Source of the DNA: Escherichia phage KS_A3
Direction: 5' to 3' (one strand)
DNA length: 58,418 nucleotides
Sequence record: PP627278.1
In this document: positions 1-58,418 of the stretch, one piece after another
How positions within the stretch are numbered: the stretch's first letter is position 1
Layout: each line of letters opens with the position of its first letter
Made by a program: the position numbers and the translations under genes
The notes under the pieces: model-generated
Told to the model about the DNA's origin: nothing
Database searches by the model: none
What the model saw: only the letters and a program-made list of their open reading frames with translations

Positions 1-558
1 ATGAACGGGGCAAGTCAAGAGCAATATGATCGTGACTGGACGAATTACATCCAGTATGCAAATAGCTTGTCCGCTGAAGAGATGGCAATACGTGACAAAG
101 TTGTTGCTGAGTACATGTTCGACTACAATTGGACTAACGCTTGCATGAGATGCGGGTTCAATGCTATGTTTGCACAGGAGCTTGGCCAACGCTTTGCCAC
201 GGACTGTTATGTTCGATGGAAGCTCAAGGAGATTGAAAGATCCCGTGTTCAACGTACTTCTGAGCAAGCTAACATTGAAGCAGACCTTGAGCGTCAGCAT
301 ATCATTGAAGCATTAAAACGTGAAGCTCATTATACAGGACCGGGATCTTCTCAAGCTGCTAGAGTCGCCGCATTGGGCAAGCTTGCACAAATTTATGATT
401 TGGATGCTCCCAAGAAGGCTAAGATTGATGTTACTAACAGAGGCGGCGTAATGATAGTCCCTGCTGTAGCAAATATTGACGAATGGGAAAAAACTGCATC
501 CGAGTCTCAACAACGACTAGTTAAAGAGACTGAAGATGGAGCTAAACCGACAACCTGA
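1..558 (+). CDS. putative terminase small subunit
   Basis: 185-aa ORF beginning at window position 1, immediately upstream of and overlapping the terminase large subunit gene by 23 nt; assigned by position only. Confidence 0.4.
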   Translation: MNGASQEQYDRDWTNYIQYANSLSAEEMAIRDKVVAEYMFDYNWTNACMRCGFNAMFAQELGQRFATDCYVRWKLKEIERSRVQRTSEQANIEADLERQHIIEALKREAHYTGPGSSQAARVAALGKLAQIYDLDAPKKAKIDVTNRGGVMIVPAVANIDEWEKTASESQQRLVKETEDGAKPTT

Positions 559-2095
559 TAACATGCCGCGAGTCGTCTGGAAACCACATCCAGGTTCACA
601 GACACTCGCTCTATCCTGCCCCGCTGATATTATCCTATACCACGGAACTCGCGGTCCTGGAAAAACGGACTGCCAGCTTATGCGTTTCCGTAAGAATGTT
701 GGTGTAGGGTACGGTAAATTTTGGAAGGGTATTATATTCGACCGTGAATATAAAAACCTTGATGACCTTGTAACTAAATCCCAGCGTTGGTTTCCTGAAT
801 TTAAAGACGGGGCTAAATTCCTTAGCTCTAAGTCTGATTATAAATGGGTTTGGCCTACAGGTGAAGAGCTACTGTTCCGCGTTGCTTGTAAAGAAAAGGA
901 TTACTGGTCTTATCACGGTCACGAATACCCATTTATCGGATGGAACGAATTAACAAAATATCCGGACGGGCGTTTGTTTGAAGCTATGATGTCCTGTAAC
1001 CGTTCATCTTTCTTACCAGAAGATAACCCAATTATCAATCCAGATGGTACGGTCACATATTTACCGGATATCCCTCTTGAAGTGTTTGCTACCAGTAACC
1101 CGTTTGGTGCGGGACATAACTGGGTTAAGAAACGCTTCATTGACGCTGCACCGATGGGTAAAATACTCAGGAAGACTACGCGAGTGTTTAACCCGAGGAC
1201 GCAGAAAGACGAAGATGTGGTTACGACGCAATGCCATATCTTTGGTTCGTACCGTGAAAACAAAAACCTAAGTCCAAAATATATTGCAGAACTTATGTCT
1301 ATCACAGACCCGAACAAGCGTGCTGCATGGTTGGGCGGGAGCTGGGATATTACATCCGGTGGTATGTTCGATGACCTGTGGCGTAGCACTGTTCACAAAG
1401 TACGACCATTCCCAATTCCAGCAAGTTGGAAGGTTACACGTTCTTTCGACTGGGGTTCTTCAAAACCTTTCTCTGTCGGTTGGTGGGCTATTAGTGATGG
1501 TTCGGATGTTGTGCGTGAAGACGGCACTACATTCTCCACGGTCCGCGGTGACCTGTTTAGGATTAACGAATGGTATGGGACCAACGGTAAAACAAACGAA
1601 GGTCTACATTTGCTGGACTCAGAAATTGCAAGCGGTATACTGGAGCGGGAATTGGCCTGGGGTATACACGATCGTGTAGTTCCTGGTCCTGCGGATAACT
1701 CCATTTGGGATCTGGAGAACAATAACTCCACCGCTGCAACAATGGCGAAGAAAATTCGTCTTAACGGGAAGTTATACAACGGTATACATTGGAAGCGCAG
1801 TGATAAGTCTGCTGGGTCACGTAAACGAGGCTGGCAGAAAATGCGTGAGTTCCTTAAAGCTGCACTGCGGGAAGATGCGAACGGTAAACCTTTGCCCGGT
1901 CCGCGCGAGAATCCAGCAATGTACATTTTTGATAACTGCAACTATTTCTTTGAGCTGGTTCCAAGTCTACCTCGCGATGAAGTAGATCAGGACGACGTTG
2001 ATACGGAATGTGAAGACCATATGGGTGATGAAGTTCGTTATATGGTTCTGGATCAAGCTGTTTATACAGGTGTTGGCAAAACTATCGGTATTTAA
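536..2095 (+). CDS. terL: terminase large subunit
   Basis: 519 aa; N-terminal Walker A-like ATPase motif GTRGPGKTD; size and position ahead of portal gene. Confidence 0.8.
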   Translation: MELNRQPDNMPRVVWKPHPGSQTLALSCPADIILYHGTRGPGKTDCQLMRFRKNVGVGYGKFWKGIIFDREYKNLDDLVTKSQRWFPEFKDGAKFLSSKSDYKWVWPTGEELLFRVACKEKDYWSYHGHEYPFIGWNELTKYPDGRLFEAMMSCNRSSFLPEDNPIINPDGTVTYLPDIPLEVFATSNPFGAGHNWVKKRFIDAAPMGKILRKTTRVFNPRTQKDEDVVTTQCHIFGSYRENKNLSPKYIAELMSITDPNKRAAWLGGSWDITSGGMFDDLWRSTVHKVRPFPIPASWKVTRSFDWGSSKPFSVGWWAISDGSDVVREDGTTFSTVRGDLFRINEWYGTNGKTNEGLHLLDSEIASGILERELAWGIHDRVVPGPADNSIWDLENNNSTAATMAKKIRLNGKLYNGIHWKRSDKSAGSRKRGWQKMREFLKAALREDANGKPLPGPRENPAMYIFDNCNYFFELVPSLPRDEVDQDDVDTECEDHMGDEVRYMVLDQAVYTGVGKTIGI

Positions 2096-2106
2096 CTGGA
2101 GGGTAT

Positions 2107-3603
2107 ATGGGTATTGATGCAACTCACCCGCTATATAACAAGTGGAAGGACGCATGGGTTAAGTGCAACGACTGCTATGAGGGTGAAGATAAAATTAAGG
2201 AAGAAGGTGTTAAATATCTACCACCTTTAGCTTCCATGATTATTGATGGGATGAATAATCCTAATGATTTGGGCTTTCAACGTTGGCTTGCCTATCGTCT
2301 GCGTGCTAACTTCCCTGACGATTATTCAAGTGCGGTTACAAACAATCTAGGTCTGCTGCACCAGAAGCCTCCTACAATCCAGCTCCCCCCTGAAATGGAA
2401 TACATGCGGGATCTGTGTACTGCGGACGGTGAAGACATTATTGCTCTGCTACGTCGCATCAACGAAATGCAGTTAAAAAATGGACGTTTGGGGCTGCTGC
2501 TGGACTTGCCTAAAGGTGAGGATGTAAATAACAGACCTTATATTAGTGTTTATGATGCTTTATCCATTATCAACTGGGATGATGGTAAAGATGAATTGGG
2601 CAATATCAACTTGAACATGGTTGTTCTGGATGAAAGCGGCCCTGTACGTGTCAATCAGTTTGACTGGAAAGAAGAGAAGCGTTATCGTGTACTACAATTA
2701 GGTCCAATGGACACAGATGAAGTTGCAGGTGGAGCTGTCTACTCCCAACATCTGTTTATTAACAATACCAATTATGATGAAGGGCAAATGATTGCTCCTT
2801 ATTATAAAGGTAATACGCTGGATGAAATTCCTTTCCAGTTTGTCAATACAACAGATATTACCCCAGCACCGGAAGCGCCGCCATTGTTGGGTCTTGCTAA
2901 CATTTGTCTAAGCATGTACCGAAGTGACGCGGATTACCGCCAAAGCTTGCATATGCAGGGTCAGGACACCTTAGTCGTTGTTGGTGGTACTGGGGAGAAT
3001 GGGGATAAAGCCCCTCAACGCATCGGTCCTGGCGCTGTCATTAACGTTGCTATTGGTGGTGACGCTAAATATGTAGGTGTTAGCGGTGACGGTTTGTCCG
3101 AGCAACGTCTCGCACTTGCAGCGGATAAGCAAGAAGCACAAATTAAAGCCGGGCAAATGGTAAACAATACCAAGAGTACGCAGGAATCGGGTGAAGCCAT
3201 GAAAACGCGTATTGCTGCGCGTACAGCTAGTCTGATTCGAATTGCGTATACTGGTGCGGCTGGTCTGGAAAACTTGCTGAAGGTTTGCGCTAAGTGGATG
3301 GGCGCTGATCCCGAGAAAGTTGTGGTTAAGCCTAATCTTGAATTCACCAAGAGCATGTTTAACGGTCAAGACTTTGTTCAAATTATCACTGCACGCAACC
3401 TTAAAGCTCCGATTAGCTTGCAGTCTATTCATGGCTGGCTTGTTGATCAGGGCTTAACCACACTAAGCTTTGAAGAAGAAATGGCAATTCTTGAAGAAGA
3501 GCTTAAGAAGTGGCCTCTGCCTGATGATGCTAAAGCTGATTTAAACGCAGAGCAGCAAGTAAGCAAAGATCCTAAGGAAGACAACGCTTCCGATAAAGAA
3601 TAG
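2107..3603 (+). CDS. portal protein
   Basis: 498 aa ORF directly after terL with SD (GGAGGG) before ATG; acidic C-terminus; assigned by synteny. Confidence 0.6.
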   Translation: MGIDATHPLYNKWKDAWVKCNDCYEGEDKIKEEGVKYLPPLASMIIDGMNNPNDLGFQRWLAYRLRANFPDDYSSAVTNNLGLLHQKPPTIQLPPEMEYMRDLCTADGEDIIALLRRINEMQLKNGRLGLLLDLPKGEDVNNRPYISVYDALSIINWDDGKDELGNINLNMVVLDESGPVRVNQFDWKEEKRYRVLQLGPMDTDEVAGGAVYSQHLFINNTNYDEGQMIAPYYKGNTLDEIPFQFVNTTDITPAPEAPPLLGLANICLSMYRSDADYRQSLHMQGQDTLVVVGGTGENGDKAPQRIGPGAVINVAIGGDAKYVGVSGDGLSEQRLALAADKQEAQIKAGQMVNNTKSTQESGEAMKTRIAARTASLIRIAYTGAAGLENLLKVCAKWMGADPEKVVVKPNLEFTKSMFNGQDFVQIITARNLKAPISLQSIHGWLVDQGLTTLSFEEEMAILEEELKKWPLPDDAKADLNAEQQVSKDPKEDNASDKE

Positions 3604-3698
3604 TTGCAACTTCCAAGTTGATTGGTTTATATTAACGAACACGGGGCTGGGACGGCTCAGCCCCAAAAACGTCACACGGGTGACAACGGAGATAAGAA

Positions 3699-4571
3699 AT
3701 GAAAAAGAGTTCTGTAGCTATTAGTGTTGGTATGGCTTTAATTAATCCACGCGCTCGCGGTGAAGGTGATGTGGAACTGGAATACGAATATGCATCTGCG
3801 GAAGAAATCCCGGCAGAGTTTGCAACTCTTTACGCAGAGCAGGGCGGTAAATACGTTCTTGCAAAAGTTAAAGGTGTAGCCCCTGCTGATAGCGTTCGTC
3901 GTCTGGAAAGTGCATTAGCAAAAGAACGTAACGACCATCGTCAGGTGAAGCAACAGATTAGCGCACTTGGGCGTCCGGTTGAAGAAGTCCTTGCGGACCT
4001 TGATCGTATCCCTCAACTGGAAGCTGCCGCTAACGGTAAAGGTACTCCGGAAGACATCGAAAAGATGGTTAAAGCTCGTCTTGCTCCGCTCGAGCGTCAA
4101 TTGCAAACTGTAGCAGCTGAACGCGATTCCGTTAAGCAGGAAATTGAAGGCTACCGCACTCGCGAAACTAAAGCGAAAATTAAAGACGCAGTTATTGCCG
4201 CTGCATCCGGTGCTAAGCTGCGTCCGTCTGCTATCGAAGATGCGGTGACTTATGCACAGTTGCAAATGACCGTCGACGAGAACGGCAATGTGGTTACGAA
4301 AGATGGGGCGGGTGTAACTCCATACCTAACCCCGGCGGATTGGCTTAACGAGATCCTCCCGAAACGTCCTCACTGGGTTGAGGGTTCTGCTGGTGGCGGT
4401 GCATCTGGTCCGGGTGCTGGCGGTCATCACGGTGAAGACCCATACAGTCACGACGGTTGGAACATCTCTAAGCAGATGAATCTCTGGAAAACTAATCAAT
4501 CTTTAGCTAAACGCTTAGCTGAAAAGAATGGCGTAGATCCGCTGAAGCCTGTACGTCCTGCTAAGAAATAA
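3699..4571 (+). CDS. putative scaffolding protein
   Basis: 290 aa, charged and predicted helical, located between portal and major capsid genes. Confidence 0.45.
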   Translation: MKKSSVAISVGMALINPRARGEGDVELEYEYASAEEIPAEFATLYAEQGGKYVLAKVKGVAPADSVRRLESALAKERNDHRQVKQQISALGRPVEEVLADLDRIPQLEAAANGKGTPEDIEKMVKARLAPLERQLQTVAAERDSVKQEIEGYRTRETKAKIKDAVIAAASGAKLRPSAIEDAVTYAQLQMTVDENGNVVTKDGAGVTPYLTPADWLNEILPKRPHWVEGSAGGGASGPGAGGHHGEDPYSHDGWNISKQMNLWKTNQSLAKRLAEKNGVDPLKPVRPAKK

Positions 4572-4572
4572 G

Positions 4573-4601
4573 TTGACATCCCGACGTCCCTGATGTTAAG
4601 T
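4573..4601 (+). promoter_or_regulatory. candidate sigma70-like promoter upstream of capsid gene
   Basis: TTGACA (4573-4578), 17-nt spacer, TTAAGT; overlaps a 10-bp perfect-stem hairpin (4586-4618). Confidence 0.3.
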
Positions 4602-4693
4602 TTCAACACATCAGGGACACGGGTTCCTAAACAGCCTTCCACGGGGAAAGGCTACCAACAGTAAACAAATCAATCCTTTTCCTGGAGACAAGT

Positions 4694-5755
4694 ATGTCTA
4701 AATCTAAAATTATTCTGCCATTTGGTCGTGGTGAAACTGACCTAACTCGTTTGACGGATGTCATTGTCCCTGAGATCTTCACTGGTTATGTGCAGACGCA
4801 GACCGCTGAACTTTCTGCCCTGATCCAATCCGGTGCGGTTGTGATGGACGAGCGTTTATCAGCTAACCTTGCTGGTGCAGGTCTGACTTTTAACGAGCCG
4901 TTCTATAACGACCTGAAAGATGAAGACGAAGATATCGCGGTTGATAAAGGTGATCCGTCCAAACCGTCTAACATCACTACCGGATCTGAAGTTCAGGTTC
5001 GTATGAGTCGTTCAAAATCCTGGGGTTCTGCGGATCTGGTATCAGCTTTGATTGGTAACGACCCAATGACCGCTATCGGTAACCGCGTATCTGCGTGGTG
5101 GGTTCGCCGTCTGCAAGCTGCATACATCGCAACCTGGAAAGGTGTATTTGCTAATGCGAAGAAATCTCATAAGGACGATTTGACTTTCGACATCTCTGGT
5201 CCTTCTTTTGTAAATAACCAGACCAACTTTACCGCGTCTAACTTCATCAACGCAACCGCAACGATGGGTGATGCTGCCCGCGGTCTGACTATGATTATGG
5301 TACACTCTACCGTTCGTAACCGTATGCGTCAGTTGAACATGATCGACTTCATTCCAGATGCTCGCGGTGAAACTCAGTTTGAGTATTATCAGGGTCTGCG
5401 TATTATTGAAGACGACTCCATGCCACACGATCCGTCTACTGGTGTGTTTGAAAGCTGGCTGTTCGGCCCGGGCGCAACTGCAATGGGTGCTGGATCACCG
5501 AAAGTTCCGACCGCTGTGGTGCGTGACGAAGCCGCTAACCAAGGCGCTGGTGAAGAAGTTCTTCACAACCGTGTTGAATGGATTCTGCATCCGGTTGGCC
5601 ATGCTTGGGCTGCTGCTCAAACTGCTAAAGGTGGTCCGTCTAACGCTGCTACCACTAACAACCTGGCCCATGAAGATTCCTGGCGTCGTGCGTTCCCTGA
5701 GCGCAAGCAGCTTAAAGTTGCACGCCTGATCACTCGTGAGTATCAGGGTTCCTAA
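4694..5755 (+). CDS. major capsid protein
   Basis: 353 aa ORF after scaffold gene, strong SD (GGAGA), followed by a terminator; assigned by synteny. Confidence 0.6.
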   Translation: MSKSKIILPFGRGETDLTRLTDVIVPEIFTGYVQTQTAELSALIQSGAVVMDERLSANLAGAGLTFNEPFYNDLKDEDEDIAVDKGDPSKPSNITTGSEVQVRMSRSKSWGSADLVSALIGNDPMTAIGNRVSAWWVRRLQAAYIATWKGVFANAKKSHKDDLTFDISGPSFVNNQTNFTASNFINATATMGDAARGLTMIMVHSTVRNRMRQLNMIDFIPDARGETQFEYYQGLRIIEDDSMPHDPSTGVFESWLFGPGATAMGAGSPKVPTAVVRDEAANQGAGEEVLHNRVEWILHPVGHAWAAAQTAKGGPSNAATTNNLAHEDSWRRAFPERKQLKVARLITREYQGS

Positions 5756-5786
5756 GGCTTCACTCAACGCCGCGCTGTAGTATTTT

Positions 5787-5812
5787 GGGGACATTTATGT
5801 CCCCTCTTTTTT
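5787..5812 (+). terminator. rho-independent terminator after capsid gene
   Basis: GGGGACAT..ATGTCCCC stem followed by TCTTTTTT. Confidence 0.5.
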
Positions 5813-5824
5813 AGGAGAACAACC

Positions 5825-6148
5825 ATGCGTTATCAACGTTATGAACGACATGACTTGATGGAAAAATCGTTGCAGGTGGAGCCAATTTCGATTACTCTCG
5901 ATCCTGCTACGATTGACACCACAACTTCAGAAGTAAAAACGGTTACTGTTAAAATAAACTTTGTCCCAGGCGGAACTACAAACAAAGCGTATAGCGCGTC
6001 AGTTGACGGTTCCTCTGCTACAATTAAAGACAACGGGGACGGTACAATTACTGTGACCACAACCGAAAGCAGTGGTACTTCAAACTTGACAGTAACGTCC
6101 AAGGCAAAGGATAGTGTTACTGGTACATGTGTTATTAATGTGACCTAA
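5825..6148 (+). CDS. Ig-like (Big_2-type) domain protein, possible head decoration protein
   Basis: 107 aa, Thr/Val-rich beta-strand pattern (TVTVKINF...TITVTTTESSGTSNLTVTS) typical of bacterial Ig-like domains. Confidence 0.45.
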   Translation: MRYQRYERHDLMEKSLQVEPISITLDPATIDTTTSEVKTVTVKINFVPGGTTNKAYSASVDGSSATIKDNGDGTITVTTTESSGTSNLTVTSKAKDSVTGTCVINVT

Positions 6149-6164
6149 AAATAAGGATTAAACA

Positions 6165-6818
6165 ATGAAGACATTAATTGAAGCATTGTTAGAACTTGAT
6201 CCGGATAACCCGAATCATTGGACTAGCGACGGTCTACCTAAAGTTGACGCTCTGCGTTTCGCTACCGCTAACCCGTCTTTAACCCGCGACGATATTACAA
6301 CTGCTGCCCCTCTATTCACCCGCGACAACCGCGTGCTGGAAGAGCCTGAGCCTGTGGAACCCGTTAAATCTGCTGATCCAGTTTTACATGAAGCAGTTAA
6401 ACAGGAGAAAGCTCATGAAGAACAAAAGAAAGTCGCGGTTACAACGATGCAAATCGAAGTTAAGATTAGCGAAGCACTGCGTGCTCTTCTGGAGCCGGAA
6501 AAAATCGGTGACGCTTCCAGCTTAACCGATGAAGAACTGAAAGCGAAGCGCGAAAAGCTTAGCAATGTGGTTAAAGAGATTGCCCACACTAAGCACGCGT
6601 TGGAGCTCGCTATCGCAGACGTTCAAGCGGATCTGGATAAGATTATCGTTGAGCAGGAGCGTCGTCGTCCTAAGTCCGGTCTTACTGCAACTCAGATGTA
6701 TCTTGAAGCGCAGAAAAAACGTAAACCGGAAGACATGCTTTCTGACCATCGCTTCCAGAACCCTATTGACGATCCGGTCGCCCGTATGGTTGCACGTAAT
6801 ATGATGCGTCGAGGTTAA
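6165..6818 (+). CDS. hypothetical protein (head module)
   Basis: 217 aa ORF with SD, in structural block. Confidence 0.45.
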   Translation: MKTLIEALLELDPDNPNHWTSDGLPKVDALRFATANPSLTRDDITTAAPLFTRDNRVLEEPEPVEPVKSADPVLHEAVKQEKAHEEQKKVAVTTMQIEVKISEALRALLEPEKIGDASSLTDEELKAKREKLSNVVKEIAHTKHALELAIADVQADLDKIIVEQERRRPKSGLTATQMYLEAQKKRKPEDMLSDHRFQNPIDDPVARMVARNMMRRG

Positions 6819-6956
6819 CCATGGAAATGAGCCATAGACAATATGTGTTGTGGCTCCTCCGACGTAATAGAAAACGGCGTCAAGAAGACGCCGTTTCTGT
6901 TCCTGAAGAAGAGCTCCCGCCGCTTATCCCTACAACCATCGCAATGAGGAAGAAAG

Positions 6957-7463
6957 ATGGAGATTCCACTGATAGTTGAAGATGGTACTGGTGTACCGGA
7001 CGCCAACAGTTATGTCACCATTGAACAAGTCCGCATGTATGCAGCAATGCGAGGTATTGTACTTCCAAGTGAAGACGAAGATCTAAAGACAAAGATCTTT
7101 GACGCTATGGATTTTGTGGAAGGGTACAGCCAACGCTTTAAAGGTTATAAAATTAACCCACAGCAACCGCTAAATTGGCCACGCTACGGGGTGTTTGTGG
7201 ACGGGTTCGAGCTACCCCAAAGCCCCTTACCAAAGGCGCTTATAAACGCTGTTTGCCAGCTTACAGCGGACTCAGCTACTGGCGGTCCTCTTAATGGGAA
7301 AACTACTGCATATGCAGTCAAAAGAACTAAAGTAGAAGGTCTTGAGATTGAATACGCAACTGGTAGCACAGCACAGTCAGGTCCAGCAAAAACATATGAT
7401 AAAGCTATGACGTTTTTATCACCTTTGCTGGGTTATCAAATGGGTAATAGACTGATACGGTGA
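6957..7463 (+). CDS. putative head-tail connector protein
   Basis: 168 aa ORF with SD (GAGGAAG); position between head and tail genes. Confidence 0.35.
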   Translation: MEIPLIVEDGTGVPDANSYVTIEQVRMYAAMRGIVLPSEDEDLKTKIFDAMDFVEGYSQRFKGYKINPQQPLNWPRYGVFVDGFELPQSPLPKALINAVCQLTADSATGGPLNGKTTAYAVKRTKVEGLEIEYATGSTAQSGPAKTYDKAMTFLSPLLGYQMGNRLIR

Positions 7464-7466
7464 TTT

Positions 7467-7847
7467 ATGAGCTTTCCTTACGAGCAGCTAGTTGAAGCTG
7501 CAAAGCAAATGATCAACGATGCAGGTGTTAACTGTACCCTTGTTGTTATGGAGCAAGGGGAAGGTCAAGATGAATGGGACGATCCGAGCGTTGAAAAACG
7601 ATACCCATTCATTGGAGCTTTCCTTTCACCGAAGGAAAAGATGATTGGCGGCAGTCTTGTTTCTGCTGGTGAACTGAAAGTGTTGACTTACCCAATGACA
7701 CCTCCATTGACTCGCGATAAAGCAATGACTGCACGCATTGAGCGTGTGTCGCCGGATGGGGAACTGGAAGTGTGGACAATAAATGAGTTTGTTGATACAC
7801 GACCAGCTAACGTTTCTGTTCTTTACACTTTTAAGGTGACGCGATAA
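7467..7847 (+). CDS. putative head-tail joining protein
   Basis: 126 aa ORF tightly packed in connector region. Confidence 0.35.
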   Translation: MSFPYEQLVEAAKQMINDAGVNCTLVVMEQGEGQDEWDDPSVEKRYPFIGAFLSPKEKMIGGSLVSAGELKVLTYPMTPPLTRDKAMTARIERVSPDGELEVWTINEFVDTRPANVSVLYTFKVTR

Positions 7848-8254
7848 TGGGATTCGGGGCGGATATTCGACGTGCAAGTCAGAAGGTACTTGTTCAGACA
7901 AGCGAACAGGCCAAAAAAGTCGTTGTCAAGTTCACAGAGAACGTGATACAGGATACTCCTGTTAAGACCGGACGTACAAAAGGTGGTTGGCGGTCATCCA
8001 TTGGTGCGCCGTATGCAACGGAAACTATCCGCCTCGATCCTACTGGAGAGATGGCTAAAGCTGAAGCCCGAGTTGTTGCACGCCAACTACCTAATGATAA
8101 AGACTGGACTTTCTATTTTAGCAACCTGACACCATATGCTGGCAAACTGGAGTTCTTAGGTTGGTCGCAGCAAGCTCCGAACGGTATGGTTCGTATTAAC
8201 GTAGCGAAGCTTCCAATGTTGATACGTCAAGCTATAGCAGAAGGAAAACTATAA
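7847..8254 (+). CDS. putative head-tail joining / neck protein
   Basis: 135 aa; start overlaps upstream stop (TAATG coupling). Confidence 0.35.
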   Translation: MGFGADIRRASQKVLVQTSEQAKKVVVKFTENVIQDTPVKTGRTKGGWRSSIGAPYATETIRLDPTGEMAKAEARVVARQLPNDKDWTFYFSNLTPYAGKLEFLGWSQQAPNGMVRINVAKLPMLIRQAIAEGKL

Positions 8255-8703
8255 TGCTTGGATACGATTTCATTAATGATGCATTTAATAAGATGCTACG
8301 CGAAGCAGTTGGACCGGATATTGGTATAGCGTGGAAGAATAAGAAGTTCACACCTAAAGCCAACCAGATGTGGTTAAAGGCAATCAATGCTCCCGCTTCC
8401 ACTTACGCTGCAACGCTAGGTGATAACGGTCTGAATGAAATTCCAGGCTTCTACCAAATCACAGTATATAGCCCTTTAAACACTGGAACGTCTAAGCAGA
8501 ATCAAATCTTGGATTCTATTCGGAAAAAGTTTAAACTGGGCTTGCGTATCCCGTGCCCGGATGACCACACGTTACGGATCGTCAGTTTAGACTTTTCGCA
8601 AGGTGGACAAACTTCGCTAAACGATTTTACCAAAGGCGGGGTTGAAGATAACTGGGACGTTAACTTTATCACAATCTATTGGTCGGCTCGTGAGCCGAGG
8701 TAA
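8254..8703 (+). CDS. putative tail completion protein
   Basis: 149 aa; TAATG coupling to upstream gene; position before major tail protein. Confidence 0.35.
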   Translation: MLGYDFINDAFNKMLREAVGPDIGIAWKNKKFTPKANQMWLKAINAPASTYAATLGDNGLNEIPGFYQITVYSPLNTGTSKQNQILDSIRKKFKLGLRIPCPDDHTLRIVSLDFSQGGQTSLNDFTKGGVEDNWDVNFITIYWSAREPR

Positions 8704-8717
8704 GAGAGGATCTAAAT

Positions 8718-9641
8718 ATGGCTACAGGTTCACGTTATTCATGTTACTACGTCAAAGAAGATGTAAGCAACACTACGCCAGCGAGTGCGAAGTTTACTCC
8801 GTTCCGTGTGACCAGCTCCGGTCTGGACATTAATATTGCAACGCTGGAATCTGAAGAACTGCGCGATGACGCTGAAACTGCGGACTTCCGCCTCGGTGCT
8901 CGCAGTGTTGAAGGTACAGTAACGGGCGAAATGTCCTTCGGCACCTTCGATGATCTTATTGCTGCTGCACTTCGTGGGGAGTGGCAAGACAACGTCCTTA
9001 AAGGCGGTATTATCCGTCAGTCATTTACTTTCGTAGACTATAACGCAGATCTACCGTCAGGTAAATATACAATTTATCGCGGTTGCGAAGTTAATAGCAT
9101 GACTTTCTCATTGTCTGCGGAAAACATGACCACAGTGGAATTCGGTATTGTTGGTCGCTCAATGGAAATTGCGGAATCGCTCCCATCTGGTGCAACTATC
9201 AAAGAGCGTACGACTACTTCACCGATGGATGGTTTCTCCGGTCGCTTGCTGGAAAACGACGAAGAAATCAGCGTTATTACGGAAATCGGTCTTACCGTTG
9301 AAAACGATATTGCACCGCGCTTTGTTGTTGGTTCTAAGTTCTCCATTGAACCGTCCGCTGGCCGCCGTGCGGTAACTGGTACAGCTAACGTGTACTTCCT
9401 GGATAACAAGCTGCGTATGAAGTATCTGGATGAAGTGGAAACTTCAATCAAGTTTGATCTGATTGACCCAAGCAATCCGGAACAAAAATACACTGTGGAA
9501 ATCCCTCGCGTGAAATTCACTGAAGCTCCGCGTCCTATTGACGGTGAAGGGGATATCATGCTTAATATGGGCTACCGCGGATTGCTGGACCCAACAACCG
9601 CAAGTTCCATCAAAATTACCCGCGTTGTAGCGGGAGCCTAA
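8718..9641 (+). CDS. major tail protein
   Basis: 307 aa ORF with SD, immediately upstream of tail chaperone/frameshift/tape measure genes. Confidence 0.55.
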   Translation: MATGSRYSCYYVKEDVSNTTPASAKFTPFRVTSSGLDINIATLESEELRDDAETADFRLGARSVEGTVTGEMSFGTFDDLIAAALRGEWQDNVLKGGIIRQSFTFVDYNADLPSGKYTIYRGCEVNSMTFSLSAENMTTVEFGIVGRSMEIAESLPSGATIKERTTTSPMDGFSGRLLENDEEISVITEIGLTVENDIAPRFVVGSKFSIEPSAGRRAVTGTANVYFLDNKLRMKYLDEVETSIKFDLIDPSNPEQKYTVEIPRVKFTEAPRPIDGEGDIMLNMGYRGLLDPTTASSIKITRVVAGA

Positions 9642-9650
9642 GGATAAGAA

Positions 9651-10058
9651 ATGACCGACACCAAAAAAGCCAAAGTTGCAGTAGCTAAAAGCTTCCGTGA
9701 TTTTAAAACTGTGAGCCGGGCTAACGACCCGGCAAACACTAAGCCAATGAATGTGGTTATTCCTGGTGTAGGCGACACTGGCGAAAAACTCTACATTCGT
9801 AGCCGCTACTGCACAGAGTACCGTGATGCTGAACTGAAAGCACAGCGTCAACTGTTGGCGCTTATGCAGGGTAAAGACGGTGAAGTAACGGATGCTATGA
9901 AGGAAGATATCCTTACCCGTTCACTGTGTAACCTTGTAGCAGGTTGGACTTTTGACGAGCCTCCGACTGTTGACAACGTATTTGAGTTCTTAACGGAGAA
10001 CCCAACTGTTCGAGAAGATCTTAACGTATTTGCCGCCAAAGATAGTAATTTTTTCTAA
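9651..10058 (+). CDS. tail assembly chaperone (G-like)
   Basis: 135 aa ORF immediately upstream of tape measure gene; ends with slippery site. Confidence 0.6.
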   Translation: MTDTKKAKVAVAKSFRDFKTVSRANDPANTKPMNVVIPGVGDTGEKLYIRSRYCTEYRDAELKAQRQLLALMQGKDGEVTDAMKEDILTRSLCNLVAGWTFDEPPTVDNVFEFLTENPTVREDLNVFAAKDSNFF

Positions 10059-10456
10059 AAGCGCGCAGACAGTTAATTGATAAGAAGATCCTCCAATGGG
10101 AACTAAATAGCAAAGTCCCCGGCGGGGGATCTTCTTTATTATCGCAACTGCAAAAGGTTGAGGAACAGTCTGGTAAGACGCCACCTAAGCTTAAAGAATA
10201 TCGGGAAAAGGAAATACCGGTTTGCTTTGAATACCTGTCTACTTTATTTGATGACATTTACACTGGAGGGGATTTTAGTTATACAGAATTGCACAGCTAT
10301 CAGGTAACAATGGGCTTACATCTTCAACCGTACGAATGCGAAATACTGCGACAGCTATGGCTTGAAAAGCGCGTGTCTGAAGCTGAACAAAATGCTAAAC
10401 TCATGGAAAGTCAAATGCAGAATCTGAATAAAGGTAGAAGGAAAAGGAGAAGGTAA
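9651..10456 (+). CDS. tail assembly chaperone frameshift product (GT-like), made by -1 programmed ribosomal frameshift
   Basis: -1 frame is open from 10049 to the TAA at 10454-10456 with no start codon of its own and is not in the ORF track; T_TTT_TTC heptamer at 10049-10055 in X_XXY_YYZ register. Confidence 0.5.
10049..10055 (+). other. slippery heptamer TTTTTTC for -1 frameshift
   Basis: zero-frame codons TTT TTC just before stop of the chaperone ORF; hairpin AAGAAGATCC..GGATCTTCTT at 10082-10135 downstream. Confidence 0.5.
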
Positions 10457-13400
10457 TGGCCGAAACTGCTTCGCTAGTAATCAGGGTTGACGCGAAAGGG
10501 ATTAGCACAGCGGACTCCATGCTGCGTAACCTTGCGCGTACAGGTGACACAGCGGAGCGTTCCGCTCAACGTGTCACATCCAGCTATAAGACATTGTCTA
10601 ACGCATCTAACGAACTTGCAACTGTCACAAGTCGTTTAGATGCTGCAATTGTAGGAATGATTAGCGTCGACACCATTAACCGTGTTATTTCGCTATCGGA
10701 CTCCTGGACTATCCTCACCAACAAGCTTGAACTGGCTCGTACGGGTAATGAAACCGTTGCGGATGCGCAACAACGTGTATTTGATATTGCCCAGCGTTCG
10801 CGTACAAGCTTGGAAGCGACTGCAACTCTGTACTCCCGTCTCCAGCGTGCGATGAAGAATACTGGTATGACGGGTATGGAGCTTGGACGTATCACGGAAA
10901 CAATCAACAAAGCAATGATCGTTTCTGGTGCAACGTCCCATGAAGCAAGTGCTGCCCTTATTCAGTTTTCGCAAGCAATGGCGTCCGGTGTTCTGCGTGG
11001 GGACGAATTCCGATCCGTTGCAGAACAAGCGCCCCGCTTAACTCAAATCATGTCCGATGCGTTAGGCGTTACCATTGGACAATTGCGTGAAATGGCTCAC
11101 AGCGGCAAGTTGAGCGCCGATGTGGTTATCAAATCGTTGTCTGGTGCTGCGGATACAATTGATAAAGAATTTAGCCGCACTATGCCAACGTTTAACCAGC
11201 AATGGACGGTTGCAACAAACAACTTGACTAAGTTCATGGGCGAATCCCAAAAGACTCAAGGTGCGGTTGCTGCATTGGGACAGACGTTTGTTGCGTTATC
11301 CAAAAACTTAGGAACGGTTGTAACAGTTGGTTCAGCTTTAGCCACAGTAATTACCGCCCGTATCATTACGGCAATGCTTGCTAAGACTAAAGCGTCTATA
11401 GCTGCTGCAAAAGCATCGCAGATGGAAGCTGCACAAACGGCGGCAACTACTGCGGTGATGCAAAGCTCTATTGGCGTTACCGCGCAGAAAGCGGCTGCGG
11501 ATCGTGCTGCTTCTCTTGCAGCGTTACAGGTTGCTCGCGGGTCATTAGCGGTTGCTAAAGGTACGGCAGCGGAAGCAGGCGCACGTCTTGCGCTTATTAA
11601 CGCTACCCGTGCGCATTCTGCGGCAATTATGGCGGACGTACAAGCGCGGCAAGCGCTCAATGCTGCGCTTAATGCAACTGTACCAGCCGCAAGCCGAGCA
11701 GCTACAGCAATGAGCGTGCTGCGCGGTGCTATGGGGTTAATTGGCGGTCCTGTTGGTGTAGCAATGCTGGCAGCGGGTGCAATTTACTCCTATAAAGCGT
11801 CGTTGGAAGCTGGTCGTGCGGAAAACAATCAATTTGCGGATAGTGTTGATTCTGTACGCGAGAAACTGATGCAGATGACAGAAGCTCAGTTGGCAGCTAA
11901 CGCAGTTAAAGCTCGCGCAATCCTCCCTGAACTTGAAGAGCAAATGAAGCGGGAGCAAACTGCTCTTAAATCTGCAACGGAAACGCAGAAGTTCTATGAA
12001 GCACAATTAAAACGTCGTGCTGCGTCCGGTCGTGATACGGCCAGTGCTGAAAAGAATTTACAAATTGCAACGGATAACGTCAAGCTTGCTGCGGAACGTG
12101 CTGAAGAAGCTCAACGTCGTTACAACAATGTGCTTGAAATGACAAGTCCCGCTATAGAGAAAATAATCCCTCTAGCGCGTCAGCTTGCTGCGGATATGAA
12201 GGCTGTCCTTAACATTAAATCCGGTCCGTTGATTGACGAAAAAGTATTGGACCGCTTTAAAGGTCAACTAGGGGACGTTAACCGTGAGATTGATGTTAAC
12301 ACGGTTAAGGGTGCTGGCAATGCTCGCCAAGCTGCAATCCTTAGTGGACTGTATCAGACGCTGGGCAAGGATGCGGATACATACGGAAGTCTTATTCGCA
12401 AAGTAGCTATGGGTCAGGACGTTAGCTCAGAGGCAACAAGCGAGTCCGCTAAAGAGCTTGTTAAATATGCTCAAGATTTAGCCCAAGCTCTTGGCAAAAA
12501 CTACGATCTTGAAGAAGCAGAGAGAAACCGGACTAAAGCTATAAAAGACGGTATTAAAGCAGAACAACAGAACGCCAAAGTTATTGACAATTTACGCAAC
12601 AAGCTTAACGAAGTAACCACAGGAGTTAAGGAAAACGCCAAAGCAAAAGCTCAAGCTGTGGCTTTAAACAAGCTCAATACGTCTGCAACTGCCGCGGAAA
12701 AAGCAGAAGTTATGAGTCTTGCTGCTGCGATTTATGAAGCGGAAGAAGCTCAAAAGAAACTGGACGAGCGTAAAAAGAATCGTAAAGTTGCTCAAGGTCT
12801 GTTAGATGAAGGTATGACGGACTATGAAAAAATCGCGTATGAGCAAAATACTAAGATTGCAGAGCTTAATGCAAAACAGCGAGCCGATGATTTAGCTTAC
12901 TATCAGCTTTACGAAGACGCTAAGACGCAAGTCCTGAAGAAAGCGAGTATGGAAAGAGAAAATCTGGATAAAGTTCTTATGAACCGAATGATATCCTTTT
13001 CTCAGGAATCCTTAGGCATTATAATGGATGGCCTGTCACAGGCTGTAAGCCAGCAGAACTTCTTTTATAAAGCTATGTTTGCAGCACAGAAAGCAATGCA
13101 AATCCCATCAATCCTTGCCAACACGGAAACGGCAGCATCTGCGGCGCTTGCATGGGGTACACAGCAAGGAGGTGCTACGATGGGTGCAACAATGGCAGCT
13201 ATAGTGAAAACTATGGGTTATGCGTCCGCTGCCACTGTGGGTGGCTTAGCGATTGCTGGTATGGCTCACGACGGTATTGATAACGTTCCGCGTGAAGGTA
13301 CATGGTTGCTGGATAAGGGTGAACGTGTACTTAATGCTCCGTCTAATGACAAGTTAAACCGCTTCCTGGATAGCCAAGCTTCACAACAAGGTGGCGTGAA

Positions 13401-13572
13401 TATGTCCGGTGGTGTTAGCATTGTTCAGTATATCACGGTGCAAGGAAATGGCGATGCAGCACTCACACAAGCCATGCAAAAAGCGGCCCGTGATGGCGCT
13501 GAGCAGGGATATAATAAAGTTCTTAATGACTTTGCATCCCGAGGAACAATTCGTAGAACTGCAATGGGGTAA
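10456..13572 (+). CDS. tail tape measure protein
   Basis: 1038 aa, Ala/Gln-rich helical protein, longest tail-module ORF directly after the frameshifted chaperone. Confidence 0.85.
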   Translation: MAETASLVIRVDAKGISTADSMLRNLARTGDTAERSAQRVTSSYKTLSNASNELATVTSRLDAAIVGMISVDTINRVISLSDSWTILTNKLELARTGNETVADAQQRVFDIAQRSRTSLEATATLYSRLQRAMKNTGMTGMELGRITETINKAMIVSGATSHEASAALIQFSQAMASGVLRGDEFRSVAEQAPRLTQIMSDALGVTIGQLREMAHSGKLSADVVIKSLSGAADTIDKEFSRTMPTFNQQWTVATNNLTKFMGESQKTQGAVAALGQTFVALSKNLGTVVTVGSALATVITARIITAMLAKTKASIAAAKASQMEAAQTAATTAVMQSSIGVTAQKAAADRAASLAALQVARGSLAVAKGTAAEAGARLALINATRAHSAAIMADVQARQALNAALNATVPAASRAATAMSVLRGAMGLIGGPVGVAMLAAGAIYSYKASLEAGRAENNQFADSVDSVREKLMQMTEAQLAANAVKARAILPELEEQMKREQTALKSATETQKFYEAQLKRRAASGRDTASAEKNLQIATDNVKLAAERAEEAQRRYNNVLEMTSPAIEKIIPLARQLAADMKAVLNIKSGPLIDEKVLDRFKGQLGDVNREIDVNTVKGAGNARQAAILSGLYQTLGKDADTYGSLIRKVAMGQDVSSEATSESAKELVKYAQDLAQALGKNYDLEEAERNRTKAIKDGIKAEQQNAKVIDNLRNKLNEVTTGVKENAKAKAQAVALNKLNTSATAAEKAEVMSLAAAIYEAEEAQKKLDERKKNRKVAQGLLDEGMTDYEKIAYEQNTKIAELNAKQRADDLAYYQLYEDAKTQVLKKASMERENLDKVLMNRMISFSQESLGIIMDGLSQAVSQQNFFYKAMFAAQKAMQIPSILANTETAASAALAWGTQQGGATMGATMAAIVKTMGYASAATVGGLAIAGMAHDGIDNVPREGTWLLDKGERVLNAPSNDKLNRFLDSQASQQGGVNMSGGVSIVQYITVQGNGDAALTQAMQKAARDGAEQGYNKVLNDFASRGTIRRTAMG

Positions 13573-13575
13573 TAT

Positions 13576-14160
13576 ATGCTCACTTGGCCCGAAGAAATTA
13601 GACCGTCTGAGATGGAATGGTATCTAGTTTCAAACTCTGTAGAATTTACAAGCCCCTTCAATGGGGCTTCCCAAACTGTGTCCTATCCTGGATCACGATG
13701 GGAAGCAACGTTGACATTTAGTAATTTAAATGACTGGCAATCCAGAAAGCTCGAATCGACATTAGCTAAGCTTGATGGTAAAGCTGGTCGAATTATGCTT
13801 CAAGATTTTGGTCGTTGGGGACGTGCACCGATTGGATCACCTGTGGTTAACGGTGCAAACAATACAGGGACAACTTTATCAACTAAAGGTTGGACGCCTA
13901 ATAGAAAGGTTTTATGGGAAGGGGATTACATCGCAGTAAACGATGAATTAAAATTAATAACCGAGGATGCTTGGAGCGATTCTTCTGGTAACGTGATATT
14001 AAATATCGCCCCGATGCTAAGGACTATTCCACCGAATGGGGCTAAAATCGAAACTCAAAAGCCACAAGGGGCTTTCCGGTTAGCGGAAAATACTAACGGG
14101 GTTAAGCGTCAGCCCGCTTTTAATAATTCATTCACTCTAAAATTCTCGGAGGCGTTCTAA
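13576..14160 (+). CDS. minor tail protein (lambda M-like position)
   Basis: 194 aa ORF directly after tape measure. Confidence 0.45.
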   Translation: MLTWPEEIRPSEMEWYLVSNSVEFTSPFNGASQTVSYPGSRWEATLTFSNLNDWQSRKLESTLAKLDGKAGRIMLQDFGRWGRAPIGSPVVNGANNTGTTLSTKGWTPNRKVLWEGDYIAVNDELKLITEDAWSDSSGNVILNIAPMLRTIPPNGAKIETQKPQGAFRLAENTNGVKRQPAFNNSFTLKFSEAF

Positions 14161-14744
14161 TGCTATTCAGTCCTTTCAGCGATACGCTTCTTGACGCAAT
14201 GGAGCAAACAAATGTTAGCCTGGTTCTTGCTGCGGAGATTGACTTTCCTTCTGGTGTAACGCGTGTGCATACTGGGACAGGGGTTGTTGTTATTAATGGT
14301 CAGACTTTCCTTGGCGTTGGTACTCTTGGGGACGTTGGGTCAGTGACTGAGGAAAACAGCACTAGCTCCAGCACAATGTCCATGGCGCTTAGCGGTCTGG
14401 ACATGAGTCTTGTTGGGGAGACATTAAACGAAGAAGTTATCGGGCGTAATGTTGTTTGCTATATTGCAGTGATGAACGATCAAGGTAATGTCATTGCTGC
14501 TAATATTTTATTTGAAGGTTTTATTACAGACACCGCATTACAAGCAGGTCAACAGAATGCCTTGAGTTATGTTATTTCCAACGTGTTTGAGCGTTGGTCA
14601 CAAGGTTTACCGGATCGCTATACAGATGAAAGTCAACAGCGTTTATATCCAGGCGACCGTTTCTTTAGATACATTGCACAAATGGCTGAACGTTCAATCT
14701 TTTGGGGGAGTAAGAAAGATGCGCCAGGGTTCTCCTATGAGTAA
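14160..14744 (+). CDS. minor tail protein (lambda L-like position)
   Basis: 194 aa ORF, coupled start. Confidence 0.45.
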   Translation: MLFSPFSDTLLDAMEQTNVSLVLAAEIDFPSGVTRVHTGTGVVVINGQTFLGVGTLGDVGSVTEENSTSSSTMSMALSGLDMSLVGETLNEEVIGRNVVCYIAVMNDQGNVIAANILFEGFITDTALQAGQQNALSYVISNVFERWSQGLPDRYTDESQQRLYPGDRFFRYIAQMAERSIFWGSKKDAPGFSYE

Positions 14745-15153
14745 GTTGCCGGGCTGGCAGACACGTTTATTAACCACAGTAAAGGAGTTGTCATCGACTC
14801 CTTTTTCTTGGGGTGAAAATGATTGCTGCACCTTCGCGGCTAAATGTGTTGATGCGCAATACGGCACAAATATCTACGAACAAGTTGCTGGAAAATATAG
14901 TACCGAGCTTGGAAGTAAAAAGTTCACTATTGAAAGAGTTGGAACCGCTTACCTTCCATTGTTATTGGATACTTACCTCAGCGAACGAGTTGACAAGAAC
15001 TATGCGCAAAGAGGCGATGTGGTTACATTTGAGGGAGCATTGGGCTTAACTGCTGGCATATTATGGACTGGATATGTATGGGCTATGGGTCCGAACGGTG
15101 TGGAAACATTCCCGCTTAATAAGATCAAAATTACGGATATTTGGAGGGTCTAA
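14719..15153 (+). CDS. tail assembly protein (lambda K-like, possible NlpC/P60-type)
   Basis: track ORF from 14569 overlaps upstream gene; ATG at 14719 has SD (GGGGGAG); contains NDCCTF motif resembling the Cys-containing NlpC/P60 motif. Confidence 0.4.
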   Translation: MRQGSPMSKLPGWQTRLLTTVKELSSTPFSWGENDCCTFAAKCVDAQYGTNIYEQVAGKYSTELGSKKFTIERVGTAYLPLLLDTYLSERVDKNYAQRGDVVTFEGALGLTAGILWTGYVWAMGPNGVETFPLNKIKITDIWRV

Positions 15154-18100
15154 TGCCACCAGCAATAATTGGAGCAGCGATAGCTTTAGGTGCGTCGGCT
15201 GCTGCTGCGGCTAGTATTATTTCGGCTACTACCGCTCTCGTTATCGGTATTGCTGCAACCGCGGCAGGTGCTCTTTTGACTAAGACACCAAATATGAACT
15301 TTGATGCTTACAAGGGGCAGCAAGAGCGTAAACAGGTTCTGCGTGCAGCTACAGCGTCACGTTCTGTTGTATATGGCACGACTGTAGCGTCCGGACTATT
15401 AGCATTTGCGGAGGAAGAAGCTGGAGATCAAGATGAAGGTGAATGGATGCATCTTGTTGTCGTTCTTGCCAGTCATAAATTGGAAGGTATTGAAACGATT
15501 TGGTTGGGTGATGACGGAATTGATTGGTTTGGTGAAAACGCTACTTGGGAGTTTCATAACGACCGTCAGACTGTTGACCCATTCATGTTAAAACATTGTC
15601 CTTCCTGGAAGGAGGATATGATTGGCAAGGGTATTGCATGGCTACGTTTAAGCTTAAAGTTTGATGCTGAAAAATTCCCATCCGGTTTGCCAAACGTCAA
15701 GGTGTTGAAAAAGGGACGTAGAATTTATGACCCACGTTCCGGTCAAACTGTCTTTAGCGATAACGCTGCTCTTGTTATTCTTGATTATTTCCGCACGTAT
15801 TTAAAGCGCAAGGACGAGAATATTAACTGGGACCAATTCAAGGAAGCTGCTAACATCTGCGACGAGTTTGTAACTAATGCGGATAACACTACGGAAAGAC
15901 GCTACCGCATTAACGGTGAGTTTGAAGTGGACGAAGCACCTGCTAAGATCCTTGATGCTATGCTTGAAGCTTGCGGCGGGGAACTAACCTATATTGGCGG
16001 TAAGCATGGTCTGTTAGTTGGTGCGTATTACGGTCCAGCCACCATGACTTTGGATGAAAGCTGCATTGCTGGGGATATCAAAATAATCCCTGAGACGTCT
16101 TATAAAGAGCGTACCAATACCATTACAGGTACATTCGTCGACCCGAAGCAAACATACGCTGAAGCAGATTTCCCTCCAGTTGTGGTTAAGGAATGGGTGG
16201 AAAAAGATGGCGGTGAAATAACGCAAGACATGGATTTCCGCTTTGTTACAAGTGAATATCAAGCTCAACGTCTTGCTAATATTATTTTACGTCGTAAGCG
16301 TGTTGGTCGAACAATTGAAGTGCCGTGTAACATGAAGGGGTATAAATTCCGCCCCGGCATGTATGTCAACGTAACCATTTCAAATATCGGAATGAAAAAC
16401 GTTGAGATGCGCGTTACTAAATGGTCATTCGATCCTAAAGGTGGGATTAATCTTGTTCTTCGTCAAGACTTCCTGGAAATGTGGGACGACGCTATTGGTA
16501 AACCAATGGAGCGCCCGGATCTGGTAGACCTTCCGTCTGGTGCTATTGCTCAACCGCAGAACCTTCAGTATCAGGTATTGCAGATTAGCGATGTTGTGCA
16601 GGGTGTTTTAACGTGGAGCAATATTGGACAGGTAGCATATAACCGCGTAGCCGTGCGACAGGGAGGTACAACGGTTTGGACCGCACAAGTCCCTGGCCAA
16701 AACGTTCGCGTTACTGGGTTGCTGCGGGGCGCGTATACAGCGCATGTTCAAGCGGTAGCTTATAGCGGGGCAATATCGCCGGAAGCATATCTGGAATTTA
16801 ATATTCAGGCTCCGCCGCCACCAACATCTATTGAAGTACAACAGGGTTACTTTGCTATAAGCCTGATCCCTAGATCTGCGGACCTTGCAAACGTTAGCAC
16901 GCAGTATGATTTCTGGACTTCCGGTGAAACAAGATTGTCATCTGTGTCTACAGACGTTGTTGAGCGTGAAGCAACTCGTAAAGGTATGGGTACAACCTGG
17001 ACTTCGGAAGGTTTGAAGAATGACCACACTTATTACTGGTATGTCCGCACCATTAACGCTTTCGGATCATCTGCATTTGTAGAAGTAGCTGCATTGTGCT
17101 TTACAACAGCTACAGATTTGATGCCACAAATTGATTCTGAATTCAAGAAGACGGAGACTTACAAAGAGCTTACTACTGAAATCACAGGTGTTAAAGACGG
17201 TGTTACTCAGCTTAGCCAAACTGTAGTGGAAACTGAACAGCGTTTAAGTCAAAGCGTTAGCAATGTTCAACAAAGCGTTATCACTTTGGATGGTGTTGTT
17301 CAGGATCAGGGCGTTACCATTAATGAACAAGGACAGCTTATCGACGCACAGGGTAAGTTGATTGACACTCAAGGTAAGACTATTGAAACGGTTAGCGCGA
17401 CCGTGCAGGAGACAAGTAAAGCAGTTGTAGATCTGGAAGGTAATGTTAACGCTCAATGGGGTGCTAAAGTACAGGTAGATAGTAAAGGGCAAAAATACGT
17501 TGCTGGTATCCAGTTAGGTATGGAAGGGTCCGGTGGCGCTGTTCAGTCTTACTTTATGGTAAGTGCTAACAACTTTGCTATCTATAACCCGACAAACAGC
17601 GCCGCTGAATTAGCATTTGCCGTTAAAAACGGTCAAGTGTTTATGAAGGCTACATTTATTGAAAATGGTACTATCGACAGTGCTAAGATAGCAAACCAAA
17701 TTCAGTCAACAAACTACGCTAACAATAGCGCGGGTTGGATGATTAACAAGAATGGTAGCGCTCAGTTTAACAACGTAACGATAAGAGGTACTGTATACGC
17801 TAGCAACGGATCTTTCACAGGCACAGTGAACGCAACAAGCGGTAAATTCAAGGGTACTGTGGAAGCTACCAGTTTTGTGGGTGATGTTGCGAATATGTGT
17901 GTCATTGCTGAGTCTGCAATACCAAACACACAAACTACAAGTTCAAGAACCTGGACAAAAACTTTCAAAGACTCATCCGGTTCAGCATTATCTAAAGACT
18001 TTGTGTTGCTATTAAGTTATAGTTTAACTGCATATACATCAAATCAGGCAAGTCGTATAATTGTGACTGCTAACATAGGGGGGACATCAATTACAAGGAG

Positions 18101-18275
18101 GATTGAGCGAGCTGCTAATGGTCCTGCCATGGATGTAACCATACCTTTAGCAGTGAAAGGAAAGACAGCGTCGAGCGTAACAATAAGCGTTAAGGAGGAG
18201 TATACGAACGTCTATGGGAGCTACTTGCGCCCGTCTGTAATATTAATGACTCGCGGAACTGGTAGTTGGTCGTAA
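15141..18275 (+). CDS. tail tip / host specificity protein (lambda J-like)
   Basis: 1044 aa; N-terminal Gly/Ala-rich hydrophobic segment reminiscent of the lambda gpI C-terminus; fibronectin-III-like region; position after M/L/K-like genes. Confidence 0.7.
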   Translation: MEGLMPPAIIGAAIALGASAAAAASIISATTALVIGIAATAAGALLTKTPNMNFDAYKGQQERKQVLRAATASRSVVYGTTVASGLLAFAEEEAGDQDEGEWMHLVVVLASHKLEGIETIWLGDDGIDWFGENATWEFHNDRQTVDPFMLKHCPSWKEDMIGKGIAWLRLSLKFDAEKFPSGLPNVKVLKKGRRIYDPRSGQTVFSDNAALVILDYFRTYLKRKDENINWDQFKEAANICDEFVTNADNTTERRYRINGEFEVDEAPAKILDAMLEACGGELTYIGGKHGLLVGAYYGPATMTLDESCIAGDIKIIPETSYKERTNTITGTFVDPKQTYAEADFPPVVVKEWVEKDGGEITQDMDFRFVTSEYQAQRLANIILRRKRVGRTIEVPCNMKGYKFRPGMYVNVTISNIGMKNVEMRVTKWSFDPKGGINLVLRQDFLEMWDDAIGKPMERPDLVDLPSGAIAQPQNLQYQVLQISDVVQGVLTWSNIGQVAYNRVAVRQGGTTVWTAQVPGQNVRVTGLLRGAYTAHVQAVAYSGAISPEAYLEFNIQAPPPPTSIEVQQGYFAISLIPRSADLANVSTQYDFWTSGETRLSSVSTDVVEREATRKGMGTTWTSEGLKNDHTYYWYVRTINAFGSSAFVEVAALCFTTATDLMPQIDSEFKKTETYKELTTEITGVKDGVTQLSQTVVETEQRLSQSVSNVQQSVITLDGVVQDQGVTINEQGQLIDAQGKLIDTQGKTIETVSATVQETSKAVVDLEGNVNAQWGAKVQVDSKGQKYVAGIQLGMEGSGGAVQSYFMVSANNFAIYNPTNSAAELAFAVKNGQVFMKATFIENGTIDSAKIANQIQSTNYANNSAGWMINKNGSAQFNNVTIRGTVYASNGSFTGTVNATSGKFKGTVEATSFVGDVANMCVIAESAIPNTQTTSSRTWTKTFKDSSGSALSKDFVLLLSYSLTAYTSNQASRIIVTANIGGTSITRRIERAANGPAMDVTIPLAVKGKTASSVTISVKEEYTNVYGSYLRPSVILMTRGTGSWS

Positions 18276-18282
18276 TAAATAA

Positions 18283-18310
18283 TTAACCCCTCAAACGAGG
18301 GGTTAATTTT
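18283..18310. terminator. bidirectional hairpin terminator
   Basis: TTAACCCCTC-AAAC-GAGGGGTTAA followed by TTTT on + and by a U-rich run on -; sits between convergent genes. Confidence 0.5.
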
Positions 18311-18543
18311 CAATAATCAATCACACAGTTTGAAGGTGAGCCAATTCGTCGGTATTCGTGATCAATTTCATGGCACCATTGCCCAGTCATTGGAAGCTTT
18401 TCGGTATCATAAATTAAAGAACCGTTACCATCGCGATCCAAAGGTTTTGGAATGACACCGGAATTAGGTTTACCAGTATTTAAACCATTACCACATGCAG
18501 TAAGGGACAAACATAATGCCAGCATAATTAGGGCGTGTTTCAT
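18310..18543 (-). CDS. small lipoprotein, candidate receptor-blocking superinfection exclusion protein (Llp/Cor-like)
   Basis: 77 aa, signal peptide with lipobox (LSLTAC), SD AAGGAG; opposite strand, wedged between J-like and tail fibre genes. Confidence 0.55.
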   Translation of the reverse strand: MKHALIMLALCLSLTACGNGLNTGKPNSGVIPKPLDRDGNGSLIYDTEKLPMTGQWCHEIDHEYRRIGSPSNCVIDY

Positions 18544-18625
18544 CGGGACTCCTTTGTGTTGTTGTTAAGGTTCAATTTTAATATACTTGTTGTGTTGAGT
18601 AAGTCAAATAAATGTGGGAGATATT

Positions 18626-21600
18626 ATGGCAACTCGTTTACGTGGTACTTTAGTTGATGGTTTGAACAAGCCTATTATCAACGCTACAGTTGCGCTTTTA
18701 GCTAAAGGAAACAGTCTTACCGTATTATCCGGCAGCGAAGCTATCTTTAAAACAAGTGCAACCGGAACATATGACATCACCGTCCAAACAGGTTATTACA
18801 AGGTTATTATCGGTCCGCAGGGCGTAGAGCCATATAAAGCTGGTGAAATTGCTATTTACGCGGATAGTAAAGAAGGTACGCTGAATAACTATTTAACTTC
18901 CTGGGCACCGGAAGAATTAACTCCGGAAGTTATTGCTCAGGTAAAAGATTTGGTTGCACAAGCTGAGACAGCTAAGAATGCTTCAGCTTCGTCTGCTACT
19001 AAATCCGAGCAAGAACGCGTTAAAGCAGAAGCTGCTGCTAAAAAGGCAGAAGACACCGCTAATGGTATGAAAGCCTCTATTGGTCTTAGCAATGTTCCAA
19101 GACATGTAGCAGATATTAGTGGAAACCCTTCTGAGTTCTTAGGGTTTATACGCATATTAAGGACAACTACTGTCGGTTATCCTTCAATTGCTTCTGGTGA
19201 AACAGTATTAGCCGGTTTTGTGTCACCGATGGATGGAACTCCAGGATATACTGGTGTATTTGTTGGGGATGTGACTGGGACTTTATATACTTACCGTTGG
19301 ACTTCAGTTACTGGCGCTATATGGTGGAAACATGTAAAATCAGAAACAATAGACAGATATACACAATTATCAGATTCCACTGCTATTTATAATGCGTCAA
19401 AGAGCGGCACCCTTGTCATAAAAGATACTAAAACTTGGGGAGCTTGGGACAATCAAAGCTCCAAATACATACCTCTCGCAATAGCACAGGGTGGCACTGG
19501 AGGGGTTACTGACGCGGACGCTCGTACAAACTTAAAGCTTGGCGCTAACGATACCCCGCAATTCAGAAACCTTAATCTTGTTACCGTATTGGACACGGCG
19601 CAAGCCCCTTCCGGTATTGTAAGCGGTTATTTAAATAATAGCTCTGGAGTTCAAAGATGCCGCTACCGCATATATTCTGAAATACGCGGTGACAATAAAG
19701 CGTGGTTAACCTTACACCTTCAATCAGACACAGCAACAAATAAATATGCTGGTTTAAGCGTTGATGGTAATTTTCAAATCAATGGAAATTTTATCGGTAA
19801 CGCTTTAAGTCTTAGCGATGTCCCTACTTCTAAAGTAAATCTTCAAATTAATAGATTTGTTCAGAACACTGGTGAAACCGATGTGGTTAACCATGCAGGG
19901 ACAGCTCAAATTTTTATCACTGATAATAAAAATTGGGGCGCTTACGATAAAGAATCAAAGCGACATATTCCTTTGCCCATTTCACAAGGAGGTACTGGAG
20001 CGGTTACTATTGCTGATGCTAAAACCAATCTTCAAATTCCATCTGTAGGTGGGGGTGATTGGTTAACTTATAACGCCCCTCCTGGCGTGGAAGCTGGAAA
20101 GTATTATCCTGTTATTATTGATATGGCATATAGTTCTTTATATGCTTCTGGCGCTTTTATAGATATAAAAACAAGATCCGCCTCTGGCGATGATCCAATG
20201 AACTGCTGCACTTTTAACGGTTTTATCCGATGTGGTGGTTGGAGCGATCGTAAAGACGGTGGTTATGGTTACTTCAATAACTATGCAAAAAATGAAATTG
20301 CAATAAAATGTATTCTTTCTTCTTCTAAAGATGCAGAAAGGTACGTTGCTATATACGTTGAAGGTCGTGGTTTCCCACTCCAGTTACGTGTTCCCGCATT
20401 CTGTGAAGTAACAGTACCAACATCCAATTTCACGTATAAGAATACTACATATGCTTGGGGCACTGCTAATCCTGCCACGGATTCGACTGCTGTTCTTACT
20501 ATGTTTGATTTTTCTTTAAACCGCATAGGATTCTATCAAGCAACAACGGAAGGTAACTATTATATAGGGAATGGAGAACGTATTGTTTTATCACACGGGA
20601 TGTCCGTAGGGGATGAATTAAGCTTAACCACACCTAAGGTTACTTTCAGCGGTACAGTAGCAGCGGGTAACGGTTTTATTGCGCATGGAACGTCTCTATC
20701 CAACGCTACTTTTTATAGCCGTTATCGTGTTGGTGACGTACTATACGGCAGCGAATTTCGCGCGAGCGAAAACGCGGCCCAGATTATTGTCAGAGATCCG
20801 GCGGGTACTAACCATCAATTCTTTAACTTTAATCTTAATGGAACGTTTAGTCCTCCAAACGGCTTGTTGACTTCCACTGGTAATGATTGGAACGGTCAAA
20901 TTAATACCGTCAATAAATTCTATGCGATTGCTGGAGGGACTAACGGACCAGAACATGAAGGGAACATGGTTTATGGCGGTATCCATGTAGGATTCAGCGG
21001 AAACTATGGATTTCAGCTAAGTGGTCGAAATGGTAAATTTTTTGCAAGAACGTTTGAAGCAGGTAAACCAACTACATGGGACCGGATTATTGTTGCAGGT
21101 TTATATGGTATAGGTAGACAGTCTATGCTTCTACCAGAAGGAGGACAAGCTGGATTCTATTCGGATAGTCGGGGAGACACTCAATGGGCCCCTGTTAATG
21201 GTGCAGGTTTTCAGTCTTCATATGATCCGTATAGGATTTTCCAGTTTTGGATGAATACTTCTGGAGGTGCATATGTCCGATTCAATGATAGTGGTAACGC
21301 TCAAGCCACTAAAACAGATAAGCCTTGGGCAACACTTCAAGTCGCTGGTACATCGGATATTAATTTCAAACGTGTTCACGGTGAAATGGACACAGACGTT
21401 GCGTTAGATAATATTAGCAAGCTTGAATTTGTTTATTTCAACTACTTGTCCGACGGTCCGGAGCGTGACATTCGCAGAGGTATCATAGCGCAACAGGCTC
21501 AGGAAGTTGATCCTGAATATGTGCATAGCGCTGAAACATCCGGAAAAATGACTTTGGATTCTAACCCATTGTTATTGGATGCATTAGCCGCAATACAATC

Positions 21601-21712
21601 CCTCAAGAAAAAGGACCAAGATAATAAAGACCGCATTAGCAAGCTTGAAACTGAAGTTGAGGAACTCAAAAAGTTAGTTGCAACACTTGTCAATAAAGAA
21701 CCTCTACCGTAA
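18626..21712 (+). CDS. tail fibre protein with C-terminal intramolecular chaperone (S74-like) domain
   Basis: track start 18614 is GTG; ATG at 18626 follows SD GGGAG; C-terminal region (DTDVALDNISKLEFVYFNYLSD...) resembles the auto-cleaving chaperone domain of T5 L-shaped fibre/endosialidases, followed by coiled coil. Confidence 0.6.
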   Translation: MATRLRGTLVDGLNKPIINATVALLAKGNSLTVLSGSEAIFKTSATGTYDITVQTGYYKVIIGPQGVEPYKAGEIAIYADSKEGTLNNYLTSWAPEELTPEVIAQVKDLVAQAETAKNASASSATKSEQERVKAEAAAKKAEDTANGMKASIGLSNVPRHVADISGNPSEFLGFIRILRTTTVGYPSIASGETVLAGFVSPMDGTPGYTGVFVGDVTGTLYTYRWTSVTGAIWWKHVKSETIDRYTQLSDSTAIYNASKSGTLVIKDTKTWGAWDNQSSKYIPLAIAQGGTGGVTDADARTNLKLGANDTPQFRNLNLVTVLDTAQAPSGIVSGYLNNSSGVQRCRYRIYSEIRGDNKAWLTLHLQSDTATNKYAGLSVDGNFQINGNFIGNALSLSDVPTSKVNLQINRFVQNTGETDVVNHAGTAQIFITDNKNWGAYDKESKRHIPLPISQGGTGAVTIADAKTNLQIPSVGGGDWLTYNAPPGVEAGKYYPVIIDMAYSSLYASGAFIDIKTRSASGDDPMNCCTFNGFIRCGGWSDRKDGGYGYFNNYAKNEIAIKCILSSSKDAERYVAIYVEGRGFPLQLRVPAFCEVTVPTSNFTYKNTTYAWGTANPATDSTAVLTMFDFSLNRIGFYQATTEGNYYIGNGERIVLSHGMSVGDELSLTTPKVTFSGTVAAGNGFIAHGTSLSNATFYSRYRVGDVLYGSEFRASENAAQIIVRDPAGTNHQFFNFNLNGTFSPPNGLLTSTGNDWNGQINTVNKFYAIAGGTNGPEHEGNMVYGGIHVGFSGNYGFQLSGRNGKFFARTFEAGKPTTWDRIIVAGLYGIGRQSMLLPEGGQAGFYSDSRGDTQWAPVNGAGFQSSYDPYRIFQFWMNTSGGAYVRFNDSGNAQATKTDKPWATLQVAGTSDINFKRVHGEMDTDVALDNISKLEFVYFNYLSDGPERDIRRGIIAQQAQEVDPEYVHSAETSGKMTLDSNPLLLDALAAIQSLKKKDQDNKDRISKLETEVEELKKLVATLVNKEPLP

Positions 21713-21729
21713 CCACATCTAACTTCCAC

Positions 21730-21757
21730 AGCGCGTCTTCGGGCGCGCTTTTTATTG
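21730..21757 (+). terminator. rho-independent terminator after tail fibre gene
   Basis: AGCGCG..CGCGCT stem followed by TTTTTATT. Confidence 0.55.
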
Positions 21758-21896
21758 ACTGTCAATCCCAATTTACAAAATCTTTACATTTGGATCATTG
21801 TAAAAAGCATGTTAAGGGGTATGCTTTTGCACCGCCTGTTTTCAATACTTTTGGCGTATACCCATACGGTGCTTTCTTTCGTATATTCTAAGAAGA

Positions 21897-21924
21897 GAAA
21901 AGGGGGCAAACGCCCCCTTTCTTT
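21897..21924. terminator. bidirectional terminator at end of - strand early block
   Basis: AGGGGGC-AAAC-GCCCCCT hairpin flanked by A-run and T-run. Confidence 0.5.
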
Positions 21925-22204
21925 AACGCTTATGAAAAGCTGACAGGATTGCAAGTGTTACAGCACCCAATCCAACGACGGTAGCATAAGTGAGTTGGTG
22001 TTGAACTTTAACAAAGCCATAATAGGTGCTAGGGATGTCTACAATCCCAAACGCCATAGCAAAGCTGGTCCCAAGTAGTGCTACAGCAAGGGCGCGTAAT
22101 AACGCCCTGCTCATTGCTGTAAAGCCCTTCTCATTACTATCTCCGGTCATTATAACAACAATGATTAGAAATAGCGAAACGTCAACTAATAGATATTCCA
22201 TCAT
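21923..22204 (-). CDS. hypothetical membrane protein
   Basis: 93 aa, two predicted hydrophobic helices. Confidence 0.45.
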   Translation of the reverse strand: MMEYLLVDVSLFLIIVVIMTGDSNEKGFTAMSRALLRALAVALLGTSFAMAFGIVDIPSTYYGFVKVQHQLTYATVVGLGAVTLAILSAFHKR

Positions 22205-22407
22205 TTGCGCCTCCTGTACATGTATTGATCATACGCAGTCGCAATAATAGTGACTGGCCAGCAAGCGAGTATACATAGAAGACTTACAATCTTCTCCCAA
22301 CGTTTCTTATGGGCTAGCGCATAATCATAGTTATTCCAACAAAAGAAATAAGTCATTGTTGCAATAACTGCACCAATTACAAAATACATAACCACATATT
22401 CATGCAT
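22201..22407 (-). CDS. hypothetical membrane protein
   Basis: 68 aa, two hydrophobic segments; overlapping start/stop with neighbours. Confidence 0.45.
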   Translation of the reverse strand: MHEYVVMYFVIGAVIATMTYFFCWNNYDYALAHKKRWEKIVSLLCILACWPVTIIATAYDQYMYRRRK

Positions 22408-22588
22408 CGGTAAACTCCCAAATCAGATTATAATTATTTCCCGCTGGTACATAGCGCCCTGGACGTGGATCGAAGCTTTTCACTGAAAACTCCAGCGTTC
22501 CAGCGCTATATAGTTGCACCTTTTGTCCGTCCCACGGTCCACCTATCAATTTAAAAGTCTGTCGATAACCTTTTGCAGCTTTAGCCAT
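22400..22588 (-). CDS. hypothetical protein
   Basis: 62 aa ORF with SD AAGGAG. Confidence 0.4.
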   Translation of the reverse strand: MAKAAKGYRQTFKLIGGPWDGQKVQLYSAGTLEFSVKSFDPRPGRYVPAGNNYNLIWEFTDA

Positions 22589-22630
22589 GCTCGCTCCTTA
22601 AATACCCGCGCGAACGCGGGTATTTCTTTG

Positions 22631-22837
22631 TTACGCTTCCGGTGTTTCCGGTGATGGTTCATCAGGAACAACAATAACGTCAGCTAAAACTTTCAACGCT
22701 TCTTGTTGCTCCGCTGTCATATTATTCCAGTAATAGACGTGAATGTAAACTACTGGTTTGTCACCATGTTGCCACGGTTCGCGACTTACTACATCCGCAG
22801 CTAAATCGCTTGCTACGCTCTTTTCTTTACCAGCCAT
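22631..22837 (-). CDS. hypothetical protein
   Basis: 68 aa acidic ORF. Confidence 0.4.
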   Translation of the reverse strand: MAGKEKSVASDLAADVVSREPWQHGDKPVVYIHVYYWNNMTAEQQEALKVLADVIVVPDEPSPETPEA

Positions 22838-22869
22838 GCTAATGTACCCCTTTAAGGTTTTACACGCTG

Positions 22870-23163
22870 CTAGCCCCCAAAAGTACCCCTATGATCAAGG
22901 GTTCTAATGCGCTGCTCCAGCCAACGTGCGTTCTTTTCAAAATGTTCATTGGTACGCGCTGCTTTGCACGCATCAATAATACCTAACTCACATCCAAGCT
23001 GCGTTTGTCCCATCACGTAAGAATGGGTTAACATGCTGGATACAAGCTCTTCACATTGTAACTTAATAGGATGGTCTTGGCATAGTTTCTTTGCTGCATC
23101 TTTTAAATCCACAGCTTGGACACCAGGCGCTATCAGCAAAGTTACGAGTAATAAACGTTTCAT
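22870..23163 (-). CDS. hypothetical secreted protein
   Basis: 97 aa, N-terminal signal peptide (MKRLLLVTLLIAPGVQA), several Cys. Confidence 0.45.
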   Translation of the reverse strand: MKRLLLVTLLIAPGVQAVDLKDAAKKLCQDHPIKLQCEELVSSMLTHSYVMGQTQLGCELGIIDACKAARTNEHFEKNARWLEQRIRTLDHRGTFGG

Positions 23164-23504
23164 TATGCTTTCCCTTTACGACATAAGGCTTGAAGTTCCA
23201 GAAGCGCATCAATGTCTTCCTGTGGAGTTACACCAACGTGAATTGGATATTTAGCGCAACATTCGTTGCTGACTTCAACAGTGTGGTTAATGTAGCCGTA
23301 AACACATCCACCAATAACAGTGAAGATAAGCGCAACAATCATTGTAAGGTACTTACCTTGTTTGCGTTCTTCATTTTGTTTATTAAGCTGACGGTTAAGT
23401 TCCACCGCGTCAATTTTACCTTTATTGTAATCGTCTACTAAGCTCATTTTGTATCTCCTCTTGTTGTATGCATATATTAAAACAGACCCGCGAAGGGTCT
23501 GCAA
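23163..23504 (-). CDS. hypothetical membrane-anchored protein
   Basis: 113 aa with central transmembrane helix. Confidence 0.4.
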   Translation of the reverse strand: MQTLRGSVLIYAYNKRRYKMSLVDDYNKGKIDAVELNRQLNKQNEERKQGKYLTMIVALIFTVIGGCVYGYINHTVEVSNECCAKYPIHVGVTPQEDIDALLELQALCRKGKA

Positions 23505-23511
23505 GTAGAAT

Positions 23512-25497
23512 TTAGGCGTATCCCATGTCTTCGAGATACTTCTCTGCTTTAGCTATATAAGCATCATAATCTATGTCGTCCGGTATTTTATCCGGTAGCG
23601 TCATGATCGGGACGCCTCCCGCGCTACCAGCTACACGGTTGCCCGAGTTAACATAGATTATTTCAGGTGTTTCTTCATTAGTGCTTAAGTACCAGCGTAC
23701 AACCTTACCCAAAAATTCGCCATTCCATACCGCGCCGCCTTTTACCGCACGTAAGATAATGAATTTTCTAATATCGTTGCAATTGCGTATAGTACGAGAA
23801 ACAGGCGTACCGTGGGCCAAACATTCACATACAGCTTCCATAATAATCTCACCAGTACAGTTCTTTTGAAGACCTGTCTTTGCGAACCACCCTTTACGCT
23901 TAATTTCAACATTTCCTTCCTCGTCAGGTTCTTTTACTGCAACATAGTTATTGACGTTAGCACTGTACAGCTTGTCATAGTAGTTGGATTCCATTTCAAA
24001 ACCTGTTACGGATTCCCACCACTTGATCATATTATCAACGAAGTCCTGCATATGGTCCGGATACTTAACCACAATACCATCCGTGTTGGCTGAAATTACT
24101 TTAACACCGTTCAGCTCAAACGCTTCAATAAGCATCAACAGTGAAAGCTGTCCGGTTAATGTAACTTGTATCAATAATTGGGGCGCGTACAGTACAGACC
24201 ACATGGACCCCAACTTACCGAACGATCCGTTGATAACGATCTTCAGCGTGTTGGCTGTGTTCTTATCCCCTGAGTGCTTAGCTGCAATACGACGATCTAC
24301 AATACTCTTATAAACACGAAGGAACGCTGGTCCCAACTGTTCTGGATATAAGCCCTGATTAAGAATGATTGAAGGATAATAAGACGTTACGTCAATGTCC
24401 CGCTTTTTGATACCAGGCTCTTTACCGTGGCCAGCGCACTCTTCGGAGCTATGCAAACCACCAATACCCATACGGTAGACACCGTCCGCAATCTTGATCT
24501 CAAGACCTGTTAATGCAGGAGGTAAGCTAACACCACCGTTATCGCTAACAATAAAGCGACAGTCCCGAACAATATCCAAAACACTATTCATCAAAGGTGT
24601 TTGAAAACGAATAAAGCCCGGTATGTTGTATGCATACTTTGTTCCAGGATAAACTTGCGGACGATGTGGGCGCACGCCCGTTAACGCTTGAATTTCGTGC
24701 TTAATCACGTCTTCTGCAATCTGTGCATCGGAGCGTGAACGCAGGTCCACACCGTATTCTTTCGACATGATTTCACGCAAGTGGATAGGCTCTTGCAATG
24801 CAATAAAACATTCTTCCGTCTGTACAAGGTCGTTAATACAGTACCATCGCACAATTAACATCTGGTCCTGCGTCAACATGGTATTTGGTTTGAACGGTAA
24901 ATCCTGCATACGGCGAGTATGTACACGTCCGCCATATTGTTTCAAACCACCGGACCCAGGCAGAACTTCCATAATATCAATGTGGTTAACGTTCTGCATA
25001 CGCTTAAGACGGTAACTCTTCAATACATCAGAAGGACGCCAGTCTTCAACGATTATTTTATCGGTCGCGTCTTTAAGCTGTGCATTAGAACAGCCATTAA
25101 GCGCAAGCGTAGCAATGGGCATATCGTACCCATTACCGTTAAAGCTCACGATAAGGAAGTTTGTCATTACCCAGTTAAGTAGCAAGCAATTCAAACTACA
25201 ACCGTGATACATTTCGAAGTAGACAACTTTCTTAGTCCTTACTCCGCGGAATGCGATCAAGAAGTAGTTTGGATAACATTCAATATCATATACAAGCGGT
25301 TCGCGATTAATCCATGCTTGAATAAGTTCGTCCTGTGTGTACAGGTTGTATTGGAAGTTCCGCGCTTCCTCAAGGTTAGGCAAATAATCCGGGCGCTCCC
25401 AAGTGCGCTCCGGCGGTAAACGTTTAACCTTTTCTTTCTTTGCTTTTGGCTCAGGCGGTAAGTCCTGCCAAAAGAAACCAATAGCATCTGTCCGCAT
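23512..25497 (-). CDS. DNA polymerase, family B, with 3'-5' exonuclease domain
   Basis: Exo motifs DIECY, NGNGYD, YCIND; polymerase motifs DVTSYYPS (motif A), KIVINGSFGK (motif B), NTDGIV (motif C); start set to ATG at 25497 overlapping upstream stop rather than track start 25551. Confidence 0.75.
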   Translation of the reverse strand: MRTDAIGFFWQDLPPEPKAKKEKVKRLPPERTWERPDYLPNLEEARNFQYNLYTQDELIQAWINREPLVYDIECYPNYFLIAFRGVRTKKVVYFEMYHGCSLNCLLLNWVMTNFLIVSFNGNGYDMPIATLALNGCSNAQLKDATDKIIVEDWRPSDVLKSYRLKRMQNVNHIDIMEVLPGSGGLKQYGGRVHTRRMQDLPFKPNTMLTQDQMLIVRWYCINDLVQTEECFIALQEPIHLREIMSKEYGVDLRSRSDAQIAEDVIKHEIQALTGVRPHRPQVYPGTKYAYNIPGFIRFQTPLMNSVLDIVRDCRFIVSDNGGVSLPPALTGLEIKIADGVYRMGIGGLHSSEECAGHGKEPGIKKRDIDVTSYYPSIILNQGLYPEQLGPAFLRVYKSIVDRRIAAKHSGDKNTANTLKIVINGSFGKLGSMWSVLYAPQLLIQVTLTGQLSLLMLIEAFELNGVKVISANTDGIVVKYPDHMQDFVDNMIKWWESVTGFEMESNYYDKLYSANVNNYVAVKEPDEEGNVEIKRKGWFAKTGLQKNCTGEIIMEAVCECLAHGTPVSRTIRNCNDIRKFIILRAVKGGAVWNGEFLGKVVRWYLSTNEETPEIIYVNSGNRVAGSAGGVPIMTLPDKIPDDIDYDAYIAKAEKYLEDMGYA

Positions 25498-26450
25498 TAG
25501 ACACGTTCTCCAATTAACACACCGCGAAGATTTTCCCCAAAGAATGCGCAAGGTTGCGGATATAAACTAAAGTCCGCAGTCTTAACCACATTTTCGAGTA
25601 ATAACAGGATGTCGATATTGTAAACTCCCGTTATTGATCTGTCCTGCAATACGAAGCTTGCACCTTCTGCATCATCGTAATGAGTACGCGCTAGACCGTT
25701 TTCAATATATACGCGAGGACGATCTTCCGCAAAAGGTTTGATTTTATGCAATCCCTCAAAAAGACCTGGATCAACAGGATGTGCATTGCATTGAACATTT
25801 AAAATACGACGTATATCGGGCCACTCCGCATCAATAAGCTGTGTTCGCAACCAGCGACCTTCCGGATAATGAAATGTGACATTGTTCTTGCTAACCTGAA
25901 TATGTGTCGGGTTAGCTTTAATGCGCAGTATTTCTTTGATAGCAACAGACGGTATTATGCAGTCAATAGGGAATTGATTACCGAACCAATATTCCGCAAT
26001 AGTGACGTTATTTGTAGCAAACAAGCTACCGTTATTGATCAGAATACCGCAAGCCCACGGACGGGAAGCATCGGACCCAACAAATGGAGCAACGGACTTT
26101 ACACCATGCACGAAGCGAGCGCCGTCTATTTCGTACAAATCGCCTTCAGGGAATACGTGCGGCGTTTCTTTATCAATGCAGCGTATAGCAACACGAAACG
26201 GACCGGACTTGATATTTAACTTACCGTTAGCCATCATTGTTAGCTGCACTGTTTCATCGCAGTTCGAAATAGCTTTAATCATAGGCCCAGCTTCGGGCTT
26301 GCAATCAATATCCAGCTCAATAGGGCTACCCAGTGCAATAACACCGTTAAAGCCCTGTACCTGTCCGTCACGAATAAGAAAACTGGTAAGCCCTTCTACC
26401 AGTTCCTTCTTCGCTACGGAGCCTTGAACAAATTTAAGAGCGTCTAACAT
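25497..26450 (-). CDS. hypothetical protein, translationally coupled to DNA polymerase (possible processivity factor)
   Basis: 317 aa; TAATG overlap with polymerase start; function not established from sequence. Confidence 0.4.
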   Translation of the reverse strand: MLDALKFVQGSVAKKELVEGLTSFLIRDGQVQGFNGVIALGSPIELDIDCKPEAGPMIKAISNCDETVQLTMMANGKLNIKSGPFRVAIRCIDKETPHVFPEGDLYEIDGARFVHGVKSVAPFVGSDASRPWACGILINNGSLFATNNVTIAEYWFGNQFPIDCIIPSVAIKEILRIKANPTHIQVSKNNVTFHYPEGRWLRTQLIDAEWPDIRRILNVQCNAHPVDPGLFEGLHKIKPFAEDRPRVYIENGLARTHYDDAEGASFVLQDRSITGVYNIDILLLLENVVKTADFSLYPQPCAFFGENLRGVLIGERV

Positions 26451-26677
26451 TAGCGGTCCTCGATTGCTCTAATTGTGGTTAAATCTAATTCACAGGTTGG
26501 AGGGTATCCATAAAGTCCCATTTGTTTTCCTTGTGCATTAAACCATGTACCTGACGGATCCTGCCACTGCTTAGGTGTCTTGTGGAGAAATACTACTCTG
26601 TTTTCACCGTAATAATTAATTCTTACTCCTGTGTGAGTATATTTACGTTTACCTTTTGGTCTTCTTAAGTTAGCCAT
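26450..26677 (-). CDS. hypothetical protein
   Basis: 75 aa basic ORF, ATGA-type overlap with neighbours. Confidence 0.4.
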   Translation of the reverse strand: MANLRRPKGKRKYTHTGVRINYYGENRVVFLHKTPKQWQDPSGTWFNAQGKQMGLYGYPPTCELDLTTIRAIEDR

Positions 26678-27597
26678 CAGAACAACTCCATTACACGATC
26701 ACGGAATGTGCCGTCATGGGTAGCGTTAATGTTTGCAGCAATTACACCATACGCCCATAAGTTGAAGGCAGCACGTGATTCATAGATTGTTGATAAACGT
26801 TCGTAAGTGAAACCGTTTTGCTCAAGGTATTTAAGGACAGCGTCTTGTTCAATTTCAGTTAATGTTGAAACATGCTTACCAAAATGATGGCGGTCCGGTG
26901 ACTTATCTGATACGCGCATTGGTCCCCACGGAGGGGTAACCACACTTCCAAACGCTGCCGCTTGAATCCAGGAGGATGAGTCACAGCTATACCACGGATA
27001 ACGCTCCATAATGGTTGTGGACGTAATACCAAACGCATGAAGTTTAATTTTAGCACGTCCGCTACCGTCGCAAATATATTTGTCCCACATGCGGTCCAGC
27101 CAAGTTTTAAGCGTGTCCGTTGAACGTCCTACCATGCCCCCAATGGTGATATATTCGTAGTTCTTCATGTAGTATTCAAGATAGCGGAAGTCCTCCCCAA
27201 AGTGAAAGCAAGGTAACGGTTTAGCACCGCGTGCTTCCATTTCAAGCTGGTTACGGTAGGTTTGCAACGGGTCACCAATACCGTCGAGCACCGACGCCAT
27301 TACAGCACCATCTTCTACGCGAAGGATGTCTTTGTTACGCTTGATGTATTCGCAGTATTCAACAATATCAATGTGAGCACCCAAAGAGTGCGCGGAGAAT
27401 GCACCTGAGTCGAGAAACACTTTAGCCCCATCCGCACGCATTTGATCAACATACTTCTGACGTCCAACGTAGTGGTATGATTCCAAAATATTTGGAAGGC
27501 TATTAACAATGTCTTTTTCCCGATCGTTTAACTTTTCATATCGTTGTTGACCAGCTTTATAGCCGTTGGTATATACCGCAGCGACAAACAGATGCAT
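26677..27597 (-). CDS. dpdA: DNA-guanine transglycosylase (tRNA-guanine transglycosylase-like, DpdA family)
   Basis: 306 aa; FLDSGAFS motif resembling the catalytic DSGG(F/Y)Q region of TGT enzymes; sits in operon with queC/D/E and folE. Confidence 0.65.
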   Translation of the reverse strand: MHLFVAAVYTNGYKAGQQRYEKLNDREKDIVNSLPNILESYHYVGRQKYVDQMRADGAKVFLDSGAFSAHSLGAHIDIVEYCEYIKRNKDILRVEDGAVMASVLDGIGDPLQTYRNQLEMEARGAKPLPCFHFGEDFRYLEYYMKNYEYITIGGMVGRSTDTLKTWLDRMWDKYICDGSGRAKIKLHAFGITSTTIMERYPWYSCDSSSWIQAAAFGSVVTPPWGPMRVSDKSPDRHHFGKHVSTLTEIEQDAVLKYLEQNGFTYERLSTIYESRAAFNLWAYGVIAANINATHDGTFRDRVMELF

Positions 27598-28154
27598 TAT
27601 TCCACCTCAAATTTATTACGCTTAGATCTGTTTTCTTCAATAGATAAGTATTGTAGGTTACTAAGGACGTGAAGTCCACTGACTCTTTTACCGCAAAGAG
27701 GTATAATATGATCAACCTCCATCCCATCCGGGCAGTTAGCGTAGAACAATTCAATTTGTTCTTTTTCAGACCACGCAGGGATTCTTAAAGACCTTTTCTT
27801 ATGCACTTCAAGGGAATGTAACCTTGATCTAGCTTTACCGTAATCTGTCTTAGCCCAGCGTTTCAGCCTTTCTTTATTTTGTTCTTTACCTTTCTCAGTA
27901 GAATTATAAGCAGCTTTTGAACGTTGAAGGGCTTCTTTTCCTTTCTGTGACTTATGGTATCTCTTAATAGCATTCCTTGCAGCTTCTGTTTTATTGTAAA
28001 TACGCATTCTTTTCTTTCGTGCTTCTCTGTCACAAGTAATACAATAGCCATCTACAGTCTTTCTTTCAGAAACATGACCTTTCGCACAAGGCTTACCAGT
28101 AAAATAATATTTCAAACCTCTTTCTTTTGCTTCAGCTCTTGTGATAATTTCCAT
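27597..28154 (-). CDS. HNH homing endonuclease
   Basis: 185 aa; Cys-rich zinc-binding N-terminus, DHIIPL...N HNH motif; inserted between dpdA and folE. Confidence 0.7.
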   Translation of the reverse strand: MEIITRAEAKERGLKYYFTGKPCAKGHVSERKTVDGYCITCDREARKKRMRIYNKTEAARNAIKRYHKSQKGKEALQRSKAAYNSTEKGKEQNKERLKRWAKTDYGKARSRLHSLEVHKKRSLRIPAWSEKEQIELFYANCPDGMEVDHIIPLCGKRVSGLHVLSNLQYLSIEENRSKRNKFEVE

Positions 28155-28224
28155 TGTCTTATACCAACTAAAAAGCCCATACCAGTATTATGACCGATAT
28201 GGGCTTGATCTGTAAAGCTATCTA

Positions 28225-28866
28225 TTATTTACAAGCTTCAAGGAACTCCCGGCGCCATTCTTTACCAATATCGCTACCATGCTCCAGTTCTGTAGCGCCC
28301 CGGAACGCTTTGGTAATAGTAGAGCTGCCACATACCTGCTTAACTCCGCGCGACTCCATGCACATATGCTTGGCGTCAACATAAACACATACAGCTTTCG
28401 GGTTTAAATGCTCCTGAATAGCGTCTGCAATCTGGTTAGTAAGACGTTCCTGAACTTGCAGTCGACGACTAAAAGCATCCACAACGCGAGACAGCTTACT
28501 AAGCCCAACAATCTTCCCATTGGGGACATAACCCACGACAGCATGACCGATGATAGGAGCCATGTGATGCTCACAATGACTATACACAGGGATATCACGG
28601 ACAATGACCATTTCATTGGTGTTTTCCGCCCCATCCTCAAAGGTTTTAAACAGACCAGCGATATCTACATCGTAACCGCTAAACCACGTTGCATAAGCTT
28701 TCGCTACACGCTCCGGAGTTTCCTCCAGCCCTGGGCGCAGAACCGCGCTAACTTCAATTTGGGATAGTAAAGTACGCACAGCGTTAGCAATACGGAATTG
28801 AACACCTTCACTATTAATACTATATTTAGACATGGTTTGCAGTTTCCTTGTTGTTAATGTGGTCAT
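28225..28866 (-). CDS. folE: GTP cyclohydrolase I
   Basis: 213 aa; SHCEHHM and GLSKL/QVQERLT motifs of FolE. Confidence 0.85.
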   Translation of the reverse strand: MTTLTTRKLQTMSKYSINSEGVQFRIANAVRTLLSQIEVSAVLRPGLEETPERVAKAYATWFSGYDVDIAGLFKTFEDGAENTNEMVIVRDIPVYSHCEHHMAPIIGHAVVGYVPNGKIVGLSKLSRVVDAFSRRLQVQERLTNQIADAIQEHLNPKAVCVYVDAKHMCMESRGVKQVCGSSTITKAFRGATELEHGSDIGKEWRREFLEACK

Positions 28867-28868
28867 AC

Positions 28869-29378
28869 TTACAGACTATAGTTTACGTGGCACTTCGAAG
28901 TTTCTTCGATGGTGCATTCTACAAGTTGAACACCATGTTCGTCAAGTAGCAGTGGCCCAATTACGTTGACCATATATGCAGCTAAGTTTTCCGCAGTAGG
29001 ATTGAATGGTAAAGATACCAGTGAATGAAAAAACGCATCACCATCAAGCTCACTTATACTCGGTCTGGAAGACATCTTCCAATCCTGGCTTACTAAATTT
29101 TTCAACCCGTCAATTAGCAAGTCTTTTTCCCAGTGCAGGAACTTATGATCCCAATTATCTTCCAACCACTGGCAGAGCGTAGTTTTAACCACACTAAAGT
29201 CGATAACTCGCCCAACTTCGTCCAGCAAAATACTATTCATTTCTTGCGACCCTTTTTTCGGCGCAACCTTAAAGTGAAACTTATAGTTATGACCGTGAAG
29301 GTGACGACACTTACTTTCATGACCCACAACACGGTGACCAGCGCAAATTTCATGTGAACGAATTACTGTATAGCTCAT
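28869..29378 (-). CDS. queD: 6-carboxy-5,6,7,8-tetrahydropterin synthase
   Basis: 169 aa; CAGHR and CRHLHGH zinc-binding motifs of QueD/PTPS. Confidence 0.8.
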   Translation of the reverse strand: MSYTVIRSHEICAGHRVVGHESKCRHLHGHNYKFHFKVAPKKGSQEMNSILLDEVGRVIDFSVVKTTLCQWLEDNWDHKFLHWEKDLLIDGLKNLVSQDWKMSSRPSISELDGDAFFHSLVSLPFNPTAENLAAYMVNVIGPLLLDEHGVQLVECTIEETSKCHVNYSL

Positions 29379-29379
29379 T

Positions 29380-29649
29380 TTAATCCTCTTCTACTCTATT
29401 CATAAATTCCAAATGACGACGCATAGTTTCTTCTTTTGTGGAAGAATTAAAATGTGACCAACCGTTATCTAAGAAGTATGCCCAGTAATATTCGCCATAT
29501 TTCTTCCGCATAGCTGGGATGGGGCATTTCCTTCTTTCAAGCTTAGGATTCTGCGATTTTATATAAGCTTGTTTTTCTTTAAGACTTAATGCTTCAAACC
29601 AATCAGCTAGCTCGTGAAACTTTAAATGACTTGGAGGTACAGGAATCAT
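29380..29649 (-). CDS. hypothetical protein within 7-deazaguanine cluster
   Basis: 89 aa ORF, coupled to neighbours. Confidence 0.4.
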   Translation of the reverse strand: MIPVPPSHLKFHELADWFEALSLKEKQAYIKSQNPKLERRKCPIPAMRKKYGEYYWAYFLDNGWSHFNSSTKEETMRRHLEFMNRVEED

Positions 29650-30263
29650 TTTAACACCTCTTTAGATTGTTCAATTTCTAACGCACGCTGTGCGGATGCA
29701 ATAATGTCTTTCAAATCTTCTACCACATGCTTATGACCGCGTTCGCCAGGCTGCAACGCCTTTTTAATCAAATGTTGTAAAGCTGGGTTAGTTGTCTTCC
29801 AAGCTTCCAAGACATCATACACGTCCACGATGCATTTTACAACATTGCCGTTTTCATCTTTACCATAAATAACTTTCTGGTATTTGTTTAGATTGTCGTC
29901 TTTATTCATAGCAGATCGTATATCCCAATCCTTTCCGTATACGCCCAGTCCATCAATAGCGAAACTTTCAGAAGTCACTTTAAATCCATTTTCACCGGCT
30001 TGTCTAACGTAATCTTCTGCGACAATATAACGCCAAGATATAACCGAATCCCTTTCTAACGGTATTACGTTATCACAGGATTTTTTATACCAGTCCCATC
30101 CTTGCCTATGATTTTTCTTAAGAGAACCGTCAGCTAATTGAACTTCAAACTGTTCGTTTTGAAGAAAAATGGGCATTCCTTTCCCATCGTGCTTGTGCCA
30201 AATTTTATTAAGATTATCTTTCATTTTACGCTCTCGCTGTACGTGAATGAACTTCGTAAACAA
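29646..30263 (-). CDS. hypothetical protein within 7-deazaguanine cluster
   Basis: 205 aa soluble protein; no motif recognised. Confidence 0.45.
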   Translation of the reverse strand: MFTKFIHVQRERKMKDNLNKIWHKHDGKGMPIFLQNEQFEVQLADGSLKKNHRQGWDWYKKSCDNVIPLERDSVISWRYIVAEDYVRQAGENGFKVTSESFAIDGLGVYGKDWDIRSAMNKDDNLNKYQKVIYGKDENGNVVKCIVDVYDVLEAWKTTNPALQHLIKKALQPGERGHKHVVEDLKDIIASAQRALEIEQSKEVLK

Positions 30264-30705
30264 CCCAAAGGATGGCAGATGCTGTGAACTTACTTAAGCT
30301 CATTGCTACCATTGATCCCGGATTAATAATACCTATAATACTTAAGAACACAATGGAGTCAATCGGTACAGCTACTAAAGAGCTGATAAATACGCGTTGA
30401 TGGAAAGGCTTCTTGGTGACCGTGTATACTACATAGTCCGCAAACTCACTAAGCGCAAAAGACGCAACGGATGCAACTACAACCGCAGGATCACCGAACA
30501 CCCAGCTAAGGATGCAACCAACAATCATTGCAGGGATGACGCCTTTGCCAGCGTTACGCTGTGCGTAATCACGCAGAACAAAGATAATGCCTACAAAGAA
30601 AGCCATCATGGGGACTACGCCAAGTGGCGTATTAAGCATCGGAAGATAGGAAAAGCCCAGGTTTACGAATGTAATTGCAGCCAGATAAGCAACGATAAAT
30701 TTCAT
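30226..30705 (-). CDS. small polytopic membrane protein, candidate 7-deazaguanine precursor transporter (YhhQ/QueT-like)
   Basis: 159 aa with about five hydrophobic helices, SD GGAG; located between queC and queD; family assignment from context and loose resemblance only. Confidence 0.35.
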   Translation of the reverse strand: MKFIVAYLAAITFVNLGFSYLPMLNTPLGVVPMMAFFVGIIFVLRDYAQRNAGKGVIPAMIVGCILSWVFGDPAVVVASVASFALSEFADYVVYTVTKKPFHQRVFISSLVAVPIDSIVFLSIIGIINPGSMVAMSLSKFTASAILWVVYEVHSRTARA

Positions 30706-30825
30706 ACTTTTGTTCTCCAGTTTTAACAGCGCTATTCGCTGGTTGTTGGGTTTAAAAGCTTTAGTAGTATAGTTGGGTTACCGCACCCTAAACAATGCGC
30801 TAGCGGTGCGGTTTTCGCGGTAAGA

Positions 30826-31548
30826 TCAAACGTGTTTGCTGTAAGCGTTATCCATAAATTCGCTGTACCCTTTAGCACGCAATTTGCACGCAGGACATTC
30901 ACCGCAACCATATCCCCAGTCATGCAGAGTGCGACGGACGCCATTATAGCAACTATGGGACTGTTCAATTACTGTGGTTAAGAAACCAACCTTATCCGCC
31001 AGCTCAAACGTTTCTGCTTTATTTAAACGCATAAGCGGAGTAACAAAATGGATATCTGTTTCATATCCAACGTTTAACGTAGCTTCAAGCAAATCTACAA
31101 ACTGCTGACGGCAATCCGGATAACCGCTATAGTCCGTCTCACAAACGCCTGTAACCACATATCGGGCTCCAACCTTCTGCGCATAGGCGTGCGCGGTAGT
31201 CAGGAAAAGAGCATTACGGTTGGGCACAAAGCTTGCCGGAAGGTTGTTGTGCTGTTCGTGATGTTCGTTAACATCACCTTCGTTCCCGATTAAAGCGCTA
31301 TTGCCAATTTGTTTCAAAGCAGGTAATTCAAAGACAACAAACGGGACATCGTGCTCTTTACAAATTTGATTAGCACAAGCCAGCTCAATGTTATGACGTT
31401 GACCGTATGCAAAACCAATAGCGTAGACCTTATCATAGTTATTCAGTGCAAGACCCAAACAGGTCACGCTGTCCTGGCCGCCAGACAGGACAACAACGGC
31501 GGAGTTATGATTTTTTACAGGGAATACCAGTTTATCTAATTTATTCAT
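30826..31548 (-). CDS. queC: 7-cyano-7-deazaguanine synthase
   Basis: 240 aa; PP-loop VVLSGGQDS; C-terminal Cys cluster CYNG...CGECPAC. Confidence 0.85.
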   Translation of the reverse strand: MNKLDKLVFPVKNHNSAVVVLSGGQDSVTCLGLALNNYDKVYAIGFAYGQRHNIELACANQICKEHDVPFVVFELPALKQIGNSALIGNEGDVNEHHEQHNNLPASFVPNRNALFLTTAHAYAQKVGARYVVTGVCETDYSGYPDCRQQFVDLLEATLNVGYETDIHFVTPLMRLNKAETFELADKVGFLTTVIEQSHSCYNGVRRTLHDWGYGCGECPACKLRAKGYSEFMDNAYSKHV

Positions 31549-31753
31549 TTACTTCACCTTCAATATCACAAGGGTTGATTGTTACGTTAGACATTACAAT
31601 TGGATGATTGCGCGCTCCAATTGTACTAACGTGATTAATATCTAATTCTACATGCACACCTTGCATAGTAGCATGGGCAATTGAAGAATTAAGTTTTTCT
31701 ACCAGCTCAGTGATCATTTCCTGATGCTGTTTCGCTTCTTCCAAAGTGATCAT
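31541..31753 (-). CDS. hypothetical protein
   Basis: 70 aa ORF. Confidence 0.35.
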   Translation of the reverse strand: MITLEEAKQHQEMITELVEKLNSSIAHATMQGVHVELDINHVSTIGARNHPIVMSNVTINPCDIEGEVNE

Positions 31754-32008
31754 TTAAACCTCCGTTAATGTTTGAGTCCAGTCTAAGCCTTCAAGATCTA
31801 CATCAGCTATTTCATCGTACTCGTAAGCTTCCGGATCTGCTGGCAACCATCTATCAAAGCGATGGCTAAGTTCTGGAGGAATTGCTTCATATCCCCAAAC
31901 CTTCCCATCCTTGTCGGCTGCCAGATAATCAACTCGACTTGGAACGGTTAAAGCGACACCACAAAAATTAACATCTTTAGTATGCACAACCTGGCTTAAC
32001 ACACGCAT
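31754..32008 (-). CDS. hypothetical protein, member of three-copy paralogous family
   Basis: 84 aa; shares AxDxDGKV...Y and W..TL.E motifs with ORFs 52708-52950 and 53292-53588. Confidence 0.45.
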   Translation of the reverse strand: MRVLSQVVHTKDVNFCGVALTVPSRVDYLAADKDGKVWGYEAIPPELSHRFDRWLPADPEAYEYDEIADVDLEGLDWTQTLTEV

Positions 32009-32715
32009 TATTCCACCCCGATATATTTGTGAACCTGAAGCTGCAACGTGTAACCGTGTTTCATACAGCTTTGGACAACGGCTTGGATATTACTGTGGTT
32101 AAGGTCTTCATCCTGCTCGTCCATTGGCTGTAAATATATCTTACCCTTGAAACCCTTCGGAGGTCTAGCGATAAATGGCGTAGCTTGATGATCTAATGCC
32201 TGAAGCGGCAAACCATCTTCCACGTTTACACAGCACGCTTTAAGTACATATTTAAATGCATTAGCGCGGCGCAGCACAGAAGGATGAATCTTTGAGGTCT
32301 TGGGACTACATACAATTACAGGTAACTGGGAAAAGTTCTTAGGTAAAGGCATAGACCCATTAGTTTCAATTTGCACCAAATACCCGCGCGATAACAGTTG
32401 TTCAATAAACGGGTTAATTTGCTGACGGAACGGTTCACCCCCAGTGATAACCACAAGTGAGGTGCTATTACCTGATTCCAGCTTACGGCTTTCGATTAAA
32501 CGCATAATATCGACAATGTGATAAAGACTACGACCAACAGTATAATCTGTATCACAGCCAGGACATTGCAGATTACACCCAGCAAGACGCACAAATACAG
32601 CAGGTTGGCCGCAGAATGGACCTTCACCTTGAATGGTAGAGAATACCGAATGCACGTCTAAATACATATCGTTTTCTTTAGAACGGGACTCGGGAGCTTG
32701 TTGATTAATATTCAT
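32008..32715 (-). CDS. queE: 7-carboxy-7-deazaguanine synthase (radical SAM)
   Basis: 235 aa; radical-SAM Cys triad CNLQCPGC; ITGGEP motif. Confidence 0.85.
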   Translation of the reverse strand: MNINQQAPESRSKENDMYLDVHSVFSTIQGEGPFCGQPAVFVRLAGCNLQCPGCDTDYTVGRSLYHIVDIMRLIESRKLESGNSTSLVVITGGEPFRQQINPFIEQLLSRGYLVQIETNGSMPLPKNFSQLPVIVCSPKTSKIHPSVLRRANAFKYVLKACCVNVEDGLPLQALDHQATPFIARPPKGFKGKIYLQPMDEQDEDLNHSNIQAVVQSCMKHGYTLQLQVHKYIGVE

Positions 32716-32730
32716 CTTAAATCCTCTAGT

Positions 32731-32760
32731 GAAAAAGAAAGCGCCTCATTGGGCGCTTTC
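32731..32760 (-). terminator. hairpin terminator/attenuator upstream of queE
   Basis: AAAGCGCC-TCATTG-GGCGCTTT followed by a U-run on the - strand; only about 16 nt before the queE start codon. Confidence 0.35.
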
Positions 32761-32784
32761 ATTATAACGTGATATGTTTTGATA

Positions 32785-33591
32785 TTACAAGCCGTTCAGG
32801 GCTTCCGGTACTGGTACAGGTACGCGACCAGTCACACCATTAAATTTCTTCCAGCGTGCATACTGGGTTTTAACGGTATCTTCGTTCAGACCATGTCGAC
32901 CAGCCAGGTTCAGAACATAAGAGATCGGAGCAGGCTGACCCAGCGTAGCGCTAATCTGGTCCATCAGAGCCCAGGCACGACCGCAGGAAGTTTCAGGTTG
33001 TGGACGACGAACACCATTCTGTTCAGGCATACGGTTCGCTTCTTTCGCTTTTTCACGTTCAGCTTTTTCGCGGGCTTTTTCAGCAGCCTTTTCAGCCTGT
33101 TTAGCAGCGCGGATCTTGTCTTTGAAGCCTTTGATAAACGAATCCAGTTCGTCAACCATGCTCTGAGCAGCACTTACTGCACCGGACAGATCTTCATCTT
33201 TGGATTTTTTAACAACTGCTTTCAGCTCTTTCAGTTTATTCTTAAAAAGCTTCAGCTGTTCAGAACCCTGAAATTCAGCTACCGTAATCTCTTCAATAGT
33301 GCCTTTATCGGCAACATCGGATAAAACAGACCTCACGGTTTCAACTCCGCGGGAAAGAGCGGTAAATTTATTTTCCGCTACAGCACGAATTTCAGCTTGT
33401 TTCTTTTCAGCGGCAGCTTTTTTCTCTGCTTCTTTTTTCTCTTTTGCTACGCGTGCAGCTTCAGCGGCAGCGGCTTTTTTAGCTTCTTTCTTTGCAGGCT
33501 TAGCAGATTTTTCAGCGGCAGCAGCGGCTGCGGCAGCAGCGGCTGCGGCAGCAGCGGCTTTCTTATCTTCAATATTACTCATTTTCTTCAC
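32785..33591 (-). CDS. lysine/alanine-rich histone H1-like protein with poly-Ala tract
   Basis: 268 aa; N-terminal run of 15 Ala then KAAK/EKKA repeats, globular C-terminal domain. Confidence 0.55.
   Translation of the reverse strand: MKKMSNIEDKKAAAAAAAAAAAAAAAEKSAKPAKKEAKKAAAAEAARVAKEKKEAEKKAAAEKKQAEIRAVAENKFTALSRGVETVRSVLSDVADKGTIEEITVAEFQGSEQLKLFKNKLKELKAVVKKSKDEDLSGAVSAAQSMVDELDSFIKGFKDKIRAAKQAEKAAEKAREKAEREKAKEANRMPEQNGVRRPQPETSCGRAWALMDQISATLGQPAPISYVLNLAGRHGLNEDTVKTQYARWKKFNGVTGRVPVPVPEALNGL
33515..33559. repeat. perfect 3x tandem 15-mer (GCGGCAGCAGCGGCT) encoding poly-Ala
   Basis: three identical 15-nt units read directly in the sequence. Confidence 0.9.
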
Positions 33592-33709
33592 TCCGAATTA
33601 TTATGGGTTCGTTTGTTACCAACGGGGTTAAATGTACCAAAGGATTTTGTGACACGCAACCCCTTACATAAACATTTTTAAAAATATTTTTGATCAGGGT
33701 TAGAACTTA

Positions 33710-34204
33710 TTAGCTCTTCGCACCTCTGCCCGGTGTCCATGCTGCTTGCAATGCGGGTTGCTCACAAATGACCCTGGCACCGGAAATAATACCACCCTCC
33801 CGTTCAGCATCGTATTTGACACGGGCAGGTTTCCAAAGTCCTTCATCCATTGACGGTACATATTGCCCAAGTTGAGGCGAGCAAAAGCCCTGGATATCAT
33901 ATTCCACACAGAATTCGGCTTGTGCGCTAATTTGGGCGTGATCCAGGAGTGTTTCTGGAAGTTGCGTAAAGTAATCAGACAAAATGCGCTCAACGATTTC
34001 CCGTTCATAAGGTGCAGCTCCTAAATTTTCTGTCAAGTTAATATAAAGCATTTGTAGATCAACATCTTCAAGATCGTGTAAATCGTCTACTGGTGTTACC
34101 AGTGTTGACTCCGGACAACAAATAATTCCAAGTTGGTGTAGTGTCAGCCAATTGGGATGCTTTGCCAAGAGTTCAAATTTATCTGTATCAATTAGGACGT
34201 ACAT
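33710..34204 (-). CDS. hypothetical protein
   Basis: 164 aa acidic ORF. Confidence 0.4.
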   Translation of the reverse strand: MYVLIDTDKFELLAKHPNWLTLHQLGIICCPESTLVTPVDDLHDLEDVDLQMLYINLTENLGAAPYEREIVERILSDYFTQLPETLLDHAQISAQAEFCVEYDIQGFCSPQLGQYVPSMDEGLWKPARVKYDAEREGGIISGARVICEQPALQAAWTPGRGAKS

Positions 34205-34263
34205 TGCAATCCCCTATAAATAAGTAATGCCCCAATAGTAGGAGCATTAGATGTCGAAGTCAA

Positions 34264-36249
34264 TTAGAACGGAACGTAATCCGGATCTTCTACTTGTACA
34301 GGGTTAACCACATTGTTCACCGTTATACCTTGCGTATTCTGTGAAACAATATCATCCCAGCTCACATCATCATTATAGCTTGGCCCTTCTGTTGTTCCAT
34401 CCTGCCCGTATACTTTAACCTGAATAGCTTCGTCGTCGTCCTGTGGTGCTTCAAACTTACCGAAACACGTACCATCATAATCATAGTTCAATATCTCAGG
34501 CCATTTCTTATTGGTATGAACTTTGATGTATTTCGGCGTTTTGAGCATTGCAGCAACATCAAGAGCTTCTTCAATGGTTTGTGGTAAAGGAAGATGCGTC
34601 CTTTTCTTCCACCATGCAACCGCTATACGACCTGCCCAGTCACCGTGAAGTAGAGCTACCCATTCGCTGAATATTTTACTACCGCAATAATAAGTCACCT
34701 TCATTGTTGGAGGTTTGGAGCTATCATTGCGTTTAGTGTGCTTCGCATAAGTCACATGCGTAACTTTGAAGTCTTCAACTACCGGAATGTCCTGTTTGAT
34801 CAGTGCTTCGGTACTTGCTGCCTTTTTAAGTTTCGTCTGGAACTTAAACTCATGACCGCAAAATCCTTCTTTAACATAATCCGTTCCACGTAGTCTGAAT
34901 CCCTTCAAATATAATTGTTGAGCTTGTTCCTGTGTAACGCTGTCCATAGGAATTGGTGCAAAGCCACCGCAATAGCGAGCAGATGCATGATTATACGACC
35001 CGCACACATCGCATTCTTTAACCGGAGCAGTACCAGCACCTTTTTTGCCCGGACGCTTGGGTTTAACAGGGTCGTTAATAGGGCCCAAACGGCGCGTATT
35101 ACCGCTGAAATCCAGTACAAGGCAGTTCTGCTTAGGACTTGCTGCAATAGCTTGCAAGCGGCCTTCCTGCGTGGAAAGATCAAAGCCTTCCGCGTATACC
35201 GGACGCGTACCGCGACCTAGCATCTGAACCCATAGCACCGCCGACGCAGTGGGGCGAAGCATGATAATCAGATCAAGCATTGGATGGTCAAAACCTGTGG
35301 TTAAGACGTTGTTGTTCGTCAGCGCTCGAAACTCTCCACGCTTGAACTTTTCAATAATTTCGTCACGCTCTTTTGCATCAAGCTTTGAGTGAATACATCC
35401 GCAACTAATACCCATATCGTTCAGCATATCGCACGCATCTTTAGCGTGTTCAATACCCGAACAAAATATAAGCCAACTTTGACGGTCTTCACCACATTCA
35501 ATGGCTTCCTCAAGTGCGCGAAGTGTTGCATCGTCGCGGTTCACCGCACTTTGCAGCTCACTCTGAATAAACTCACCACCGCGTTTGCCCACCCCATTGA
35601 GGTCCAGTTCCATCTTTGTACGCTTTGGCACAACCGGAAGCAAATAGCCTTGCTCCAGGAACCAGTTAAAGGCTTCAGGGGTAGTTGCATCAAACGTTAC
35701 TTTATCAAATAAAGCATCATCGTCTTTGTTTTCCTTAACAATTGAGCCGTAACCCAGTCGGTAAGGTGTAGCGGTAAGACCGATAATTTTTAAATACGGG
35801 TTAACTTCACGCAATGCTGCAAAGAACTTCTTATACATTGTTGCATCACGCGGACTAATAAGGTGCGCTTCATCCACAAAGATTAGATCAACCTTGCCAA
35901 ACTTTTTAGGATGCTTAGCAACAGATGCAATCCCCGCAAATGTGATAAGATTATAAACTTCTTTACGCTTCAAACCTGCGCTGTAAATACCTGCTGGCGC
36001 TTCAGGCCAGACTTTCATTAATTTATCATAGTTTTGCGCGATCAACTCTTTGACGTGAGTTAACATCATTACGCGCTGGTTTGGATACCATTTATAAAGC
36101 AGATCGAGGAACCCCGCGATAACGAGCGATTTTCCTGTCCCTGTTGGTAACAGGATCAAAGGGTTCCCCGCGTTACCCTTTTCAGCATCAAAATAGCGGA
36201 ATACGCTATAAACTGCTTCCTGTTGATAATCGCGGAGCTGCATAATCAA
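34264..36249 (-). CDS. SF2 DEAD/DEAH-box DNA helicase
   Basis: 661 aa; Walker A LLPTGTGKS, DEAH box FVDEAH; C-terminal Cys-containing segment. Confidence 0.75.
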   Translation of the reverse strand: MIMQLRDYQQEAVYSVFRYFDAEKGNAGNPLILLPTGTGKSLVIAGFLDLLYKWYPNQRVMMLTHVKELIAQNYDKLMKVWPEAPAGIYSAGLKRKEVYNLITFAGIASVAKHPKKFGKVDLIFVDEAHLISPRDATMYKKFFAALREVNPYLKIIGLTATPYRLGYGSIVKENKDDDALFDKVTFDATTPEAFNWFLEQGYLLPVVPKRTKMELDLNGVGKRGGEFIQSELQSAVNRDDATLRALEEAIECGEDRQSWLIFCSGIEHAKDACDMLNDMGISCGCIHSKLDAKERDEIIEKFKRGEFRALTNNNVLTTGFDHPMLDLIIMLRPTASAVLWVQMLGRGTRPVYAEGFDLSTQEGRLQAIAASPKQNCLVLDFSGNTRRLGPINDPVKPKRPGKKGAGTAPVKECDVCGSYNHASARYCGGFAPIPMDSVTQEQAQQLYLKGFRLRGTDYVKEGFCGHEFKFQTKLKKAASTEALIKQDIPVVEDFKVTHVTYAKHTKRNDSSKPPTMKVTYYCGSKIFSEWVALLHGDWAGRIAVAWWKKRTHLPLPQTIEEALDVAAMLKTPKYIKVHTNKKWPEILNYDYDGTCFGKFEAPQDDDEAIQVKVYGQDGTTEGPSYNDDVSWDDIVSQNTQGITVNNVVNPVQVEDPDYVPF

Positions 36250-37154
36250 TCTTTCCCGTAATAGTTAGCTACTTGATAGTTTTGACAACCCACTTTTTGA
36301 CCCTGAGTATCTACTGCAACGGAATGGAAATTGCAATACCATGTTCCATCATCTTTTGGCTCAAGAAATTGACATGTGCGACAGTTTACTTCCGGCATAG
36401 TTTTACGCCAGCACAATGAGGAGTGGTCACACCATTTACATTCGAAGAATGTAGAGTCTTTAAAAGCACGGTCAGGAATATCCGTAGCAATAGCAATCTG
36501 CACACCACGATCAATATACATGTCCGCAGTGACCGGATCAAATGGAATAATTTCTGCGTAAACTTCATCATCGTTCTTGTTTACAGCAAGATATAACGCT
36601 GCGCCAAGTCCAAGCTTTCGCATATACACGTTCATCTGCACATAGTGCTCAGGTTTAGCTTCTTTGACACCTTTAGCTTTCAGCTTCTTGAAAGACTTAT
36701 CATTATGGGTCTTCATTTCAGTAAGCACAGGCATTCCAGGCTGCACGTCCGGACAACCTATAACCACACCATCACAGGAACCGCCAAAGTGTCCACCCGC
36801 TTCACTGATACGGAACTGGTGTCCGTTTTCATCCTGCTGGTAGACTTGCATACCTGCCGCAAGAAGCATAGCAATGAAACGCGCTTCTTCCAGATGTCCG
36901 CGGTTAAATAAGCGGAGCTGGCGTCCATCGAACTCTTTACGCGTAGCCCAGCGATATCCGTAGAACAGCTTGCGAGCACATTGCTGTCCAATAAGGGAAG
37001 CGCCTAAGTGACTGCGATTTCCGCTTTCAGGACGATATGCGTCTTCAATTGTGGGAATGACTACGCCGAGATATTTACGGTAAGTCCCACCCTGATCTTT
37101 TTGCACACCGTCATTGATTGCTTGAAGTGTTTTTTCTGCAATATAAATAGCCAT
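36246..37154 (-). CDS. PD-(D/E)XK family nuclease (RecB/Cas4-like exonuclease)
   Basis: 302 aa; EMK and YVQMNVYM motifs plus C-terminal Cys cluster. Confidence 0.45.
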   Translation of the reverse strand: MAIYIAEKTLQAINDGVQKDQGGTYRKYLGVVIPTIEDAYRPESGNRSHLGASLIGQQCARKLFYGYRWATRKEFDGRQLRLFNRGHLEEARFIAMLLAAGMQVYQQDENGHQFRISEAGGHFGGSCDGVVIGCPDVQPGMPVLTEMKTHNDKSFKKLKAKGVKEAKPEHYVQMNVYMRKLGLGAALYLAVNKNDDEVYAEIIPFDPVTADMYIDRGVQIAIATDIPDRAFKDSTFFECKWCDHSSLCWRKTMPEVNCRTCQFLEPKDDGTWYCNFHSVAVDTQGQKVGCQNYQVANYYGKD

Positions 37155-37176
37155 TGGAGTACCTTAGAAAAATAAG

Positions 37177-37203
37177 CCGTCTTTCGACGGCTTAGGGACA
37201 CTA
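37177..37203 (-). terminator. hairpin terminator
   Basis: AGCCGTC-TTTC-GACGGCT followed by a U-run on the - strand. Confidence 0.4.
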
Positions 37204-37219
37204 CAGAGGGAGGGTTAAC

Positions 37220-38104
37220 TTACTGCTGCCACGGCGGGACTGCTGCTTGTGCCGGATGGGGTTCAGCTTGCTGCTGTGGCTGCGCTTGCTGTTGCGGTGC
37301 CGCTGCCTGGCCCGGCTGCGCTACCTGCTGCGCCCACGGTTGCTGAGCTGCTTCCGGTGCTACTGGCTGTTGTACCGGAGCTTGCTGAACTGGCTGCTGT
37401 GGCGCTGCGTTTTGAGCAGGGTTATCCCACGGCTGCGGTGCTGCGTTCTGCCACGGTTGAGCTGCTGCGACCTGCTGCGGTGCTGGTTGCTGCTGCACAG
37501 GCTGCTGAACTGTCTGCTGTTGCTGTACCGGAGCTTGCTGCTGTACAGGCGCTTGCTGTTGCTGAGCAAACGGGTTAGCTGCTGGCTGCTGTGGCGCTGC
37601 GCCCGGGAAAGTCGGTTGCTGTGCTGGCGCACCTGCACCAAACGGGTTAGCTACTGCTGGAGCACCCATTGATGGAGCCTCTGCTGCTTTTTCTGCATAT
37701 TTAACCGGATCGTTGATGTTAGCGTAACCGTTAGGCTCGTTGCTGTCTTCATAACCTTCCTGAGAACGAACTTTCAGACGCAGGTTCAGCGGAATGTTAT
37801 GCAGCTGAGCAGGGGTATCCCAGCGAATTACACCAACCGCATGGGACAGAGCACCCAGTTGCTCGTAAGCGATGCGTACAGTATCTTCGTTGTCGTTAAT
37901 GACGTTATAACGAGCAAAGATTTTACGACCTTTAGCAAAACCGTCAATGATGCTAAACGTTACCTGGATCGCCATACCGCCATTTTTGGTCGGTTTAAAT
38001 TCAGATGCTTCAATTACTGCTTTATACCAACCTTTCGGCAATGCGCCGTAAGAAGGTGCTTGATAGCTGCTCGCGTCAAAGTGGAAATTAGTTGGCATAG
38101 TCAT
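37220..38104 (-). CDS. putative ssDNA-binding protein with Q/P/A-rich disordered C-terminal tail
   Basis: 294 aa; about 135-aa globular N-terminus then about 160 aa of PQQ/AQQ low complexity; directly downstream of the Sak4-like ATPase. Confidence 0.4.
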   Translation of the reverse strand: MTMPTNFHFDASSYQAPSYGALPKGWYKAVIEASEFKPTKNGGMAIQVTFSIIDGFAKGRKIFARYNVINDNEDTVRIAYEQLGALSHAVGVIRWDTPAQLHNIPLNLRLKVRSQEGYEDSNEPNGYANINDPVKYAEKAAEAPSMGAPAVANPFGAGAPAQQPTFPGAAPQQPAANPFAQQQQAPVQQQAPVQQQQTVQQPVQQQPAPQQVAAAQPWQNAAPQPWDNPAQNAAPQQPVQQAPVQQPVAPEAAQQPWAQQVAQPGQAAAPQQQAQPQQQAEPHPAQAAVPPWQQ

Positions 38105-38832
38105 TAGTTGATACCTTTCATTTTGTTGATAACAGAACCTAAGTGTGGGACTTCAACCGCATCTAAACGTCCCGAACGATCCTTAGCGATTGTATTAAAG
38201 TCCGGTTGAGTTTGCAAGTAACGATATGAGTTACCTTGCTGATCTTTATTTACATTCAGACGAAATACTTCGTCGAAGAAATAAGGGAGCATTTGTCCCA
38301 ATTTGGACCCAGGCATAGATGGAGCATACGCGGTAACACCGGAGACTTCATCTTTGTCTTTGCCCATTTTAGCAGACATATAAACATGTTTGCCAGGGAT
38401 ATCGCGAAATTTACGGATCAGATCTTGCATCTTTTCAAGCAAAGTACCATAAGCTTGACGAGGATCTTTTGTTCCTTTTTTCGCATTGTTTAAACATTGT
38501 TCAGCAATTTCGCTCAAGCTGTCAAGCGCAATAGAATCGAAATACTGCTGGTTAGCTGGAGTTACACACCACTGATAAGCAGCTTCAACGTCCTCCAGAC
38601 ATTTAACTTCGATAACAGGAATGTCATAAACGATCGGCAATCCCATGTTACCATAAACGCGATTAAGGTTTTCCGCTGCAATAGATAACAGACCGGACTC
38701 TGCGCTGATCAAAATTGGTTTAGGTAGTGTGGCTACAAGGCTGGTTTTACCCATACCCGCTTCACCGTAAACCAGAATTTTAACGCCTGTGTCTTGCACT
38801 ACTTGTGAAGACATTTTAATTTCAATGGCCAT
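38104..38832 (-). CDS. RecA-like ATPase (Sak4-type recombination protein)
   Basis: 242 aa; Walker A GEAGMGKTS. Confidence 0.6.
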   Translation of the reverse strand: MAIEIKMSSQVVQDTGVKILVYGEAGMGKTSLVATLPKPILISAESGLLSIAAENLNRVYGNMGLPIVYDIPVIEVKCLEDVEAAYQWCVTPANQQYFDSIALDSLSEIAEQCLNNAKKGTKDPRQAYGTLLEKMQDLIRKFRDIPGKHVYMSAKMGKDKDEVSGVTAYAPSMPGSKLGQMLPYFFDEVFRLNVNKDQQGNSYRYLQTQPDFNTIAKDRSGRLDAVEVPHLGSVINKMKGIN

Positions 38833-38897
38833 TTAACGCCTCTCTTTTAAGTTCGTGCTCATTGTAACGTAATATACTTTGAACCCTCAATTACTTT

Positions 38898-39818
38898 TTA
38901 ATCTAAAGCCTGATCAGTTTCATCGCGGAAATGCATAAAGTTAGCAAAACGCGGTTTATCTTTAACGCCATGAGGGAAGTGCTTATATGAAATAGTCCGA
39001 CCTTTAATCTTGTCAGGATTATTCCAATAATAGATCTTATCCTCTTGCGTTAGTTTACCAGGACTAACGTTGATTGTATTGCCCGTCTTAACGTCTTTAC
39101 AAACAAGCGTCCCGACCATACCGTTAGGAACTTTATTTTCCTGATGTGAAGATCGTGTAGTCCTGCCCAGCTCGTTAACAGTAGCTTCATTAAGGTTAGT
39201 TTCACCCTCAATAATATCGAGGACAATAGCGTCTTCCTGAATAAAGCGTTTAATACGAAGATATCCACCTTCTCGAACTGTACCGCGCCCATGCTTGTAA
39301 GGCTTGTTTGGATCACGGATAATAATACCTTCATAACCCATATCAAGCCAGATGTTTTCCCAGTAGAGTAACTCTTCTAAAGACTTAACCACATACATCG
39401 GCACAACTTGCAGGTCGAGCAGTTCACCTTTCGCGTGCTGTGTGGTTATAAAATCTTTCATCATGTTGTAGCGTGCTTCATAGCCCAGCTCTGCAACACT
39501 TTCCGCGCACAGATCAAAGATGTGCCATTTCAGGAACGGTTCGCCTTCAATTGTGTTTACCGCACTGGTTGTTTTACGGCACAGATCCGGGTCCGTTTCA
39601 ACTCCTGCTGCAAGCTCGCCGTCATAGCCCATGTATTGAGGACCGCTGAAAATTGCGCTTGTATGGCGGTTTTTAAACAGCTTTAAGCTGCGCCCTACTA
39701 TTTGCCCATCCGGATTTAAACCGCGTACACCGTCGATTTTAGGCAGTATGCAGCACGGAAACTTAATCTTTTCTTCAACCGCGTCAGTCGCTAAATGTGG
39801 TTTAAATACCATTTGCAC
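38898..39818 (-). CDS. ATP-dependent DNA ligase
   Basis: 306 aa; adenylation motif I KIDGVRG; EGIIIR motif. Confidence 0.75.
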   Translation of the reverse strand: MQMVFKPHLATDAVEEKIKFPCCILPKIDGVRGLNPDGQIVGRSLKLFKNRHTSAIFSGPQYMGYDGELAAGVETDPDLCRKTTSAVNTIEGEPFLKWHIFDLCAESVAELGYEARYNMMKDFITTQHAKGELLDLQVVPMYVVKSLEELLYWENIWLDMGYEGIIIRDPNKPYKHGRGTVREGGYLRIKRFIQEDAIVLDIIEGETNLNEATVNELGRTTRSSHQENKVPNGMVGTLVCKDVKTGNTINVSPGKLTQEDKIYYWNNPDKIKGRTISYKHFPHGVKDKPRFANFMHFRDETDQALD

Positions 39819-40464
39819 CTCTATTCATAAAAGAATGTACGAATTTTAATTTACGAATACGCTCATCGCGTTCTGCAACAGCTTTATCGTCTTCTGAACG
39901 AGCAGCCAAACAAACTTTCTCTTTCATACGGATATTACGACGTAAATGTCCGCTACCCTTTTTAGGTCTGTTTTCCTTTTTCTTTGCTTCGGAAATAAGC
40001 TCTTTGCACTCCTGCAAACGGATCTTGCTTCTTTCCAATCGCATAGCAGAACGCGCACGTTCATTACAAAATCTTTGAGCTTTGCTACGCTGGTCCTGAT
40101 TACTTGTATGACCTTTAACGTGGCGAAACTCAATAGTAAGGTTATATTTACGAAGTTGATCGTTCAACCATTTGAAAGCTGTACCTTCCTGTTCGCTTTT
40201 CCAGCTTGCCTCTTTATACACTTTAATAGCAGTTGAACAATCTGTTTGGACGATTAGATGATCACCCGATTGAATTAAATTAGCTTTCAATCCTTCCCAA
40301 ATGACATTACAAATTGCCATCGTTTCGGCTGCATTGTTATCCGGAGCACCGCGTAATGGACCACCGTTAGCATTATTTCCACGGTTACAAACTACCCATC
40401 CGCCATAGCCTGCGGCTTTTGTATTTGGGCAAAAACTTGCATCAGAAATAATTGTTACTCTCAT
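39802..40464 (-). CDS. ribonuclease H
   Basis: 220 aa; IISDASF, NAAE, QTDC, HVKGH...NERAR pattern resembling RNase HI; basic C-terminal tail. Confidence 0.6.
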   Translation of the reverse strand: MRVTIISDASFCPNTKAAGYGGWVVCNRGNNANGGPLRGAPDNNAAETMAICNVIWEGLKANLIQSGDHLIVQTDCSTAIKVYKEASWKSEQEGTAFKWLNDQLRKYNLTIEFRHVKGHTSNQDQRSKAQRFCNERARSAMRLERSKIRLQECKELISEAKKKENRPKKGSGHLRRNIRMKEKVCLAARSEDDKAVAERDERIRKLKFVHSFMNRGANGI

Positions 40465-40475
40465 TGTTTTTCCTT

Positions 40476-40502
40476 AATAAAAAGGGGTCGAAAGACCCCC
40501 TT
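40476..40502 (-). terminator. hairpin terminator
   Basis: GGGGTC-GAAA-GACCCC followed by a U-run on the - strand. Confidence 0.45.
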
Positions 40503-40507
40503 GTAAG

Positions 40508-40738
40508 TTATGCAGGAATAGATTCTTCCGGTTCTTCAGGGATCACGATTTCAATCTCTTCTTCATTTTGGAAGGTAAGACGGAAACCATCTCCTGGGCG
40601 CCCGAAAGCAAAAGTAAGGGCTATCGTATTGTCCTGCTCGTAATGACAGATACTTTCTACTTTCATTTCGTTACCGTAAAAGTCACGGTAAATCATTCCA
40701 GGAAGCGCATCGGTCGCTTTGATCTTTCTTACAGCCAT
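40508..40738 (-). CDS. hypothetical protein
   Basis: 76 aa ORF. Confidence 0.4.
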   Translation of the reverse strand: MAVRKIKATDALPGMIYRDFYGNEMKVESICHYEQDNTIALTFAFGRPGDGFRLTFQNEEEIEIVIPEEPEESIPA

Positions 40739-40749
40739 TATTCCCCCGT

Positions 40750-41541
40750 TTACAGTTTGTCTTTGAACTCTTCGATATATTGCTCGATCGGATACTGCTT
40801 ACGCTTGAAACGATCAAACAAGATTTTAGCAGCTTCTACCTCCTCTTTATTCTCCTTATTTGCGCCCGGTTCCATAAAGTCATGCCAGGTGAAACCGTTC
40901 AGAGTATACATGTTTGCAATGTGTTTAGTGTAACGGCTTTCCCAGTCAATACGCGGACCTTCCATCTTGCGTAAACCTCGCCCAAGCACCTGTACATATA
41001 AATCTTTCTGACGTTGTACAGCTTCGCCATTATAAGGTTCGGTTTTAAACTCAACAACACTACCGTTAAGATCTACACCATCCGCAAAGTTGTGTAGCAT
41101 AGTTTCAATAACGTCATTCAATGTCGGAACAGTCACTTTGCCCTGGGCAATACCTGCCAAATAACCGACATTTTCTTCACCGTACAACTCGATCAGTTCT
41201 TTCTTGGTCGCTTCTGCTTCTTTGTTTGCGGACAAAGCCAACATCTGTTGTTCGAACATGTGTTCCTGTTCCAGGAAGTGAGCATAGCGTTCTTCGTCCA
41301 CTTTACACACAATCCATTTATATTCAACATCCTTGCTGAAGTCCGGATACTGATCCACTTCTACTACTTCCGTAGTAAAGAACTTGCCGTTATATTGAAT
41401 AACAACAGTATCGCCCGGCTGCAATTCGTCACTTTCCAGAGCACGGTAGGTATAAAGACGACCACCTGCTTCAAACTTAACTTTGACAGTTACAACACCT
41501 TTTAACAGGGCATGATAAGCTTTCTGAAATTCTTTACGCAT
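40750..41541 (-). CDS. hypothetical protein
   Basis: 263 aa ORF. Confidence 0.45.
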   Translation of the reverse strand: MRKEFQKAYHALLKGVVTVKVKFEAGGRLYTYRALESDELQPGDTVVIQYNGKFFTTEVVEVDQYPDFSKDVEYKWIVCKVDEERYAHFLEQEHMFEQQMLALSANKEAEATKKELIELYGEENVGYLAGIAQGKVTVPTLNDVIETMLHNFADGVDLNGSVVEFKTEPYNGEAVQRQKDLYVQVLGRGLRKMEGPRIDWESRYTKHIANMYTLNGFTWHDFMEPGANKENKEEVEAAKILFDRFKRKQYPIEQYIEEFKDKL

Positions 41542-41582
41542 TTTAGTTTCCTCTTGGGCGGATCAACCGCCCGTTAATGTGG

Positions 41583-41993
41583 TTAGGCTTTATTTGGAAC
41601 GATTTCCAGCGACGCAGATCCAACTTTAGATTCAACGCACTGGTTGAAGACTGCGGCTTGCTCCGCTGTAAGTTTACGCCAAGCCGCAACTTTCAATACA
41701 GGTTTATTTTCTACAAGCTGATCAACGTTAACACCAACTTTAATCAGATCGCCCAGGATTCCGTTAAGACTTGGAAGATCAATCTTACGATCAATCTTGT
41801 GAGTCATTTTCATAACCCCGCCAGTAATTTCAACTTTATTAGTCCCTTCAGACGGCGCTGGGAAATATGACTTGATAATCTTATCACGGAGTGCTCGCTC
41901 ACGAGCTTGCAGCTTCTGCAATTCCGCTTTAGTTTTATACCACTCAATTACATCTGCTTCTGTTGCTTGTACTGCTTTATCTGCGTCGAACAT
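41583..41993 (-). CDS. hypothetical protein
   Basis: start moved to ATG at 41993 with SD GAGGA (track start 42053). Confidence 0.4.
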   Translation of the reverse strand: MFDADKAVQATEADVIEWYKTKAELQKLQARERALRDKIIKSYFPAPSEGTNKVEITGGVMKMTHKIDRKIDLPSLNGILGDLIKVGVNVDQLVENKPVLKVAAWRKLTAEQAAVFNQCVESKVGSASLEIVPNKA

Positions 41994-42234
41994 TTTTCTA
42001 TCCTCTGTTGTGTTTCGATGTATGTATAATAGCACATCCATGTGACAGGGCAAGACTCAATCTGTATCAATTAATCTTTTTAAACGGATTAGTAATCTAG
42101 CAACCTTCCTCCATTCAGCATCCTCCATTAATGGTGAAGGCTTATACGCTTCAGGTATCGGACAAGGTATATAGGGTTCCATGTCAGATATTACTTGCTT
42201 TGATAACTTTTTCTTCCGTTTACCCATAAATAAC

Positions 42235-42819
42235 CTATTTCAAATAGCGGGAAGTCATAATTGGATGCAAAGACACTTCTTCCTCAGATGTAACCACATT
42301 GGCAGACGTGCCTGTGGACCCAAAGCCATTAGCACCGCGCTCAGTAGTCTTAAGCTCGTCCACTTCTACAAGTTGCACGCTGGGCAACTTAATAAGCATA
42401 GCTTGCGCAACACGGCTACCGTGCTCAACAATGAAGCCTTCTTCATTATCAATGGTAAGCTTAATCTTAACTTCCCCAGTGTAATCGCTGTCAATAACGC
42501 CCACGCAGTTAGCTAGTCGCACGTCATTTTTAAATGCGTGCCCGCTGCGGGAATAGATCATAAGCGCGTAGCCTTCAGGGATATCAAATGCTAATCCTGT
42601 GCGAATAACTTCACTTTCTCTGAAGTACACCTGATTATACCCATCCGCACGTAAATCCGCGTGCAGGTCAAAACAAGCTGCCCCAGCAGTAGCGAACGCT
42701 GGTAGAATTGCCGTATCAGTTAACCGCTTGACACCGACAACAGGAGGTTCAAAGAACGTAGCTATTGCTTGTGCATCAATTTTAAAACAGCCTTCTGTGT
42801 TATTTAATACGTCAGTCAT
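42235..42819 (-). CDS. dut: dUTP diphosphatase
   Basis: 194 aa; dUTPase motifs AGAACFDL, RSG, GVIDSDYTGE, TERGANGFGSTG. Confidence 0.8.
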   Translation of the reverse strand: MTDVLNNTEGCFKIDAQAIATFFEPPVVGVKRLTDTAILPAFATAGAACFDLHADLRADGYNQVYFRESEVIRTGLAFDIPEGYALMIYSRSGHAFKNDVRLANCVGVIDSDYTGEVKIKLTIDNEEGFIVEHGSRVAQAMLIKLPSVQLVEVDELKTTERGANGFGSTGTSANVVTSEEEVSLHPIMTSRYLK

Positions 42820-42851
42820 AATTTCACCTTATTGAATTGAACCGCGATCAA

Positions 42852-43373
42852 TTAACCATTGTTGGAAAATTCACCGTGCAAAATTGCACGCATTTCCTTC
42901 AGCCATTGTGTCGCTTTATTTTTACCTTCATCATTAAATGGAAAATACCTATAATAGTTTTTACCATTCAGTCGAATTTGCGCTAACCAACTATTGCTGG
43001 TTTTAGATTTGTTATGTGTAAGACCTTTAACCCCGCTTGAATTGTTACTGTATTTAAATCTATTATGTGCGTTCTGACTAGAATTGCAAGCCCTCAAATT
43101 GTATTGAGCATTATTCAGTTTATTGCAGTCATCATGATCAATTTCTTCAGGTTCTTCATCATAGAGCATTTTCCAGATTATGCGGTGAACAAAATATGAA
43201 ATGCCATCAATCTTTGTTCTAAGATGACCAGTTGTATGAACCCATCCAACGCAAGATCCCTTTGGAGCTCTGTTGCTTCTATGAATCTTCCATGTTAATG
43301 CACCCGTCGACGGATCATAGTCAAATAGCTCCAGAAGCTGCTCTTGTGTAAGGTGTATAGGCTTCGCTTTCAT
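42852..43373 (-). CDS. HNH homing endonuclease
   Basis: 173 aa; IDHDDCNKLNN HNH motif. Confidence 0.65.
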   Translation of the reverse strand: MKAKPIHLTQEQLLELFDYDPSTGALTWKIHRSNRAPKGSCVGWVHTTGHLRTKIDGISYFVHRIIWKMLYDEEPEEIDHDDCNKLNNAQYNLRACNSSQNAHNRFKYSNNSSGVKGLTHNKSKTSNSWLAQIRLNGKNYYRYFPFNDEGKNKATQWLKEMRAILHGEFSNNG

Positions 43374-43840
43374 GACATGAGTGACCCCCTCTCAATCAAG
43401 TAGCATTTCGCGTGCGCTTTAAAAATAATGCGGTAGTCATCAAGACTAATTTCCGCGCGGATGGAATCTTTAACTTCATACCACTGCCATTCACCATTAC
43501 TGAAGACAACCGGATTAAGTGGTAGAACAACCTTCCATCCTTTACGTTCTATTTTATACATCAGAACTGGATATCTGCCAAGCTCTTTAGCAGATTGAAC
43601 AGTCTGCTTCCACCATGTGTTTACTTGTGGTGTAGCATGGTTTTTTACTTCAACTGCATGGTGACATGTATTGCTAATGTCGCAACCACCGACCGCACTT
43701 TGATTCTGGTTACGCTGCGCAATAGGTTTTTCCGGTAACTGCATCCCCAGCTCTGCGTAGATTTCGGCATAAATTGCATTAAAGAAATCACATACTTCCC
43801 GCTCACCGCGTTGACCTTTAGCGCGAATATTTACTGCCAT
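43370..43840 (-). CDS. putative Holliday-junction resolvase-like nuclease (Hjc/RecU-type)
   Basis: KGQRGEREV...D...EVK pattern; start set to ATG 43840 with SD GGAG (track start 43870). Confidence 0.35.
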   Translation of the reverse strand: MAVNIRAKGQRGEREVCDFFNAIYAEIYAELGMQLPEKPIAQRNQNQSAVGGCDISNTCHHAVEVKNHATPQVNTWWKQTVQSAKELGRYPVLMYKIERKGWKVVLPLNPVVFSNGEWQWYEVKDSIRAEISLDDYRIIFKAHAKCYLIERGSLMS

Positions 43841-43880
43841 GTTTGTCTCCATAACTTTAATGTAAAACACTTCATAAAGA

Positions 43881-43909
43881 ATTTTATATTGAAGTTATGT
43901 TGATCGCAA
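43881..43909 (-). promoter_or_regulatory. candidate sigma70-like promoter
   Basis: on - strand TTGCGA, 17-nt spacer, TAAAAT, immediately downstream of a terminator hairpin. Confidence 0.3.
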
Positions 43910-43913
43910 GGAA

Positions 43914-43946
43914 CAAAAAAGCCCAGGCATAAGGATTCCTGGGCTC
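43914..43946 (-). terminator. rho-independent terminator
   Basis: AGCCCAGG..CCTGGGCT stem followed by a U-run on the - strand. Confidence 0.5.
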
Positions 43947-44257
43947 TCTTGATTGTCGGATAGCTTACTTTGACTGCCGTCTTCGTCTATCCTGGCCTAC
44001 TTGTACAGCCTCGCCAAAGGCCGGTGACGGTTTGGTACATCTGGCGCCGTCTCGTTAAACATCGTTTACATCGTTCAGTAAGTTGCGGGTTTATCCTGTC
44101 CGCTCCAGGAAGCTCAGCGAAAGTAGTTGCTGTAAGGAGGTACAGCTACCGCTTTCAAGGGCTTGAGTTAAGCATCGTTCACTAAGTTAATGTTGTTAAA
44201 TTGTTAAACCTCGTTAACTGTGGTTATCTTAAAGGATGCAGTCTTGAATGGCAAGCT

Positions 44258-44572
44258 TCAATTTTGCGCGGTTCCCTTTGCCGCTTTTGGTGCTAAAGTA
44301 CCATCATTTAACATCAACTCAAAACCTGTTACTTGATCGGTTGGAACAATAGGGTAATTCATAATAGCCATGTGGATACGATGCCCTCCGTCACATTCAT
44401 CGATGTATTCATTGCCCCAATAGTATAAATGCCCATCTCTTCGAATATCCATTGCTGTTGGGAAATCAACAAGAATTCTTTTAATTTCTTTTCGTCCTTC
44501 TTTATGCAGATTAGTTTCAATACGAATAAGCTCCGCATAAATTGCTTCACAGATAGTGTTTACAATTCCCAT
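44258..44572 (-). CDS. hypothetical protein
   Basis: start at ATG 44572 with SD GAGGA; track ORF extends to 44644. Confidence 0.4.
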   Translation of the reverse strand: MGIVNTICEAIYAELIRIETNLHKEGRKEIKRILVDFPTAMDIRRDGHLYYWGNEYIDECDGGHRIHMAIMNYPIVPTDQVTGFELMLNDGTLAPKAAKGTAQN

Positions 44573-44576
44573 TTTT

Positions 44577-44792
44577 TCATTCCTCACAGTCTTTGATATT
44601 TTTAGGGATGAGAATATAACGATTGTGTTTTGGAAAATTATCACTGCAACAATTACAAAGACCTCCCATTACATTTTGATTACCTACAGCATGTAAAGAA
44701 CCGTCTAATCCGATAATGATTACATCATTATCAATGTAACCAAATTGATCAACCGGAGCCTGGCCTTCAATAACTTCTAATTCAATTTTCAT
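44577..44792 (-). CDS. hypothetical protein
   Basis: 71 aa (MKIELEV...), SD GAGGTG; track ORF over-extended to 44912. Confidence 0.4.
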   Translation of the reverse strand: MKIELEVIEGQAPVDQFGYIDNDVIIIGLDGSLHAVGNQNVMGGLCNCCSDNFPKHNRYILIPKNIKDCEE

Positions 44793-44800
44793 CTTACACC

Positions 44801-44875
44801 TCACAAAATATATGTAAACCAGAAATAACCAGCTACGAAAATAGCACCCGCAAATAATTTTAAAAGCTCGAACAT
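44801..44875 (-). CDS. 24-aa hydrophobic peptide (MFELLKLFAGAIFVAGYFWFTYIL)
   Basis: below the track's 60-aa cutoff; perfect SD GGAGG 5 nt before ATG; entirely hydrophobic. Confidence 0.35.
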   Translation of the reverse strand: MFELLKLFAGAIFVAGYFWFTYIL

Positions 44876-45033
44876 TGTTCCCTCCGTTAACTTTATGATG
44901 TAAGTATAGCAAGACTTACAATGTATGCAACAACTTTAGACTTGAAATACATCTATGAAATAGCACGATTTGCCTTTACCTCTGATCCGTCTAGCTGTAC
45001 TATTAACCCATAAACAGAGAGGAGGATTACAAA

Positions 45034-45258
45034 ATGGTCATGCTGAATAAAGTATATAGCACAATGGGCGCGGATTATAAAGTTGTACGTCATCCGCGTA
45101 CTGGTAAATTTGAAGCATACATCCGTCCAATGGGTGAAGGTTGGATGTATTACGGTACTTATGATGACGCTGAGCAAGCTTATAAAGAAGCGGAAAGTGT
45201 AGCGGAAGCATCCGAAATTATGGCAAGGTACGACGTCGATGATTACTACCTTAACTAA
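45034..45258 (+). CDS. hypothetical protein (lone + strand gene in early block)
   Basis: 74 aa, strong SD GAGAGGAGG, followed by bidirectional terminator. Confidence 0.5.
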   Translation: MVMLNKVYSTMGADYKVVRHPRTGKFEAYIRPMGEGWMYYGTYDDAEQAYKEAESVAEASEIMARYDVDDYYLN

Positions 45259-45290
45259 AAATAAAGGGCCTTTCGGCCCTTTATTTATTC
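45258..45290. terminator. bidirectional terminator
   Basis: AAAGGGCC-TTTC-GGCCCTTT hairpin flanked by A- and T-runs; between convergent genes. Confidence 0.55.
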
Positions 45291-47627
45291 CTCTTCTCCT
45301 AAGTTTGCCATAATACCTTCAACATCTTGCGTAATGCGCCAAGCTGCGCCAGTGAATCCCAGTTTGATAGTCTCCTCCCGTGTTACCGGAACAAGAGCAC
45401 CCATAGCAACCATTTCCTTGATCGTAGACTCGATCGCTGCGGACAATCCGTGGTGATAGTTTTTAAACGCGGACTTACTTGCAAGACGAGTAGTAATATC
45501 ACCCCGCGTGATAATGCCTTCCTTACGCAGATCTACACGTTTAACTTTCACCCAATCTTTAGTTAGATAATTCACACAAACCTGGCACATAGTACGGATA
45601 CGAGCTTCGTCATTAGTACCGATACCCCCACTATGCCATTCCTTCATAATGATATCCTGTCCATGACGCACAAAGTCCAAGGCCCATTGAACATGATAGG
45701 TCTGCACAACCGGATTGATCCAGTTTTCTCCCACAGCTAGCAGGGCGGATAGACGTAATACCTTCAGGTGCGCACGGTTCCAGGGCTGACGGATTGCTTC
45801 GTCTTTGGTTGCGTTAATATTACGGTCACATTCGTCGTTAAACTGATCACATAATGCTTCCGCATCCGGGCTAAACTGCACTTCAATACTTTGATGCTTT
45901 GCCATTGCGACTAAGGTGTGGTTAACAAGATGGCACACCATATCCCGCAAATGCTGATCCATTGTAGTCTGCTGGTTCTTGTTTAAAGGTGGTCGATCCC
46001 CTTCATAGCGGACAACATGGAAACGGGATAAGAAACCATCCTCCATCATTTCACGCGTCAACGCTTCAAAAAACGTGTCCGGTGTCGTTTCGCCCATGAT
46101 GCTATAGGCTACACCTTGTTGAGCTTCCGTATTATTAGCCTTATCAGAATAAGACATACCACCGACAATAGACATCTGACCGGACTTTTGATAAACATCG
46201 GTAAGGTCGTTCTTGAAGCTTTGCATCGGTGAACCTGCTGGCGCCGTTGCCATCGCTTTAATAATCTTACCAAACTCACCATTCAAGTTGATAAAAGATT
46301 GTTTGTCCGCAAAAGATTTACGCAGTGCGGAGCCGGAAGCACATCGGTCAAAAGATACAAAGCTATGAATCTGCGGAAACGGTTCCTGAAGCTGGCTAAC
46401 TATATTAGATAAGCCACTGTTCAACGTTTCTTTACCAACACCAGAACGGGCAATAAGGACGAAATATCCATTAAGACCGGATTGAGGAATCTGCCAAACC
46501 TTCCCGCATACGCCAGCCATAAATCCTAGTGCTGTCACAATAGAAATTTCTTTCACTGGCCGGACGGATGCTTTGTAGATGTACTTCGCAAGCTCCCCAG
46601 CAAGTCCCGGCGGCCAGTCAATAGCGGTTGCATCAATAGATGTACTTTCTGCAACTACTGTCTGCCCCTGTGTTGTTTCAACAGTTACGGGCATTTCCGC
46701 TACCTGCTGCATTGCACTGTGTGCCGCTTGCATACGGGCAGCATAATCCCGCGCCAGCGCCGCTACGTTTTCCTGGGCAATGCGCTCACGCTCCATACGA
46801 CCGCGGCACATGCGCAAACAACGGTCAATATGAACATTGTTCTTATTAGCCTTCTCACGTTTGCCCAGTGCACTGTAACGGAACAGACGGCGACATTGCT
46901 CATTACTTTCTGTGTAGAATGCATACATAGAAATAAGAGCAAGATCTGCTTCAGACTGGGAAGGGAATCCCATTTCAACCCATTCGCCATTGAATAGGCG
47001 TGCATACTTGTCCCCGTTGTCCGCTTCAAGTGCACGCTGGTGAATAGTTGCATCGTCTTCTACCGGATCTTTTTCTACCAGTTCAATTTCATATGTCTTG
47101 CGCTGAAGATCAATTTCATTCACAAGCATAGTAAGGTAATGATCACGTTCTGCAACTGGTTTGTTGTAGACGGGATTGCCCGTGCAGATAATAAAACGCT
47201 CCTGACTATAAACCTCGACACCATCACGTCGACGACCTTTACCGATGTTACCTCTTAACCACAGGTGAACACCCAAGCCTGAGCGGCTCACTTCGGTGTA
47301 AGTATCGAACGCAGTCATGATCTGTTCGAAGCGGCGCAACTGCTCCGGCGTCGTGTGCTTCTTGGGATCTGGTTCATTGGTTGCATTCTTCACATCCAGG
47401 TCGATGCAGGTGAACGGGTCTTGTGCAGTAAGCACAAAGCCAATATAAGGTTTATTGAAATGAGCGGCGCAACCTTTGGCAGCTTCAAACGTCATAAGCA
47501 TATCCGGATCGGTAACGTCCGCCGTCATCAAACGTCCAATATCGCTATCCCATACCAACGGCTTTTTATCCGCATCGGCGACCGCCCATTGTGGGAAAGC
47601 TTTAATTTCAGCGGGAAACAGTTCCAT
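45285..47627 (-). CDS. DNA primase (archaeo-eukaryotic primase / prim-pol type) with C-terminal NTPase-like domain
   Basis: 780 aa; AEP motifs CIDLDVK and SRSGLGVHLW; downstream P-loop-like ARSGVGKET. Confidence 0.6.
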   Translation of the reverse strand: MELFPAEIKAFPQWAVADADKKPLVWDSDIGRLMTADVTDPDMLMTFEAAKGCAAHFNKPYIGFVLTAQDPFTCIDLDVKNATNEPDPKKHTTPEQLRRFEQIMTAFDTYTEVSRSGLGVHLWLRGNIGKGRRRDGVEVYSQERFIICTGNPVYNKPVAERDHYLTMLVNEIDLQRKTYEIELVEKDPVEDDATIHQRALEADNGDKYARLFNGEWVEMGFPSQSEADLALISMYAFYTESNEQCRRLFRYSALGKREKANKNNVHIDRCLRMCRGRMERERIAQENVAALARDYAARMQAAHSAMQQVAEMPVTVETTQGQTVVAESTSIDATAIDWPPGLAGELAKYIYKASVRPVKEISIVTALGFMAGVCGKVWQIPQSGLNGYFVLIARSGVGKETLNSGLSNIVSQLQEPFPQIHSFVSFDRCASGSALRKSFADKQSFINLNGEFGKIIKAMATAPAGSPMQSFKNDLTDVYQKSGQMSIVGGMSYSDKANNTEAQQGVAYSIMGETTPDTFFEALTREMMEDGFLSRFHVVRYEGDRPPLNKNQQTTMDQHLRDMVCHLVNHTLVAMAKHQSIEVQFSPDAEALCDQFNDECDRNINATKDEAIRQPWNRAHLKVLRLSALLAVGENWINPVVQTYHVQWALDFVRHGQDIIMKEWHSGGIGTNDEARIRTMCQVCVNYLTKDWVKVKRVDLRKEGIITRGDITTRLASKSAFKNYHHGLSAAIESTIKEMVAMGALVPVTREETIKLGFTGAAWRITQDVEGIMANLGEEE

Positions 47628-47638
47628 GATTTATCCTT

Positions 47639-47854
47639 TTACTGAGAACTAACCATTGCACAACCGATGGCAGCAAATAAGTGCTTCTTAGTCTCGTTGA
47701 TCACTTTCTCTGCATCCAGATAGCTCTCATAATGTCCAAGGTAAATAATAGTCCCTGCAACCATAATATAAGCTGTGCGGTAATGCATATAATGCCCAAT
47801 GAACCATCCCTGCTCCCGAAGCTTATTTTGTCCAACTTCACTAAGTACCATCAT
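47639..47854 (-). CDS. hypothetical protein
   Basis: 71 aa ORF. Confidence 0.4.
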   Translation of the reverse strand: MMVLSEVGQNKLREQGWFIGHYMHYRTAYIMVAGTIIYLGHYESYLDAEKVINETKKHLFAAIGCAMVSSQ

Positions 47855-48054
47855 GACCTCCGACGCTTATCGCCTTGCATCTTTTCCAGGGCGGGCACTG
47901 CTAAGGAACGTTTGTAGATGTACTGGTTAGCAATTCTGATAGCGCCCGGAATGCTGTCACGTATGCGCGACATCTTAAACTTAGATATACCATAACGGTC
48001 TTCAATTTCCGCCGCCGTTATGTAGTTCAAATCAAATTCTGATTCGTGATCCAT
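47851..48054 (-). CDS. hypothetical protein
   Basis: start at ATG 48054 with strong SD GGAGGG (track start 48108). Confidence 0.4.
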   Translation of the reverse strand: MDHESEFDLNYITAAEIEDRYGISKFKMSRIRDSIPGAIRIANQYIYKRSLAVPALEKMQGDKRRRS

Positions 48055-48119
48055 AATACCCTCCGTTACAACCGTCCACACAATACACAGTAAAGTCTTA
48101 CTTTGCAACTATTTTTGCA

Positions 48120-48848
48120 TTATTGCGGAGTTGTGATAATATGGTTACCAACTTCTAACATAACGTCCTGCGGCTCCCTTCCCTGTCTTAAGCTAATGAG
48201 CCAATTATCAATATTAGGAAGAATATTTTTAGCCTGCTCAGAATCCCTGTAGAGTGCAAGGTCTACCCATTGAGCCCCAAGCTTCACACGGATAGCGGTA
48301 GCGGTTTCGTAATGGTGCAGGGAACACGTAGGCCAGCGACCACGATTATCCCAGTCCTGGATATCGCCGCTCCGGCGCATTCTGTACCAACGATGGGTTA
48401 GTTTATCCATTTCCTTATCCGTCAGAGCATCCCCTTTAAGTAACGCTTGGCGCTGTATCCAGGCCTTAAGCTCGGCGTTTTGCTTGCGCCCGGTTTTACC
48501 CTTATCTACTTTTACCTTAAGTGCTTCCTCATAGGGATCGTTACCCTTGCCCATGTGGTAATTGAATTTGCCCGTATAGCTGCGAAGCTCTTTGGCGTCC
48601 AGTTCATGTCCCAGCTTATCGCTCACCCATGCAAGAAAAGCCGCACGCTCTGCATCCAGCTTACCCGCTTTTTGTCTTACCGCTTTTTTAACTGGTTGCT
48701 CCACATCTTCGTTGAAGTAATCCTCCACCATAGCAAGCGCCTGAGCCTTAGTGGGCACGCCCCGTAACCGCGAGCACGCTTGCACGACCCAGGCAGCAAA
48801 GCACAAATCCTTAACCACAGTTTTAGATGTAATAGTTTCTTCGCTCAT
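48120..48848 (-). CDS. hypothetical protein (first gene downstream of AT-rich iteron region)
   Basis: 242 aa, SD AGGAGG. Confidence 0.5.
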   Translation of the reverse strand: MSEETITSKTVVKDLCFAAWVVQACSRLRGVPTKAQALAMVEDYFNEDVEQPVKKAVRQKAGKLDAERAAFLAWVSDKLGHELDAKELRSYTGKFNYHMGKGNDPYEEALKVKVDKGKTGRKQNAELKAWIQRQALLKGDALTDKEMDKLTHRWYRMRRSGDIQDWDNRGRWPTCSLHHYETATAIRVKLGAQWVDLALYRDSEQAKNILPNIDNWLISLRQGREPQDVMLEVGNHIITTPQ

Positions 48849-48859
48849 AAATCCTCCTA

Positions 48860-49150
48860 GTGAACTGGTAATGCCACTATAAAACAGCTATTAGCTATTT
48901 GCAAGAATTGTTTTAATATAGTGCTTAGTGGCGTACATAGTGGGCAAAGCGTGTATAGTACGCCGTTACTGGCTTTGTAAAAGTTTGCCACTATAAACCA
49001 CTATCCCACTATTCACTAATTTTTTATTTTTACACAGAGCAAAGTTTATAAGTTTACGGTTTTCCCCTTATTACCCCGTTTTCAAACAAAGAATTAGTAG
49101 TAGTAGTGAAAACGTGTAAATGCCACTATCACTACTATACTATTAATTAT
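48860..49150. repeat. iteron-like array of CCACTAT motifs in both orientations
   Basis: about ten copies of CCACTAT or its complement ATAGTGG clustered at 48872-49145. Confidence 0.6.
48876..48904 (-). promoter_or_regulatory. candidate sigma70-like promoter
   Basis: on - strand TTGCAA, 17-nt spacer, TATAGT; about 25 nt upstream of the 48848 start codon. Confidence 0.35.
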
Positions 49151-49517
49151 CTGAAAAAAGTTGGGAGTATACCCCTATAAACTTATAAACTTTCAGTCAA
49201 CTAACTAAAATAAACCTAATTAAACTAATATTAATAATAACTATAAATATATATAAAATAAGGATTTATTATTATTGTATATAGTACCTATTGGTATTAT
49301 GTGATGAGTTTATAGTCATTAAATAAACTCTATAAATTTTAATAAACCTGAACGGATGCAGATCAAAAACGAGAAGTCAAGTGCTTTTGAGGGAAATTTA
49401 TTGAACTATTGTAATCGGAAGGTATATCAAGCTATAATGCGCTTAATCGCGGGATATTGGAGGAGGACTTTATTGCGCGGTTAACCGGACCAGTAGGAGG
49501 GCTGGCCCGGAAGTAGT

Positions 49518-49844
49518 TTAGAGCTGTACAGGTGTGAAGTGGGCTAGCGTATCGTCGGACATAACACCCGACAGTTTTTCGCTTACCCATTCGGACCAAA
49601 TACTATCCGGTTCCTGGCGGTGTACAAACCAGATCTCGGATGTGCCTTCTTTGCGCATCGGTTGCACTTCTGCAAGGAACTTGTCCTGCATAAGGCGGGT
49701 GAAGCAGACGCTGGTCATTGGAACCGGCTTTTCGTCCTTATTGTAATAAGGGATTAATATTTTATTCCCGAAGTTGCCAACTTCATAAACTGTTCCTTTG
49801 CGAAGCCCTCTGATGTCTGTGTAAGAGCGGATGAACGTTTTCAT
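49518..49844 (-). CDS. hypothetical protein
   Basis: 108 aa ORF with SD AGGAG. Confidence 0.45.
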   Translation of the reverse strand: MKTFIRSYTDIRGLRKGTVYEVGNFGNKILIPYYNKDEKPVPMTSVCFTRLMQDKFLAEVQPMRKEGTSEIWFVHRQEPDSIWSEWVSEKLSGVMSDDTLAHFTPVQL

Positions 49845-49894
49845 GTTTACTCCTAGGGCTCCCGCAGAAGCCCGTTGGTTGATGTGGTTATAGA

Positions 49895-50377
49895 TTATGC
49901 GTCCAGTCCGTGGTTGGCGTGAAATTTGTAATGCTCTTCCGCTTGTTTACGGGCCTGTTTTGCGTCCTCTATAGTATCATATAAACCTAGATACTTTTTC
50001 AATCCGTTTATTTGAATGTAAGCCTGAAATTTACATGCCTTTTTATTAAAGTAAACTCCTGTTACTCCGGTAGAGTTATTTATTGCCCTGCTAAGATTTT
50101 TACTATTATCGCTTGGCAACACTAAGCGCAAATTCTCTATGCGGTCGTCCCATGTACAATGATTAATATGGTCTATTTGATGCCCTTCCGGTATCGGGCC
50201 TTTATGCAACTCCCATACTAACCTTGAACGACGATATAGTTTTCCCTTGTATCCTATCAGGATGTATCCGCGCTTATTTGGTACACCAGCTTTACTACCG
50301 ATAGAAATCTGTTTAGCTGGTTTTATTTTCCAAAATAATTCTCCGTTTTGATAGCTGAAGATATTATTTAAGTCCAT
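49895..50377 (-). CDS. HNH homing endonuclease with AP2-like DNA-binding domain
   Basis: 160 aa; IDHINHCTWDDRIENL HNH motif; GVTGVYFNKK...YLGLYDTIEDA AP2-like segment. Confidence 0.65.
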   Translation of the reverse strand: MDLNNIFSYQNGELFWKIKPAKQISIGSKAGVPNKRGYILIGYKGKLYRRSRLVWELHKGPIPEGHQIDHINHCTWDDRIENLRLVLPSDNSKNLSRAINNSTGVTGVYFNKKACKFQAYIQINGLKKYLGLYDTIEDAKQARKQAEEHYKFHANHGLDA

Positions 50378-50975
50378 GATAAGTTCTCCAAGCGTAGAAC
50401 TGAATGGCGACCGTTGTCCCGTTGTAAGAAGGCATTGCAGCTTTCATTTCTTTCAGCTCCGGCGTGCGGCCCAGTTCGGCTAAAAGTTTATCGCCCATTG
50501 CCCACACTTCGGCGGTTTTTCCTTTCAGAGGCTTGCGAGCGCCATTTTTGAAATCGCAGCGAGCAGCTTTTGCATCCTGTTTTGGCGCGGCAGCTTTTGG
50601 CTCTTCAATTTTGATCTCAGAAACCTGCGTGGCAGCTTTTGCGTGTTTCATATCTTTCTCTTCCTCCTGCTCCAGAGCTTCGAGGCAGCTTTTGACGATT
50701 TCCGGATTTACCATCGGGCGCAGTACCGAGACGCTGGCAGCTGGCGCGGCGGTTGGTGCTGGGACTTTCTGCTCCGGCTGTTGCGCTTTTTTATGGTCGC
50801 GCAGTACCTGAAGCACTTCCTTCTCGACGATGTAAAAACCAATCTCATCCTGATGGATTAACTGCTCGTGTGCGTCGCGTGCAACCTGGCCCCAGCGGGT
50901 CTTAAGGGCGCGGCGTGCATTCGTTTTCATGGTGTAACGCATTTTGTCCTGTTCGCGGTGAGTTACTTTAGACAT
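50364..50975 (-). CDS. hypothetical protein
   Basis: 203 aa, SD AAGGAG. Confidence 0.45.
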   Translation of the reverse strand: MSKVTHREQDKMRYTMKTNARRALKTRWGQVARDAHEQLIHQDEIGFYIVEKEVLQVLRDHKKAQQPEQKVPAPTAAPAASVSVLRPMVNPEIVKSCLEALEQEEEKDMKHAKAATQVSEIKIEEPKAAAPKQDAKAARCDFKNGARKPLKGKTAEVWAMGDKLLAELGRTPELKEMKAAMPSYNGTTVAIQFYAWRTYHGLK

Positions 50976-51054
50976 GGTATAGCTCCTTTAGTTATCTTGC
51001 TTAAGTAGGTTTATTATAACAGACTGTGTTTCAGTCTGTTAGATATAAATCAAC

Positions 51055-51279
51055 TTATTTAACCATCAAGGCCCATCTTTTATAGCCGTTCAGCTCCAGT
51101 CTATGACCGTGATCGTTGCAATAACGTTGGATATTATTAAAGTCGTTATCATTCATATCGCTAACATCAATATTAAAATAGTTGCGCTTTGCAGCTGTAA
51201 CGTATTGGGACAATTGTATTGAGTACAGATGTTCAATGTTGTCGATAATAGCTTGCTGAACTTTAGTGATAGTAGCCAT
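51055..51279 (-). CDS. hypothetical protein
   Basis: 74 aa; preceded on - strand by an A8-G9 homopolymer pair acting as SD. Confidence 0.4.
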   Translation of the reverse strand: MATITKVQQAIIDNIEHLYSIQLSQYVTAAKRNYFNIDVSDMNDNDFNNIQRYCNDHGHRLELNGYKRWALMVK

Positions 51280-51286
51280 GATGCAA

Positions 51287-51303
51287 CCCCCCCCCTTTTT
51301 TTT
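51287..51303. repeat. C9-T8 homopolymer tract
   Basis: CCCCCCCCCTTTTTTTT read directly; 7 nt upstream of the - strand ATG. Confidence 0.9.
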
Positions 51304-51532
51304 ATGTGGTTAAGCAGTATTTCTTTGTTGAAGTAATAATAGTCTTGCATCGTGATATTAAATAGGCCAAAAGTGCTCTTTTAGAATTGTTTTGCATCTA
51401 GTGAAAAATACGCTTGCCCTGCATGTTTAGCACTAAGGGCCTAACTAACATCACATCATCTGGAGTATTCGCGCAGGTGTACACATACATATAAAGCTGC
51501 CAAATATTTTTATAAAAAGATGCAAAAAGGTG

Positions 51533-51561
51533 TAGACACATGATCGGTCTAGCACTACTAT
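51533..51561 (+). promoter_or_regulatory. candidate promoter for + strand late/accessory block
   Basis: TAGACA, 17-nt spacer, TACTAT, about 45 nt upstream of the 51608 start. Confidence 0.3.
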
Positions 51562-51607
51562 ATACATACCGCAAGGTGCTACAAATTAACTTAAAGGGGT
51601 CTACATC

Positions 51608-51892
51608 ATGTCCATCGTCACTATGTCGTTCTTCGACCATTGCAATAACGAAAAACAAATTATCGTGAACCTGCAAAAAGGATCTGTTGTCGCACGCAAT
51701 GCTAACCGCCAATGCATCGCGCTAACCGATTTTGCTTTCCGCCTTAACGTGGACAACACTACCGCCAAAAATATCGTTCACGATACAGCGTTGGAAGCTG
51801 CTCACGCTGCGAAGGATAAAGGTATCCGCGACGCACGCAAAATCATGCACAAGGCGCTCGGCATCACGTTCTTCGTTGGGATTAAGGGGTAA
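51608..51892 (+). CDS. hypothetical protein
   Basis: 94 aa ORF with SD. Confidence 0.45.
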   Translation: MSIVTMSFFDHCNNEKQIIVNLQKGSVVARNANRQCIALTDFAFRLNVDNTTAKNIVHDTALEAAHAAKDKGIRDARKIMHKALGITFFVGIKG

Positions 51893-51897
51893 CTACT

Positions 51898-52038
51898 ATG
51901 TCACGCAAATACACGCTTACACGCGCACAGCACGCGTTATTATTGCAGGTTATGCGCGCAGAATATGCAGTTCATGGCTGGCATAGTGCCATGATGCGCG
52001 GTAAAAGCATATATGCGGACATGCGCTCGCAAGGATAA
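51898..52038 (+). CDS. hypothetical small protein (46 aa)
   Basis: below track cutoff; SD AAGGGG; basic (MSRKYTLTRAQHALLLQVMRAEYAVHGWHSAMMRGKSIYADMRSQG). Confidence 0.3.
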   Translation: MSRKYTLTRAQHALLLQVMRAEYAVHGWHSAMMRGKSIYADMRSQG

Positions 52039-52465
52039 CGCACACAGCAGCACCACAGCGAGCTAATGTACATAGGTAATGGTAATGCATTAGCTCGGGC
52101 GAAACAGGCGCACAGCGTCGCACACAGCTCGCACAGCGCACACAGACCCACGCAGGCCCAGCCGCGCGACCCGACCCACCCTTTTCCAGGTACTTGGATC
52201 GCTGGGGCGTGCCCTGTCTATCCTGATAGTAAGTCCTTGCCTAAATCTCACCTGTCACATCCCTGTCCGCCTACATCCATGACCCCACCTACCTTCTTTT
52301 TGAATATATTGCGCTCATCCTTTCTAAATATATGGATTTTGGTAGTAAATTCTGAGTCGTCAACGTATAATTCGTCTTGTAGCTGCTCCATAGCTATCAT
52401 CTTTAAGCGGATGCAACCAATTTCTATCAGTTCACACCTGTTTTTAGAGCATCGAGGAGGTATTT

Positions 52466-52717
52466 ATGTGCGACTCCAGTGCAAGCGCTGCACCCAGCAC
52501 CTCCAGCAATGTGGTTACAGAGGTAAATGCAATGCGATTAGGCCCATATCGCGGGTATTATGGTCGGGCAGCATGGAATGACGCTACTCAACGTTTTGAA
52601 GGCTGGATTATCTGTCCGGAACGTGTTAAATTTCACTCCGTAAAAGAGAAAAATATCGTTCTTAATTTTCAAAAATGTGTCACTAAATATGTAGAGGAGC
52701 AAGAAGAATGCGTGTAA
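52466..52717 (+). CDS. hypothetical protein
   Basis: 83 aa, strong SD GAGGAGG. Confidence 0.5.
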   Translation: MCDSSASAAPSTSSNVVTEVNAMRLGPYRGYYGRAAWNDATQRFEGWIICPERVKFHSVKEKNIVLNFQKCVTKYVEEQEECV

Positions 52718-52950
52718 AAGACGAGCAAAAGACAGTTGACTACTTCGGAATGCAAATTGTTGTTCCGGAATGGGTTAAATGGCTTGCTGTCGATGGTGAC
52801 GGTAAATTATTCGGTTATGAATGTGAGCCCGACATTTTAGTTAATGAAGATTGGGATGAATGGTACAGTGAAGAAGGTAAATGCCGCTGCATTACAGAAG
52901 TCATCCTTGAAGAAGAACATTGGTCACAAACCTTAGTGGAGCTTTTTTAA
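52708..52950 (+). CDS. hypothetical protein, paralogous family member
   Basis: 80 aa; VPEWVKWLAVDGDGKLFGYE...WSQTLVEL. Confidence 0.5.
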   Translation: MRVKDEQKTVDYFGMQIVVPEWVKWLAVDGDGKLFGYECEPDILVNEDWDEWYSEEGKCRCITEVILEEEHWSQTLVELF

Positions 52951-53240
52951 TGCACGTAGAAGATATTGTTGAAGGTAAAGAGTATCGTTTACTGACCGAT
53001 ATTGGTGGTGTCGGATATACTCCGGATGATGCAGCTTGTTTTAATGTCCTTCCGCAAGGTGCTATCGTGACAGTTAACAAGGTCGTTACCGATTTATACA
53101 GTGTTCATGACGGCAGATGGCCACATGCAGTTATTGTTACCTTCGGTAAAGATGGTTATGTGGACCTTGATGGCGAAGACGATACTTACGAAGTTGCTTA
53201 TACAGGTCTGGTAAGCCCCAATTTCCTGGAAGAAGTATAA
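52950..53240 (+). CDS. hypothetical protein
   Basis: ATG at 52950 overlaps upstream stop (TAATG); track start 52920 is over-extended. Confidence 0.45.
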   Translation: MHVEDIVEGKEYRLLTDIGGVGYTPDDAACFNVLPQGAIVTVNKVVTDLYSVHDGRWPHAVIVTFGKDGYVDLDGEDDTYEVAYTGLVSPNFLEEV

Positions 53241-53291
53241 TTATCAATCTATAATGGGCTCTACGGAGCCCTTAATTATCTGGAGATTGTT

Positions 53292-53588
53292 ATGCTGTAT
53301 TTAGGAATGGACGAAACTGGACACGCGATTCCTTCTGTTAACAAGGAGACGCAAGTATTTACCGACTATTACGGGTCTGCTATCCCTGTAGAGCCCTGGG
53401 CTAACTTTATCGCTGTAGATGCAGATGGTAAAGTTCATTGTTATGACGGCAAACCTTCTTGCTATCAATCTGGTAAGCAATGGATGCTTGGCGTATACGG
53501 TTTGCAGGTCCGCTACTGCGGCGAAGTTGACATTGAAGGTGTGGACTGGCGCGATACGTTGAAGGAGATTAAAGATGTCCGCGGCTGA
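53292..53588 (+). CDS. hypothetical protein, paralogous family member
   Basis: 98 aa; VEPWANFIAVDADGKVHCYD...WRDTLKEI. Confidence 0.5.
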   Translation: MLYLGMDETGHAIPSVNKETQVFTDYYGSAIPVEPWANFIAVDADGKVHCYDGKPSCYQSGKQWMLGVYGLQVRYCGEVDIEGVDWRDTLKEIKDVRG

Positions 53589-53661
53589 AGTTACGACATT
53601 TATAATAGCTTTTGCTGTTGCTTTATTCCTTATAGCTAAGTTAGATTTAATGATGGGATAG
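53575..53661 (+). CDS. 28-aa hydrophobic peptide (MSAAEVTTFIIAFAVALFLIAKLDLMMG)
   Basis: below track cutoff; SD AAGGAG 8 nt upstream; single predicted TM helix. Confidence 0.3.
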   Translation: MSAAEVTTFIIAFAVALFLIAKLDLMMG

Positions 53662-53664
53662 TTT

Positions 53665-53889
53665 ATGCGCTTACTCATGGTGTTAGGCGTTATACTTGCC
53701 GCTTTCGTTGTATTTGCAATTGTAGACTCTAAAGAAATGGAGCGGCAAAACTGCCAACGTACTGGTAACAGCCGGGATGATATCATTTGGCAATATATTT
53801 ACGATGCAAAAGGTAATGTTATGTCAATGTATCCTCAGGTTATTACTGAGTATGAATATAAATGTAATGACCGTAACAGGTGGAGATAA
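53665..53889 (+). CDS. hypothetical membrane protein
   Basis: 74 aa, N-terminal TM helix. Confidence 0.45.
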   Translation: MRLLMVLGVILAAFVVFAIVDSKEMERQNCQRTGNSRDDIIWQYIYDAKGNVMSMYPQVITEYEYKCNDRNRWR

Positions 53890-54083
53890 TAATGGATAGA
53901 CTATCCGATGAGCGCGTTGCTAAGCTTGCAGAATATGACTGTGCAAGCAATGAGGAGGTTATGTCTTTAGCACAAGAGGTGAAGGAACTTCGAGCTGTAG
54001 CAAAGGACTTCCTGCGTCGTAATAAATATGGTCCTTTGTTCTATCGTGATCTGTATAACCGTTTTAAGGAGATTGTGAAATGA
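53880..54083 (+). CDS. hypothetical protein
   Basis: 67 aa ORF. Confidence 0.4.
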   Translation: MEIIMDRLSDERVAKLAEYDCASNEEVMSLAQEVKELRAVAKDFLRRNKYGPLFYRDLYNRFKEIVK

Positions 54084-54349
54084 TTACCGCTCAAGAAGCT
54101 CGTGAATTAAGCGATAAGCTGGATATTAGCGAAGATATTGAATTTATCAGTAACAGCATTCGCGTAGCTGCTACAAAGGGATACAATAAAGTATCACTGG
54201 TAACAAAATACGGATCTGTTGGCAATCCCGACACTCAAGACCCAACCACTATGAAGATTGCTAAATGGTTAGCTGATTCTGGTTTTACGGTGTTATATTA
54301 TCCTTCAATGGACCAACGTGATAACGAGCGTACTGAGGTAGCATGGTGA
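54080..54349 (+). CDS. hypothetical protein
   Basis: 89 aa ORF. Confidence 0.4.
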   Translation: MITAQEARELSDKLDISEDIEFISNSIRVAATKGYNKVSLVTKYGSVGNPDTQDPTTMKIAKWLADSGFTVLYYPSMDQRDNERTEVAW

Positions 54350-54416
54350 TTGAAGAAAATATCAAATATTGGAAAGGCTTTATTGACGAAATGTTGAAAC
54401 CATTGGAGAAGAAATA

Positions 54417-54809
54417 ATGCTATTAGTCGTCACCGGAGGTCGAGATTTTAAGCATGTGGAGTATATTTACGCTCAATTGGATAAGCTGCATATGCAAAGA
54501 AGGATAACCACACTTCGCCACGGTGACGCTGACGGTGTTGACCGCATTTGCGCACATTGGGCAGAGCGCAACGGTATTAAGACAGAAGCGTTCCCTGCCC
54601 CGTGGGACAATCTTTCCTTACCAAATACCAAGATACGGTATAACGCCAAGGGTGCTTATAATGCACAAGCTGGCGCATACCGTAACCAATTAATGTTGGA
54701 TACTGATCCTAAACCAGATCACGCTATTGTGTTTCCTGGCGGAGCTGGTACTATGGATATGTACAGACGGATTAAAGCATCCGGTATTCCTTACACTTTA
54801 GCGGAGTAA
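54417..54809 (+). CDS. SLOG/DUF2493-like Rossmann-fold protein
   Basis: 130 aa; VTGGRDF...HGDADGVDRICAHWA...FPGGAGT pattern typical of SLOG (Smf/DprA-LOG) family. Confidence 0.4.
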   Translation: MLLVVTGGRDFKHVEYIYAQLDKLHMQRRITTLRHGDADGVDRICAHWAERNGIKTEAFPAPWDNLSLPNTKIRYNAKGAYNAQAGAYRNQLMLDTDPKPDHAIVFPGGAGTMDMYRRIKASGIPYTLAE

Positions 54810-54812
54810 ATA

Positions 54813-55283
54813 ATGGCTGACGTTAAAACTATTGTTGATGCAATGGACGAATCCAAAGACTGCCAACTGAAGAAGTCATTTGAAGTAAAACAGGTTACAG
54901 AGACTCAGTTGGTTTGCAATTTTGCGCGTTATTGTGGACTGGGGCGCGGGAAAGACTGGAACGGGCTTATTGTTATGCCCACATCGCAGATTCTCGTTTA
55001 CGTCCGCAATATTGTAGAAGATCTTTTGCGTCTTCAAATAGATATTGGTGACGTAGAAATTAACATGACCGCGAGCTCTACCATTGTGGTTAAATGGCAG
55101 TCGGGCGAGACACTGCGTTTGGAAGCGTGTCATTGTGCTAAGAGCTTGCACCACCTGCGCGGCTGTCATTACCAGTTCGTTGGGTTTGTACATCCGCAAG
55201 GGTTAAGCGAGCGTACGGCGCTTGTAGCTCGTTTGCTGCTGCGTCCTTATAATAACGAGCCGGAAGTCATATACGAGGCATAA
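54813..55283 (+). CDS. hypothetical protein
   Basis: 156 aa ORF. Confidence 0.45.
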   Translation: MADVKTIVDAMDESKDCQLKKSFEVKQVTETQLVCNFARYCGLGRGKDWNGLIVMPTSQILVYVRNIVEDLLRLQIDIGDVEINMTASSTIVVKWQSGETLRLEACHCAKSLHHLRGCHYQFVGFVHPQGLSERTALVARLLLRPYNNEPEVIYEA

Positions 55284-55284
55284 G

Positions 55285-55491
55285 ATGGAAACTCCATTAG
55301 CTAAACAAATGATAGAGCGTGCGGATCGGGACGGTTTACCGGAAGACCATGCTATGCGTCGAACTGCCCAAGTATTTGACGAAATTAGCGTTAAATATGC
55401 GATGGGTAAGAGCACGCCTAAAGGTTTATTGGGCGCCTGGGCTCGCGCTCGGCGCTGCTGGTGCAACTACACCGGAGAACCACTTGTATGA
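55285..55491 (+). CDS. hypothetical protein
   Basis: 68 aa ORF. Confidence 0.4.
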   Translation: METPLAKQMIERADRDGLPEDHAMRRTAQVFDEISVKYAMGKSTPKGLLGAWARARRCWCNYTGEPLV

Positions 55492-55910
55492 TTAAACACG
55501 TTAAACAGCCAACGTTGAATACATGCGTTTCTGCGTGTTTGGCAATGATCCTTAATAAACCTGTCGAAAAGGTCATTAAGGAATTTCACAGTCGTTATTA
55601 TAACAACTGGGAAATCACTATCAGCGAATATTTGACTAAAAACGGCGTCCCGCATCATTGTTCAGAAGGTGGTGGGCGTGAAACTTTGCATATGGGAGGT
55701 TTGTTCCTATGCACGGTGCCAAGTCTTAATATTCCTGGCGCATTGCACCAGATTGTGATTGATATGACGGATCACAAGTTTATTGTGCATGATCCAATTA
55801 AAGGATGGGAAGGTAAAAAGTTCTATGTTGGTCCGGATCAAGATCCTGAAGAGCCTGGAGCTTTTATCATTCATACTTGGGTCAAAGACGTTGAAATCCT
55901 GCCTTATTAA
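55488..55910 (+). CDS. putative C39-like papain-fold cysteine peptidase
   Basis: N-terminal QPTLNTCVSACLAMIL resembles the Q...C..A.L.M catalytic-Cys motif of C39 peptidases; ATG 55488 overlaps upstream stop. Confidence 0.3.
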   Translation: MIKHVKQPTLNTCVSACLAMILNKPVEKVIKEFHSRYYNNWEITISEYLTKNGVPHHCSEGGGRETLHMGGLFLCTVPSLNIPGALHQIVIDMTDHKFIVHDPIKGWEGKKFYVGPDQDPEEPGAFIIHTWVKDVEILPY

Positions 55911-55972
55911 TTTTCTTGCTATCACATAACCCTTCATTGTATTGTGTACCCATCGAATAAGAGGGGTACACA

Positions 55973-56158
55973 ATGACCAAACTATACGCCGGATTGTTTT
56001 TATTTGCGACGTTGATGTTCGCTGGGCTTTATACCTATACAGTAGTCGAACAACCTTCCACGGTTATCCGAATCTTTGCAAGTACAGGGCTTTGCATCTG
56101 TCTTATTCTATTTGTTTTATGCATTGTTATTATTCAAGACCAAAGGAAAGTTAAATGA
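55973..56158 (+). CDS. small two-TM membrane protein
   Basis: 61 aa, two hydrophobic helices. Confidence 0.4.
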   Translation: MTKLYAGLFLFATLMFAGLYTYTVVEQPSTVIRIFASTGLCICLILFVLCIVIIQDQRKVK

Positions 56159-56619
56159 CCACAATTGCGTTTGATGGAAAAGTATTAGCTGCGGACCGTG
56201 GCGTTATGCGCGGGGAAGCTGTGACTGCTTATAAGAAAGTTCATAGCGTGAATGGACATCGTGGACGGTTTTTACTGGGCTTGTGCGGTTTGACAGCATT
56301 TACCGATCAGGTGTTGCGTTATTTTAATAGCGCGGAACCTGTTAAGTTCCCTGATATTAAACTTTACAGCAAAGATGATGATTACGGGCAAACTTGCGGT
56401 CTTGCTGTCACTCCGGAAGGTACTTGCCATTTTATTTATAATGATGGTACTTTGAGCGAGCCCATGCTGGATGGATGGGGATCTGAGGGTAGCGGTTGTG
56501 TGTTTGCTGCTGGGGCGTTAGCTGCTGGTGCAAGTGCGAGCGAAGCTATTGAGTTGGCAATTAAACACACCACATGCGCATTCCTGGGAGTCGATACAAT
56601 ATCATTTGAGGGTTTTTAA
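56155..56619 (+). CDS. HslV/proteasome-like Ntn-hydrolase peptidase
   Basis: 154 aa; N-terminal MTTIAFDGKVLAADRG (Thr nucleophile after Met) and C-terminal GSEGSGCVFAAGALAAG...AIELAI parallel the HslV TTIV...AGDGQ and GSGG.YA..AA.AL pattern. Confidence 0.45.
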   Translation: MTTIAFDGKVLAADRGVMRGEAVTAYKKVHSVNGHRGRFLLGLCGLTAFTDQVLRYFNSAEPVKFPDIKLYSKDDDYGQTCGLAVTPEGTCHFIYNDGTLSEPMLDGWGSEGSGCVFAAGALAAGASASEAIELAIKHTTCAFLGVDTISFEGF

Positions 56620-56880
56620 ATGACTACATTCAGTCACCTGATCCCACCTGCTTATCATAGTAAGGTAGTTGACCACGGGACGCATGTTGTAATTGGTGGC
56701 GAAATCTTTATCACAGATAACGAGGAAATCGCCATTGCAATTATTGACAGCACTCAGCATGACTTTATGGTTATCCTGCAACACGAACCAGATAACTTCA
56801 CTTTTTACTCCAGCTACGGGGTCGATAAAGGTGGAAAAAGCCTTGTTAGCTGGTACATTAGTGAGTGGTTTGACGGGTAA
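56620..56880 (+). CDS. hypothetical protein
   Basis: 86 aa ORF. Confidence 0.4.
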   Translation: MTTFSHLIPPAYHSKVVDHGTHVVIGGEIFITDNEEIAIAIIDSTQHDFMVILQHEPDNFTFYSSYGVDKGGKSLVSWYISEWFDG

Positions 56881-56962
56881 TCTCCTTAGATCAATTCTCC
56901 TTGCGCCGTATCAAGTTTCTCTGTTACCCTTGAGTGGTTCATGTCAAGCGGAGGAACTCGAT

Positions 56963-57400
56963 ATGGCACTTCAACCTCGTGGTATTCGTAATAACAATCC
57001 AGGCAATATTCGCTGGGGTGATAATTGGCAGGGCTTAGTTCCTGTTGATAAGCGAACCGATAAATCTTTTGCGCAATTCACGCAACCGATTTACGGCATT
57101 CGCGCACTAGCGAAAATCCTGACAAACTACACCAAACGTGAAGGCTTACCCAATGTGGGTAAGAAAAACATCGACACTGTACGTGAAATCATCGCTCGCT
57201 GGGCACCGCCTAACGAAAACGATACGGAAGCGTATATTCGCTCTGTTGCCAAAGCAATTGGTGTTCAACCTAACGATCCAATTAATGTCTTCGACAAGGC
57301 AATTATGTCAGGATTGGTGAAAGCAATCATTCGTCATGAAAATGGCATGATGCCCTATACCGATGACGTAATTAACCGCGCTATTGCAATGGTACTTTAA
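56963..57400 (+). CDS. putative endolysin (peptidoglycan hydrolase; family not resolved)
   Basis: ATG at 56963 with SD GGAGGA (track ORF over-extended from 56693); immediately upstream of holin and spanin genes. Confidence 0.45.
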   Translation: MALQPRGIRNNNPGNIRWGDNWQGLVPVDKRTDKSFAQFTQPIYGIRALAKILTNYTKREGLPNVGKKNIDTVREIIARWAPPNENDTEAYIRSVAKAIGVQPNDPINVFDKAIMSGLVKAIIRHENGMMPYTDDVINRAIAMVL

Positions 57401-57436
57401 CTGACGGGGCGTTAGCCCCTTTTATTTGGAGGGAAC

Positions 57437-57781
57437 ATGTTCAATTCACCCAACGAACATTGGGCAGTTCTAGCGGGGTTTGCGTTTATCTCCCTCATTG
57501 GGGGAGCTCTCGGTTATGTCATGCGTACAATAGACGCTGGTAAGAAAGTACGGGCAAGCATTGCATTTCTTGAAGGCTTATCCGCCGCTTTCTTTGGCGT
57601 TATAATGTATGCGATCTACAGGGAGTTTAACATCAGCCTTTGGTTCGCTTTTGGCCTTGCTGGCCTATTTGCTTGGGTAGGTTCACGTGCTACGCTAAAA
57701 GCCCTAACGTCGCTTATAGCTTCACGGACAGGGATCAAACTCGATTCAGGGGACTGCAAACATGAAAACGATTCTAAATAA
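57437..57781 (+). CDS. holin
   Basis: 114 aa, three predicted TM helices, charged C-terminus, SD GGAGGG. Confidence 0.55.
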   Translation: MFNSPNEHWAVLAGFAFISLIGGALGYVMRTIDAGKKVRASIAFLEGLSAAFFGVIMYAIYREFNISLWFAFGLAGLFAWVGSRATLKALTSLIASRTGIKLDSGDCKHENDSK

Positions 57782-58235
57782 CTTCTTCGGTTTTATAAAA
57801 ACTAAACCGCGTCTGTTTATCGAGTATTTGATGATCGGCGCGGTTGTGTTTTTATGCGGGGTGGCTGCATACTTGTGGTCACAGAACGAGCTCAGCAAAA
57901 CTAATTTAAATCATGCTGAGCAAAGACTAACCGTTGTAGAACGGGACAATGCAAAGCTGGGCGAAGCTGTTGTATTTCTTGCATCCCAACGGGAGAAGGA
58001 TACTGAATCCTATCGAAAATTGGCTTCAGCGATTGAAAGTGAGCAACATAACCACAGGTTGCTTCAGGACAAATTAAAAGCACTGGAGAAAAGCAATGCC
58101 GACGTCAAAGCTTATCTTAATGAGCGTGTTCCTGATGATTTGCGCAGGCTGCTCGACGGAGATACAACCTCCACCGCCGCAGATAGTGAAAATAAAACTT
58201 CCAGCCCATCTGTTGGTAGAATGTCGGGAAGTTGA
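57762..58235 (+). CDS. i-spanin (Rz-like)
   Basis: 157 aa; N-terminal TM helix then coiled-coil periplasmic domain. Confidence 0.55.
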   Translation: MKTILNNFFGFIKTKPRLFIEYLMIGAVVFLCGVAAYLWSQNELSKTNLNHAEQRLTVVERDNAKLGEAVVFLASQREKDTESYRKLASAIESEQHNHRLLQDKLKALEKSNADVKAYLNERVPDDLRRLLDGDTTSTAADSENKTSSPSVGRMSGS

Positions 58236-58398
58236 TAAATATCCTTTGGTTTATACGAGGGATATTATCCAACGTTTGCAGGATACAGAAACAGCTCTGA
58301 CTGAATGTAAACTGAGGGTTAAGGAAATCATACGCTATGAAGCTGAAAATGTTTCGCTTGATTTTGTAGGATCAAGCAATTATATTCAGCCTAAATAG
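58096..58398 (+). CDS. o-spanin (Rz1-like lipoprotein), overlapped with i-spanin gene
   Basis: 100 aa in alternate frame starting inside the i-spanin gene; signal peptide with Cys (LMICAGCST), Pro-rich mature N-terminus, SD GGAG. Confidence 0.5.
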   Translation: MPTSKLILMSVFLMICAGCSTEIQPPPPQIVKIKLPAHLLVECREVDKYPLVYTRDIIQRLQDTETALTECKLRVKEIIRYEAENVSLDFVGSSNYIQPK

Positions 58399-58418
58399 CA
58401 ATACGAAAGGGGGCTTCC

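What the first reader, a model, noticed from the sequence alone, without database searches (positions are those of the whole stretch)
32785..33591. Histone H1-like K/A-rich protein with a 15-residue poly-Ala tract encoded by a perfect tandem DNA repeat
The 268-aa protein begins with 15 consecutive Ala followed by KAAK/EKKA repeats and ends in a globular domain. The poly-Ala is encoded by three perfect copies of a 15-mer (33515-33559), a slippage-prone sequence that could give length variation. It lies directly upstream of queE; a DNA-coating or nucleoid-targeting role linked to the modified genome is speculative.
Basis: partly seen in the sequence, partly recalled or inferred. Interest (0 to 1): 0.55.

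Follow-up and report, generated by a model that had tools for sequence, protein, structure and literature searches.

The report
Ala/Lys-rich phage protein beside queE
A real, probably abundantly expressed phage gene encodes a helical Ala/Lys/Glu-rich protein ending in a small, uncatalogued winged-helix-like domain; it almost always sits just upstream of the 7-deazaguanine DNA-modification genes, and its poly-alanine tract varies in length between isolates by gain of a 15-bp repeat unit.

Summary
The window is Escherichia phage KS_S4 (Seuratvirus). The minus-strand gene 32785-33582 (265 aa from the ATG) carries 15 consecutive Ala. They are encoded by three perfect 15-bp units at 33515-33559, the only perfect tandem repeat in the window.

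Across 17 isolates the tract is 10, 11, 13, 15 or 16 Ala. The three-copy state arose in two separate lineages, so slippage-type length variation is real. It is modest and in-frame, and two copies is the norm.

This domain defines a phage-specific family of at least 2,000 clusters. In all 84 metagenomic and MAG loci with enough downstream sequence, queE follows within about 1 kb of the domain start. Nine annotated phages also carry the que/dpdA cluster nearby. Codon bias equals that of the capsid and SSB-like genes. Homologues are not listed in two virion proteomes.

Best reading: an abundant, non-virion DNA-binding or architectural protein of the replication/modification module. Its function is untested.

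The parts
32785..33582 (-). Coding sequence of the Ala/Lys/Glu-rich protein (265 aa plus stop; the ORF tool's GTG start at 33591 would add 3 residues). GenBank WZL04491.1, 'hypothetical protein'.
   Evidence: PHROG 11298, unknown function, E 2e-111.
33515..33559 (-). Three perfect copies of a 15-bp unit (AGCCGCTGCTGCCGC on the coding strand) that encode the 15-Ala tract (Ala codons 33514-33558).
   Evidence: TRF 100% match, score 90. Copy number is 2 in most isolates and 3 in KS_S4 and Greed.
33481..33487 (-). Single remaining copy of a 7-bp direct repeat (AGAAGCT). It marks a KS_S4-specific 21-bp in-frame deletion (7 aa, ATANDAE in relatives).
   Evidence: DNA alignment of 17 isolates.
33385..33513 (-). 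Ala/Lys/Glu-rich segment 1 (residues 24-66): 35% K+R, 35% A, 19% D+E, net charge +7. Predicted as part of a long helix.
   Evidence: imperfect 33-nt internal DNA repeats.
33118..33384 (-). Middle helical region (residues 67-155), part of three long helices (30-93, 96-126, 130-182). Present in enterobacterial-type members and absent from the short (145-200 aa) family members.
   Evidence: AlphaFold2 pLDDT 94-98. Foldseek finds only generic three-helix bundles, none significant. Sequences.
33031..33117 (-). Ala/Lys/Glu-rich segment 2 (residues 156-184), net charge +5, helical linker into the C-terminal domain.
32788..33030 (-). Conserved C-terminal domain (residues 185-265): a basic beta-hairpin (PEQNGVRRP), three helices, and a GRVxxPxP tail. 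Invariant Q188, N189, P194, W204, Y241, W244, G252.
32737..32760 (-). Terminator-like hairpin (9-bp stem, 6 G-C pairs, T-run) between this gene and queE.
   Evidence: annotated as a terminator in phages Seurat, SA80RD and SA126VB.
33583..33696 (-). Upstream leader or promoter region, nearly invariant across Seuratvirus isolates, with a GGGGTT...AACCCC hairpin and the GGAG ribosome-binding site.
   Evidence: Alignment of 7 isolates, 93% mean column identity. It is conserved even in STP-SP5, which is 77% identical overall. Fold z-score -2.26. Unique in the window.
33710..34204 (-). Upstream neighbour (164 aa, PHROG 7864, unknown function). Its homologues are fused to this protein family in six metagenomic representatives.
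   Evidence: BLASTP to P0135 gives 28% identity over 130 aa, E 2e-8.
50364..50975 (-). Paralogue (203 aa, hypothetical) carrying a divergent copy of the same C-terminal domain. It lies in the early region next to an HNH endonuclease gene.
   Evidence: hmmsearch of the six-frame translation with the domain HMM, E 6.4e-7; shares PHROGs 17772 and 21588 with the target.
32008..32715 (-). queE, the first gene of the queE-queC-queD-folE-dpdA 7-deazaguanine cluster, immediately downstream (context).

Best explanation
The gene encodes an abundant, non-virion, basic (pI 9.6) protein of the phage replication and DNA-modification module.

Proposed mechanism:
- The conserved C-terminal beta-hairpin plus three-helix (winged-helix-like) domain binds nucleic acid, most likely double-stranded DNA. 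The invariant basic hairpin (NG-x-R-R/K-P) and the conserved Arg/Lys face of the third helix (YARW[KR]KF) would make the contacts.
- The long Ala/Lys/Glu-rich helices act as a spacer or self-association scaffold. The protein would then work stoichiometrically, like a nucleoid-associated or architectural protein, not like a rare regulator.
- The poly-Ala tract is a genus-specific low-complexity extension of the Ala-rich N-terminal helix. It grows and shrinks by replication slippage of a 15-bp unit, is tolerated between about 10 and 16 residues, and is not the functional core.

Shown here: gene, repeat, polymorphism, fold class, family size, synteny and codon bias.
Inferred: DNA binding, oligomerisation and abundance.
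For: - Conservation: the invariant or near-invariant residues cluster in the hairpin (Q188, N189, G190, R192, R193, P194) and in helix 3 (Y241, A242, R243, W244, K246, F247).
- Architecture: some family members carry 2-3 tandem copies of the domain (P0121, P0163, P0122, P0180). This is typical of nucleic-acid-binding repeats.
- Charge: net +13, pI 9.6.
- Context: the gene lies between the Cas4-exonuclease/helicase genes and the queE-queC-queD-folE-dpdA-clamp-polymerase genes in 8 of 9 annotated phages from Escherichia, Pseudomonas, Rhizobium, Vibrio, Stenotrophomonas, Xanthomonas, Achromobacter and Aminobacter. In the ninth, Synechococcus phage Ssp-JY38, the best-matching copy lies after the polymerase gene, downstream of the que cluster. 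In all 84 IMG/VR and MAG loci with enough downstream sequence, queE follows the domain: within 300-670 bp in 83 of them and at +1040 in one.
- Expression proxy: the codon adaptation index is 0.507, rank 2 of 53 genes. It falls between the SSB-like gene (0.536) and the major capsid gene (0.491), and is uniform along the gene. The gene has a good ribosome-binding site, a nearly invariant leader and its own terminator.
- Not a virion component: the R7M and Vid5 virion proteomes do not list the homologue.
- Poly-Ala: copy number is 2 or 3, with recurrent gain. The tract is absent from other genera.
Against: - No coordinates were available to inspect surface charge.
- Synteny with queE could simply reflect vertical inheritance of one conserved module in a large phage supergroup. 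The paralogous copy of the domain is not near the que genes.
- A terminator and a promoter-like site separate the gene from queE, so co-transcription is not implied.
- The codon adaptation weights came from memory of the Sharp and Li 1987 table, and codon bias is only a proxy for abundance.
- Absence from two virion proteomes is negative evidence from other genera.
Confidence: 0.45

Rival explanations
1. It is a dedicated accessory factor of the 7-deazaguanine DNA-modification system. It would either present DNA to the transglycosylase DpdA (a role played by the ParB-like ATPase DpdB in bacterial Dpd systems) or bind preQ0-modified phage DNA selectively, as SPO1 TF1 does for hydroxymethyluracil DNA.
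For: - queE is the next gene in 83 of 84 metagenomic and MAG loci with enough downstream sequence, and follows at +1040 in the 84th.
- Nine annotated phages whose domain identity to the query falls to about 40% all carry the que/dpdA cluster. In six of them queE is the next annotated gene or follows after only a tRNA gene.
- Every phage examined that has the domain also has the que/dpdA cluster.
- Bacterial chromosomes hold almost no copies: 9 loci in 185,579 species genomes, mostly phage contigs.
- From established knowledge, the phages listed here have no DpdB homologue annotated, and bacterial DpdA needs DpdB (PMC10164549 is listed but was not read in detail).
Against: - All these phages share one syntenic replication module, so co-occurrence is confounded by common descent.
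- Other deazaguanine phages named in Hutinet 2019 (Mycobacterium, Streptococcus, Campylobacter; named from my own knowledge of that paper) are not among the ten genera listed for the 149 matching records; 14 further genera were not listed.
- The gene is insulated from queE by a terminator.
- Paralogues lie elsewhere in the genome.
- The papers on CAjan, Iggy and 9g-type modification do not mention the gene.
Confidence: 0.15
2. It is a protein-protein adaptor of the replisome or recombination machinery. The winged-helix-like domain would dock onto another phage or host protein (as RPA32C, the MCM C-terminal domain or cullin WHB domains do), and the helical region would act as a spacer.
For: - The gene sits among helicase, Cas4 exonuclease, SSB-like, Sak4, ligase, clamp and polymerase genes.
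- Fusions with the upstream PHROG-7864 protein occur in six metagenomic representatives.
- The tail after the domain is conserved (GRVxxPxP).
Against: - The conserved basic hairpin, the basic helix-3 face and the overall pI of 9.6 fit nucleic-acid binding better.
- Tandem arrays of the domain fit avidity for a polymer.
- Capsid-level codon bias is unusual for an adaptor.
- No fusion was seen in the 89 loci fetched, so the fusions are rare and could be assembly or gene-calling artefacts.
Confidence: 0.15
3. It is a sequence-specific transcription factor, as several GenBank records label it ('transcriptional activator FtrA domain-containing protein').
For: - The annotation appears in CAjan, SA80RD, SA126VB, CSP1, phiG7, SD04, Vid5, R7M, Iggy and Vibrio CA8.
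- A helix-turn-helix-like fold is compatible with this role.
Against: - No Pfam or NCBIfam family matches at all, including any AraC/FtrA-type model, at E up to 1 or 0.1.
- Other records call the same protein 'plectin 1' or 'outer capsid protein'. This points to low-complexity BLAST artefacts that were then propagated.
- Codon bias at capsid level and tandem domain arrays fit a stoichiometric binder better.
- The conserved leader motif upstream of the gene is unique in the window. No scan for shared operator-like motifs elsewhere was made.
Confidence: 0.1
4. It is a histone-H1-like coat that is packaged with, or condenses, the modified genome.
For: - It combines Lys/Ala-rich segments with a winged-helix-like globular domain, which loosely parallels linker histone architecture.
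- It is basic, and codon bias suggests it is abundant.
Against: - The K/A segments are 19-21% acidic, contain almost no Pro, and are predicted as ordered helices. H1 tails, from established knowledge, are acid-poor, Pro-containing and disordered.
- The domain order is reversed.
- Homologues are not among the 14 (R7M) or 11 (Vid5) virion proteins found by mass spectrometry.
Confidence: 0.05

Closest known systems
Linker histone H1/H5 and bacterial 'H1-like' Lys/Ala-rich proteins (Chlamydia Hc1, Pseudomonas AlgP)
   Same: It is basic, has runs of Lys and Ala, and has one small winged-helix-type globular domain. A stoichiometric DNA-associated role is plausible.
   Different: - No sequence or profile match to Linker_histone.
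- The K/A segments hold 19-21% Asp+Glu and 0-1 Pro, and are predicted as long helices, one set forming a helical bundle.
- The globular domain is C-terminal and carries an N-terminal hairpin rather than a C-terminal wing.
- The pI is 9.6, well below that of H1 tails.
KfrA-type plasmid proteins (small N-terminal DNA-binding domain plus long Ala-rich helical tail)
   Same: The logic is the same: a compact helix-turn-helix or winged-helix module joined to a long Ala-rich, charged, helical region that could self-associate. Both are encoded next to replication or maintenance genes of a mobile element.
   Different: The domain order is reversed. There is no match to the KfrA_N Pfam family. The comparison rests on my knowledge of KfrA, not on a structural test here.
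Bacillus phage SPO1 TF1 (phage-encoded histone-like protein that prefers the phage's own modified DNA)
   Same: It would be a functional analogue only: an abundant phage-encoded DNA-binding protein in a phage with base-modified DNA.
   Different: TF1 is an HU-family dimer, which is an entirely different fold. Preference for modified DNA is untested here.
Pfam PF18780 HNH_repeat (homing-endonuclease-associated repeat)
   Same: - It is a three-helix unit of similar length with an 'LG-x-P' turn after helix 1 and a conserved Trp in helix 3.
- It occurs as tandem repeats.
- The window paralogue sits next to an HNH endonuclease gene.
- Sub-threshold Pfam hits: E 0.0084 for P0180 and 0.065 for the paralogue.
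   Different: - The profile-profile probability is only 24% (E 8.5e-4 pairwise; reversed control 0.3%).
- The main clade gives no Pfam hit to PF18780.
- HNH_repeat lacks the conserved basic hairpin.

Membership tests
Linker histone H1/H5 (PF00538) | Globular winged-helix domain recognisable by the Linker_histone profile | tested here: not met
Linker histone H1/H5 (PF00538) | Lys/Ala/Pro-rich, acid-poor, intrinsically disordered tail | tested here: not met
   Segments 24-66 and 156-184 hold 19-21% D+E and 0-1 Pro. They are predicted helical, with pLDDT about 80-98 over most of their length and about 60 for residues 21-30.
FtrA/AraC-type transcriptional activator (the GenBank label in CAjan and others) | Match to an AraC-type HTH or DJ-1/PfpI-like domain model | tested here: not met
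   No Pfam hit and no NCBIfam hit for the protein or for 91 family members.
Winged-helix / three-helix HTH fold class | Three-helix core with a beta-hairpin, superposable on known winged-helix domains | tested here: met
PF18780 HNH_repeat | Significant profile match to the repeat | tested here: inconclusive
   Sub-threshold hmmscan hits only. hhalign of 269 family domains against 162 real HNH repeats gives probability 24% and E 8.5e-4; the reversed control gives 0.3%.
KfrA (PF11740 KfrA_N) | Match to the KfrA N-terminal DNA-binding domain | tested here: not met
   No hit in the Pfam scan at E up to 1.
Slippage-prone simple-sequence contingency locus | Copy number of the repeat unit differs between closely related isolates | tested here: met
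   Two versus three copies of the 15-bp unit. The three-copy state occurs in two lineages whose nearest relatives have two.
Slippage-prone simple-sequence contingency locus | Repeat changes switch expression on and off (unit not a multiple of three, or located in a promoter) | tested here: not met
   The unit is 15 bp and lies inside the ORF, so every change is in-frame.
Virion (packaged) protein | Detected in purified particles by mass spectrometry | not testable with these tools
   Literature only. The homologues are not among the virion proteins of R7M (14 proteins, PMC8265664) or Vid5 (11 proteins, PMC6266253). No Seuratvirus virion proteome was found.
DNA-binding protein (functional class) | Binds DNA in vitro or in vivo | not testable with these tools
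   Inferred from fold, conserved basic residues, pI and context.

The most novel reading that the evidence does not exclude
The protein is an unrecognised core component of phage 7-deazaguanine genome modification. It would be a DNA-binding partner, encoded immediately upstream of queE in nearly every member of this phage supergroup. It would either load or assist DpdA on replicating DNA (standing in for the bacterial DpdB) or specifically coat preQ0/G+-modified DNA. In the second case it would distinguish phage DNA from host DNA, as TF1 does in SPO1.
Probability: 0.15. Interest if true: 0.75.

Novelty: new variant of a known kind. Interest (0 to 1): 0.42.

Why it matters
- The C-terminal domain defines a large, phage-restricted family: 2,173 clusters at 50% identity, of which 1,023 have E at or below 1e-10. 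It has no Pfam, NCBIfam, PHROG or PDB annotation.
- Its main clade holds one fixed position next to the genes that replace guanine by 7-deazaguanines in phage DNA.
- If the protein binds DNA, it is a candidate for an open question: how these phages handle, replicate, transcribe or modify hypermodified DNA without the DpdB partner used by bacteria.
- Practically, several public records carry misleading names for it ('plectin 1', 'outer capsid protein', 'FtrA transcriptional activator') that should be replaced.
- The poly-Ala polymorphism is a minor curiosity. It could serve as a strain marker and as a small natural experiment on how much poly-Ala length a bacterial-virus protein tolerates.

Tried and rejected
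- Sequence searches. Pfam, NCBIfam and PDB sequence searches of the whole protein, the domain profile and 91 members gave only low-complexity noise or nothing.
- Fold search, full-length model. Foldseek against the PDB returned only generic or designed helical bundles, none significant.
- Fold search, AlphaFold database. The afdb50 library was not available.
- Fold search, viral structures. BFVD returned only uncharacterised family members.
- HNH_repeat link. I baited real PF18780 repeats and ran hhalign. Probability was 9-24%, so the link stays a lead only.
- Origin or iteron idea. I considered whether the 15-bp repeat could be iterons inside the gene, as in lambda O. I rejected this because copy number varies, other genera lack the repeat, and it is simply Ala codons.
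- Phase variation. Rejected because the unit is in-frame.
- Repeated regulatory motif. The conserved leader sequence is unique in the window.
- Gene fusions with the upstream gene. I looked for them in 89 fetched loci and found none. The six fused metagenomic proteins remain unverified at the DNA level.
- Literature. Searches for any study of this protein in papers on Seuratvirus, CAjan, Iggy, Vid5, EC151, R7M and 7-deazaguanine found no mention.
- Upstream neighbour. It has no Pfam, NCBIfam or PDB match.

Full report
**Identity of the window and the gene**

A megablast of 32600-33800 finds a 100% match to Escherichia phage KS_S4 (PP627282.1; Seuratvirus, Queuovirinae) and 33 other related records. 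Window coordinates equal record coordinates minus 111.

The ORF tool lists the gene as 32785..33591 on the minus strand, 268 aa from a GTG. The ATG at 33582 has GGAG 8 nt upstream. The KS_S4 record and the records of at least 11 of the 16 fetched orthologues annotate that start, giving 265 aa. The three-codon ambiguity does not matter for what follows.

**The observation**

The protein reads MSNIEDKK-(Ala)15-EKSAKPAKKEAKKAAAAEAARVAKEKKEAEKKAAAEKKQAE....

Tandem Repeats Finder reports 33515-33559 with period 15, 3.0 copies and 100% matches. Over the whole window this is the top-scoring and only perfect tandem repeat.

The gene ends 69 nt before queE. The spacer holds a strong terminator-like hairpin at 32760-32737 and a promoter-like site.

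**Length variation**

I fetched the orthologous region from 16 other isolates and aligned proteins and DNA.

- The Ala tract is 10 residues in ECP2304, Dru_SM1 and WildeMaa.
- It is 11 in most isolates, including CAjan, Seurat, slur01 and SHIN8.
- It is 13, preceded by Ala-Ile, in STP-SP5.
- It is 15 in KS_S4 and 16 in Greed.
- An IMG/VR relative has an interrupted A-E-A8 version.

The 11-Ala alleles carry two copies of the 15-bp unit, and KS_S4 and Greed carry three. Outside the repeat, KS_S4 is closest to slur01 (98.5%) and SHIN8 (97.9%). Greed is closest to Seurat and CAjan (98.1%). KS_S4 and Greed are only 93.4% alike. The third copy was therefore gained twice or moved by recombination, which is what a slippage-prone tract predicts.

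The variation is nevertheless modest. Nearly all of a 40-member 90%-identity cluster are 267 aa, the two-copy length. The unit is a multiple of three, so no on/off switching is possible.

KS_S4 also has a private 21-bp in-frame deletion flanked by a 7-bp direct repeat. This is another microhomology event in the same low-complexity region. Nonagvirus and more distant homologues have no poly-Ala at all.

**Composition and structure**

Overall the protein is 21% Ala, 14% Lys and 11% Glu, with net charge +13 and pI 9.6. The two K/A segments (residues 24-66 and 156-184) contain 19-21% acidic residues and at most one Pro.

AlphaFold2 with a 101-sequence alignment gives mean pLDDT 89.

- A lower-confidence helix covers the poly-Ala (residues 4-23).
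- Three long helices follow (30-93, 96-126, 130-182).
- A compact C-terminal unit has a beta-hairpin (187-192) and three helices (199-214, 220-229, 234-247).

Pfam, NCBIfam and PDB sequence searches find nothing. The labels in public records ('transcriptional activator FtrA domain', 'plectin 1', 'outer capsid protein') have no support from these searches.

**The family**

The word-indexed search gave 196 relatives. Beyond the close orthologues, they share only the last 75 residues or so, at 50-65% identity. That domain is preceded by Ala/Lys/Glu-rich sequence of variable length.

Invariant positions are Q188, N189, P194, W204, Y241, W244 and G252. Near-invariant ones include G190, R192, R193, R243, K246 and F247. 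These lie in the hairpin and the third helix.

An exhaustive profile search finds 2,173 clusters at E up to 1e-3 and 1,023 at E up to 1e-10.

- All of the best 150 listed are short (380 aa or less).
- Some have two or three tandem copies of the domain.
- Six are fused to a homologue of the window's upstream gene 33710..34204 (28% identity over 130 aa). No such fusion occurs in the 89 loci I could inspect.

The window itself holds a divergent paralogue at 50364..50975.

Weak sub-threshold hits to PF18780 HNH_repeat led me to a profile-profile test against real repeats. Probability was 24%, against 0.3% for a reversed control, which is inconclusive.

In 185,579 species genomes only nine loci encode the domain. 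Most are phage-sized contigs inside MAGs, and one is an orphan copy in Mesorhizobium.

**Genomic context**

In 8 of 9 annotated phages the gene lies after the Cas4-exonuclease and helicase genes and before queE-queC-queD-folE-dpdA, followed where the stretch shown reaches that far by clamp and polymerase genes. These are KS_S4, Pseudomonas Iggy, Rhizobium RHEph04, Vibrio CA8, Stenotrophomonas Bhz54, Xanthomonas DoCa3, Achromobacter ART and Aminobacter Erebus. In the ninth, Synechococcus Ssp-JY38, the best-matching copy follows the polymerase gene downstream of the que cluster.

A tblastn survey of 80 IMG/VR loci and 9 genome loci covered 84 loci with enough downstream sequence. queE starts 300-670 bp after the start of the domain match in 83 of them, and at +1040 in the other.

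This is a striking regularity. However, all these phages share one syntenic module, so common descent is a sufficient explanation.

**Expression proxies**

The codon adaptation index, computed with E. coli weights recalled from Sharp and Li 1987, ranks the gene 2nd of 53 at 0.507. Above it is an SSB-like gene annotated as hypothetical (0.536, PHROG 6015). Below it is the major capsid gene (0.491). The value is similar in every segment of the gene.

The 114-nt leader is almost invariant among isolates, even in the isolate that is 77% identical overall.

Virion mass spectrometry in R7M and Vid5 does not list the homologue.

**Interpretation**

The most economical reading is an abundant, intracellular, basic protein. 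Its conserved winged-helix-like domain would bind nucleic acid. Its long charged helices would provide spacing or self-association within the replication/modification module. The poly-Ala would be a tolerated, slippage-driven, genus-specific extension.

The rivals are a dedicated DpdA accessory or modified-DNA reader, a replisome adaptor, a specific transcription factor, and an H1-like coat on packaged DNA. Each is scored separately in this report with the result that would refute it. None can be excluded without experiments. The last two have evidence against them.

**Verdict**

The feature is real and the repeat polymorphism is real but minor. The 'H1-like' label is compositional. The more interesting result is an unannotated, phage-specific domain family fixed next to the 7-deazaguanine genes. 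No paper searched mentions the protein.

Noticed in passing
window 50364-50975 (-): A second gene (203 aa, hypothetical, PHROG 22313) ends in a divergent copy of the same C-terminal domain (E 6.4e-7 with the domain HMM). It lies next to an HNH endonuclease gene (49895-50377). Related phages such as Iggy, BL5, R7M, BcepGomr and Vibrio phages have 2-4 such genes.
   Followed up: partly
window 37220-38104 (-), tandem repeats at 37266-37564: A gene annotated 'hypothetical' between the Cas4 exonuclease and Sak4 genes matches phage single-strand DNA-binding protein families (PHROG 6015, E 1e-37). It has a long Gln/Pro/Ala-rich tail encoded by imperfect 18-24-bp tandem repeats. It has the highest codon adaptation index in the window (0.536).
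   Followed up: partly
window 33583-33696 (-): The leader upstream of the target gene is nearly invariant across Seuratvirus isolates, more conserved than the coding sequence, even in STP-SP5. It contains a GGGGTT...AACCCC hairpin (fold z-score -2.26). The simple sigma-70 scan finds no promoter there. It may be a regulatory element or a structured 5' UTR.
   Followed up: partly
window 33481-33487 (-): KS_S4 alone lacks 21 bp (7 aa, ATANDAE) found in the other 15 Seuratvirus orthologues aligned, all but the divergent STP-SP5. The deletion is bounded by a 7-bp direct repeat (AGAAGCT), a microhomology or slippage event close to the poly-Ala repeat.
   Followed up: yes
window 33710-34204 (-): The upstream neighbour (164 aa, PHROG 7864; no Pfam, NCBIfam or PDB match) has very low codon adaptation (0.201, rank 50 of 53). 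Even so, its homologues appear fused to the target family in six metagenomic proteins (P0135, P0182, P0184, P0192, P0198, P0251). The fusions were not verified at the DNA level.
   Followed up: partly
L112 9686-10222 (Mesorhizobium hunchu contig11): An orphan chromosomal copy of the domain lies in a short ORF beside urease genes, with no que genes nearby. It is the only non-phage-like context seen.
   Followed up: no
GenBank records KX534337 (Greed), PQ202980 (CSP1C), KP064094 (CAjan) and others: The same protein is annotated as 'plectin 1', 'outer capsid protein' or 'transcriptional activator FtrA domain-containing protein'. None of these labels is supported by Pfam or NCBIfam. They look like propagated low-complexity BLAST artefacts.
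   Followed up: yes

Follow-up and report, generated by a model that had tools for sequence, protein, structure and literature searches.

Bovine papillomavirus E5 (44 amino acids) and the artificial 'traptamers' are transmembrane helices that bind the transmembrane domain of a host protein, and T4 Imm and Sp and HK97 gp15 are early-made phage membrane proteins that block superinfection or DNA entry. Bacteria also make very small membrane proteins, among them KdpF (29 amino acids) and IbsC (19 amino acids), and small membrane proteins can be targeted post-translationally by SRP and inserted by YidC or SecYEG (PMC12648545). Here we describe two phage ORFs of similar size, ORF1 (24 codons) and ORF2 (28 codons). 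We believe that both are probably genuine genes, located in early-type operons and translated into single-pass membrane micro-proteins that would modulate an inner-membrane protein.

ORF1 and ORF2 have features in common with each of these systems. They are in the size class of KdpF, AcrZ (49 amino acids), MgtS and CydX, would likewise consist of one hydrophobic helix that leaves almost no soluble part, and would be expected to insert post-translationally, and the binding of a partner by helix-helix contact is what we propose for the ORFs as well (PMC12648545). Unlike these proteins, ORF1 and ORF2 are phage-encoded, lie in early-type operons, have no sequence relationship to them, and adjoin no partner gene. 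Their neighbors are small phage proteins of unknown function, and neither the profile match nor the adjacent partner gene that would mark a KdpF- or AcrZ-type protein was found. Like the type I toxins IbsC, ShoB, TisB and Hok, the predicted peptides are very short, nearly all transmembrane, and very hydrophobic, but they come from the operons of a lytic phage and not from a chromosomal toxin-antitoxin locus, match no family, and have no identified antisense RNA partner. T4 Imm and Sp and HK97 gp15 are located in the membrane, as ORF1 is predicted to be, and their activity would be a plausible role for a core, promoter-proximal peptide. However, these proteins are larger than the ORF1 and ORF2 peptides, the ORFs match no PHROG family, and we know of no exclusion phenotype for Seuratvirus. 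The closest functional analogy to the action that we propose is with E5 and the traptamers; E5 is from a eukaryotic virus and is unrelated in sequence, and the likeness is conceptual only.

The window (the whole stretch of DNA analyzed, 58,418 nucleotides from Escherichia phage KS_A3, PP627278.1) is Seuratvirus DNA (Queuovirinae). Over positions 44000-46000 and 53000-54500, its sequence and that of Escherichia phage KS_S4 (PP627282.1), which is from sewage in Japan, were 100% identical, and about 35 related genomes matched at 88-98% identity. We compared the ORF1 locus in 25 relatives from GenBank/IMG-VR and in 10 metagenome contigs (35 in total; only three Seuratvirus contigs were in IMG/VR) and, by DNA alignments, the ORF2 junction in 24 relatives. 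Most of the relatives were >90% identical, and the substitution counts given below are small and phylogenetically non-independent, those for ORF2 (14 variant alleles) above all. Phage DruSM1, the subject of a published gene-by-gene knockout library (10.1101/2024.04.14.589459), is in one group with KS_S4. The literature that we searched contained no ribosome profiling, proteomics or transcript mapping for the Seuratvirus group.

Both ORFs are preceded by strong candidate ribosome-binding sites and are tightly joined to a neighboring gene. ORF1 (MFELLKLFAGAIFVAGYFWFTYIL) is at 44801-44875 on the minus strand, with its ATG at 44875-44873 and its TGA at 44803-44801. Its Shine-Dalgarno sequence, GGAGG (44881-44885, minus strand), is separated from the ATG by a 5-nt spacer (gaaca) and has a duplex energy of -10.0 kcal/mol. 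The ORF1 stop codon overlaps GAGGTG (44797-44802, minus strand), the Shine-Dalgarno sequence of the next cistron, whose ATG is at 44792 on the same strand. ORF2 (MSAAEVTTFIIAFAVALFLIAKLDLMMG) is at 53575-53661 on the plus strand. Its Shine-Dalgarno sequence, AAGGAG (53562-53567, plus strand; duplex energy -8.8 kcal/mol), is 7 nt from the ATG and within the coding sequence of the preceding 98-amino-acid gene (phrog_1972; 53292-53588, plus strand), which shares its last 14 nt, including its stop codon (53586-53588), with ORF2. The following gene begins at 53665, 4 nt past the ORF2 stop codon, and encodes a 74-amino-acid protein with an N-terminal membrane anchor (phrog_8826; 53665-53889, plus strand). 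The two Shine-Dalgarno sequences, the overlap of the ORF1 stop codon with that of the next gene, and the overlap of ORF2 with the preceding gene had been described in the original prediction and were borne out by the sequence; the prediction had left unstated that ORF1 is on the minus strand, and the overlap of ORF2 with the preceding gene, which it had noted, is 14 nt. Ranked by Shine-Dalgarno/anti-Shine-Dalgarno energy against a crude set of 72 window ORFs of at least 100 amino acids, ORF1 was in the top 3% and ORF2 in the top 8%; against all plus-strand ATGs, they were in the top 0.8% and 1.6%, respectively. The predicted ribosome-binding site of ORF1 is among the strongest that the genome has.

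ORF1 is very probably a real gene, and its pattern of substitutions indicates that its amino acid sequence, beyond the open frame alone, is under purifying selection. ORF1 is a Seuratvirus core gene: an intact 24-codon ORF with a Shine-Dalgarno sequence was found at this position in all 35 relatives, and tblastn found the peptide in every phage record with this region (36 of 36). The check proposed in the original prediction, whether the reading frames are conserved, was therefore clearly positive for ORF1, and it was also positive for ORF2, which had 28 codons wherever it was present. Among close relatives, the variant alleles of ORF1 at codon positions 1, 2 and 3 numbered 5, 5 and 20 (chi-square p = 5.5e-4). 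There were 19 synonymous and 13 non-synonymous changes, with 19% synonymous expected (binomial p = 7e-7), and the pairwise dN/dS (omega, NG86) was 0.04-0.15. Four of the five other frames over ORF1 contain stop codons, and the third-position pattern was found in the ORF1 frame only. As an internal control, we used a plus-strand ORF of 30 amino acids at 44921-45013 in the same intergenic region (KS_S4 CDS0064; DruSM1 PH_ORF69). Its counts by codon position were 12/10/10, without periodicity, and it was broken in three relatives; we rejected it as a gene on these grounds.

The ORF1 peptide is kept in diverged phages and has moved between phages. Salmonella phage STP-SP5, at 69% DNA identity, has a 24-codon ORF1 (MFEFVKIFASVIFIALYFWLMYWV) with the same length, start and stop, and with AAGGAG as its version of the Shine-Dalgarno site that is kept in all relatives. 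Ten of its 11 replacements are to hydrophobic or aromatic residues and one is Gly to Ser. In SA126VB, ORF1 has a recombinant 3' end and unchanged length. Two unrelated Felix-O1-like myoviruses (Felixounavirus), SWJM-02 and SPJ41, matched the ORF1 region in a distant-mode DNA search and encode the peptide; the SWJM-02 segment corresponds to window positions 44973 to 44695 at ~93% identity and carries the putative promoter and an intact ORF1, followed by the beginning of the next gene. Pantoea phage Vid5, which belongs to a different genus and whose primase C-terminus is 55% identical, has the same layout as the window (primase, small divergent gene, then leftward operon). The first annotated gene of its leftward operon, Vid5_ORF59, was called from a TTG as 44 amino acids, and an internal ATG after AGGGGGG would give a 24-amino-acid peptide (MGYILSLISSGLFAFAYFYIVWWL). 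The positional similarity of this peptide to the ORF1 family was above that due to composition alone (shuffle p about 5e-4), and the KS_S4-type, STP-SP5 and Vid5 versions each have 24 residues, 8-9 of them aromatic. A helical wheel of the invariant residues, drawn with two diverged sequences only, had no clear conserved face. We found no syntenic small ORF beside the primase gene in the 98-nt intergenic sequence of Nonagvirus JenP1, and the annotation table of Nipunavirus PaMx25 has a 95-nt gap beside primase with no divergent gene listed.

In a transcript that runs leftward, ORF1 would most likely be the first cistron. We identified a putative sigma-70 promoter on the minus strand at 44903-44930, with a -35-like TTGCAT (44930-44925), a 16-nt spacer, and an extended -10, TGcTATACT (44911-44903); transcripts from it would have a 5' UTR of ~20 nt. 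The -35 matches only 3 of 6 consensus positions, which accounts for the absence of the promoter from the list of a consensus scanner. The 100 nt upstream of ORF1 are the most conserved part of the intergenic region, and in STP-SP5 a TGcTATAAT is found equally far from the ORF1 of that phage. ORF1 would therefore be transcribed first, and its promoter, with a conserved extended -10, would be in the divergent intergenic region beside primase. This region is 158 nt long and separates ORF1 from a plus-strand gene of 74 amino acids (45034-45258), which is followed by a bidirectional terminator (45259-45286) at the end of the primase gene. The DruSM1 homologue of the 74-amino-acid gene is ORF65, which is reported to counter the hhe defense system (10.1101/2024.04.14.589459). 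The operon that would begin with ORF1 includes genes of DNA metabolism such as RusA, HNH and dUTPase. DruSM1 lacking PH_ORF69, the homologue of the control ORF above, is viable (10.1101/2024.04.14.589459). Judging from the coordinates, that deletion would remove the putative -35, and high-level expression of ORF1 from the promoter may therefore not be essential. Separately, we note that ORF1 is in a highly conserved promoter-proximal region that is possibly kept in part as a recombination or expression module.

The gene downstream of ORF1 varies among relatives. This gene encodes 71 amino acids in KS_S4 (44577-44792, minus strand), and at least eight different genes occupy the slot. In most relatives, homology to KS_S4 ends at its ATG. 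The break in homology at this ATG, together with the unrelated genes in the slot, indicates that the conserved unit is the promoter, ORF1, and the Shine-Dalgarno sequence of the next gene, which forms the end of the module and is followed by a variable 'cargo' gene.

Given this arrangement, ORF1 might be mainly a cis-acting translated leader that loads ribosomes, protects the transcript from RNase or Rho, and couples translation into the next gene, with the peptide itself incidental. In favor of a leader, ORF1 would be first in the transcript, with about 20 nt between it and the putative start of transcription, its stop codon is inside the next Shine-Dalgarno sequence, and the ORF1/next-gene junction is conserved while the downstream gene is swapped; in Vid5, the stop codon of the 24-amino-acid ORF overlaps the next start codon (TAATG) at the same place. 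However, the selection on the ORF1 amino acid sequence (the low omega and the 19:13 ratio of synonymous to non-synonymous changes) argues that ribosome loading is not its sole role, and the peptide has retained its length, its hydrophobicity and its aromatic C-terminal half both in STP-SP5, at 69% DNA identity, and in Vid5. The predicted RNA fold of 44900-44760 was no more stable than that of shuffled sequences (z = 0.58), and it contained no attenuator-like structure and none that would sequester the Shine-Dalgarno sequence. There was no terminator-like site between ORF1 and the next gene, and no match to Rfam above the curated gathering scores in the region of the ORFs. Thus, neither the alternative RNA structures nor the freely varying peptide of a regulatory leader was found. 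Coupling and a function of the peptide are compatible with each other, and we consider it unlikely that ORF1 serves mainly as a leader. We favor a functional ORF1 peptide whose gene, with its stop codon in the next Shine-Dalgarno sequence, probably also hands ribosomes to the cargo gene.

The computed properties of the two peptides fit short transmembrane helices. Each has one dominant hydrophobic stretch that is long enough to span a membrane, in support of the claim in the original prediction that they are single-helix membrane peptides. The maximum mean Kyte-Doolittle value over 15 residues was 1.87 for ORF1 and 2.79 for ORF2, and GRAVY was 1.55 and 1.73, respectively. About one third of the ORF1 peptide is aromatic. 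Its only basic residue, Lys6, is near the N-terminus and weakly suggests an N-in/C-out orientation; this charge-based argument is weak and not general because the Vid5 counterpart has no charged residues. The 24-residue ORF1 helix would be barely long enough to cross the inner membrane, and translation of either peptide would end before it could leave the ribosome tunnel, so that insertion would be post-translational.

Neither peptide matched a described family. Searches with both peptides against Pfam (E <= 1), NCBIfam (E <= 10), PHROGs and PDB sequences gave no match, indicating that no curated profile in these libraries fits them, including any models of type I toxins or KdpF among them, and scans of bacterial and archaeal genomes found no relatives. 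Neither peptide contains Cys; therefore, neither is a lipoprotein or an o-spanin. The lysis cassette of the phage is elsewhere: its holin gene (phrog_785) is at 57437-57781, with 3.8 kb between the start of the cassette and ORF2 and 12.5 kb between it and ORF1, and the gene after the holin encodes 157 amino acids and has as its best match phrog_5975 (unknown function), with a weaker match to an Rz-like spanin family. We rejected holin, antiholin and spanin as identities for ORF1 and ORF2 because the ORFs are outside the lysis cassette, match no holin family, and lack a lipobox Cys.

The original prediction named membrane-protein modulators and toxins as possibilities. We propose that both peptides would most likely act by helix-helix binding to an inner-membrane protein of the host or the phage, and that they would modulate this protein and not damage the membrane in bulk. 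The operons of both ORFs are of early type and far from the lysis cassette. This mode of action is suggested by analogy only, the peptides being without homology to a characterized family. The size and extreme hydrophobicity of the peptides, which resemble those of IbsC (19 amino acids), ShoB and TisB (PMC12648545), and the aromatic content of ORF1 would also fit membrane-damaging toxins, either type I-like or pore-forming, that depolarize or permeabilize the inner membrane, for example in host shut-off or in the timing of lysis. Such a role appears less likely from the operon context: ORF1 is promoter-proximal among the RusA, HNH and dUTPase genes, depolarization would be harmful during phage replication, and neither ORF adjoins the holin gene or the rest of the lysis cassette. 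There was also no match to a toxin-family HMM in Pfam or NCBIfam and no sign of an antisense regulator, and overall we regard a toxin as quite improbable.

In a more specific form of the modulation that we favor, ORF1 would represent a new, genus-wide core family of micro-proteins, each a bare transmembrane helix made first from an early-type promoter, that binds a specific E. coli inner-membrane protein (for example, a DNA-entry channel, for superinfection exclusion, or a membrane-anchored sensor or effector of defense), that reaches Vid5-like phages, and that moves horizontally into Felix-O1-like phages. We offer this speculatively, by analogy with the systems described above. If true, papillomavirus E5 and the traptamers would have in ORF1 a natural counterpart from phages, and the peptide, should its target be a membrane protein of the host, would make a very small and easily synthesized tool.

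The alignments indicate that ORF2 behaves as an independent accessory cassette. It was present in 15 of the 24 relatives, with 28 codons in all 15 carriers, and BLAST coverage suggested that it is in about 20 of 33 records; its absence from about a third of relatives indicates that it is dispensable. From seven CAjan-type relatives ORF2 is missing through a clean gap of ~75 nt, and their upstream gene continues into the one that follows; phiG7 and DruSM1 have other genes at the ORF2 position. The presence or absence of the following 74-amino-acid gene is independent of ORF2: SA80RD and CSP1 have ORF2 and lack the membrane-anchored gene. The stop codon of ORF2 is TAG, TAA or TGA, and its position is fixed. 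Variant alleles at codon positions 1, 2 and 3 numbered 4, 1 and 9, with 7 synonymous and 7 non-synonymous changes (p = 0.03 and 0.01; 14 variant alleles), a signal weaker than that of ORF1. The replacements were mostly conservative (A/V, V/I, I/L, L/F, M/F, M/I), the exception being G28W in ECP2304. We suggest that ORF2 is an optional cassette in a rightward operon, whose small genes are of unknown function, and that it would be translationally coupled to the preceding gene. An antisense ORF of 161 amino acids at 53301-53786 was broken in many relatives, and we rejected it as a shadow ORF.

We considered whether one or both ORFs might be untranslated by-products of conserved non-coding sequence, ORF1 of a promoter, UTR or recombination module and ORF2 of a junction remnant. 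Conservation is also high upstream of ORF1, most annotators call neither ORF, and ORF2 is dispensable and its statistics are weak. In addition, small ORFs with ribosome-binding sites are expected by chance. We counted ATG ORFs of 18-40 amino acids with a 5-mer Shine-Dalgarno sequence at 4-9 nt on both strands of the whole window and found four, compared to ~3.4 by chance whatever their hydrophobicity, so the count alone is unremarkable. However, the hydrophobic ORFs among these four were exactly ORF1 and ORF2, compared to 0.12 expected (P(>=2) = 0.015; 200 first-order Markov random sequences). Conservation is much stronger evidence than these chance statistics. The third-position bias in exactly the ORF1 frame, which neither the intergenic DNA around it nor the opposite-strand control ORF has, the intact ORF1 in all 35 relatives, the diverged ones included, and the ORF2 stop codon that changes in sequence and not in position all argue for coding, and no RNA family or stable structure was found. 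For ORF1, a non-coding explanation is unlikely, and for ORF2 it is only somewhat less so, and we consider it very improbable overall that either ORF is untranslated.

Extremely improbable is that the ORF1 region is a +2-frame N-terminal extension of the downstream gene (a 111-amino-acid TTG ORF, 44577-44912), which is how it is annotated in KurtStettler (bas22_0063), SeppeHuegi (bas24_0063) and KS_W4 (CDS0063): in 23 of 25 relatives, no stop codon interrupts the +2 frame over the length of ORF1, but its substitutions have a non-coding pattern, mostly at the first codon position (20/5/6; 5 synonymous and 26 non-synonymous), on which we rejected the extension, and the unrelated downstream genes all start at the same ATG just after GAGGTG, where homology between most relatives breaks.

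The two ORFs, which the original prediction described as missed by the ORF track, are unannotated in the KS_S4 record (PP627282.1) and in most relatives. The exceptions are Cronobacter phage CSP1, in which both are annotated (CSP1_063, ORF1, 24 amino acids; CSP1_042, ORF2, 28 amino acids), and phage Seurat, in which ORF2 is annotated (CPT_Seurat76, 28 amino acids), and an exact peptide look-up found the CSP1 and Seurat entries only. These are the same genes as ORF1 and ORF2, with 86-100% amino acid identity and the same genomic positions; they are labeled hypothetical or uncharacterized, without analysis, and are absent from PHROGs, and in the other 30-odd genomes the ORFs are unannotated or overlaid by spurious calls. 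Prodigal has a minimum gene length of 90 nt. The lengths of the ORFs, 75 and 87 nt, are under this limit, which would explain their omission from most annotations. The ORFs are an example of real genes lost to the length limits of gene callers, and their inclusion would correct the annotation of about 35 genomes. They are also uncharacterized members of a well-known class, the small phage and bacterial membrane proteins missed by annotation, and as such are no surprise to the specialist.

The omission affects genetic screens. The BASEL collection uses phages of this genus, all members of which have ORF1. Ojima et al., whose DruSM1 knockout library also contains ORF1, did not have it among the 105 ORFs tested (10.1101/2024.04.14.589459), so the systematic knockout and anti-defense screens are blind at the head of the operon adjoining the reported anti-hhe gene. 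We believe that both ORFs are worth including in knockout and anti-defense screens of Seuratvirus phages. At the ORF1 locus itself, the plus-strand ORF of 30 amino acids and the over-extended versions of the downstream gene are probably spurious calls.

The identity and location of the segment carrying ORF1 (24 codons, predicted membrane peptide; window 44801-44875, - strand) in a Salmonella phage suggest that this segment moved horizontally, and recently, between unrelated families of phages. In a distant-mode DNA search, the Seuratvirus ORF1 region was matched by two Felix-O1-like myoviruses, SWJM-02 and SPJ41 (ON868915.1), both of which encode the ORF1 peptide. The extent and identity of the segment were determined from SWJM-02 (Felixounavirus) alone of these two, in which L028 (the SWJM-02 sequence) 2492-2771 corresponds to window 44973 to 44695 at ~93% identity and contains the putative promoter, ORF1, and the beginning of the next gene. 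The segment is near a homing endonuclease and is flanked by DNA polymerase and ligase genes.

Comparison with relatives places a sharp mosaic boundary at the start codon of the gene after ORF1 (window 44792, - strand). In most relatives homology to KS_S4 DNA stops at this ATG, and at least eight unrelated genes occupy the slot after ORF1. In KurtStettler, SeppeHuegi, and KS_W4 (segments L011 10-591, L013 167-538, and L021 154-525; window 44577-44912, - strand), annotated upstream starts carry the downstream gene over ORF1 in the +2 frame, and we rejected this N-terminal extension as non-coding based on its substitution pattern. The TTG start annotated for Vid5_ORF59 (44 aa; Pantoea phage Vid5, L043, NC_042120.1, 1893-2027, - strand) is probably also wrong, because an internal ATG, preceded by AGGGGGG, yields a 24-aa aromatic-rich peptide whose length, position, and pattern agree with those of the ORF1 family.

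The 30-aa ORF upstream of ORF1 (window 44921-45013, + strand), which is CDS0064 in the annotation of KS_S4, is also called in several relatives, and is named 'PH_ORF69' in DruSM1, is probably not a gene, as its codon-position counts (12/10/10) show no codon periodicity and the frame is interrupted in three relatives. Ojima et al. (10.1101/2024.04.14.589459) reported a phenotype for the PH_ORF69 deletion when tested against hhe defence. We believe that the loss of promoter sequences for the adjacent 74-aa gene is a likelier cause of this phenotype than the loss of an ORF product. The deletion would also remove the ORF1 promoter's putative -35.

Farther upstream, a module appears to have been replaced within the essential primase gene (window 45285-47627, - strand), as suggested by the two types of its C-terminal 304 aa within Seuratvirus, ~99% identical in some phages and ~61% in others (e.g., SD04 and SLUR63). 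A GC-rich hairpin of 12 bp, flanked on either side by T-runs (window 45259-45286) and located between primase and the 74-aa gene next to the 30-aa ORF, is likely a bidirectional terminator, and one is annotated at the equivalent position in Seurat, SA126VB, and SA80RD.

ORF2 (28 codons; window 53575-53661, + strand) and the gene 3' of it (74 aa; window 53665-53889, + strand) are predicted to encode two membrane products back to back, since the 74-aa product has a strong predicted N-terminal membrane anchor (maximum Kyte-Doolittle mean of 3.21); its C-terminal part contains two Cys. Each gene is found without the other in some relatives. A 161-aa antisense ORF spanning ORF2 and both neighbouring genes (window 53301-53786, - strand) was rejected as a shadow ORF because its frame is broken in many relatives, in which the longest open stretch is 45-52 codons.

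The coordinate offset between the window and PP627282.1 (KS_S4) shifts from 111 at 44 kb to 108 at 53 kb, both stretches being 100% identical, indicating a 3-nt length difference somewhere in window 46000-53000.

What the first reader, a model, noticed from the sequence alone, without database searches (positions are those of the whole stretch)
48849..49517. AT-rich 0.67 kb intergenic region with an iteron-like CCACTAT array and a long-range inverted repeat: candidate replication origin or early control region
This is the largest gene-free gap in the window. It has about ten copies of CCACTAT in both orientations (48872-49145), a 15-bp inverted repeat pair AAGTTTATAAGTTTA / TAAACTTATAAACTT (about 49031-49045 and 49177-49191) and a 200-bp stretch of very high AT content. 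A - strand TTGCAA-17-TATAGT promoter is embedded at 48876-48904. Iterons plus an AT-rich unwinding element are the classic signature of an origin.
Basis: seen in the sequence. Interest (0 to 1): 0.55.

Follow-up and report, generated by a model that had tools for sequence, protein, structure and literature searches.

The report
Probable replication origin of Seuratvirus phage
This 0.67-kb gene-free stretch of an E. coli phage (KS_S4, a Seuratvirus) is most likely the phage's replication origin fused to the control region of its replication genes: two families of short repeats surround the most easily melted DNA of the genome, and across about 40 related phages each family changes in step with a different phage protein.

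Summary
The window is Escherichia phage KS_S4 (Seuratvirus). Positions 48849-49517 are its largest ORF-free stretch. The stretch holds 11 CACTA-core repeats (0.37 expected), a perfect 16-bp inverted repeat, and the least stable duplex of the whole genome (49196-49345).

Comparison with about 31 GenBank relatives and 8 metagenomic contigs shows two separate repeat systems. Motif 1 is CCACTAT in KS_S4. At the same positions it is replaced by ACCCTAT or TGGAAT in lineages that carry a different version of a 67-aa protein (47851-48054, minus strand). That protein models as a MerR/Xis-type winged helix and sits just upstream of the primase-helicase. One motif 1 copy overlaps the -10 of the leftward promoter.

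Nine copies flank the AT-rich core. In every phage whose primase-helicase carries the alternative helicase/C-terminal cassette (about 60% identical), these units read AAAAC. No exception was found, although conserved DNA lies between the two loci.

Best reading: an iteron-plus-unwinding-element origin served by a self-loading primase-helicase (SaPI Rep or P4 alpha style), with an accessory and autoregulatory winged-helix array and two divergent promoters. Binding and replication were not tested. GC skew does not discriminate.

The parts
45285..47627 (-). Primase-helicase gene (780 aa): AEP prim-pol + NrS-1-like helix-bundle domain (aa 1-300, conserved in all lineages), then DUF3987 helicase + about 120-aa C-terminal domain (aa ~300-780 = nt 45285-46685). 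The second part is a dimorphic cassette, type I or type II.
   Evidence: domains. (aa 1-300 ~100% identical, aa 300-780 ~60%, last 120 aa 26-60% between types; the nucleotide island 45285-46685 is flanked by 94-97% identity on both sides).
47851..48054 (-). 67-aa protein (phrog_11967) with a predicted MerR/Xis-type winged helix; candidate binder of motif 1. A homolog sits upstream of the primase gene in every lineage examined.
48120..48848 (-). 242-aa protein (phrog_27223), unknown function; first gene left of the gap in KS_S4. Missing in the GottfriedDienst/Skure/VogelGryff/STP-SP5/yong3 lineages.
48876..48904 (-). Leftward sigma-70-like promoter TTGCAA-17-TATAGT for the replication operon. 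Its -10 is the reverse complement of the CCACTAT copy at 48874-48880. AGGAGG at 48858-48853, ATG at 48848.
   Evidence: Sequence. TTGCAA conserved in CAjan. Promoters were annotated by others at the equivalent place in SA80RD and SA126VB.
48917..48960 (.). Motif 1 cluster 1, left arm: ATAGTG/TAGTGG/ATAGTGG/ATAGTA (reverse orientation), spaced 7-18 bp.
   Evidence: These are conserved islands in alignment A1 and are replaced by TAGGG in CAjan.
48987..49018 (.). Motif 1 cluster 1, right arm: GCCACTATA, CCACTAT, CCACTAT, CACTAAT (forward orientation), spaced 10, 8, 7 bp.
49041..49056 (.). Left arm of the perfect 16-bp inverted repeat; equals two motif 2 units (AAGTTTATAAGTTTA).
   Evidence: In type II phages it reads AAAGTTTTGGGTTTTTGG and is still complementary to their right arm.
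49095..49143 (.). Motif 1 cluster 2: (TAG)4TG, then 15 bp, then GCCACTAT CACTACTAT ACTAT. An imperfect palindrome centred near 49116, enclosed by the 16-bp inverted repeat.
   Evidence: I9. (single-strand DNA fold z = -3.2, 0 of 200 shuffles as stable). (TAGGGGTACTAGGGTA / ACCCTATACCCTACTCCCTAT in CAjan).
49170..49225 (.). Four motif 2 units (TAAAC at 49178, 49186, 49211, 49221) on the left flank of the AT core. Includes the right arm of the inverted repeat (49178-49193) and the invariant AACTTTCAGTCAAC (49188-49201).
49196..49345 (.). AT-rich candidate DNA-unwinding element, the least stable 150 bp of the genome. The core 49243-49300 is invariant in 16 phages of both types.
49306..49347 (.). 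Three motif 2 units on the right flank of the AT core: GAGTTTATAG (GTTTA at 49308, inverted relative to the left flank) and TAAAC at 49324 and 49343.
49347..49517. Block C. 49395-49517 is 96.7-99.1% identical in all 33 database records; 49347-49394 is replaced in the GottfriedDienst group, Dru_SM1 and STP-SP5. More conserved than the flanking genes.
49409..49438 (+). Rightward sigma-70-like promoter TTGTAA-18-TATAAT (TTGTGA in most relatives). In KS_S4 it would give an RNA antisense to the 3' end of the 108-aa gene. In SLUR76, Dru_SM1 and STP-SP5 an HNH gene follows it, with homology to KS_S4 breaking right after the -10 in SLUR76 and Dru_SM1.
   Evidence: 10 of 12 matches..
49485..49510 (.). 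9-bp hairpin CCGGACCAG-N8-CTGGCCCGG just after the stop codon of the 108-aa gene. Terminator-like on either strand but without a proper U-tract.
   Evidence: z -2.9 and -2.5. Annotated as a terminator in SA80RD and SA126VB.

Best explanation
The gap is the replication origin of the phage, fused to the divergent-promoter control region of its replication operon. It contains two independent protein-recognition systems.

(1) Origin core. Nine TAAAC/GTTTA units (motif 2) lie on both sides of a 100-150-bp AT-rich core, with opposite orientations across it. I infer that they are iterons read by the type-specific helicase/C-terminal part of the phage's own AEP-primase/DUF3987-helicase. In this model the protein binds them, melts the AT core, loads itself as a ring and primes with its own prim-pol domain, after which the phage PolB takes over.

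(2) Accessory and regulatory array. At least 11 CACTA-core sites (motif 1) form two inverted clusters between the origin core and the leftward promoter, and one site overlaps that promoter's -10. I infer that they are bound cooperatively by the 67-aa MerR/Xis-type winged-helix protein encoded two genes downstream. That would autoregulate the replication operon and probably shape or license the origin complex.

The invariant rightward promoter at 49409-49438 closes the region on the other side.

Shown here: the sequence features, their enrichment, their conservation pattern, the two co-variations and the predicted fold of the 67-aa protein. Inferred: who binds what, melting, and replication start.
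For: Anatomy.
- CACTA occurs 11 times against 0.37 expected, and nowhere else clustered.
- TAAAC occurs 9 times against 2.4 under a local composition model (P 0.001), on both flanks of the AT core.
- The AT core is the least stable DNA of the genome by 5 sd.

Motif 2 and the helicase.
- The primase-helicase has a sharp internal breakpoint. Residues 1-300 are ~100% identical in all lineages. Residues 300-780 come in two types that are 60% identical overall and 26-60% in the last 120 residues.
- All 12 GenBank phages with type I have the KS_S4-type block B. None of the 19 with type II does.
- In a 16-phage alignment, many of the fixed differences between types fall on the repeated units, TAAAC (8-9 copies) versus AAAAC (6-10 copies, TAAAC 0-2), while the AT core between them is invariant.
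- 8 further metagenomic/IMG-VR contigs obey the same rule.
- The two loci are separated by about 1 kb of 94-97% identical DNA and by a third, independently varying cassette.
- A whole-genome four-way scan flags the same pattern in only a few other stretches. Three were checked: one is the presence or absence of a homing endonuclease gene, and the other two fail the association across the 31 phages. One isolated 150-bp window at 28201-28350 was not followed up.

Motif 1 and the winged helix.
- At homologous positions CACTAT/TAGTG becomes CCCTAT/TAGGG in CAjan, Seurat and SLUR76 and TGGAAT in the GottfriedDienst group and STP-SP5.
- This follows the putative recognition helix of the 67-aa protein: SKFKMSRIR or SKFKLSRMR with CACTAT, SRYKLCRNR with CCCTAT, SRRKLCSLR with TGGAAT.
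- The protein models as a MerR/Xis winged helix.

Generality.
- A 700-825-bp gap with lineage-specific repeats and an 11-19% GC tract precedes the winged-helix-primase gene pair in Hafnia phage yong3, Salmonella phage STP-SP5 and Vibrio phage VhaS-tm.

Precedent.
- SaPI origins are 6-12 short iterons split by an AT-rich region, with at least two on each side pointing in opposite directions. They are read by the C-terminal winged helix of a self-loading Rep or PriRep helicase (PMC9371898).
- The KS_S4 primase domain matches SaPI5 PriRep (PDB 7ola) at E 8e-11.
- A DUF3987 protein has been shown to be a helicase (PMC11724360).
Against: - No binding, melting or replication data exist for any Seuratvirus; literature searches found nothing.
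- Both co-variations are correlations among related, linked sequences. There are effectively four haplotypes: I+a, I+b, II+a', II+c. The number of independent events is therefore small, and for motif 1 simple linkage to the adjacent gene is the null hypothesis.
- The C-terminal domain of the helicase could not be shown to be a DNA-binding winged helix.
- yong3 has TAAAC-like units although its C-terminal part is as far from type I (61%) as type II is.
- Dru_SM1 carries a TGGAATAA cluster next to the rightward promoter without a GottfriedDienst-type winged-helix protein.
- Providencia phage PSTCR4 and Pantoea phage Vid5 have the same gene pair but only about 70 bp upstream of it.
- The cumulative GC-skew minimum is 3 kb away, at 52504.
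- Unlike SaPI and PICI origins, the site is upstream of the operon, not just after the helicase gene.
Confidence: 0.6

Rival explanations
1. A purely transcriptional control region. Two divergent sigma-70 promoters carry operator arrays for a small autoregulatory winged-helix protein, working like a Cox/Xis/MerR-type switch. The AT-rich tract acts as an UP-element or curved-DNA region, and replication starts elsewhere.
For: - Both promoters match the consensus and are conserved.
- A motif 1 copy overlaps the -10 of the leftward promoter, and in SA80RD copies overlap its -35 and spacer.
- The 67-aa protein resembles transcription factors and excisionases.
- In STP-SP5, yong3, SLUR76 and Dru_SM1 the rightward promoter is followed by a gene.
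- The GC-skew minimum lies elsewhere.
Against: - It does not explain why a second repeat family flanking the AT core switches in perfect step with the helicase/C-terminal cassette of the primase-helicase, 2.5-4 kb away across conserved DNA.
- 11 or more sites in two inverted clusters are far more than one promoter needs.
- The sites occur nowhere else in the genome, so the protein is not a general regulator.
- The AT tract is the extreme stability minimum of the genome and has an invariant core.
Confidence: 0.2
2. One reading: the CCACTAT array is the iteron set, and the adjacent 242-aa protein (48120-48848) is the origin-binding initiator, as with lambda O and its iterons.
For: - The 242-aa gene and the CCACTAT block travel together in BLAST comparisons.
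- Its CAjan homolog (44% identical) goes with ACCCTAT.
- Its N-terminal half is well conserved between the KS_S4 and SA80RD lineages, which share CCACTAT.
Against: - GottfriedDienst, Skure, VogelGryff, STP-SP5 and yong3 have no homolog yet keep a repeat array at the same place. yong3 even has ACCCCTATA.
- The family is tiny: 11 clusters among 5.8 billion proteins.
- It has no Pfam hit and no fold match.
- The helicase-linked repeats are a different family (motif 2).
Confidence: 0.1
3. A packaging (pac) or partition-like site: a TerS/RppC/Par-like small winged-helix protein assembles on repeats to mark the DNA for the terminase or for positioning.
For: - One GenBank record labels the homolog 'redirecting packaging protein'.
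- Three records (SLUR76, SLUR26, ECP2304) start within 1 kb of this region.
Against: - The phage has its own TerS/TerL at the conventional genome start, about 9.5 kb away.
- The gene is consistently the upstream partner of the primase-helicase gene across genera.
- The co-variation with a helicase cassette has no packaging rationale.
- Record starts are arbitrary in most assemblies.
Confidence: 0.03
4. The main function is a non-coding RNA locus: the invariant block C encodes a small antisense RNA from the rightward promoter (lambda oop-like), or the long inverted repeat forms an RNA structure in the leftward transcript.
For: - The rightward promoter is invariant.
- The predicted 70-80-nt transcript folds into two hairpins (z -2.9) and is antisense to the 3' end of the 108-aa gene.
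- The 16-bp inverted repeat is kept as a repeat in a different sequence version in type II phages.
Against: - No Rfam family matches even at E <= 1.
- Block C is invariant, so there is no covariation to test.
- Downstream of the -10 the sequence is replaced by HNH genes in some phages.
- The left arm of the repeat is only partial in CAjan.
- An RNA does not explain the repeat arrays or their protein-linked switching.
- It could coexist as a minor component.
Confidence: 0.05

Closest known systems
SaPI / PICI replication module: Pri-Rep (or fused PriRep) self-loading helicase plus ori
   Same: Short 5-6-nt iterons (6-12) split by an AT-rich region, at least two per side in opposite orientation. 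Origin specificity resides in the C-terminal part of the helicase, with no separate loader. A primase is fused to or adjacent to the helicase (PMC9371898). The KS_S4 AEP domain matches SaPI5 PriRep at E 8e-11. A small Xis/AlpA-type gene lies upstream of the primase gene in such islands (my own knowledge).
   Different: The helicase here is DUF3987-type, not the MCM-like AAA+ Rep. The candidate origin is about 1.2 kb upstream of the gene's start, at a divergent promoter region, not immediately after its stop codon. It carries a second, larger repeat array for another protein. The host element is a virulent 58-kb siphovirus, not a satellite. Nothing has been tested experimentally.
Satellite phage P4 alpha protein with ori and crr (my own knowledge, not checked here)
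   Same: One polypeptide combines primase, helicase and a C-terminal origin-binding domain that reads octamer repeats present in both orientations.
   Different: P4 alpha has a different primase and an SF3 helicase. P4 needs a second distant repeat region (crr). No winged-helix accessory array is known there.
Lambdoid phage O protein and ori iterons (my own knowledge)
   Same: A type-specific pairing of initiator domain and iterons that is kept across a mosaic phage family. Iterons lie next to an AT-rich tract. Transcription nearby matters for firing. A small antisense promoter (oop) lies just upstream of the replication genes.
   Different: The lambda origin lies inside the O gene, O is not a helicase, and the host DnaB is recruited through P.
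Papillomavirus E1/E2 and SV40 large-T origins (my own knowledge; SV40 paper PMC9894130 only listed)
   Same: Inverted short repeats for a self-loading hexameric helicase next to an AT-rich element. In papillomavirus, a separate sequence-specific protein with its own neighbouring sites helps load the helicase and also regulates transcription.
   Different: These are eukaryotic viruses with unrelated proteins. The analogy concerns architecture only.
P2 Cox / lambda Xis / RdfS-type small winged-helix proteins on multi-site arrays
   Different: There is no integrase or attachment site. The arrays are in inverted clusters rather than one direct series. The gene partner is a primase-helicase.
Plasmid pRN1 orf56/orf904 replicon (PMC4234260, abstract seen)
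   Same: A small DNA-binding repressor gene lies directly upstream of an AEP prim-pol/helicase gene in one operon. The upstream promoter region is essential for replication.
   Different: This is an archaeal plasmid. The repressor is of CopG type. The essential cis region includes sequence downstream of the replicase gene.

Membership tests
Iteron-type origin of a self-loading primase-helicase (SaPI Rep / P4 alpha kind) | Several copies of a short repeat on both sides of an AT-rich region, with opposite orientations across it | tested here: met
   TAAAC at 49178, 49186, 49211, 49221 on the left. GTTTA at 49308, then TAAAC at 49324 and 49343 on the right. Two more GTTTA at 49044 and 49052. 9 copies observed against 2.4 expected locally.
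Iteron-type origin of a self-loading primase-helicase (SaPI Rep / P4 alpha kind) | An easily melted AT-rich unwinding element | tested here: met
   49196-49345 is the least stable 150 bp of 58 kb (dG -149.8 against a mean of -203.1, sd 10). Actual melting was not tested.
Iteron-type origin of a self-loading primase-helicase (SaPI Rep / P4 alpha kind) | Iteron sequence matched to the initiator's specificity domain | tested here: met
   Tested by co-variation only. Helicase/C-terminal type I goes with TAAAC and type II with AAAAC in 31 GenBank phages and 8 contigs, with no exception. The other candidate segments that were checked are excluded.
Iteron-type origin of a self-loading primase-helicase (SaPI Rep / P4 alpha kind) | The initiator carries a DNA-binding (winged-helix) domain at its C-terminus | tested here: inconclusive
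   Pfam finds only DUF3987. A profile of the last 135 aa finds nothing among PDB sequences. That this is the most divergent part of the protein is suggestive only.
Iteron-type origin of a self-loading primase-helicase (SaPI Rep / P4 alpha kind) | Origin placed immediately downstream of the helicase gene (SaPI/PICI rule) | tested here: not met
   The helicase gene ends at 45285. The candidate origin is at 49040-49350, upstream of the operon. DNA just after the gene (44790-45289) is ordinary and conserved.
Iteron-type origin of a self-loading primase-helicase (SaPI Rep / P4 alpha kind) | Specific binding, ATP-independent melting, and replication of a plasmid carrying the site | not testable with these tools
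   Needs EMSA or footprinting, KMnO4 probing, plasmid or marker-frequency assays.
MerR/Xis-type winged-helix protein with a multi-site array | beta-alpha-alpha-beta-beta(-alpha) winged-helix fold | tested here: met
MerR/Xis-type winged-helix protein with a multi-site array | Cognate sites change when the recognition helix changes | tested here: met
   Four helix versions correspond to three motif versions at homologous positions. Caveats: gene and sites are adjacent, so linkage is the null hypothesis. The Dru_SM1 TGGAATAA cluster and the yong3 helix do not fit neatly.
Sigma-70 promoter / operator control region | -35 and -10 hexamers with 16-18-bp spacing, placed to drive the flanking genes | tested here: met
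   Minus strand 48904-48876 (9 of 12 matches) and plus strand 49409-49438 (10 of 12). Region-wide, the number of consensus matches is not above the shuffled expectation (9 against 7.3), so support comes from conservation and position. Activity was not tested.
cos/pac packaging site | Lies next to or within the small-terminase gene, or coincides with the virion DNA ends | tested here: not met
   terS/terL are at the start of the related genomes, about 9.5 kb from the gap. Virion ends are unknown.
Known RNA families (Rfam 15) and tRNA | Covariance-model or tRNA match | tested here: not met
   No match at E <= 1 in 48500-49900. No tRNA or tmRNA in the window.

The most novel reading that the evidence does not exclude
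A two-key origin in a virulent phage. A Xis/MerR-like winged-helix protein polymerises on 11 or more sites and licenses or recruits an AEP-primase/DUF3987-helicase onto its own type-specific iterons, as papillomavirus E2 does for E1. The two specificities sit in independently exchangeable cassettes. They are kept diverse because they act as replicon-identity determinants: they would prevent co-infecting relatives, satellites or defence systems from using or targeting the origin.
Probability: 0.2. Interest if true: 0.65.

Novelty: new member of a known kind. Interest (0 to 1): 0.5.

Why it matters
No replication origin has been described for Queuovirinae. This subfamily comprises the 7-deazaguanine-modified Seuratvirus and Nonagvirus phages, and includes five BASEL collection model phages, Bas21-Bas25.

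If this reading is right, it gives a mapped origin, a candidate origin-recognition domain in a DUF3987 primase-helicase, and a candidate accessory factor. DUF3987 enzymes are widespread in phages and mobile elements but have no known origins.

Nature has also supplied the controls. Type I and type II helicase cassettes come with matching TAAAC and AAAAC sites, in phages that are otherwise about 95% identical over much of their genomes. Swap experiments are therefore straightforward.

It also corrects database annotation: two small 'hypothetical proteins' called inside the gap are probably not genes. If the reading is wrong, the region is still a well-defined control region.

Tried and rejected
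- Rfam scan of 48500-49900 at E <= 1 found nothing. The tRNA/tmRNA scan found nothing.
- Small ORFs in the gap: the 44-aa ORF translates to unrelated peptides in KS_S4 and WildeMaa. The 42-aa ORF is cut by lineage-specific replacements. Both are rejected as genes.
- I first suspected that the primase-helicase did not co-vary with anything, because its N-terminal 1.2 kb is 93-97% identical everywhere. That was wrong for the C-terminal 480 aa.
- I tested whether the C-terminal half of the 242-aa protein or the 67-aa protein tracks motif 2. Neither does: CAjan shares motif 2 with KS_S4 but differs in both proteins.
- GC skew gives a plateau from 49200 to 52066 and a minimum at 52504. The minus-strand genes right of the gap have skew -0.02 against -0.10 for the rest, but 5.7% of control windows are as high. 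This is not decisive.
- By eye, one relaxed DnaA-box-like TTTTACACA near 49027 is not conserved in SA80RD-type phages, and I saw no IHF consensus. Both were dropped.
- The NrS-1 prim-pol recognition sequences GTGG/GTGA and TTTGGTTA (PMC8718748) resemble parts of ATAGTGG and of the type II units. The prim-pol/HBD part is identical in lineages with different motifs, so primase template recognition cannot explain the switching.
- A profile of the helicase C-terminal 135 aa against PDB sequences gave no informative hit.
- Literature searches for Seuratvirus, Nonagvirus, CAjan or 9g origins, promoters or termini found nothing relevant.
Full report
**Identity and setting.** The window is Escherichia phage KS_S4 (PP627282.1; Seuratvirus, Queuovirinae). 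It matches at 100% identity, and record coordinate = window coordinate + 111. Genes from about 22 kb to about 51.7 kb run on the minus strand. The finding lies inside that block. On its right is a 108-aa gene (49518-49844). On its left is the replication operon, all on the minus strand:
- a 242-aa gene (48120-48848);
- a 67-aa gene (47851-48054);
- a 71-aa gene (47639-47854);
- the 780-aa primase-helicase (45285-47627).

**The observation.**
- The gap is the largest ORF-free stretch of the window (669 bp; the next is 198 bp).
- Exact CCACTAT occurs 9 times in the window, 6 of them in the gap.
- The core CACTA/TAGTG occurs 11 times in 48860-49150. The genome-based expectation is 0.37 (P ~1e-13), and a local Markov model gives 1.07. 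No second cluster exists anywhere.
- The inverted repeat is 16 bp and perfect, at 49041-49056 / 49178-49193.
- 49200-49299 is 14% GC.
- By nearest-neighbour energy, 49196-49345 is the least stable 150 bp of the genome by more than 5 sd. The runner-up is its left neighbour.
- The minus-strand promoter TTGCAA-17-TATAGT at 48904-48876 is picked up by the scan. So is a better plus-strand one, TTGTAA-18-TATAAT at 49409-49438.
- The two small ORFs annotated in the gap are not conserved as ORFs.

**The gap is conserved in place but built of cassettes.** BLAST against 50,697 phage records finds 33 related records and three blocks.
- Block A (48849-49150, the CCACTAT array) occurs in 15 records and travels with the 242-aa gene.
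- Block B (49155-49394, AT-rich) is shared at 94% or more by 12 phages.
- Within block C, 49395-49517 is 96.7-99.1% identical in all records, which is more conserved than the flanking genes.

Every relative I fetched has a 630-1250-bp gap at this place. K-mer counts show that each lineage has its own dominant repeat:
- CCACTAT in KS_S4, SeppeHuegi, KS_A8, SA80RD, Greed and others;
- ACCCTATA in CAjan, Seurat and SLUR76;
- TGGAATAA in GottfriedDienst, Skure and VogelGryff.

**Motif 1 (CACTAT class).** Among phages that share CCACTAT, the repeat copies are the conserved islands in otherwise 70-75% identical DNA (alignment A1). Against CAjan-type phages the copies are replaced in place:
- TATAGTACGCC becomes TATAGGGTAACCC;
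- (TAG)4TG becomes TAGGGGTACTAGGGTA;
- AAATGCCACTATCACTACTATACTAT becomes AAATACCCTATACCCTACT-CCCTAT.

All 12 CCCTAT copies in the 5.3-kb CAjan locus lie in its gap.

The copies form two inverted clusters. The first has four copies facing left at 48917-48960 and four facing right at 48987-49018. The second has (TAG)4TG at 49095-49108 opposite three copies at 49123-49143. One further copy is the -10 of the leftward promoter.

Which protein goes with motif 1? The 242-aa protein co-varies, but it is absent from the GottfriedDienst group, STP-SP5 and yong3, which still have arrays. It has no detectable fold relatives.

Its second helix reads as follows:
- SKFKMSRIR or SKFKLSRMR in CACTAT phages;
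- SRYKLCRNR in CCCTAT phages;
- SRRKLCSLR in both TGGAAT lineages, GottfriedDienst and STP-SP5.

This is the expected pattern for a binder. But the gene is adjacent to the sites, so linkage alone could produce it. Two observations do not fit neatly. Dru_SM1 has a TGGAATAA cluster beside the rightward promoter but an SA80RD-type protein. yong3 has an ACCCCTATA array with yet another helix.

**Motif 2 (TAAAC class) and the helicase.** KS_S4 has nine such units:
- GTTTA at 49044, 49052 and 49308;
- TAAAC at 49178, 49186, 49211, 49221, 49324 and 49343.

Four of them lie just left of the AT core, and the first unit on the right side is inverted. In SA80RD-type and GottfriedDienst-type phages each of these units reads AAAAC/GTTTT instead. 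The two arms of their inverted repeat are still complementary (AAAGTTTTGGGTTTTTGG / CCAAAAACCTAAAACTTT).

Counts in the same 345 bp:
- six KS_S4/CAjan-type phages: TAAAC 8-9, AAAAC 1-4;
- ten SA80RD/GottfriedDienst-type phages: TAAAC 0-2, AAAAC 6-10.

The enrichment holds against a local composition model: 9 against 2.4 (P 0.001) and 10 against 2.6 (P 0.0002). Between the switched units the AT core ATAAATATATATAAAATAAGGATTTATTA.TA.TGTATATAGTACCTATTGGTATTAT.TGA is invariant in all 16 phages.

Neither the 242-aa nor the 67-aa protein tracks this switch, because CAjan shares TAAAC with KS_S4 yet differs in both proteins. The primase-helicase does track it.
- A tblastn search with its last 271 residues splits the Seuratviruses into 12 phages at 99.3% or more and 19 at about 60%.
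- The 12 are exactly the phages with KS_S4-type block B.
- The protein has a sharp breakpoint. Residues 1-300 (AEP prim-pol plus NrS-1-like helix bundle) are ~100% identical between types. Residues 300-780 (DUF3987 helicase, Pfam E 9e-14, plus about 120 C-terminal residues) are about 60% identical, falling to 26-60% at the end.
- At the nucleotide level the diverged island 45285-46685 is flanked by 94-97% identity on both sides.

The helicase cassette and block B are therefore two separate islands about 2.5 kb apart. Between them lie a conserved kilobase and the independently varying motif 1 cassette.

I then asked whether any other segment shows the same split. A whole-genome scan looked for positions where KS_S4 resembles CAjan (type I) but not GottfriedDienst or SA80RD (both type II). 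It flags the following:
- the helicase cassette;
- block B;
- a homing-endonuclease gene that is present or absent;
- two stretches of small genes (51601-52200 and 53701-54600);
- one isolated 150-bp window at 28201-28350, which I did not follow up.

The two stretches of small genes fail the association once all 31 phages are considered. Eight further informative IMG/VR and metagenome contigs obey both pairings. I found no recombinant that breaks either rule.

**Wider relatives.** The pair 'small winged-helix gene, then primase-helicase gene' recurs in Hafnia phage yong3, Salmonella phage STP-SP5, Providencia phage PSTCR4, Pantoea phage Vid5 and Vibrio phage VhaS-tm.
- Three of them have 700-825-bp gaps upstream with their own repeats and an 11-19% GC tract. 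The Vibrio phage has AGGTTACG in both orientations on both sides of its AT tract.
- PSTCR4 and Vid5 have only about 70 bp there.
- In STP-SP5, yong3, SLUR76 and Dru_SM1 the rightward promoter is followed by a gene. In three of them that gene is an HNH endonuclease, and in SLUR76 and Dru_SM1 homology to KS_S4 breaks right after the -10.

So the gap is, ancestrally, a divergent promoter region as well.

**Interpretation.** A replicative helicase cassette co-varies with short repeats that flank the genome's weakest duplex. This is the signature of an initiator and its iterons. It matches the published description of SaPI origins almost point for point: 6-12 short iterons, an AT-rich centre, at least two per side in opposite orientation, read by the helicase's C-terminal domain, and no separate loader (PMC9371898). 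The KS_S4 primase domain is detectably related to SaPI5 PriRep. A DUF3987 protein has been shown to be a helicase that works with an AEP prim-pol (PMC11724360).

The motif 1 array, with a copy on the leftward promoter, fits an autoregulator that may also shape the origin. From my own knowledge, this resembles the way papillomavirus E2 assists E1, or the way Cox/Xis-type proteins coat arrays of sites.

I put about 0.6 on 'origin plus control region', 0.2 on 'control region only', and the rest on the alternatives listed.

**Limits.**
- Everything about binding and firing is inferred.
- There are effectively four haplotypes, so the number of independent evolutionary events is small.
- The DNA-binding nature of the helicase C-terminus is untested.
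- GC skew does not discriminate: the minimum is at 52504, with a plateau from 49200.
- The site is not where SaPI/PICI origins sit.
- Nonagvirus was not examined.
- I found no publication on origins, promoters or termini of these phages.

**Novelty.** This is a new, still computational, member of a known kind: an iteron-plus-unwinding-element origin of a self-loading primase-helicase. It has an unusual second specificity layer. The interest is moderate. It is useful because natural type I/II pairs among BASEL phages make it directly testable.

Noticed in passing
window 45285-46685 (within the primase-helicase gene): Sharp mosaic breakpoint at about residue 300. The AEP prim-pol/HBD part is ~100% identical across Seuratviruses, while the DUF3987 helicase + C-terminal part exists in two ~60%-identical versions, and a third in Hafnia phage yong3. 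The domain has been swapped within an otherwise homogenised gene.
   Followed up: yes
window 49438/49439; L010 2785-3239; L008 2545-3001; L017 2199-2675: In SLUR76 and Dru_SM1 the homology to KS_S4 ends exactly after the -10 of the rightward promoter and an HNH endonuclease gene follows. STP-SP5 also has an HNH gene downstream of this promoter. KS_S4 and CAjan instead carry an HNH gene at 49895-50377 (minus strand) that GottfriedDienst and SA80RD lack at this position. The surroundings of the gap are a hot spot for homing-endonuclease insertion.
   Followed up: partly
L005 2455-2505; L008 2455-2505; reverse complement of L017: A palindromic TGGAATAA cluster (TTATTCCAGATTCCGGAATAATTGGAATAATGGAATAA) sits directly upstream of the -35 of the rightward promoter in the GottfriedDienst group, STP-SP5 and Dru_SM1. 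Dru_SM1 has it without the GottfriedDienst-type 67-aa protein, so its binder is unclear.
   Followed up: partly
L005 1950-1995: GottfriedDienst has four tandem AAGTTTTG units (period about 9-10 bp) plus further copies upstream of its winged-helix gene. This extra direct array of the type II motif 2 has no counterpart in KS_S4.
   Followed up: no
window 48917-48943 and 49095-49108: The reverse-oriented motif 1 copies contain GTGG or GTGA, which are the efficient template recognition sequences reported for the related NrS-1 prim-pol (PMC8718748). The type II motif 2 (TTTTGG) resembles its other site, TTTGGTTA. This is probably coincidence, because CAjan-type arrays (TAGGG) lack GTG while the prim-pol domain is identical.
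   Followed up: partly
window 48857-48991 (-) and 49356-49484 (+): These are annotated as hypothetical proteins CDS0070 and CDS0071 in GenBank PP627282.1, and similarly in KS_A8, SeppeHuegi and WildeMaa. They are not conserved as coding sequence across lineages, so they are probably spurious gene calls over regulatory DNA.
   Followed up: yes
window 37001-38000: A 1-kb window with 53.8% GC and positive GC skew (+0.06) inside the minus-strand block, where all neighbours are 41-47% GC with negative skew. This may be a compositionally foreign gene.
   Followed up: no
window 22205-22869: A 665-bp stretch without any ORF of >=80 aa at the other strand-switch point of the genome (cumulative GC-skew maximum at 21557). 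If replication is bidirectional from about 49.2 kb on a circular 58.4-kb molecule, the antipode would be near 20 kb.
   Followed up: no
window 49518-51712: The minus-strand genes to the right of the gap have almost no GC skew (-0.02), against -0.10 for the 26 kb of minus-strand genes to its left. Only 5.7% of equally long control windows are that high. This would fit a replication-direction change at the gap but is not significant on its own.
   Followed up: partly
search hits (ECP2304, SLUR76, SLUR26): Three GenBank records start 0.3-1.1 kb from this region, and ECP2304 (63.6 kb) holds the block C sequence twice. This may be an assembly artefact or terminal redundancy. Virion ends of Seuratviruses were not found in the literature searched.
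   Followed up: no

What the first reader, a model, noticed from the sequence alone, without database searches (positions are those of the whole stretch)
52039..52465. C-rich 430-bp noncoding island upstream of the late/lysis operon with degenerate CACAG repeats and a perfect palindrome
Between a 46-aa ORF and the strongly initiated gene at 52466 lies a stretch whose only long ORF (171 aa, no SD, Ser/His/Pro/Cys-rich) looks spurious. It contains about five degenerate tandem units of CGCACA(CA)GC (52039-52150), a perfect 9-bp inverted repeat GAGCTAATG...CATTAGCTC (52060-52096) with an internal GTAATGGTAATG repeat, and a perfect TATAAT (52366-52371) with no good -35. That combination fits an activator-dependent late promoter or antitermination-type element, or a small RNA.
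Basis: seen in the sequence. Interest (0 to 1): 0.5.

Follow-up and report, generated by a model that had tools for sequence, protein, structure and literature searches.

The report
Noncoding island at phage chromosome end
This conserved 430-bp gene-free stretch of an E. coli Seuratvirus most likely straddles the inner edge of a roughly 3-kb terminal repeat, where the packaged chromosome ends, and is followed by a promoter-like leader for the next genes, so it is a genome-end and regulatory landmark rather than a gene or small RNA.

Summary
The window is Escherichia phage KS_S4 (Seuratvirus). The stretch is noncoding.

It is conserved in all 35 Seuratvirus records. That includes Salmonella STP-SP5 (73% identity) and Hafnia yong3 (68%).

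The decisive lead came from how two relatives were deposited.
- ECP2304 carries a perfect 3,695-bp duplication at both ends of its record. The record's right end falls inside this island, directly before the invariant ATCCTGATAGTA block. That corresponds to KS_S4 position about 52,215-52,220.
- In yong3, the 79 nt left of that block occur twice in the record. The 88 nt right of it occur once.
- The sister phage 9g has a published read-start hotspot in its equivalent noncoding region.
- Another Queuovirinae phage, iggy, has measured terminal repeats.

My reading of the two halves:
- The left half (CACAG array, 10-bp palindrome, C-rich tract) is the last ~180 bp of the terminal repeat.
- The right half (TATAAT, two hairpins, strong ribosome-binding site) is a promoter and leader for the first unique operon.

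A Rho-loading (rut-like) role for the extreme C>G tract remains a non-exclusive rival. There is no support for a small RNA.

Verdict: a new member of a known kind, of moderate interest.

The parts
52035..52058 (+). Left edge of the conserved island, starting at the stop codon of whichever gene lies upstream. Holds the first CACAG unit (CGCACACAGC, 52039-52048) and a second unit found only in KS_S4 (52051-52059).
   Evidence: Homology begins at query position 6 (window 52035) in most relatives, whatever gene lies upstream.
52059..52097 (.). Hairpin or inverted repeat: 10-bp perfect arms and a 19-nt loop containing GTAATGGTAATG (52076-52087).
   Evidence: z -2.95. The same position holds a hairpin with different inner stem pairs in STP-SP5 (z -5.05) and a weak one in yong3 (z -1.2). 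It is truncated in SHIN8-type alleles, which carry another hairpin (z -7.2). No U tract follows, so it is not an intrinsic terminator. It is nevertheless annotated as one in SA80RD.
52108..52146 (+). Tandem array of four degenerate (C)GCACA(CA)G(C) units, period 9-12.
   Evidence: Three to four GCACAG units are kept in STP-SP5 and yong3.
52146..52219 (+). C-rich tract (31 C, 20 G in 74 nt) with the blocks ACCCGACCCA (52169-52178) and GGTACTT (52189-52195), which are conserved in all three lineages. Inferred to be the last bases of the terminal repeat.
52215..52220 (.). Inferred terminal-repeat boundary, meaning the right physical end of the packaged DNA. Placed by homology and not measured in KS_S4.
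   Evidence: The ECP2304 record ends ...GAGGGCCCTT, directly before ATCCATCCTGATAGTAAG. Its last 3,692 nt equal positions 4-3695 at 100%. In yong3, sequence left of ATCCTGATAGTA is present twice and sequence right of it once.
52220..52296 (+). First unique DNA after the inferred boundary. Holds the invariant ATCCTGATAGTA (52220-52231), AAATCTCAC (52243-52251) and CCCCACCTACC (52283-52293). Overlaps the most C>G-skewed 80-nt window in the genome (from 52217).
52296..52365 (+). A+T-rich, nearly invariant segment upstream of the TATAAT. Includes the direct repeats CTTTTTGAATATAT and CTTTCTAAATATAT.
   Evidence: Nucleotide diversity 0.011-0.017 among 18 relatives, as low as in the downstream gene. 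Repeats.
52366..52371 (+). TATAAT, a candidate -10 element with no good -35.
   Evidence: Reads TATACT in STP-SP5. Absent in yong3.
52379..52413 (+). Two adjacent hairpins at the predicted transcript start: 52379-52397, whose stem differs on both sides in STP-SP5, and 52398-52413 (CATCTTTAAGCGGATG, identical in STP-SP5).
52454..52468 (+). Ribosome-binding site GAGGAGG and the ATG (52466) of the 83-aa gene.
   Evidence: The gene belongs to phrog_24875. The protein is 72-76% identical in yong3 and STP-SP5.
52336..52363 (-). Promoter-like site on the minus strand: TTGACG, 16 nt, CAAAAT. Function unproven.
   Evidence: A similar arrangement can be read by eye in STP-SP5 and yong3.

Best explanation
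The island straddles the inner (right-hand) boundary of a direct terminal repeat of about 3.1-3.7 kb. In other words, it contains the point where the packaged linear chromosome ends, at about 52,215-52,220 in this window.

Left half (52035-52219). This holds the CACAG array, the palindrome and the C-rich tract with ACCCGACCCA and GGTACTT. It is the last ~180 bp of the repeat. The conserved blocks on either side of the boundary (GGTACTT to the left, ATCCTGATAGTA to the right) are the likeliest signals for the packaging enzyme that cuts concatemers and regenerates the repeat.

Right half (52220-52465). This is the first unique DNA. It carries a promoter-like TATAAT and a leader beginning with two hairpins and ending in a strong ribosome-binding site. 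These serve the rightward block of small genes that runs on into the lysis and structural genes.

Shown here:
- the stretch is noncoding and conserved;
- the duplication boundary is at the same spot in two relatives' records.

Inferred:
- that those record ends are real physical ends;
- that KS_S4 has the same ends;
- that the repeats and hairpin act in cutting or in duplicating the repeat;
- that the TATAAT fires.
For: 1. ECP2304 (63,590 bp). Its last 3,692 nt match positions 4-3695 at 100%. Its right end lies in the island, just before ATCCATCCTGATAGTAAG.

2. yong3 (62,823 bp; only 68% identical in the island). The 79 nt left of ATCCTGATAGTA occur twice in the record and the 88 nt right of it once. 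By my estimate, an arbitrary break landing in that ~32-nt interval of a ~59-kb genome has a chance of about 5e-4.

3. Phage 9g (sister genus). 91 reads start at position 28,243, inside its 603-bp noncoding divergent-promoter region, and a terminal repeat was inferred (PMC4276943). The coordinates fit the record, because 28,243 minus 27,770 equals the paper's 473 bp.

4. Queuovirinae phage iggy has 1,091-bp terminal repeats measured with Nanopore reads (PMC10484667).

5. The SHIN8-type allele swap (52093-52210) ends within 10 nt of the boundary.

6. Sequence blocks flanking the boundary are invariant across three lineages. They occur once in the genome at zero mismatches.

7. It is noncoding. 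Relatives differ by 1-bp indels and a 31-bp insert. tblastx scores are similar in all frames. No ORF is shared. There is no Pfam or PHROG family.

8. The right half has TATAAT/TATACT followed by a hairpin that differs on both sides of the stem. Its nucleotide diversity is as low as in the coding gene.
Against: - No reads were available. The ends are inferred from how two GenBank records are laid out. No paper describing either phage was found.
- yong3 is labelled circular, and I could not see where its second copy lies.
- Among the E. coli Seuratvirus records, only ECP2304 carries the duplication.
- The Seurat authors predicted headful (pac) packaging from the large terminase sequence (PMC4342423).
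- The packaging model does not explain the extreme C>G skew, especially to the right of the boundary.
- The hairpin is truncated in SHIN8-type phages.
- The island profile finds nothing in the 9g terminus region, so the signal is not shared at sequence level.
Confidence: 0.55

Rival explanations
1. Rho-dependent terminator or attenuator on the rightward early transcript. A long untranslated, C-rich, G-poor RNA is split by a hairpin, as in lambda tR1 (rutA, boxB, rutB). It lets Rho load and stop transcription before the 83-aa gene. Downstream genes would then depend on the TATAAT promoter or on antitermination. This can coexist with the genome-end reading.
For: - The 427 nt are untranslated, with no conserved ORF.
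- The top two C>G windows of the genome are on the transcribed strand.
- The skew is kept in STP-SP5 (0.29), yong3 (0.38) and the SHIN8 allele (0.34).
- The maximum C-G over 80 nt is 0.30, against 0.21 for the annotated lambda rutA-nutR-rutB region.
- C/A-rich tracts flank a hairpin in every allele.
- A sigma-70-like site lies upstream at 51533-51561.
- No intrinsic terminator lies in between, other than a weak 5-bp stem inside the 46-aa gene.
Against: - Rho does not read specific sequence, so the invariant blocks (GGTACTT, CTGATAGTA, CCCCACCTACC) are unexplained.
- Folding is average rather than unusually weak (z +0.10).
- There is no transcript data.
- The model does not explain the shared duplication boundary in two relatives.
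Confidence: 0.25
2. The whole island is one regulatory unit: an activator-dependent late promoter, a nut/put/qut-type antitermination signal, or a small RNA gene.
For: - TATAAT without a -35, kept as TATACT in STP-SP5.
- The gene order downstream (small genes, lysis, terminase, head, tail) recalls the lambda late operon.
- A hairpin is conserved in three lineages.
Against: - No Rfam family at E<=10.
- No excess stability on either strand.
- No net covariation over the left 265 nt.
- No boxA within one mismatch, and the hairpin (10-bp stem, 19-nt loop) is unlike boxB.
- The right half, including the TATAAT, is replaced by a homing-endonuclease cassette in at least five phages.
- The genes upstream are variable, so no fixed regulator gene sits beside the island.
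Confidence: 0.12
3. Replication origin. The short CACAG repeats act as initiator binding sites, next to a palindrome and an A+T-rich unwinding segment (52296-52355).
For: - A repeat cluster unique in the genome.
- An adjacent segment of 35% G+C.
- Strong DNA-level conservation.
Against: - The units are 7-10 bp and degenerate, unlike typical 17-22-bp iterons.
- Four of the six units are swapped out in SHIN8-type phages.
- No initiator gene lies beside the island.
- A better-looking candidate exists at 48,985-49,350: CCACTAT repeats beside DNA of 14-18% G+C.
Confidence: 0.07
4. A functionless mosaic spacer. The duplications in ECP2304 and yong3 would be assembly overlaps. Conservation would reflect recent recombination around a homing-endonuclease insertion site.
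For: - The region is a patchwork of allele swaps and insertions.
- Homing-endonuclease genes land here.
- Only two records show the duplication.
Against: - Two independent records, at 68% identity, break at the same conserved spot.
- The island is retained in three lineages at an identity similar to that of the neighbouring gene.
- Every Seuratvirus record has at least its left part.
Confidence: 0.08
5. Protein-coding: either the 171-aa plus-strand ORF (annotated in KS_S4) or the 50-aa minus-strand ORF (52248-52400) is a real gene.
For: Both are open in KS_S4. Different annotators called various ORFs here.
Against: - Frames are broken by 1-bp indels and a 31-bp insert among close relatives.
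- The annotations disagree with each other.
- There is no ribosome-binding site before the 171-aa ORF.
- Neither ORF matches a Pfam or PHROG family.
- The 50-aa ORF has no match outside the island, is frameshifted in CAjan and is cut in SD04.
- It is not open in STP-SP5 or yong3.
Confidence: 0.02

Closest known systems
Terminal-repeat ends of T7-type phages (concatemer junction, flanking arrays of short repeats, hairpin intermediate). Recalled from my own knowledge of Dunn & Studier 1983 and Chung & Hinkle 1990; not checked here.
   Same: An exact direct repeat at both chromosome ends. An array of short degenerate repeats and an inverted repeat lie close to the repeat boundary. The cut sits in noncoding DNA, far from the terminase genes.
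   Different: The repeat here is about 3-3.7 kb and carries early genes, against 160 bp in T7. There is no sequence similarity. The host RNA polymerase is used. The role of the repeats is unproven in both systems.
Inner end of the long terminal repeat of phage T5, the region of the injection stop signal. Recalled from my own knowledge; not checked here.
   Same: A multi-kb terminal repeat holds early genes. It ends in a noncoding stretch rich in direct and inverted repeats.
   Different: There is no evidence for two-step DNA entry in Seuratviruses. The repeat is three times shorter. There is no homology.
The physical end of phage 9g (Nonagvirus) at position 28,243 (PMC4276943).
   Same: Sister genus. 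The end lies in the large noncoding region at the head of the rightward lysis and structural block. Terminal redundancy was inferred. Short direct repeats lie nearby (ATACCAGGTAAC, three copies).
   Different: There is no detectable sequence similarity to the island (nhmmer). In 9g the end lies in the divergent-promoter region itself. In KS_S4 two small genes lie between that region and the island.
Lambda tR1 / nutR (rutA, boxB, rutB).
   Same: An untranslated, C-rich, G-poor tract begins at a stop codon and is split by a hairpin. The C>G skew is at least as strong as in lambda.
   Different: No boxA. The hairpin is unlike boxB. No N-like protein was identified. The tract is four times longer. 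Rho dependence is untested.
pac sites of headful packagers (P1, SPP1, P22). Recalled from my own knowledge.
   Same: Clusters of short repeats around a cleavage site.
   Different: Those sites lie in or next to the small terminase gene. This island lies 6.3 kb upstream of it. An exact 3.7-kb duplication with a fixed inner edge fits fixed ends better than permuted headfuls.

Membership tests
Direct-terminal-repeat boundary (fixed-end packaging) | The same sequence is present at both ends of the linear chromosome. | tested here: inconclusive
   Met at record level in ECP2304: 3,692 nt at 100%, with the copy ending the record. A duplication is present in yong3. KS_S4 itself was deposited without ends, and no reads were available.
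Direct-terminal-repeat boundary (fixed-end packaging) | The boundary sits at the same homologous position in related phages. | tested here: met
   ECP2304 ends directly before ATCCATCCTGATAGTAAG. The yong3 boundary lies within about 32 nt of ATCCTGATAGTA.
Direct-terminal-repeat boundary (fixed-end packaging) | Pile-up of sequencing-read starts at the ends and twofold coverage across the repeat. | not testable with these tools
   No raw reads. The only published read-start data are for 9g.
Direct-terminal-repeat boundary (fixed-end packaging) | The large terminase groups with fixed-end packagers. | not tested
   The Seurat announcement states that its large terminase resembles headful packagers. 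This conflicts with the model and is unresolved.
Headful pac site | Lies within or beside the small terminase gene. | tested here: not met
   The small terminase gene starts the record. The island lies 6.3 kb upstream of it on the circular map.
Rho-dependent terminator (rut site) | At least 60-80 nt of untranslated RNA with C well above G. | tested here: met
   C 40% and G 10% over 80 nt. These are the top two windows of the genome and exceed lambda tR1. No conserved ORF.
Rho-dependent terminator (rut site) | Transcript 3' ends that disappear when Rho is inhibited. | not testable with these tools
   No transcript data.
Lambda-type nut site | boxA (CGCTCTTA/TGCTCTTTA) plus a 15-nt boxB hairpin with a 5-nt loop. 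| tested here: not met
   The best boxA-like matches have 2 mismatches. The hairpin has a 10-bp stem and a 19-nt loop.
Intrinsic terminator | A G+C-rich hairpin followed by a U tract. | tested here: not met
   Not called by the scan. The stem is followed by GGGCGAAACAGG. It is annotated as a terminator in SA80RD by other software.
Any described RNA family (Rfam 15) | A covariance-model match. | tested here: not met
   No match at gathering score over the whole window, and none at E<=10 for 51800-52700. No tRNA or tmRNA.
Iteron-type replication origin | Three or more well-matched direct repeats of about 17-22 bp beside an A+T-rich segment and an initiator gene. | tested here: not met
   The units are 7-10 bp and degenerate. 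They are partly replaced in relatives. No initiator gene lies nearby.

The most novel reading that the evidence does not exclude
The last ~180 bp of the repeat (CACAG array, hairpin, GGTACTT, then the cut before ATCCTGATAGTA) would be a previously undescribed packaging and end-formation signal. It would belong to a siphovirus group that has been assumed to package by headful. The 3-kb repeat would then deliver a double dose of early genes, or a first-entering set of them, as in T5. The extreme C-rich tract would gate transcription across the repeat edge into the lysis and structural operon.
Probability: 0.15. Interest if true: 0.6.

Novelty: new member of a known kind. Interest (0 to 1): 0.4.

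Why it matters
If the island marks the true chromosome end, most of the roughly 35 deposited Seuratvirus genomes are opened at an arbitrary point and lack a 3-kb terminal repeat. That repeat would double their earliest genes.

This has several consequences.
- It affects genome-length and gene-content comparisons.
- It affects the engineering of these phages, which include BASEL collection members and phage-therapy candidates.
- It affects which DNA enters the cell first and meets restriction and other defences.
- It gives an experimentally testable candidate for the packaging signal of the 7-deazaguanine-modified Queuovirinae.
- It removes one spurious 171-aa gene from annotations.

Tried and rejected
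- Rfam, at gathering score and at E<=10: nothing.
- tRNA/tmRNA scan: nothing.
- Whole-island folding on both strands: no excess stability.
- Alignment folding of 21 sequences: no net covariation.
- Similarity to E. coli genomes and to plasmids: none. The island is not host-derived.
- Pattern scans of viral and metagenome collections gave only close relatives. Four loci (L028, L029, L032, L034) were chance matches with no homology.
- A decayed minus-strand gene: tblastn of the 50-aa ORF finds only the island itself.
- I thought I saw a shared layout (CCCCAC..., about 32 nt, TATAnT-GGGATTT) in the Providencia phages PSTCR7/PSTCR4 and in 9g. An nhmmer profile of the island finds nothing significant there, so I do not rely on it.
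- The conserved blocks are not a repeated promoter motif. Each occurs once in the genome at zero mismatches.
- The record start of SLUR75, 56 nt left of the island, and the ends of metagenome contig L033 are arbitrary breaks and not evidence for termini.
- The flanking proteins gave no functional clue. There were only families of unknown function and a weak HicB-like hit for the 83-aa protein.
- No paper on Seuratvirus transcription or termini was found.

Full report
**Identity and setting.** The window is Escherichia phage KS_S4 (PP627282.1; Seuratvirus, Queuovirinae). Window position equals record position minus 108.

Genes on the minus strand (replication and 7-deazaguanine synthesis) run from about 21.9 to 51.3 kb. 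Genes on the plus strand start at 51608 with small ORFs of 94 and 46 aa. The island follows, then about 14 annotated small genes, the endolysin and holin, and, across the arbitrary record start, the terminase, head and tail genes.

If the annotated 171-aa ORF is set aside, the 427 bp between the 46-aa gene and the 83-aa gene are the longest gene-free stretch in the record. This is my reading.

**The observation.**
- CACAG occurs six times in 120 bp. No other 120-bp window of the genome has more than two.
- The palindrome has 10-bp arms (52059-68 and 52088-97). It folds better than shuffled sequence (z -2.95).
- TATAAT lies at 52366-71, with no sigma-70 call on the plus strand there.
- The two most C>G-skewed 80-nt windows in the whole genome are both in the island.

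**Noncoding.**
- Thirteen close relatives differ by several 1-bp indels and a 31-bp insert.
- Annotators of different records placed ORFs of 171, 92, 96, 79, 58 and 42-50 aa here, on either strand, or none at all.
- tblastx against the two diverged relatives scores similarly in all frames.
- No ORF is shared among the three lineages.
- Neither the 171-aa ORF nor the minus-strand 50-aa ORF matches Pfam or PHROGs, whereas all the flanking genes do.
- The 50-aa ORF has no relative outside the island. It is frameshifted in CAjan and interrupted in SD04.

**Conservation and mosaic structure.**
- All 35 Seuratvirus records hold at least the left part of the island.
- Identity is 87-98% among the E. 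coli phages, 73% in Salmonella STP-SP5 and 68% in Hafnia yong3. That is comparable with the neighbouring 83-aa gene, which is 72-76% identical at protein level.
- The left edge is sharp, at the stop codon of whichever gene lies upstream.
- In SHIN8, SA126VB, Dru_SM1 and Skure, positions 52093-52210 are replaced by a 256-bp allele that has its own strong hairpin.
- In WildeMaa, phiG7, Dru_SM1, Skure and SA80RD, everything from about 52260 through the first 22 codons of the 83-aa gene is replaced by an HNH homing-endonuclease cassette.
- SD04 has a 450-bp insert.
- Among 18 close relatives, 52315-52394 is as invariant as the coding gene, with nucleotide diversity of 0.011-0.017.

**RNA tests.**
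- No Rfam family matched, even at E<=10.
- There is no tRNA or tmRNA.
- Neither strand folds better than shuffles.
- The alignment fold has no net covariation.

Two local hairpins do look maintained. The palindrome position holds a hairpin in STP-SP5 with three inner pairs changed on both sides (z -5.05), and a weak one in yong3. The hairpin directly after the TATAAT has a different stem in STP-SP5. In close relatives, two of the four changes in the palindrome stem keep pairing only as G-U on the plus strand, and the other two break pairing. That is weak evidence for a plus-strand RNA.

**The turn.** Looking for what is known about Queuovirinae chromosome ends, I found two reports.
- For the sister phage 9g, 91 reads start at position 28,243, inside its 603-bp noncoding region at the head of the rightward block. 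Terminal redundancy was inferred (PMC4276943). The coordinates fit the record.
- Pseudomonas phage iggy, another Queuovirinae member, has 1,091-bp terminal repeats measured with Nanopore reads (PMC10484667).

Two Seuratvirus records are unusually long.

*ECP2304 (63,590 bp).* The last 3,692 nt are 100% identical to positions 4-3695. The record ends ...CACCCGAGGGCCCTT. In the homologous SHIN8 allele this is followed directly by ATCCATCCTGATAGTAAG. In KS_S4 this corresponds to ...GTGCCCTGTCT | ATCCTGATAGTAAG, that is, position 52,219/52,220.

*yong3 (62,823 bp).* The 79 nt immediately left of ATCCTGATAGTA occur twice in the record. The 88 nt immediately right of it occur once.

Two independent deposits from lineages only 68% identical therefore place a multi-kb duplication boundary at the same invariant motif. 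By my estimate, the chance of this for an arbitrary break is about 5e-4.

The other edge of the ECP2304 repeat maps to about 49,126 in KS_S4. That lies in an A+T-rich noncoding region with CCACTAT repeats. The SHIN8-type allele swap ends within 10 nt of the boundary.

**Interpretation.** I read the island as two things joined at about 52,219.

The left half is the last ~180 bp of a terminal repeat that carries the divergent early promoters and the first early genes. The invariant blocks on either side of the boundary are candidate signals for the cutting and repeat-regenerating step. The CACAG array and the palindrome recall the short-repeat arrays and hairpin intermediate near the T7 terminal repeat, and the repeat-rich inner end of the T5 terminal repeat. 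Both comparisons are from my own knowledge and were not tested here.

The right half is a promoter-like element plus a leader. It has TATAAT (TATACT in STP-SP5), a hairpin at the predicted start, an invariant second hairpin and GAGGAGG.

**What this does not explain.** The extreme C>G skew, strongest just right of the boundary, is typical of Rho loading sites. It exceeds the skew of the annotated lambda rutA-nutR-rutB region (0.30 against 0.21 over 80 nt). The skew is conserved in all lineages and alleles. A Rho-dependent gate on transcripts leaving the repeat is therefore a serious rival, and it does not exclude the genome-end reading.

**Caveats.**
- No reads were available, and KS_S4 itself was deposited without ends.
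- Among the E. coli Seuratvirus records, only ECP2304 carries the duplication.
- yong3 is labelled circular, and I could not locate its second copy.
- The Seurat authors predicted headful packaging.
- There is no sequence similarity to the 9g end region.

**Verdict.** This is a new member of a known kind (a terminal-repeat boundary or packaging end, plus an operon leader), not described in the literature I could search for Seuratvirus. Interest is moderate.

Noticed in passing
window 48985-49350: A second large noncoding region. It has CCACTAT direct repeats (three at 48988-49015, more near 49123-49140) beside DNA of only 14-18% G+C. The left edge of the ECP2304 terminal duplication maps to about 49,126. 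This may therefore be the other chromosome end, or a replication origin.
   Followed up: partly
window 51287-51303: A homopolymer run of C9 followed by T8. On the minus strand this gives A8 G9 just upstream of the ATG of the 74-aa gene (51055-51279), forming an unusual nine-G ribosome-binding site. Such runs are prone to slippage.
   Followed up: no
window 52066-52581 (record CDS0080); also window 51398-51640 and 51302-51397 (record CDS0077 and CDS0076): The annotated 171-aa CDS in KS_S4 is almost certainly spurious. The two small minus-strand CDS overlap the start of the 94-aa plus-strand gene and cover the best sigma-70-like site (TAGACA, 17 nt, TACTAT, 51533-51561). They may be spurious too.
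   Followed up: partly
L020 1420-2010 (WildeMaa), L021, L022, L023, L038: An HNH homing-endonuclease cassette replaces the right half of the island and the first 22 codons of the 83-aa gene. That gene then starts at its internal Met. WildeMaa also has a run of 13 C at the junction (GTCACCCCCCCCCCCCCACCTACC).
   Followed up: partly
L018 1060-1470 (Aeromonas phage SD04 record): A 450-bp insert sits in the island between CCCCACCTACC and the TATAAT region. It carries its own TATACT-type element and an unannotated 31-aa hydrophobic ORF (MSLIGLASAFVLGMVAGAMLMVLIVVLAMRN).
   Followed up: no
L036 30-672 and L037 38-681 (Providencia phages PSTCR7 and PSTCR4): A 640-bp untranslated leader of 40% A and 12-13% G with many AACAATAACA-like repeats. 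It lies downstream of a terminator and several strong promoter-like sites, about 1.1 kb upstream of the homologue of the 83-aa gene.
   Followed up: partly
L039 27960-28025 (phage 9g): Three copies of ATACCAGGTAAC and several ATAGTAAC motifs lie in the noncoding region that holds the published physical end of 9g (28,243). The cut falls just after a GCCGC-GGG-GCGGC hairpin.
   Followed up: no
window 52466-52714: The first 22 residues of the 83-aa protein are low-complexity and dispensable in relatives. The rest has a weak HicB-like PHROG hit (E 0.0047) and is named Hfq in one record. Homologues reach the Providencia phages at 54% identity.
   Followed up: no
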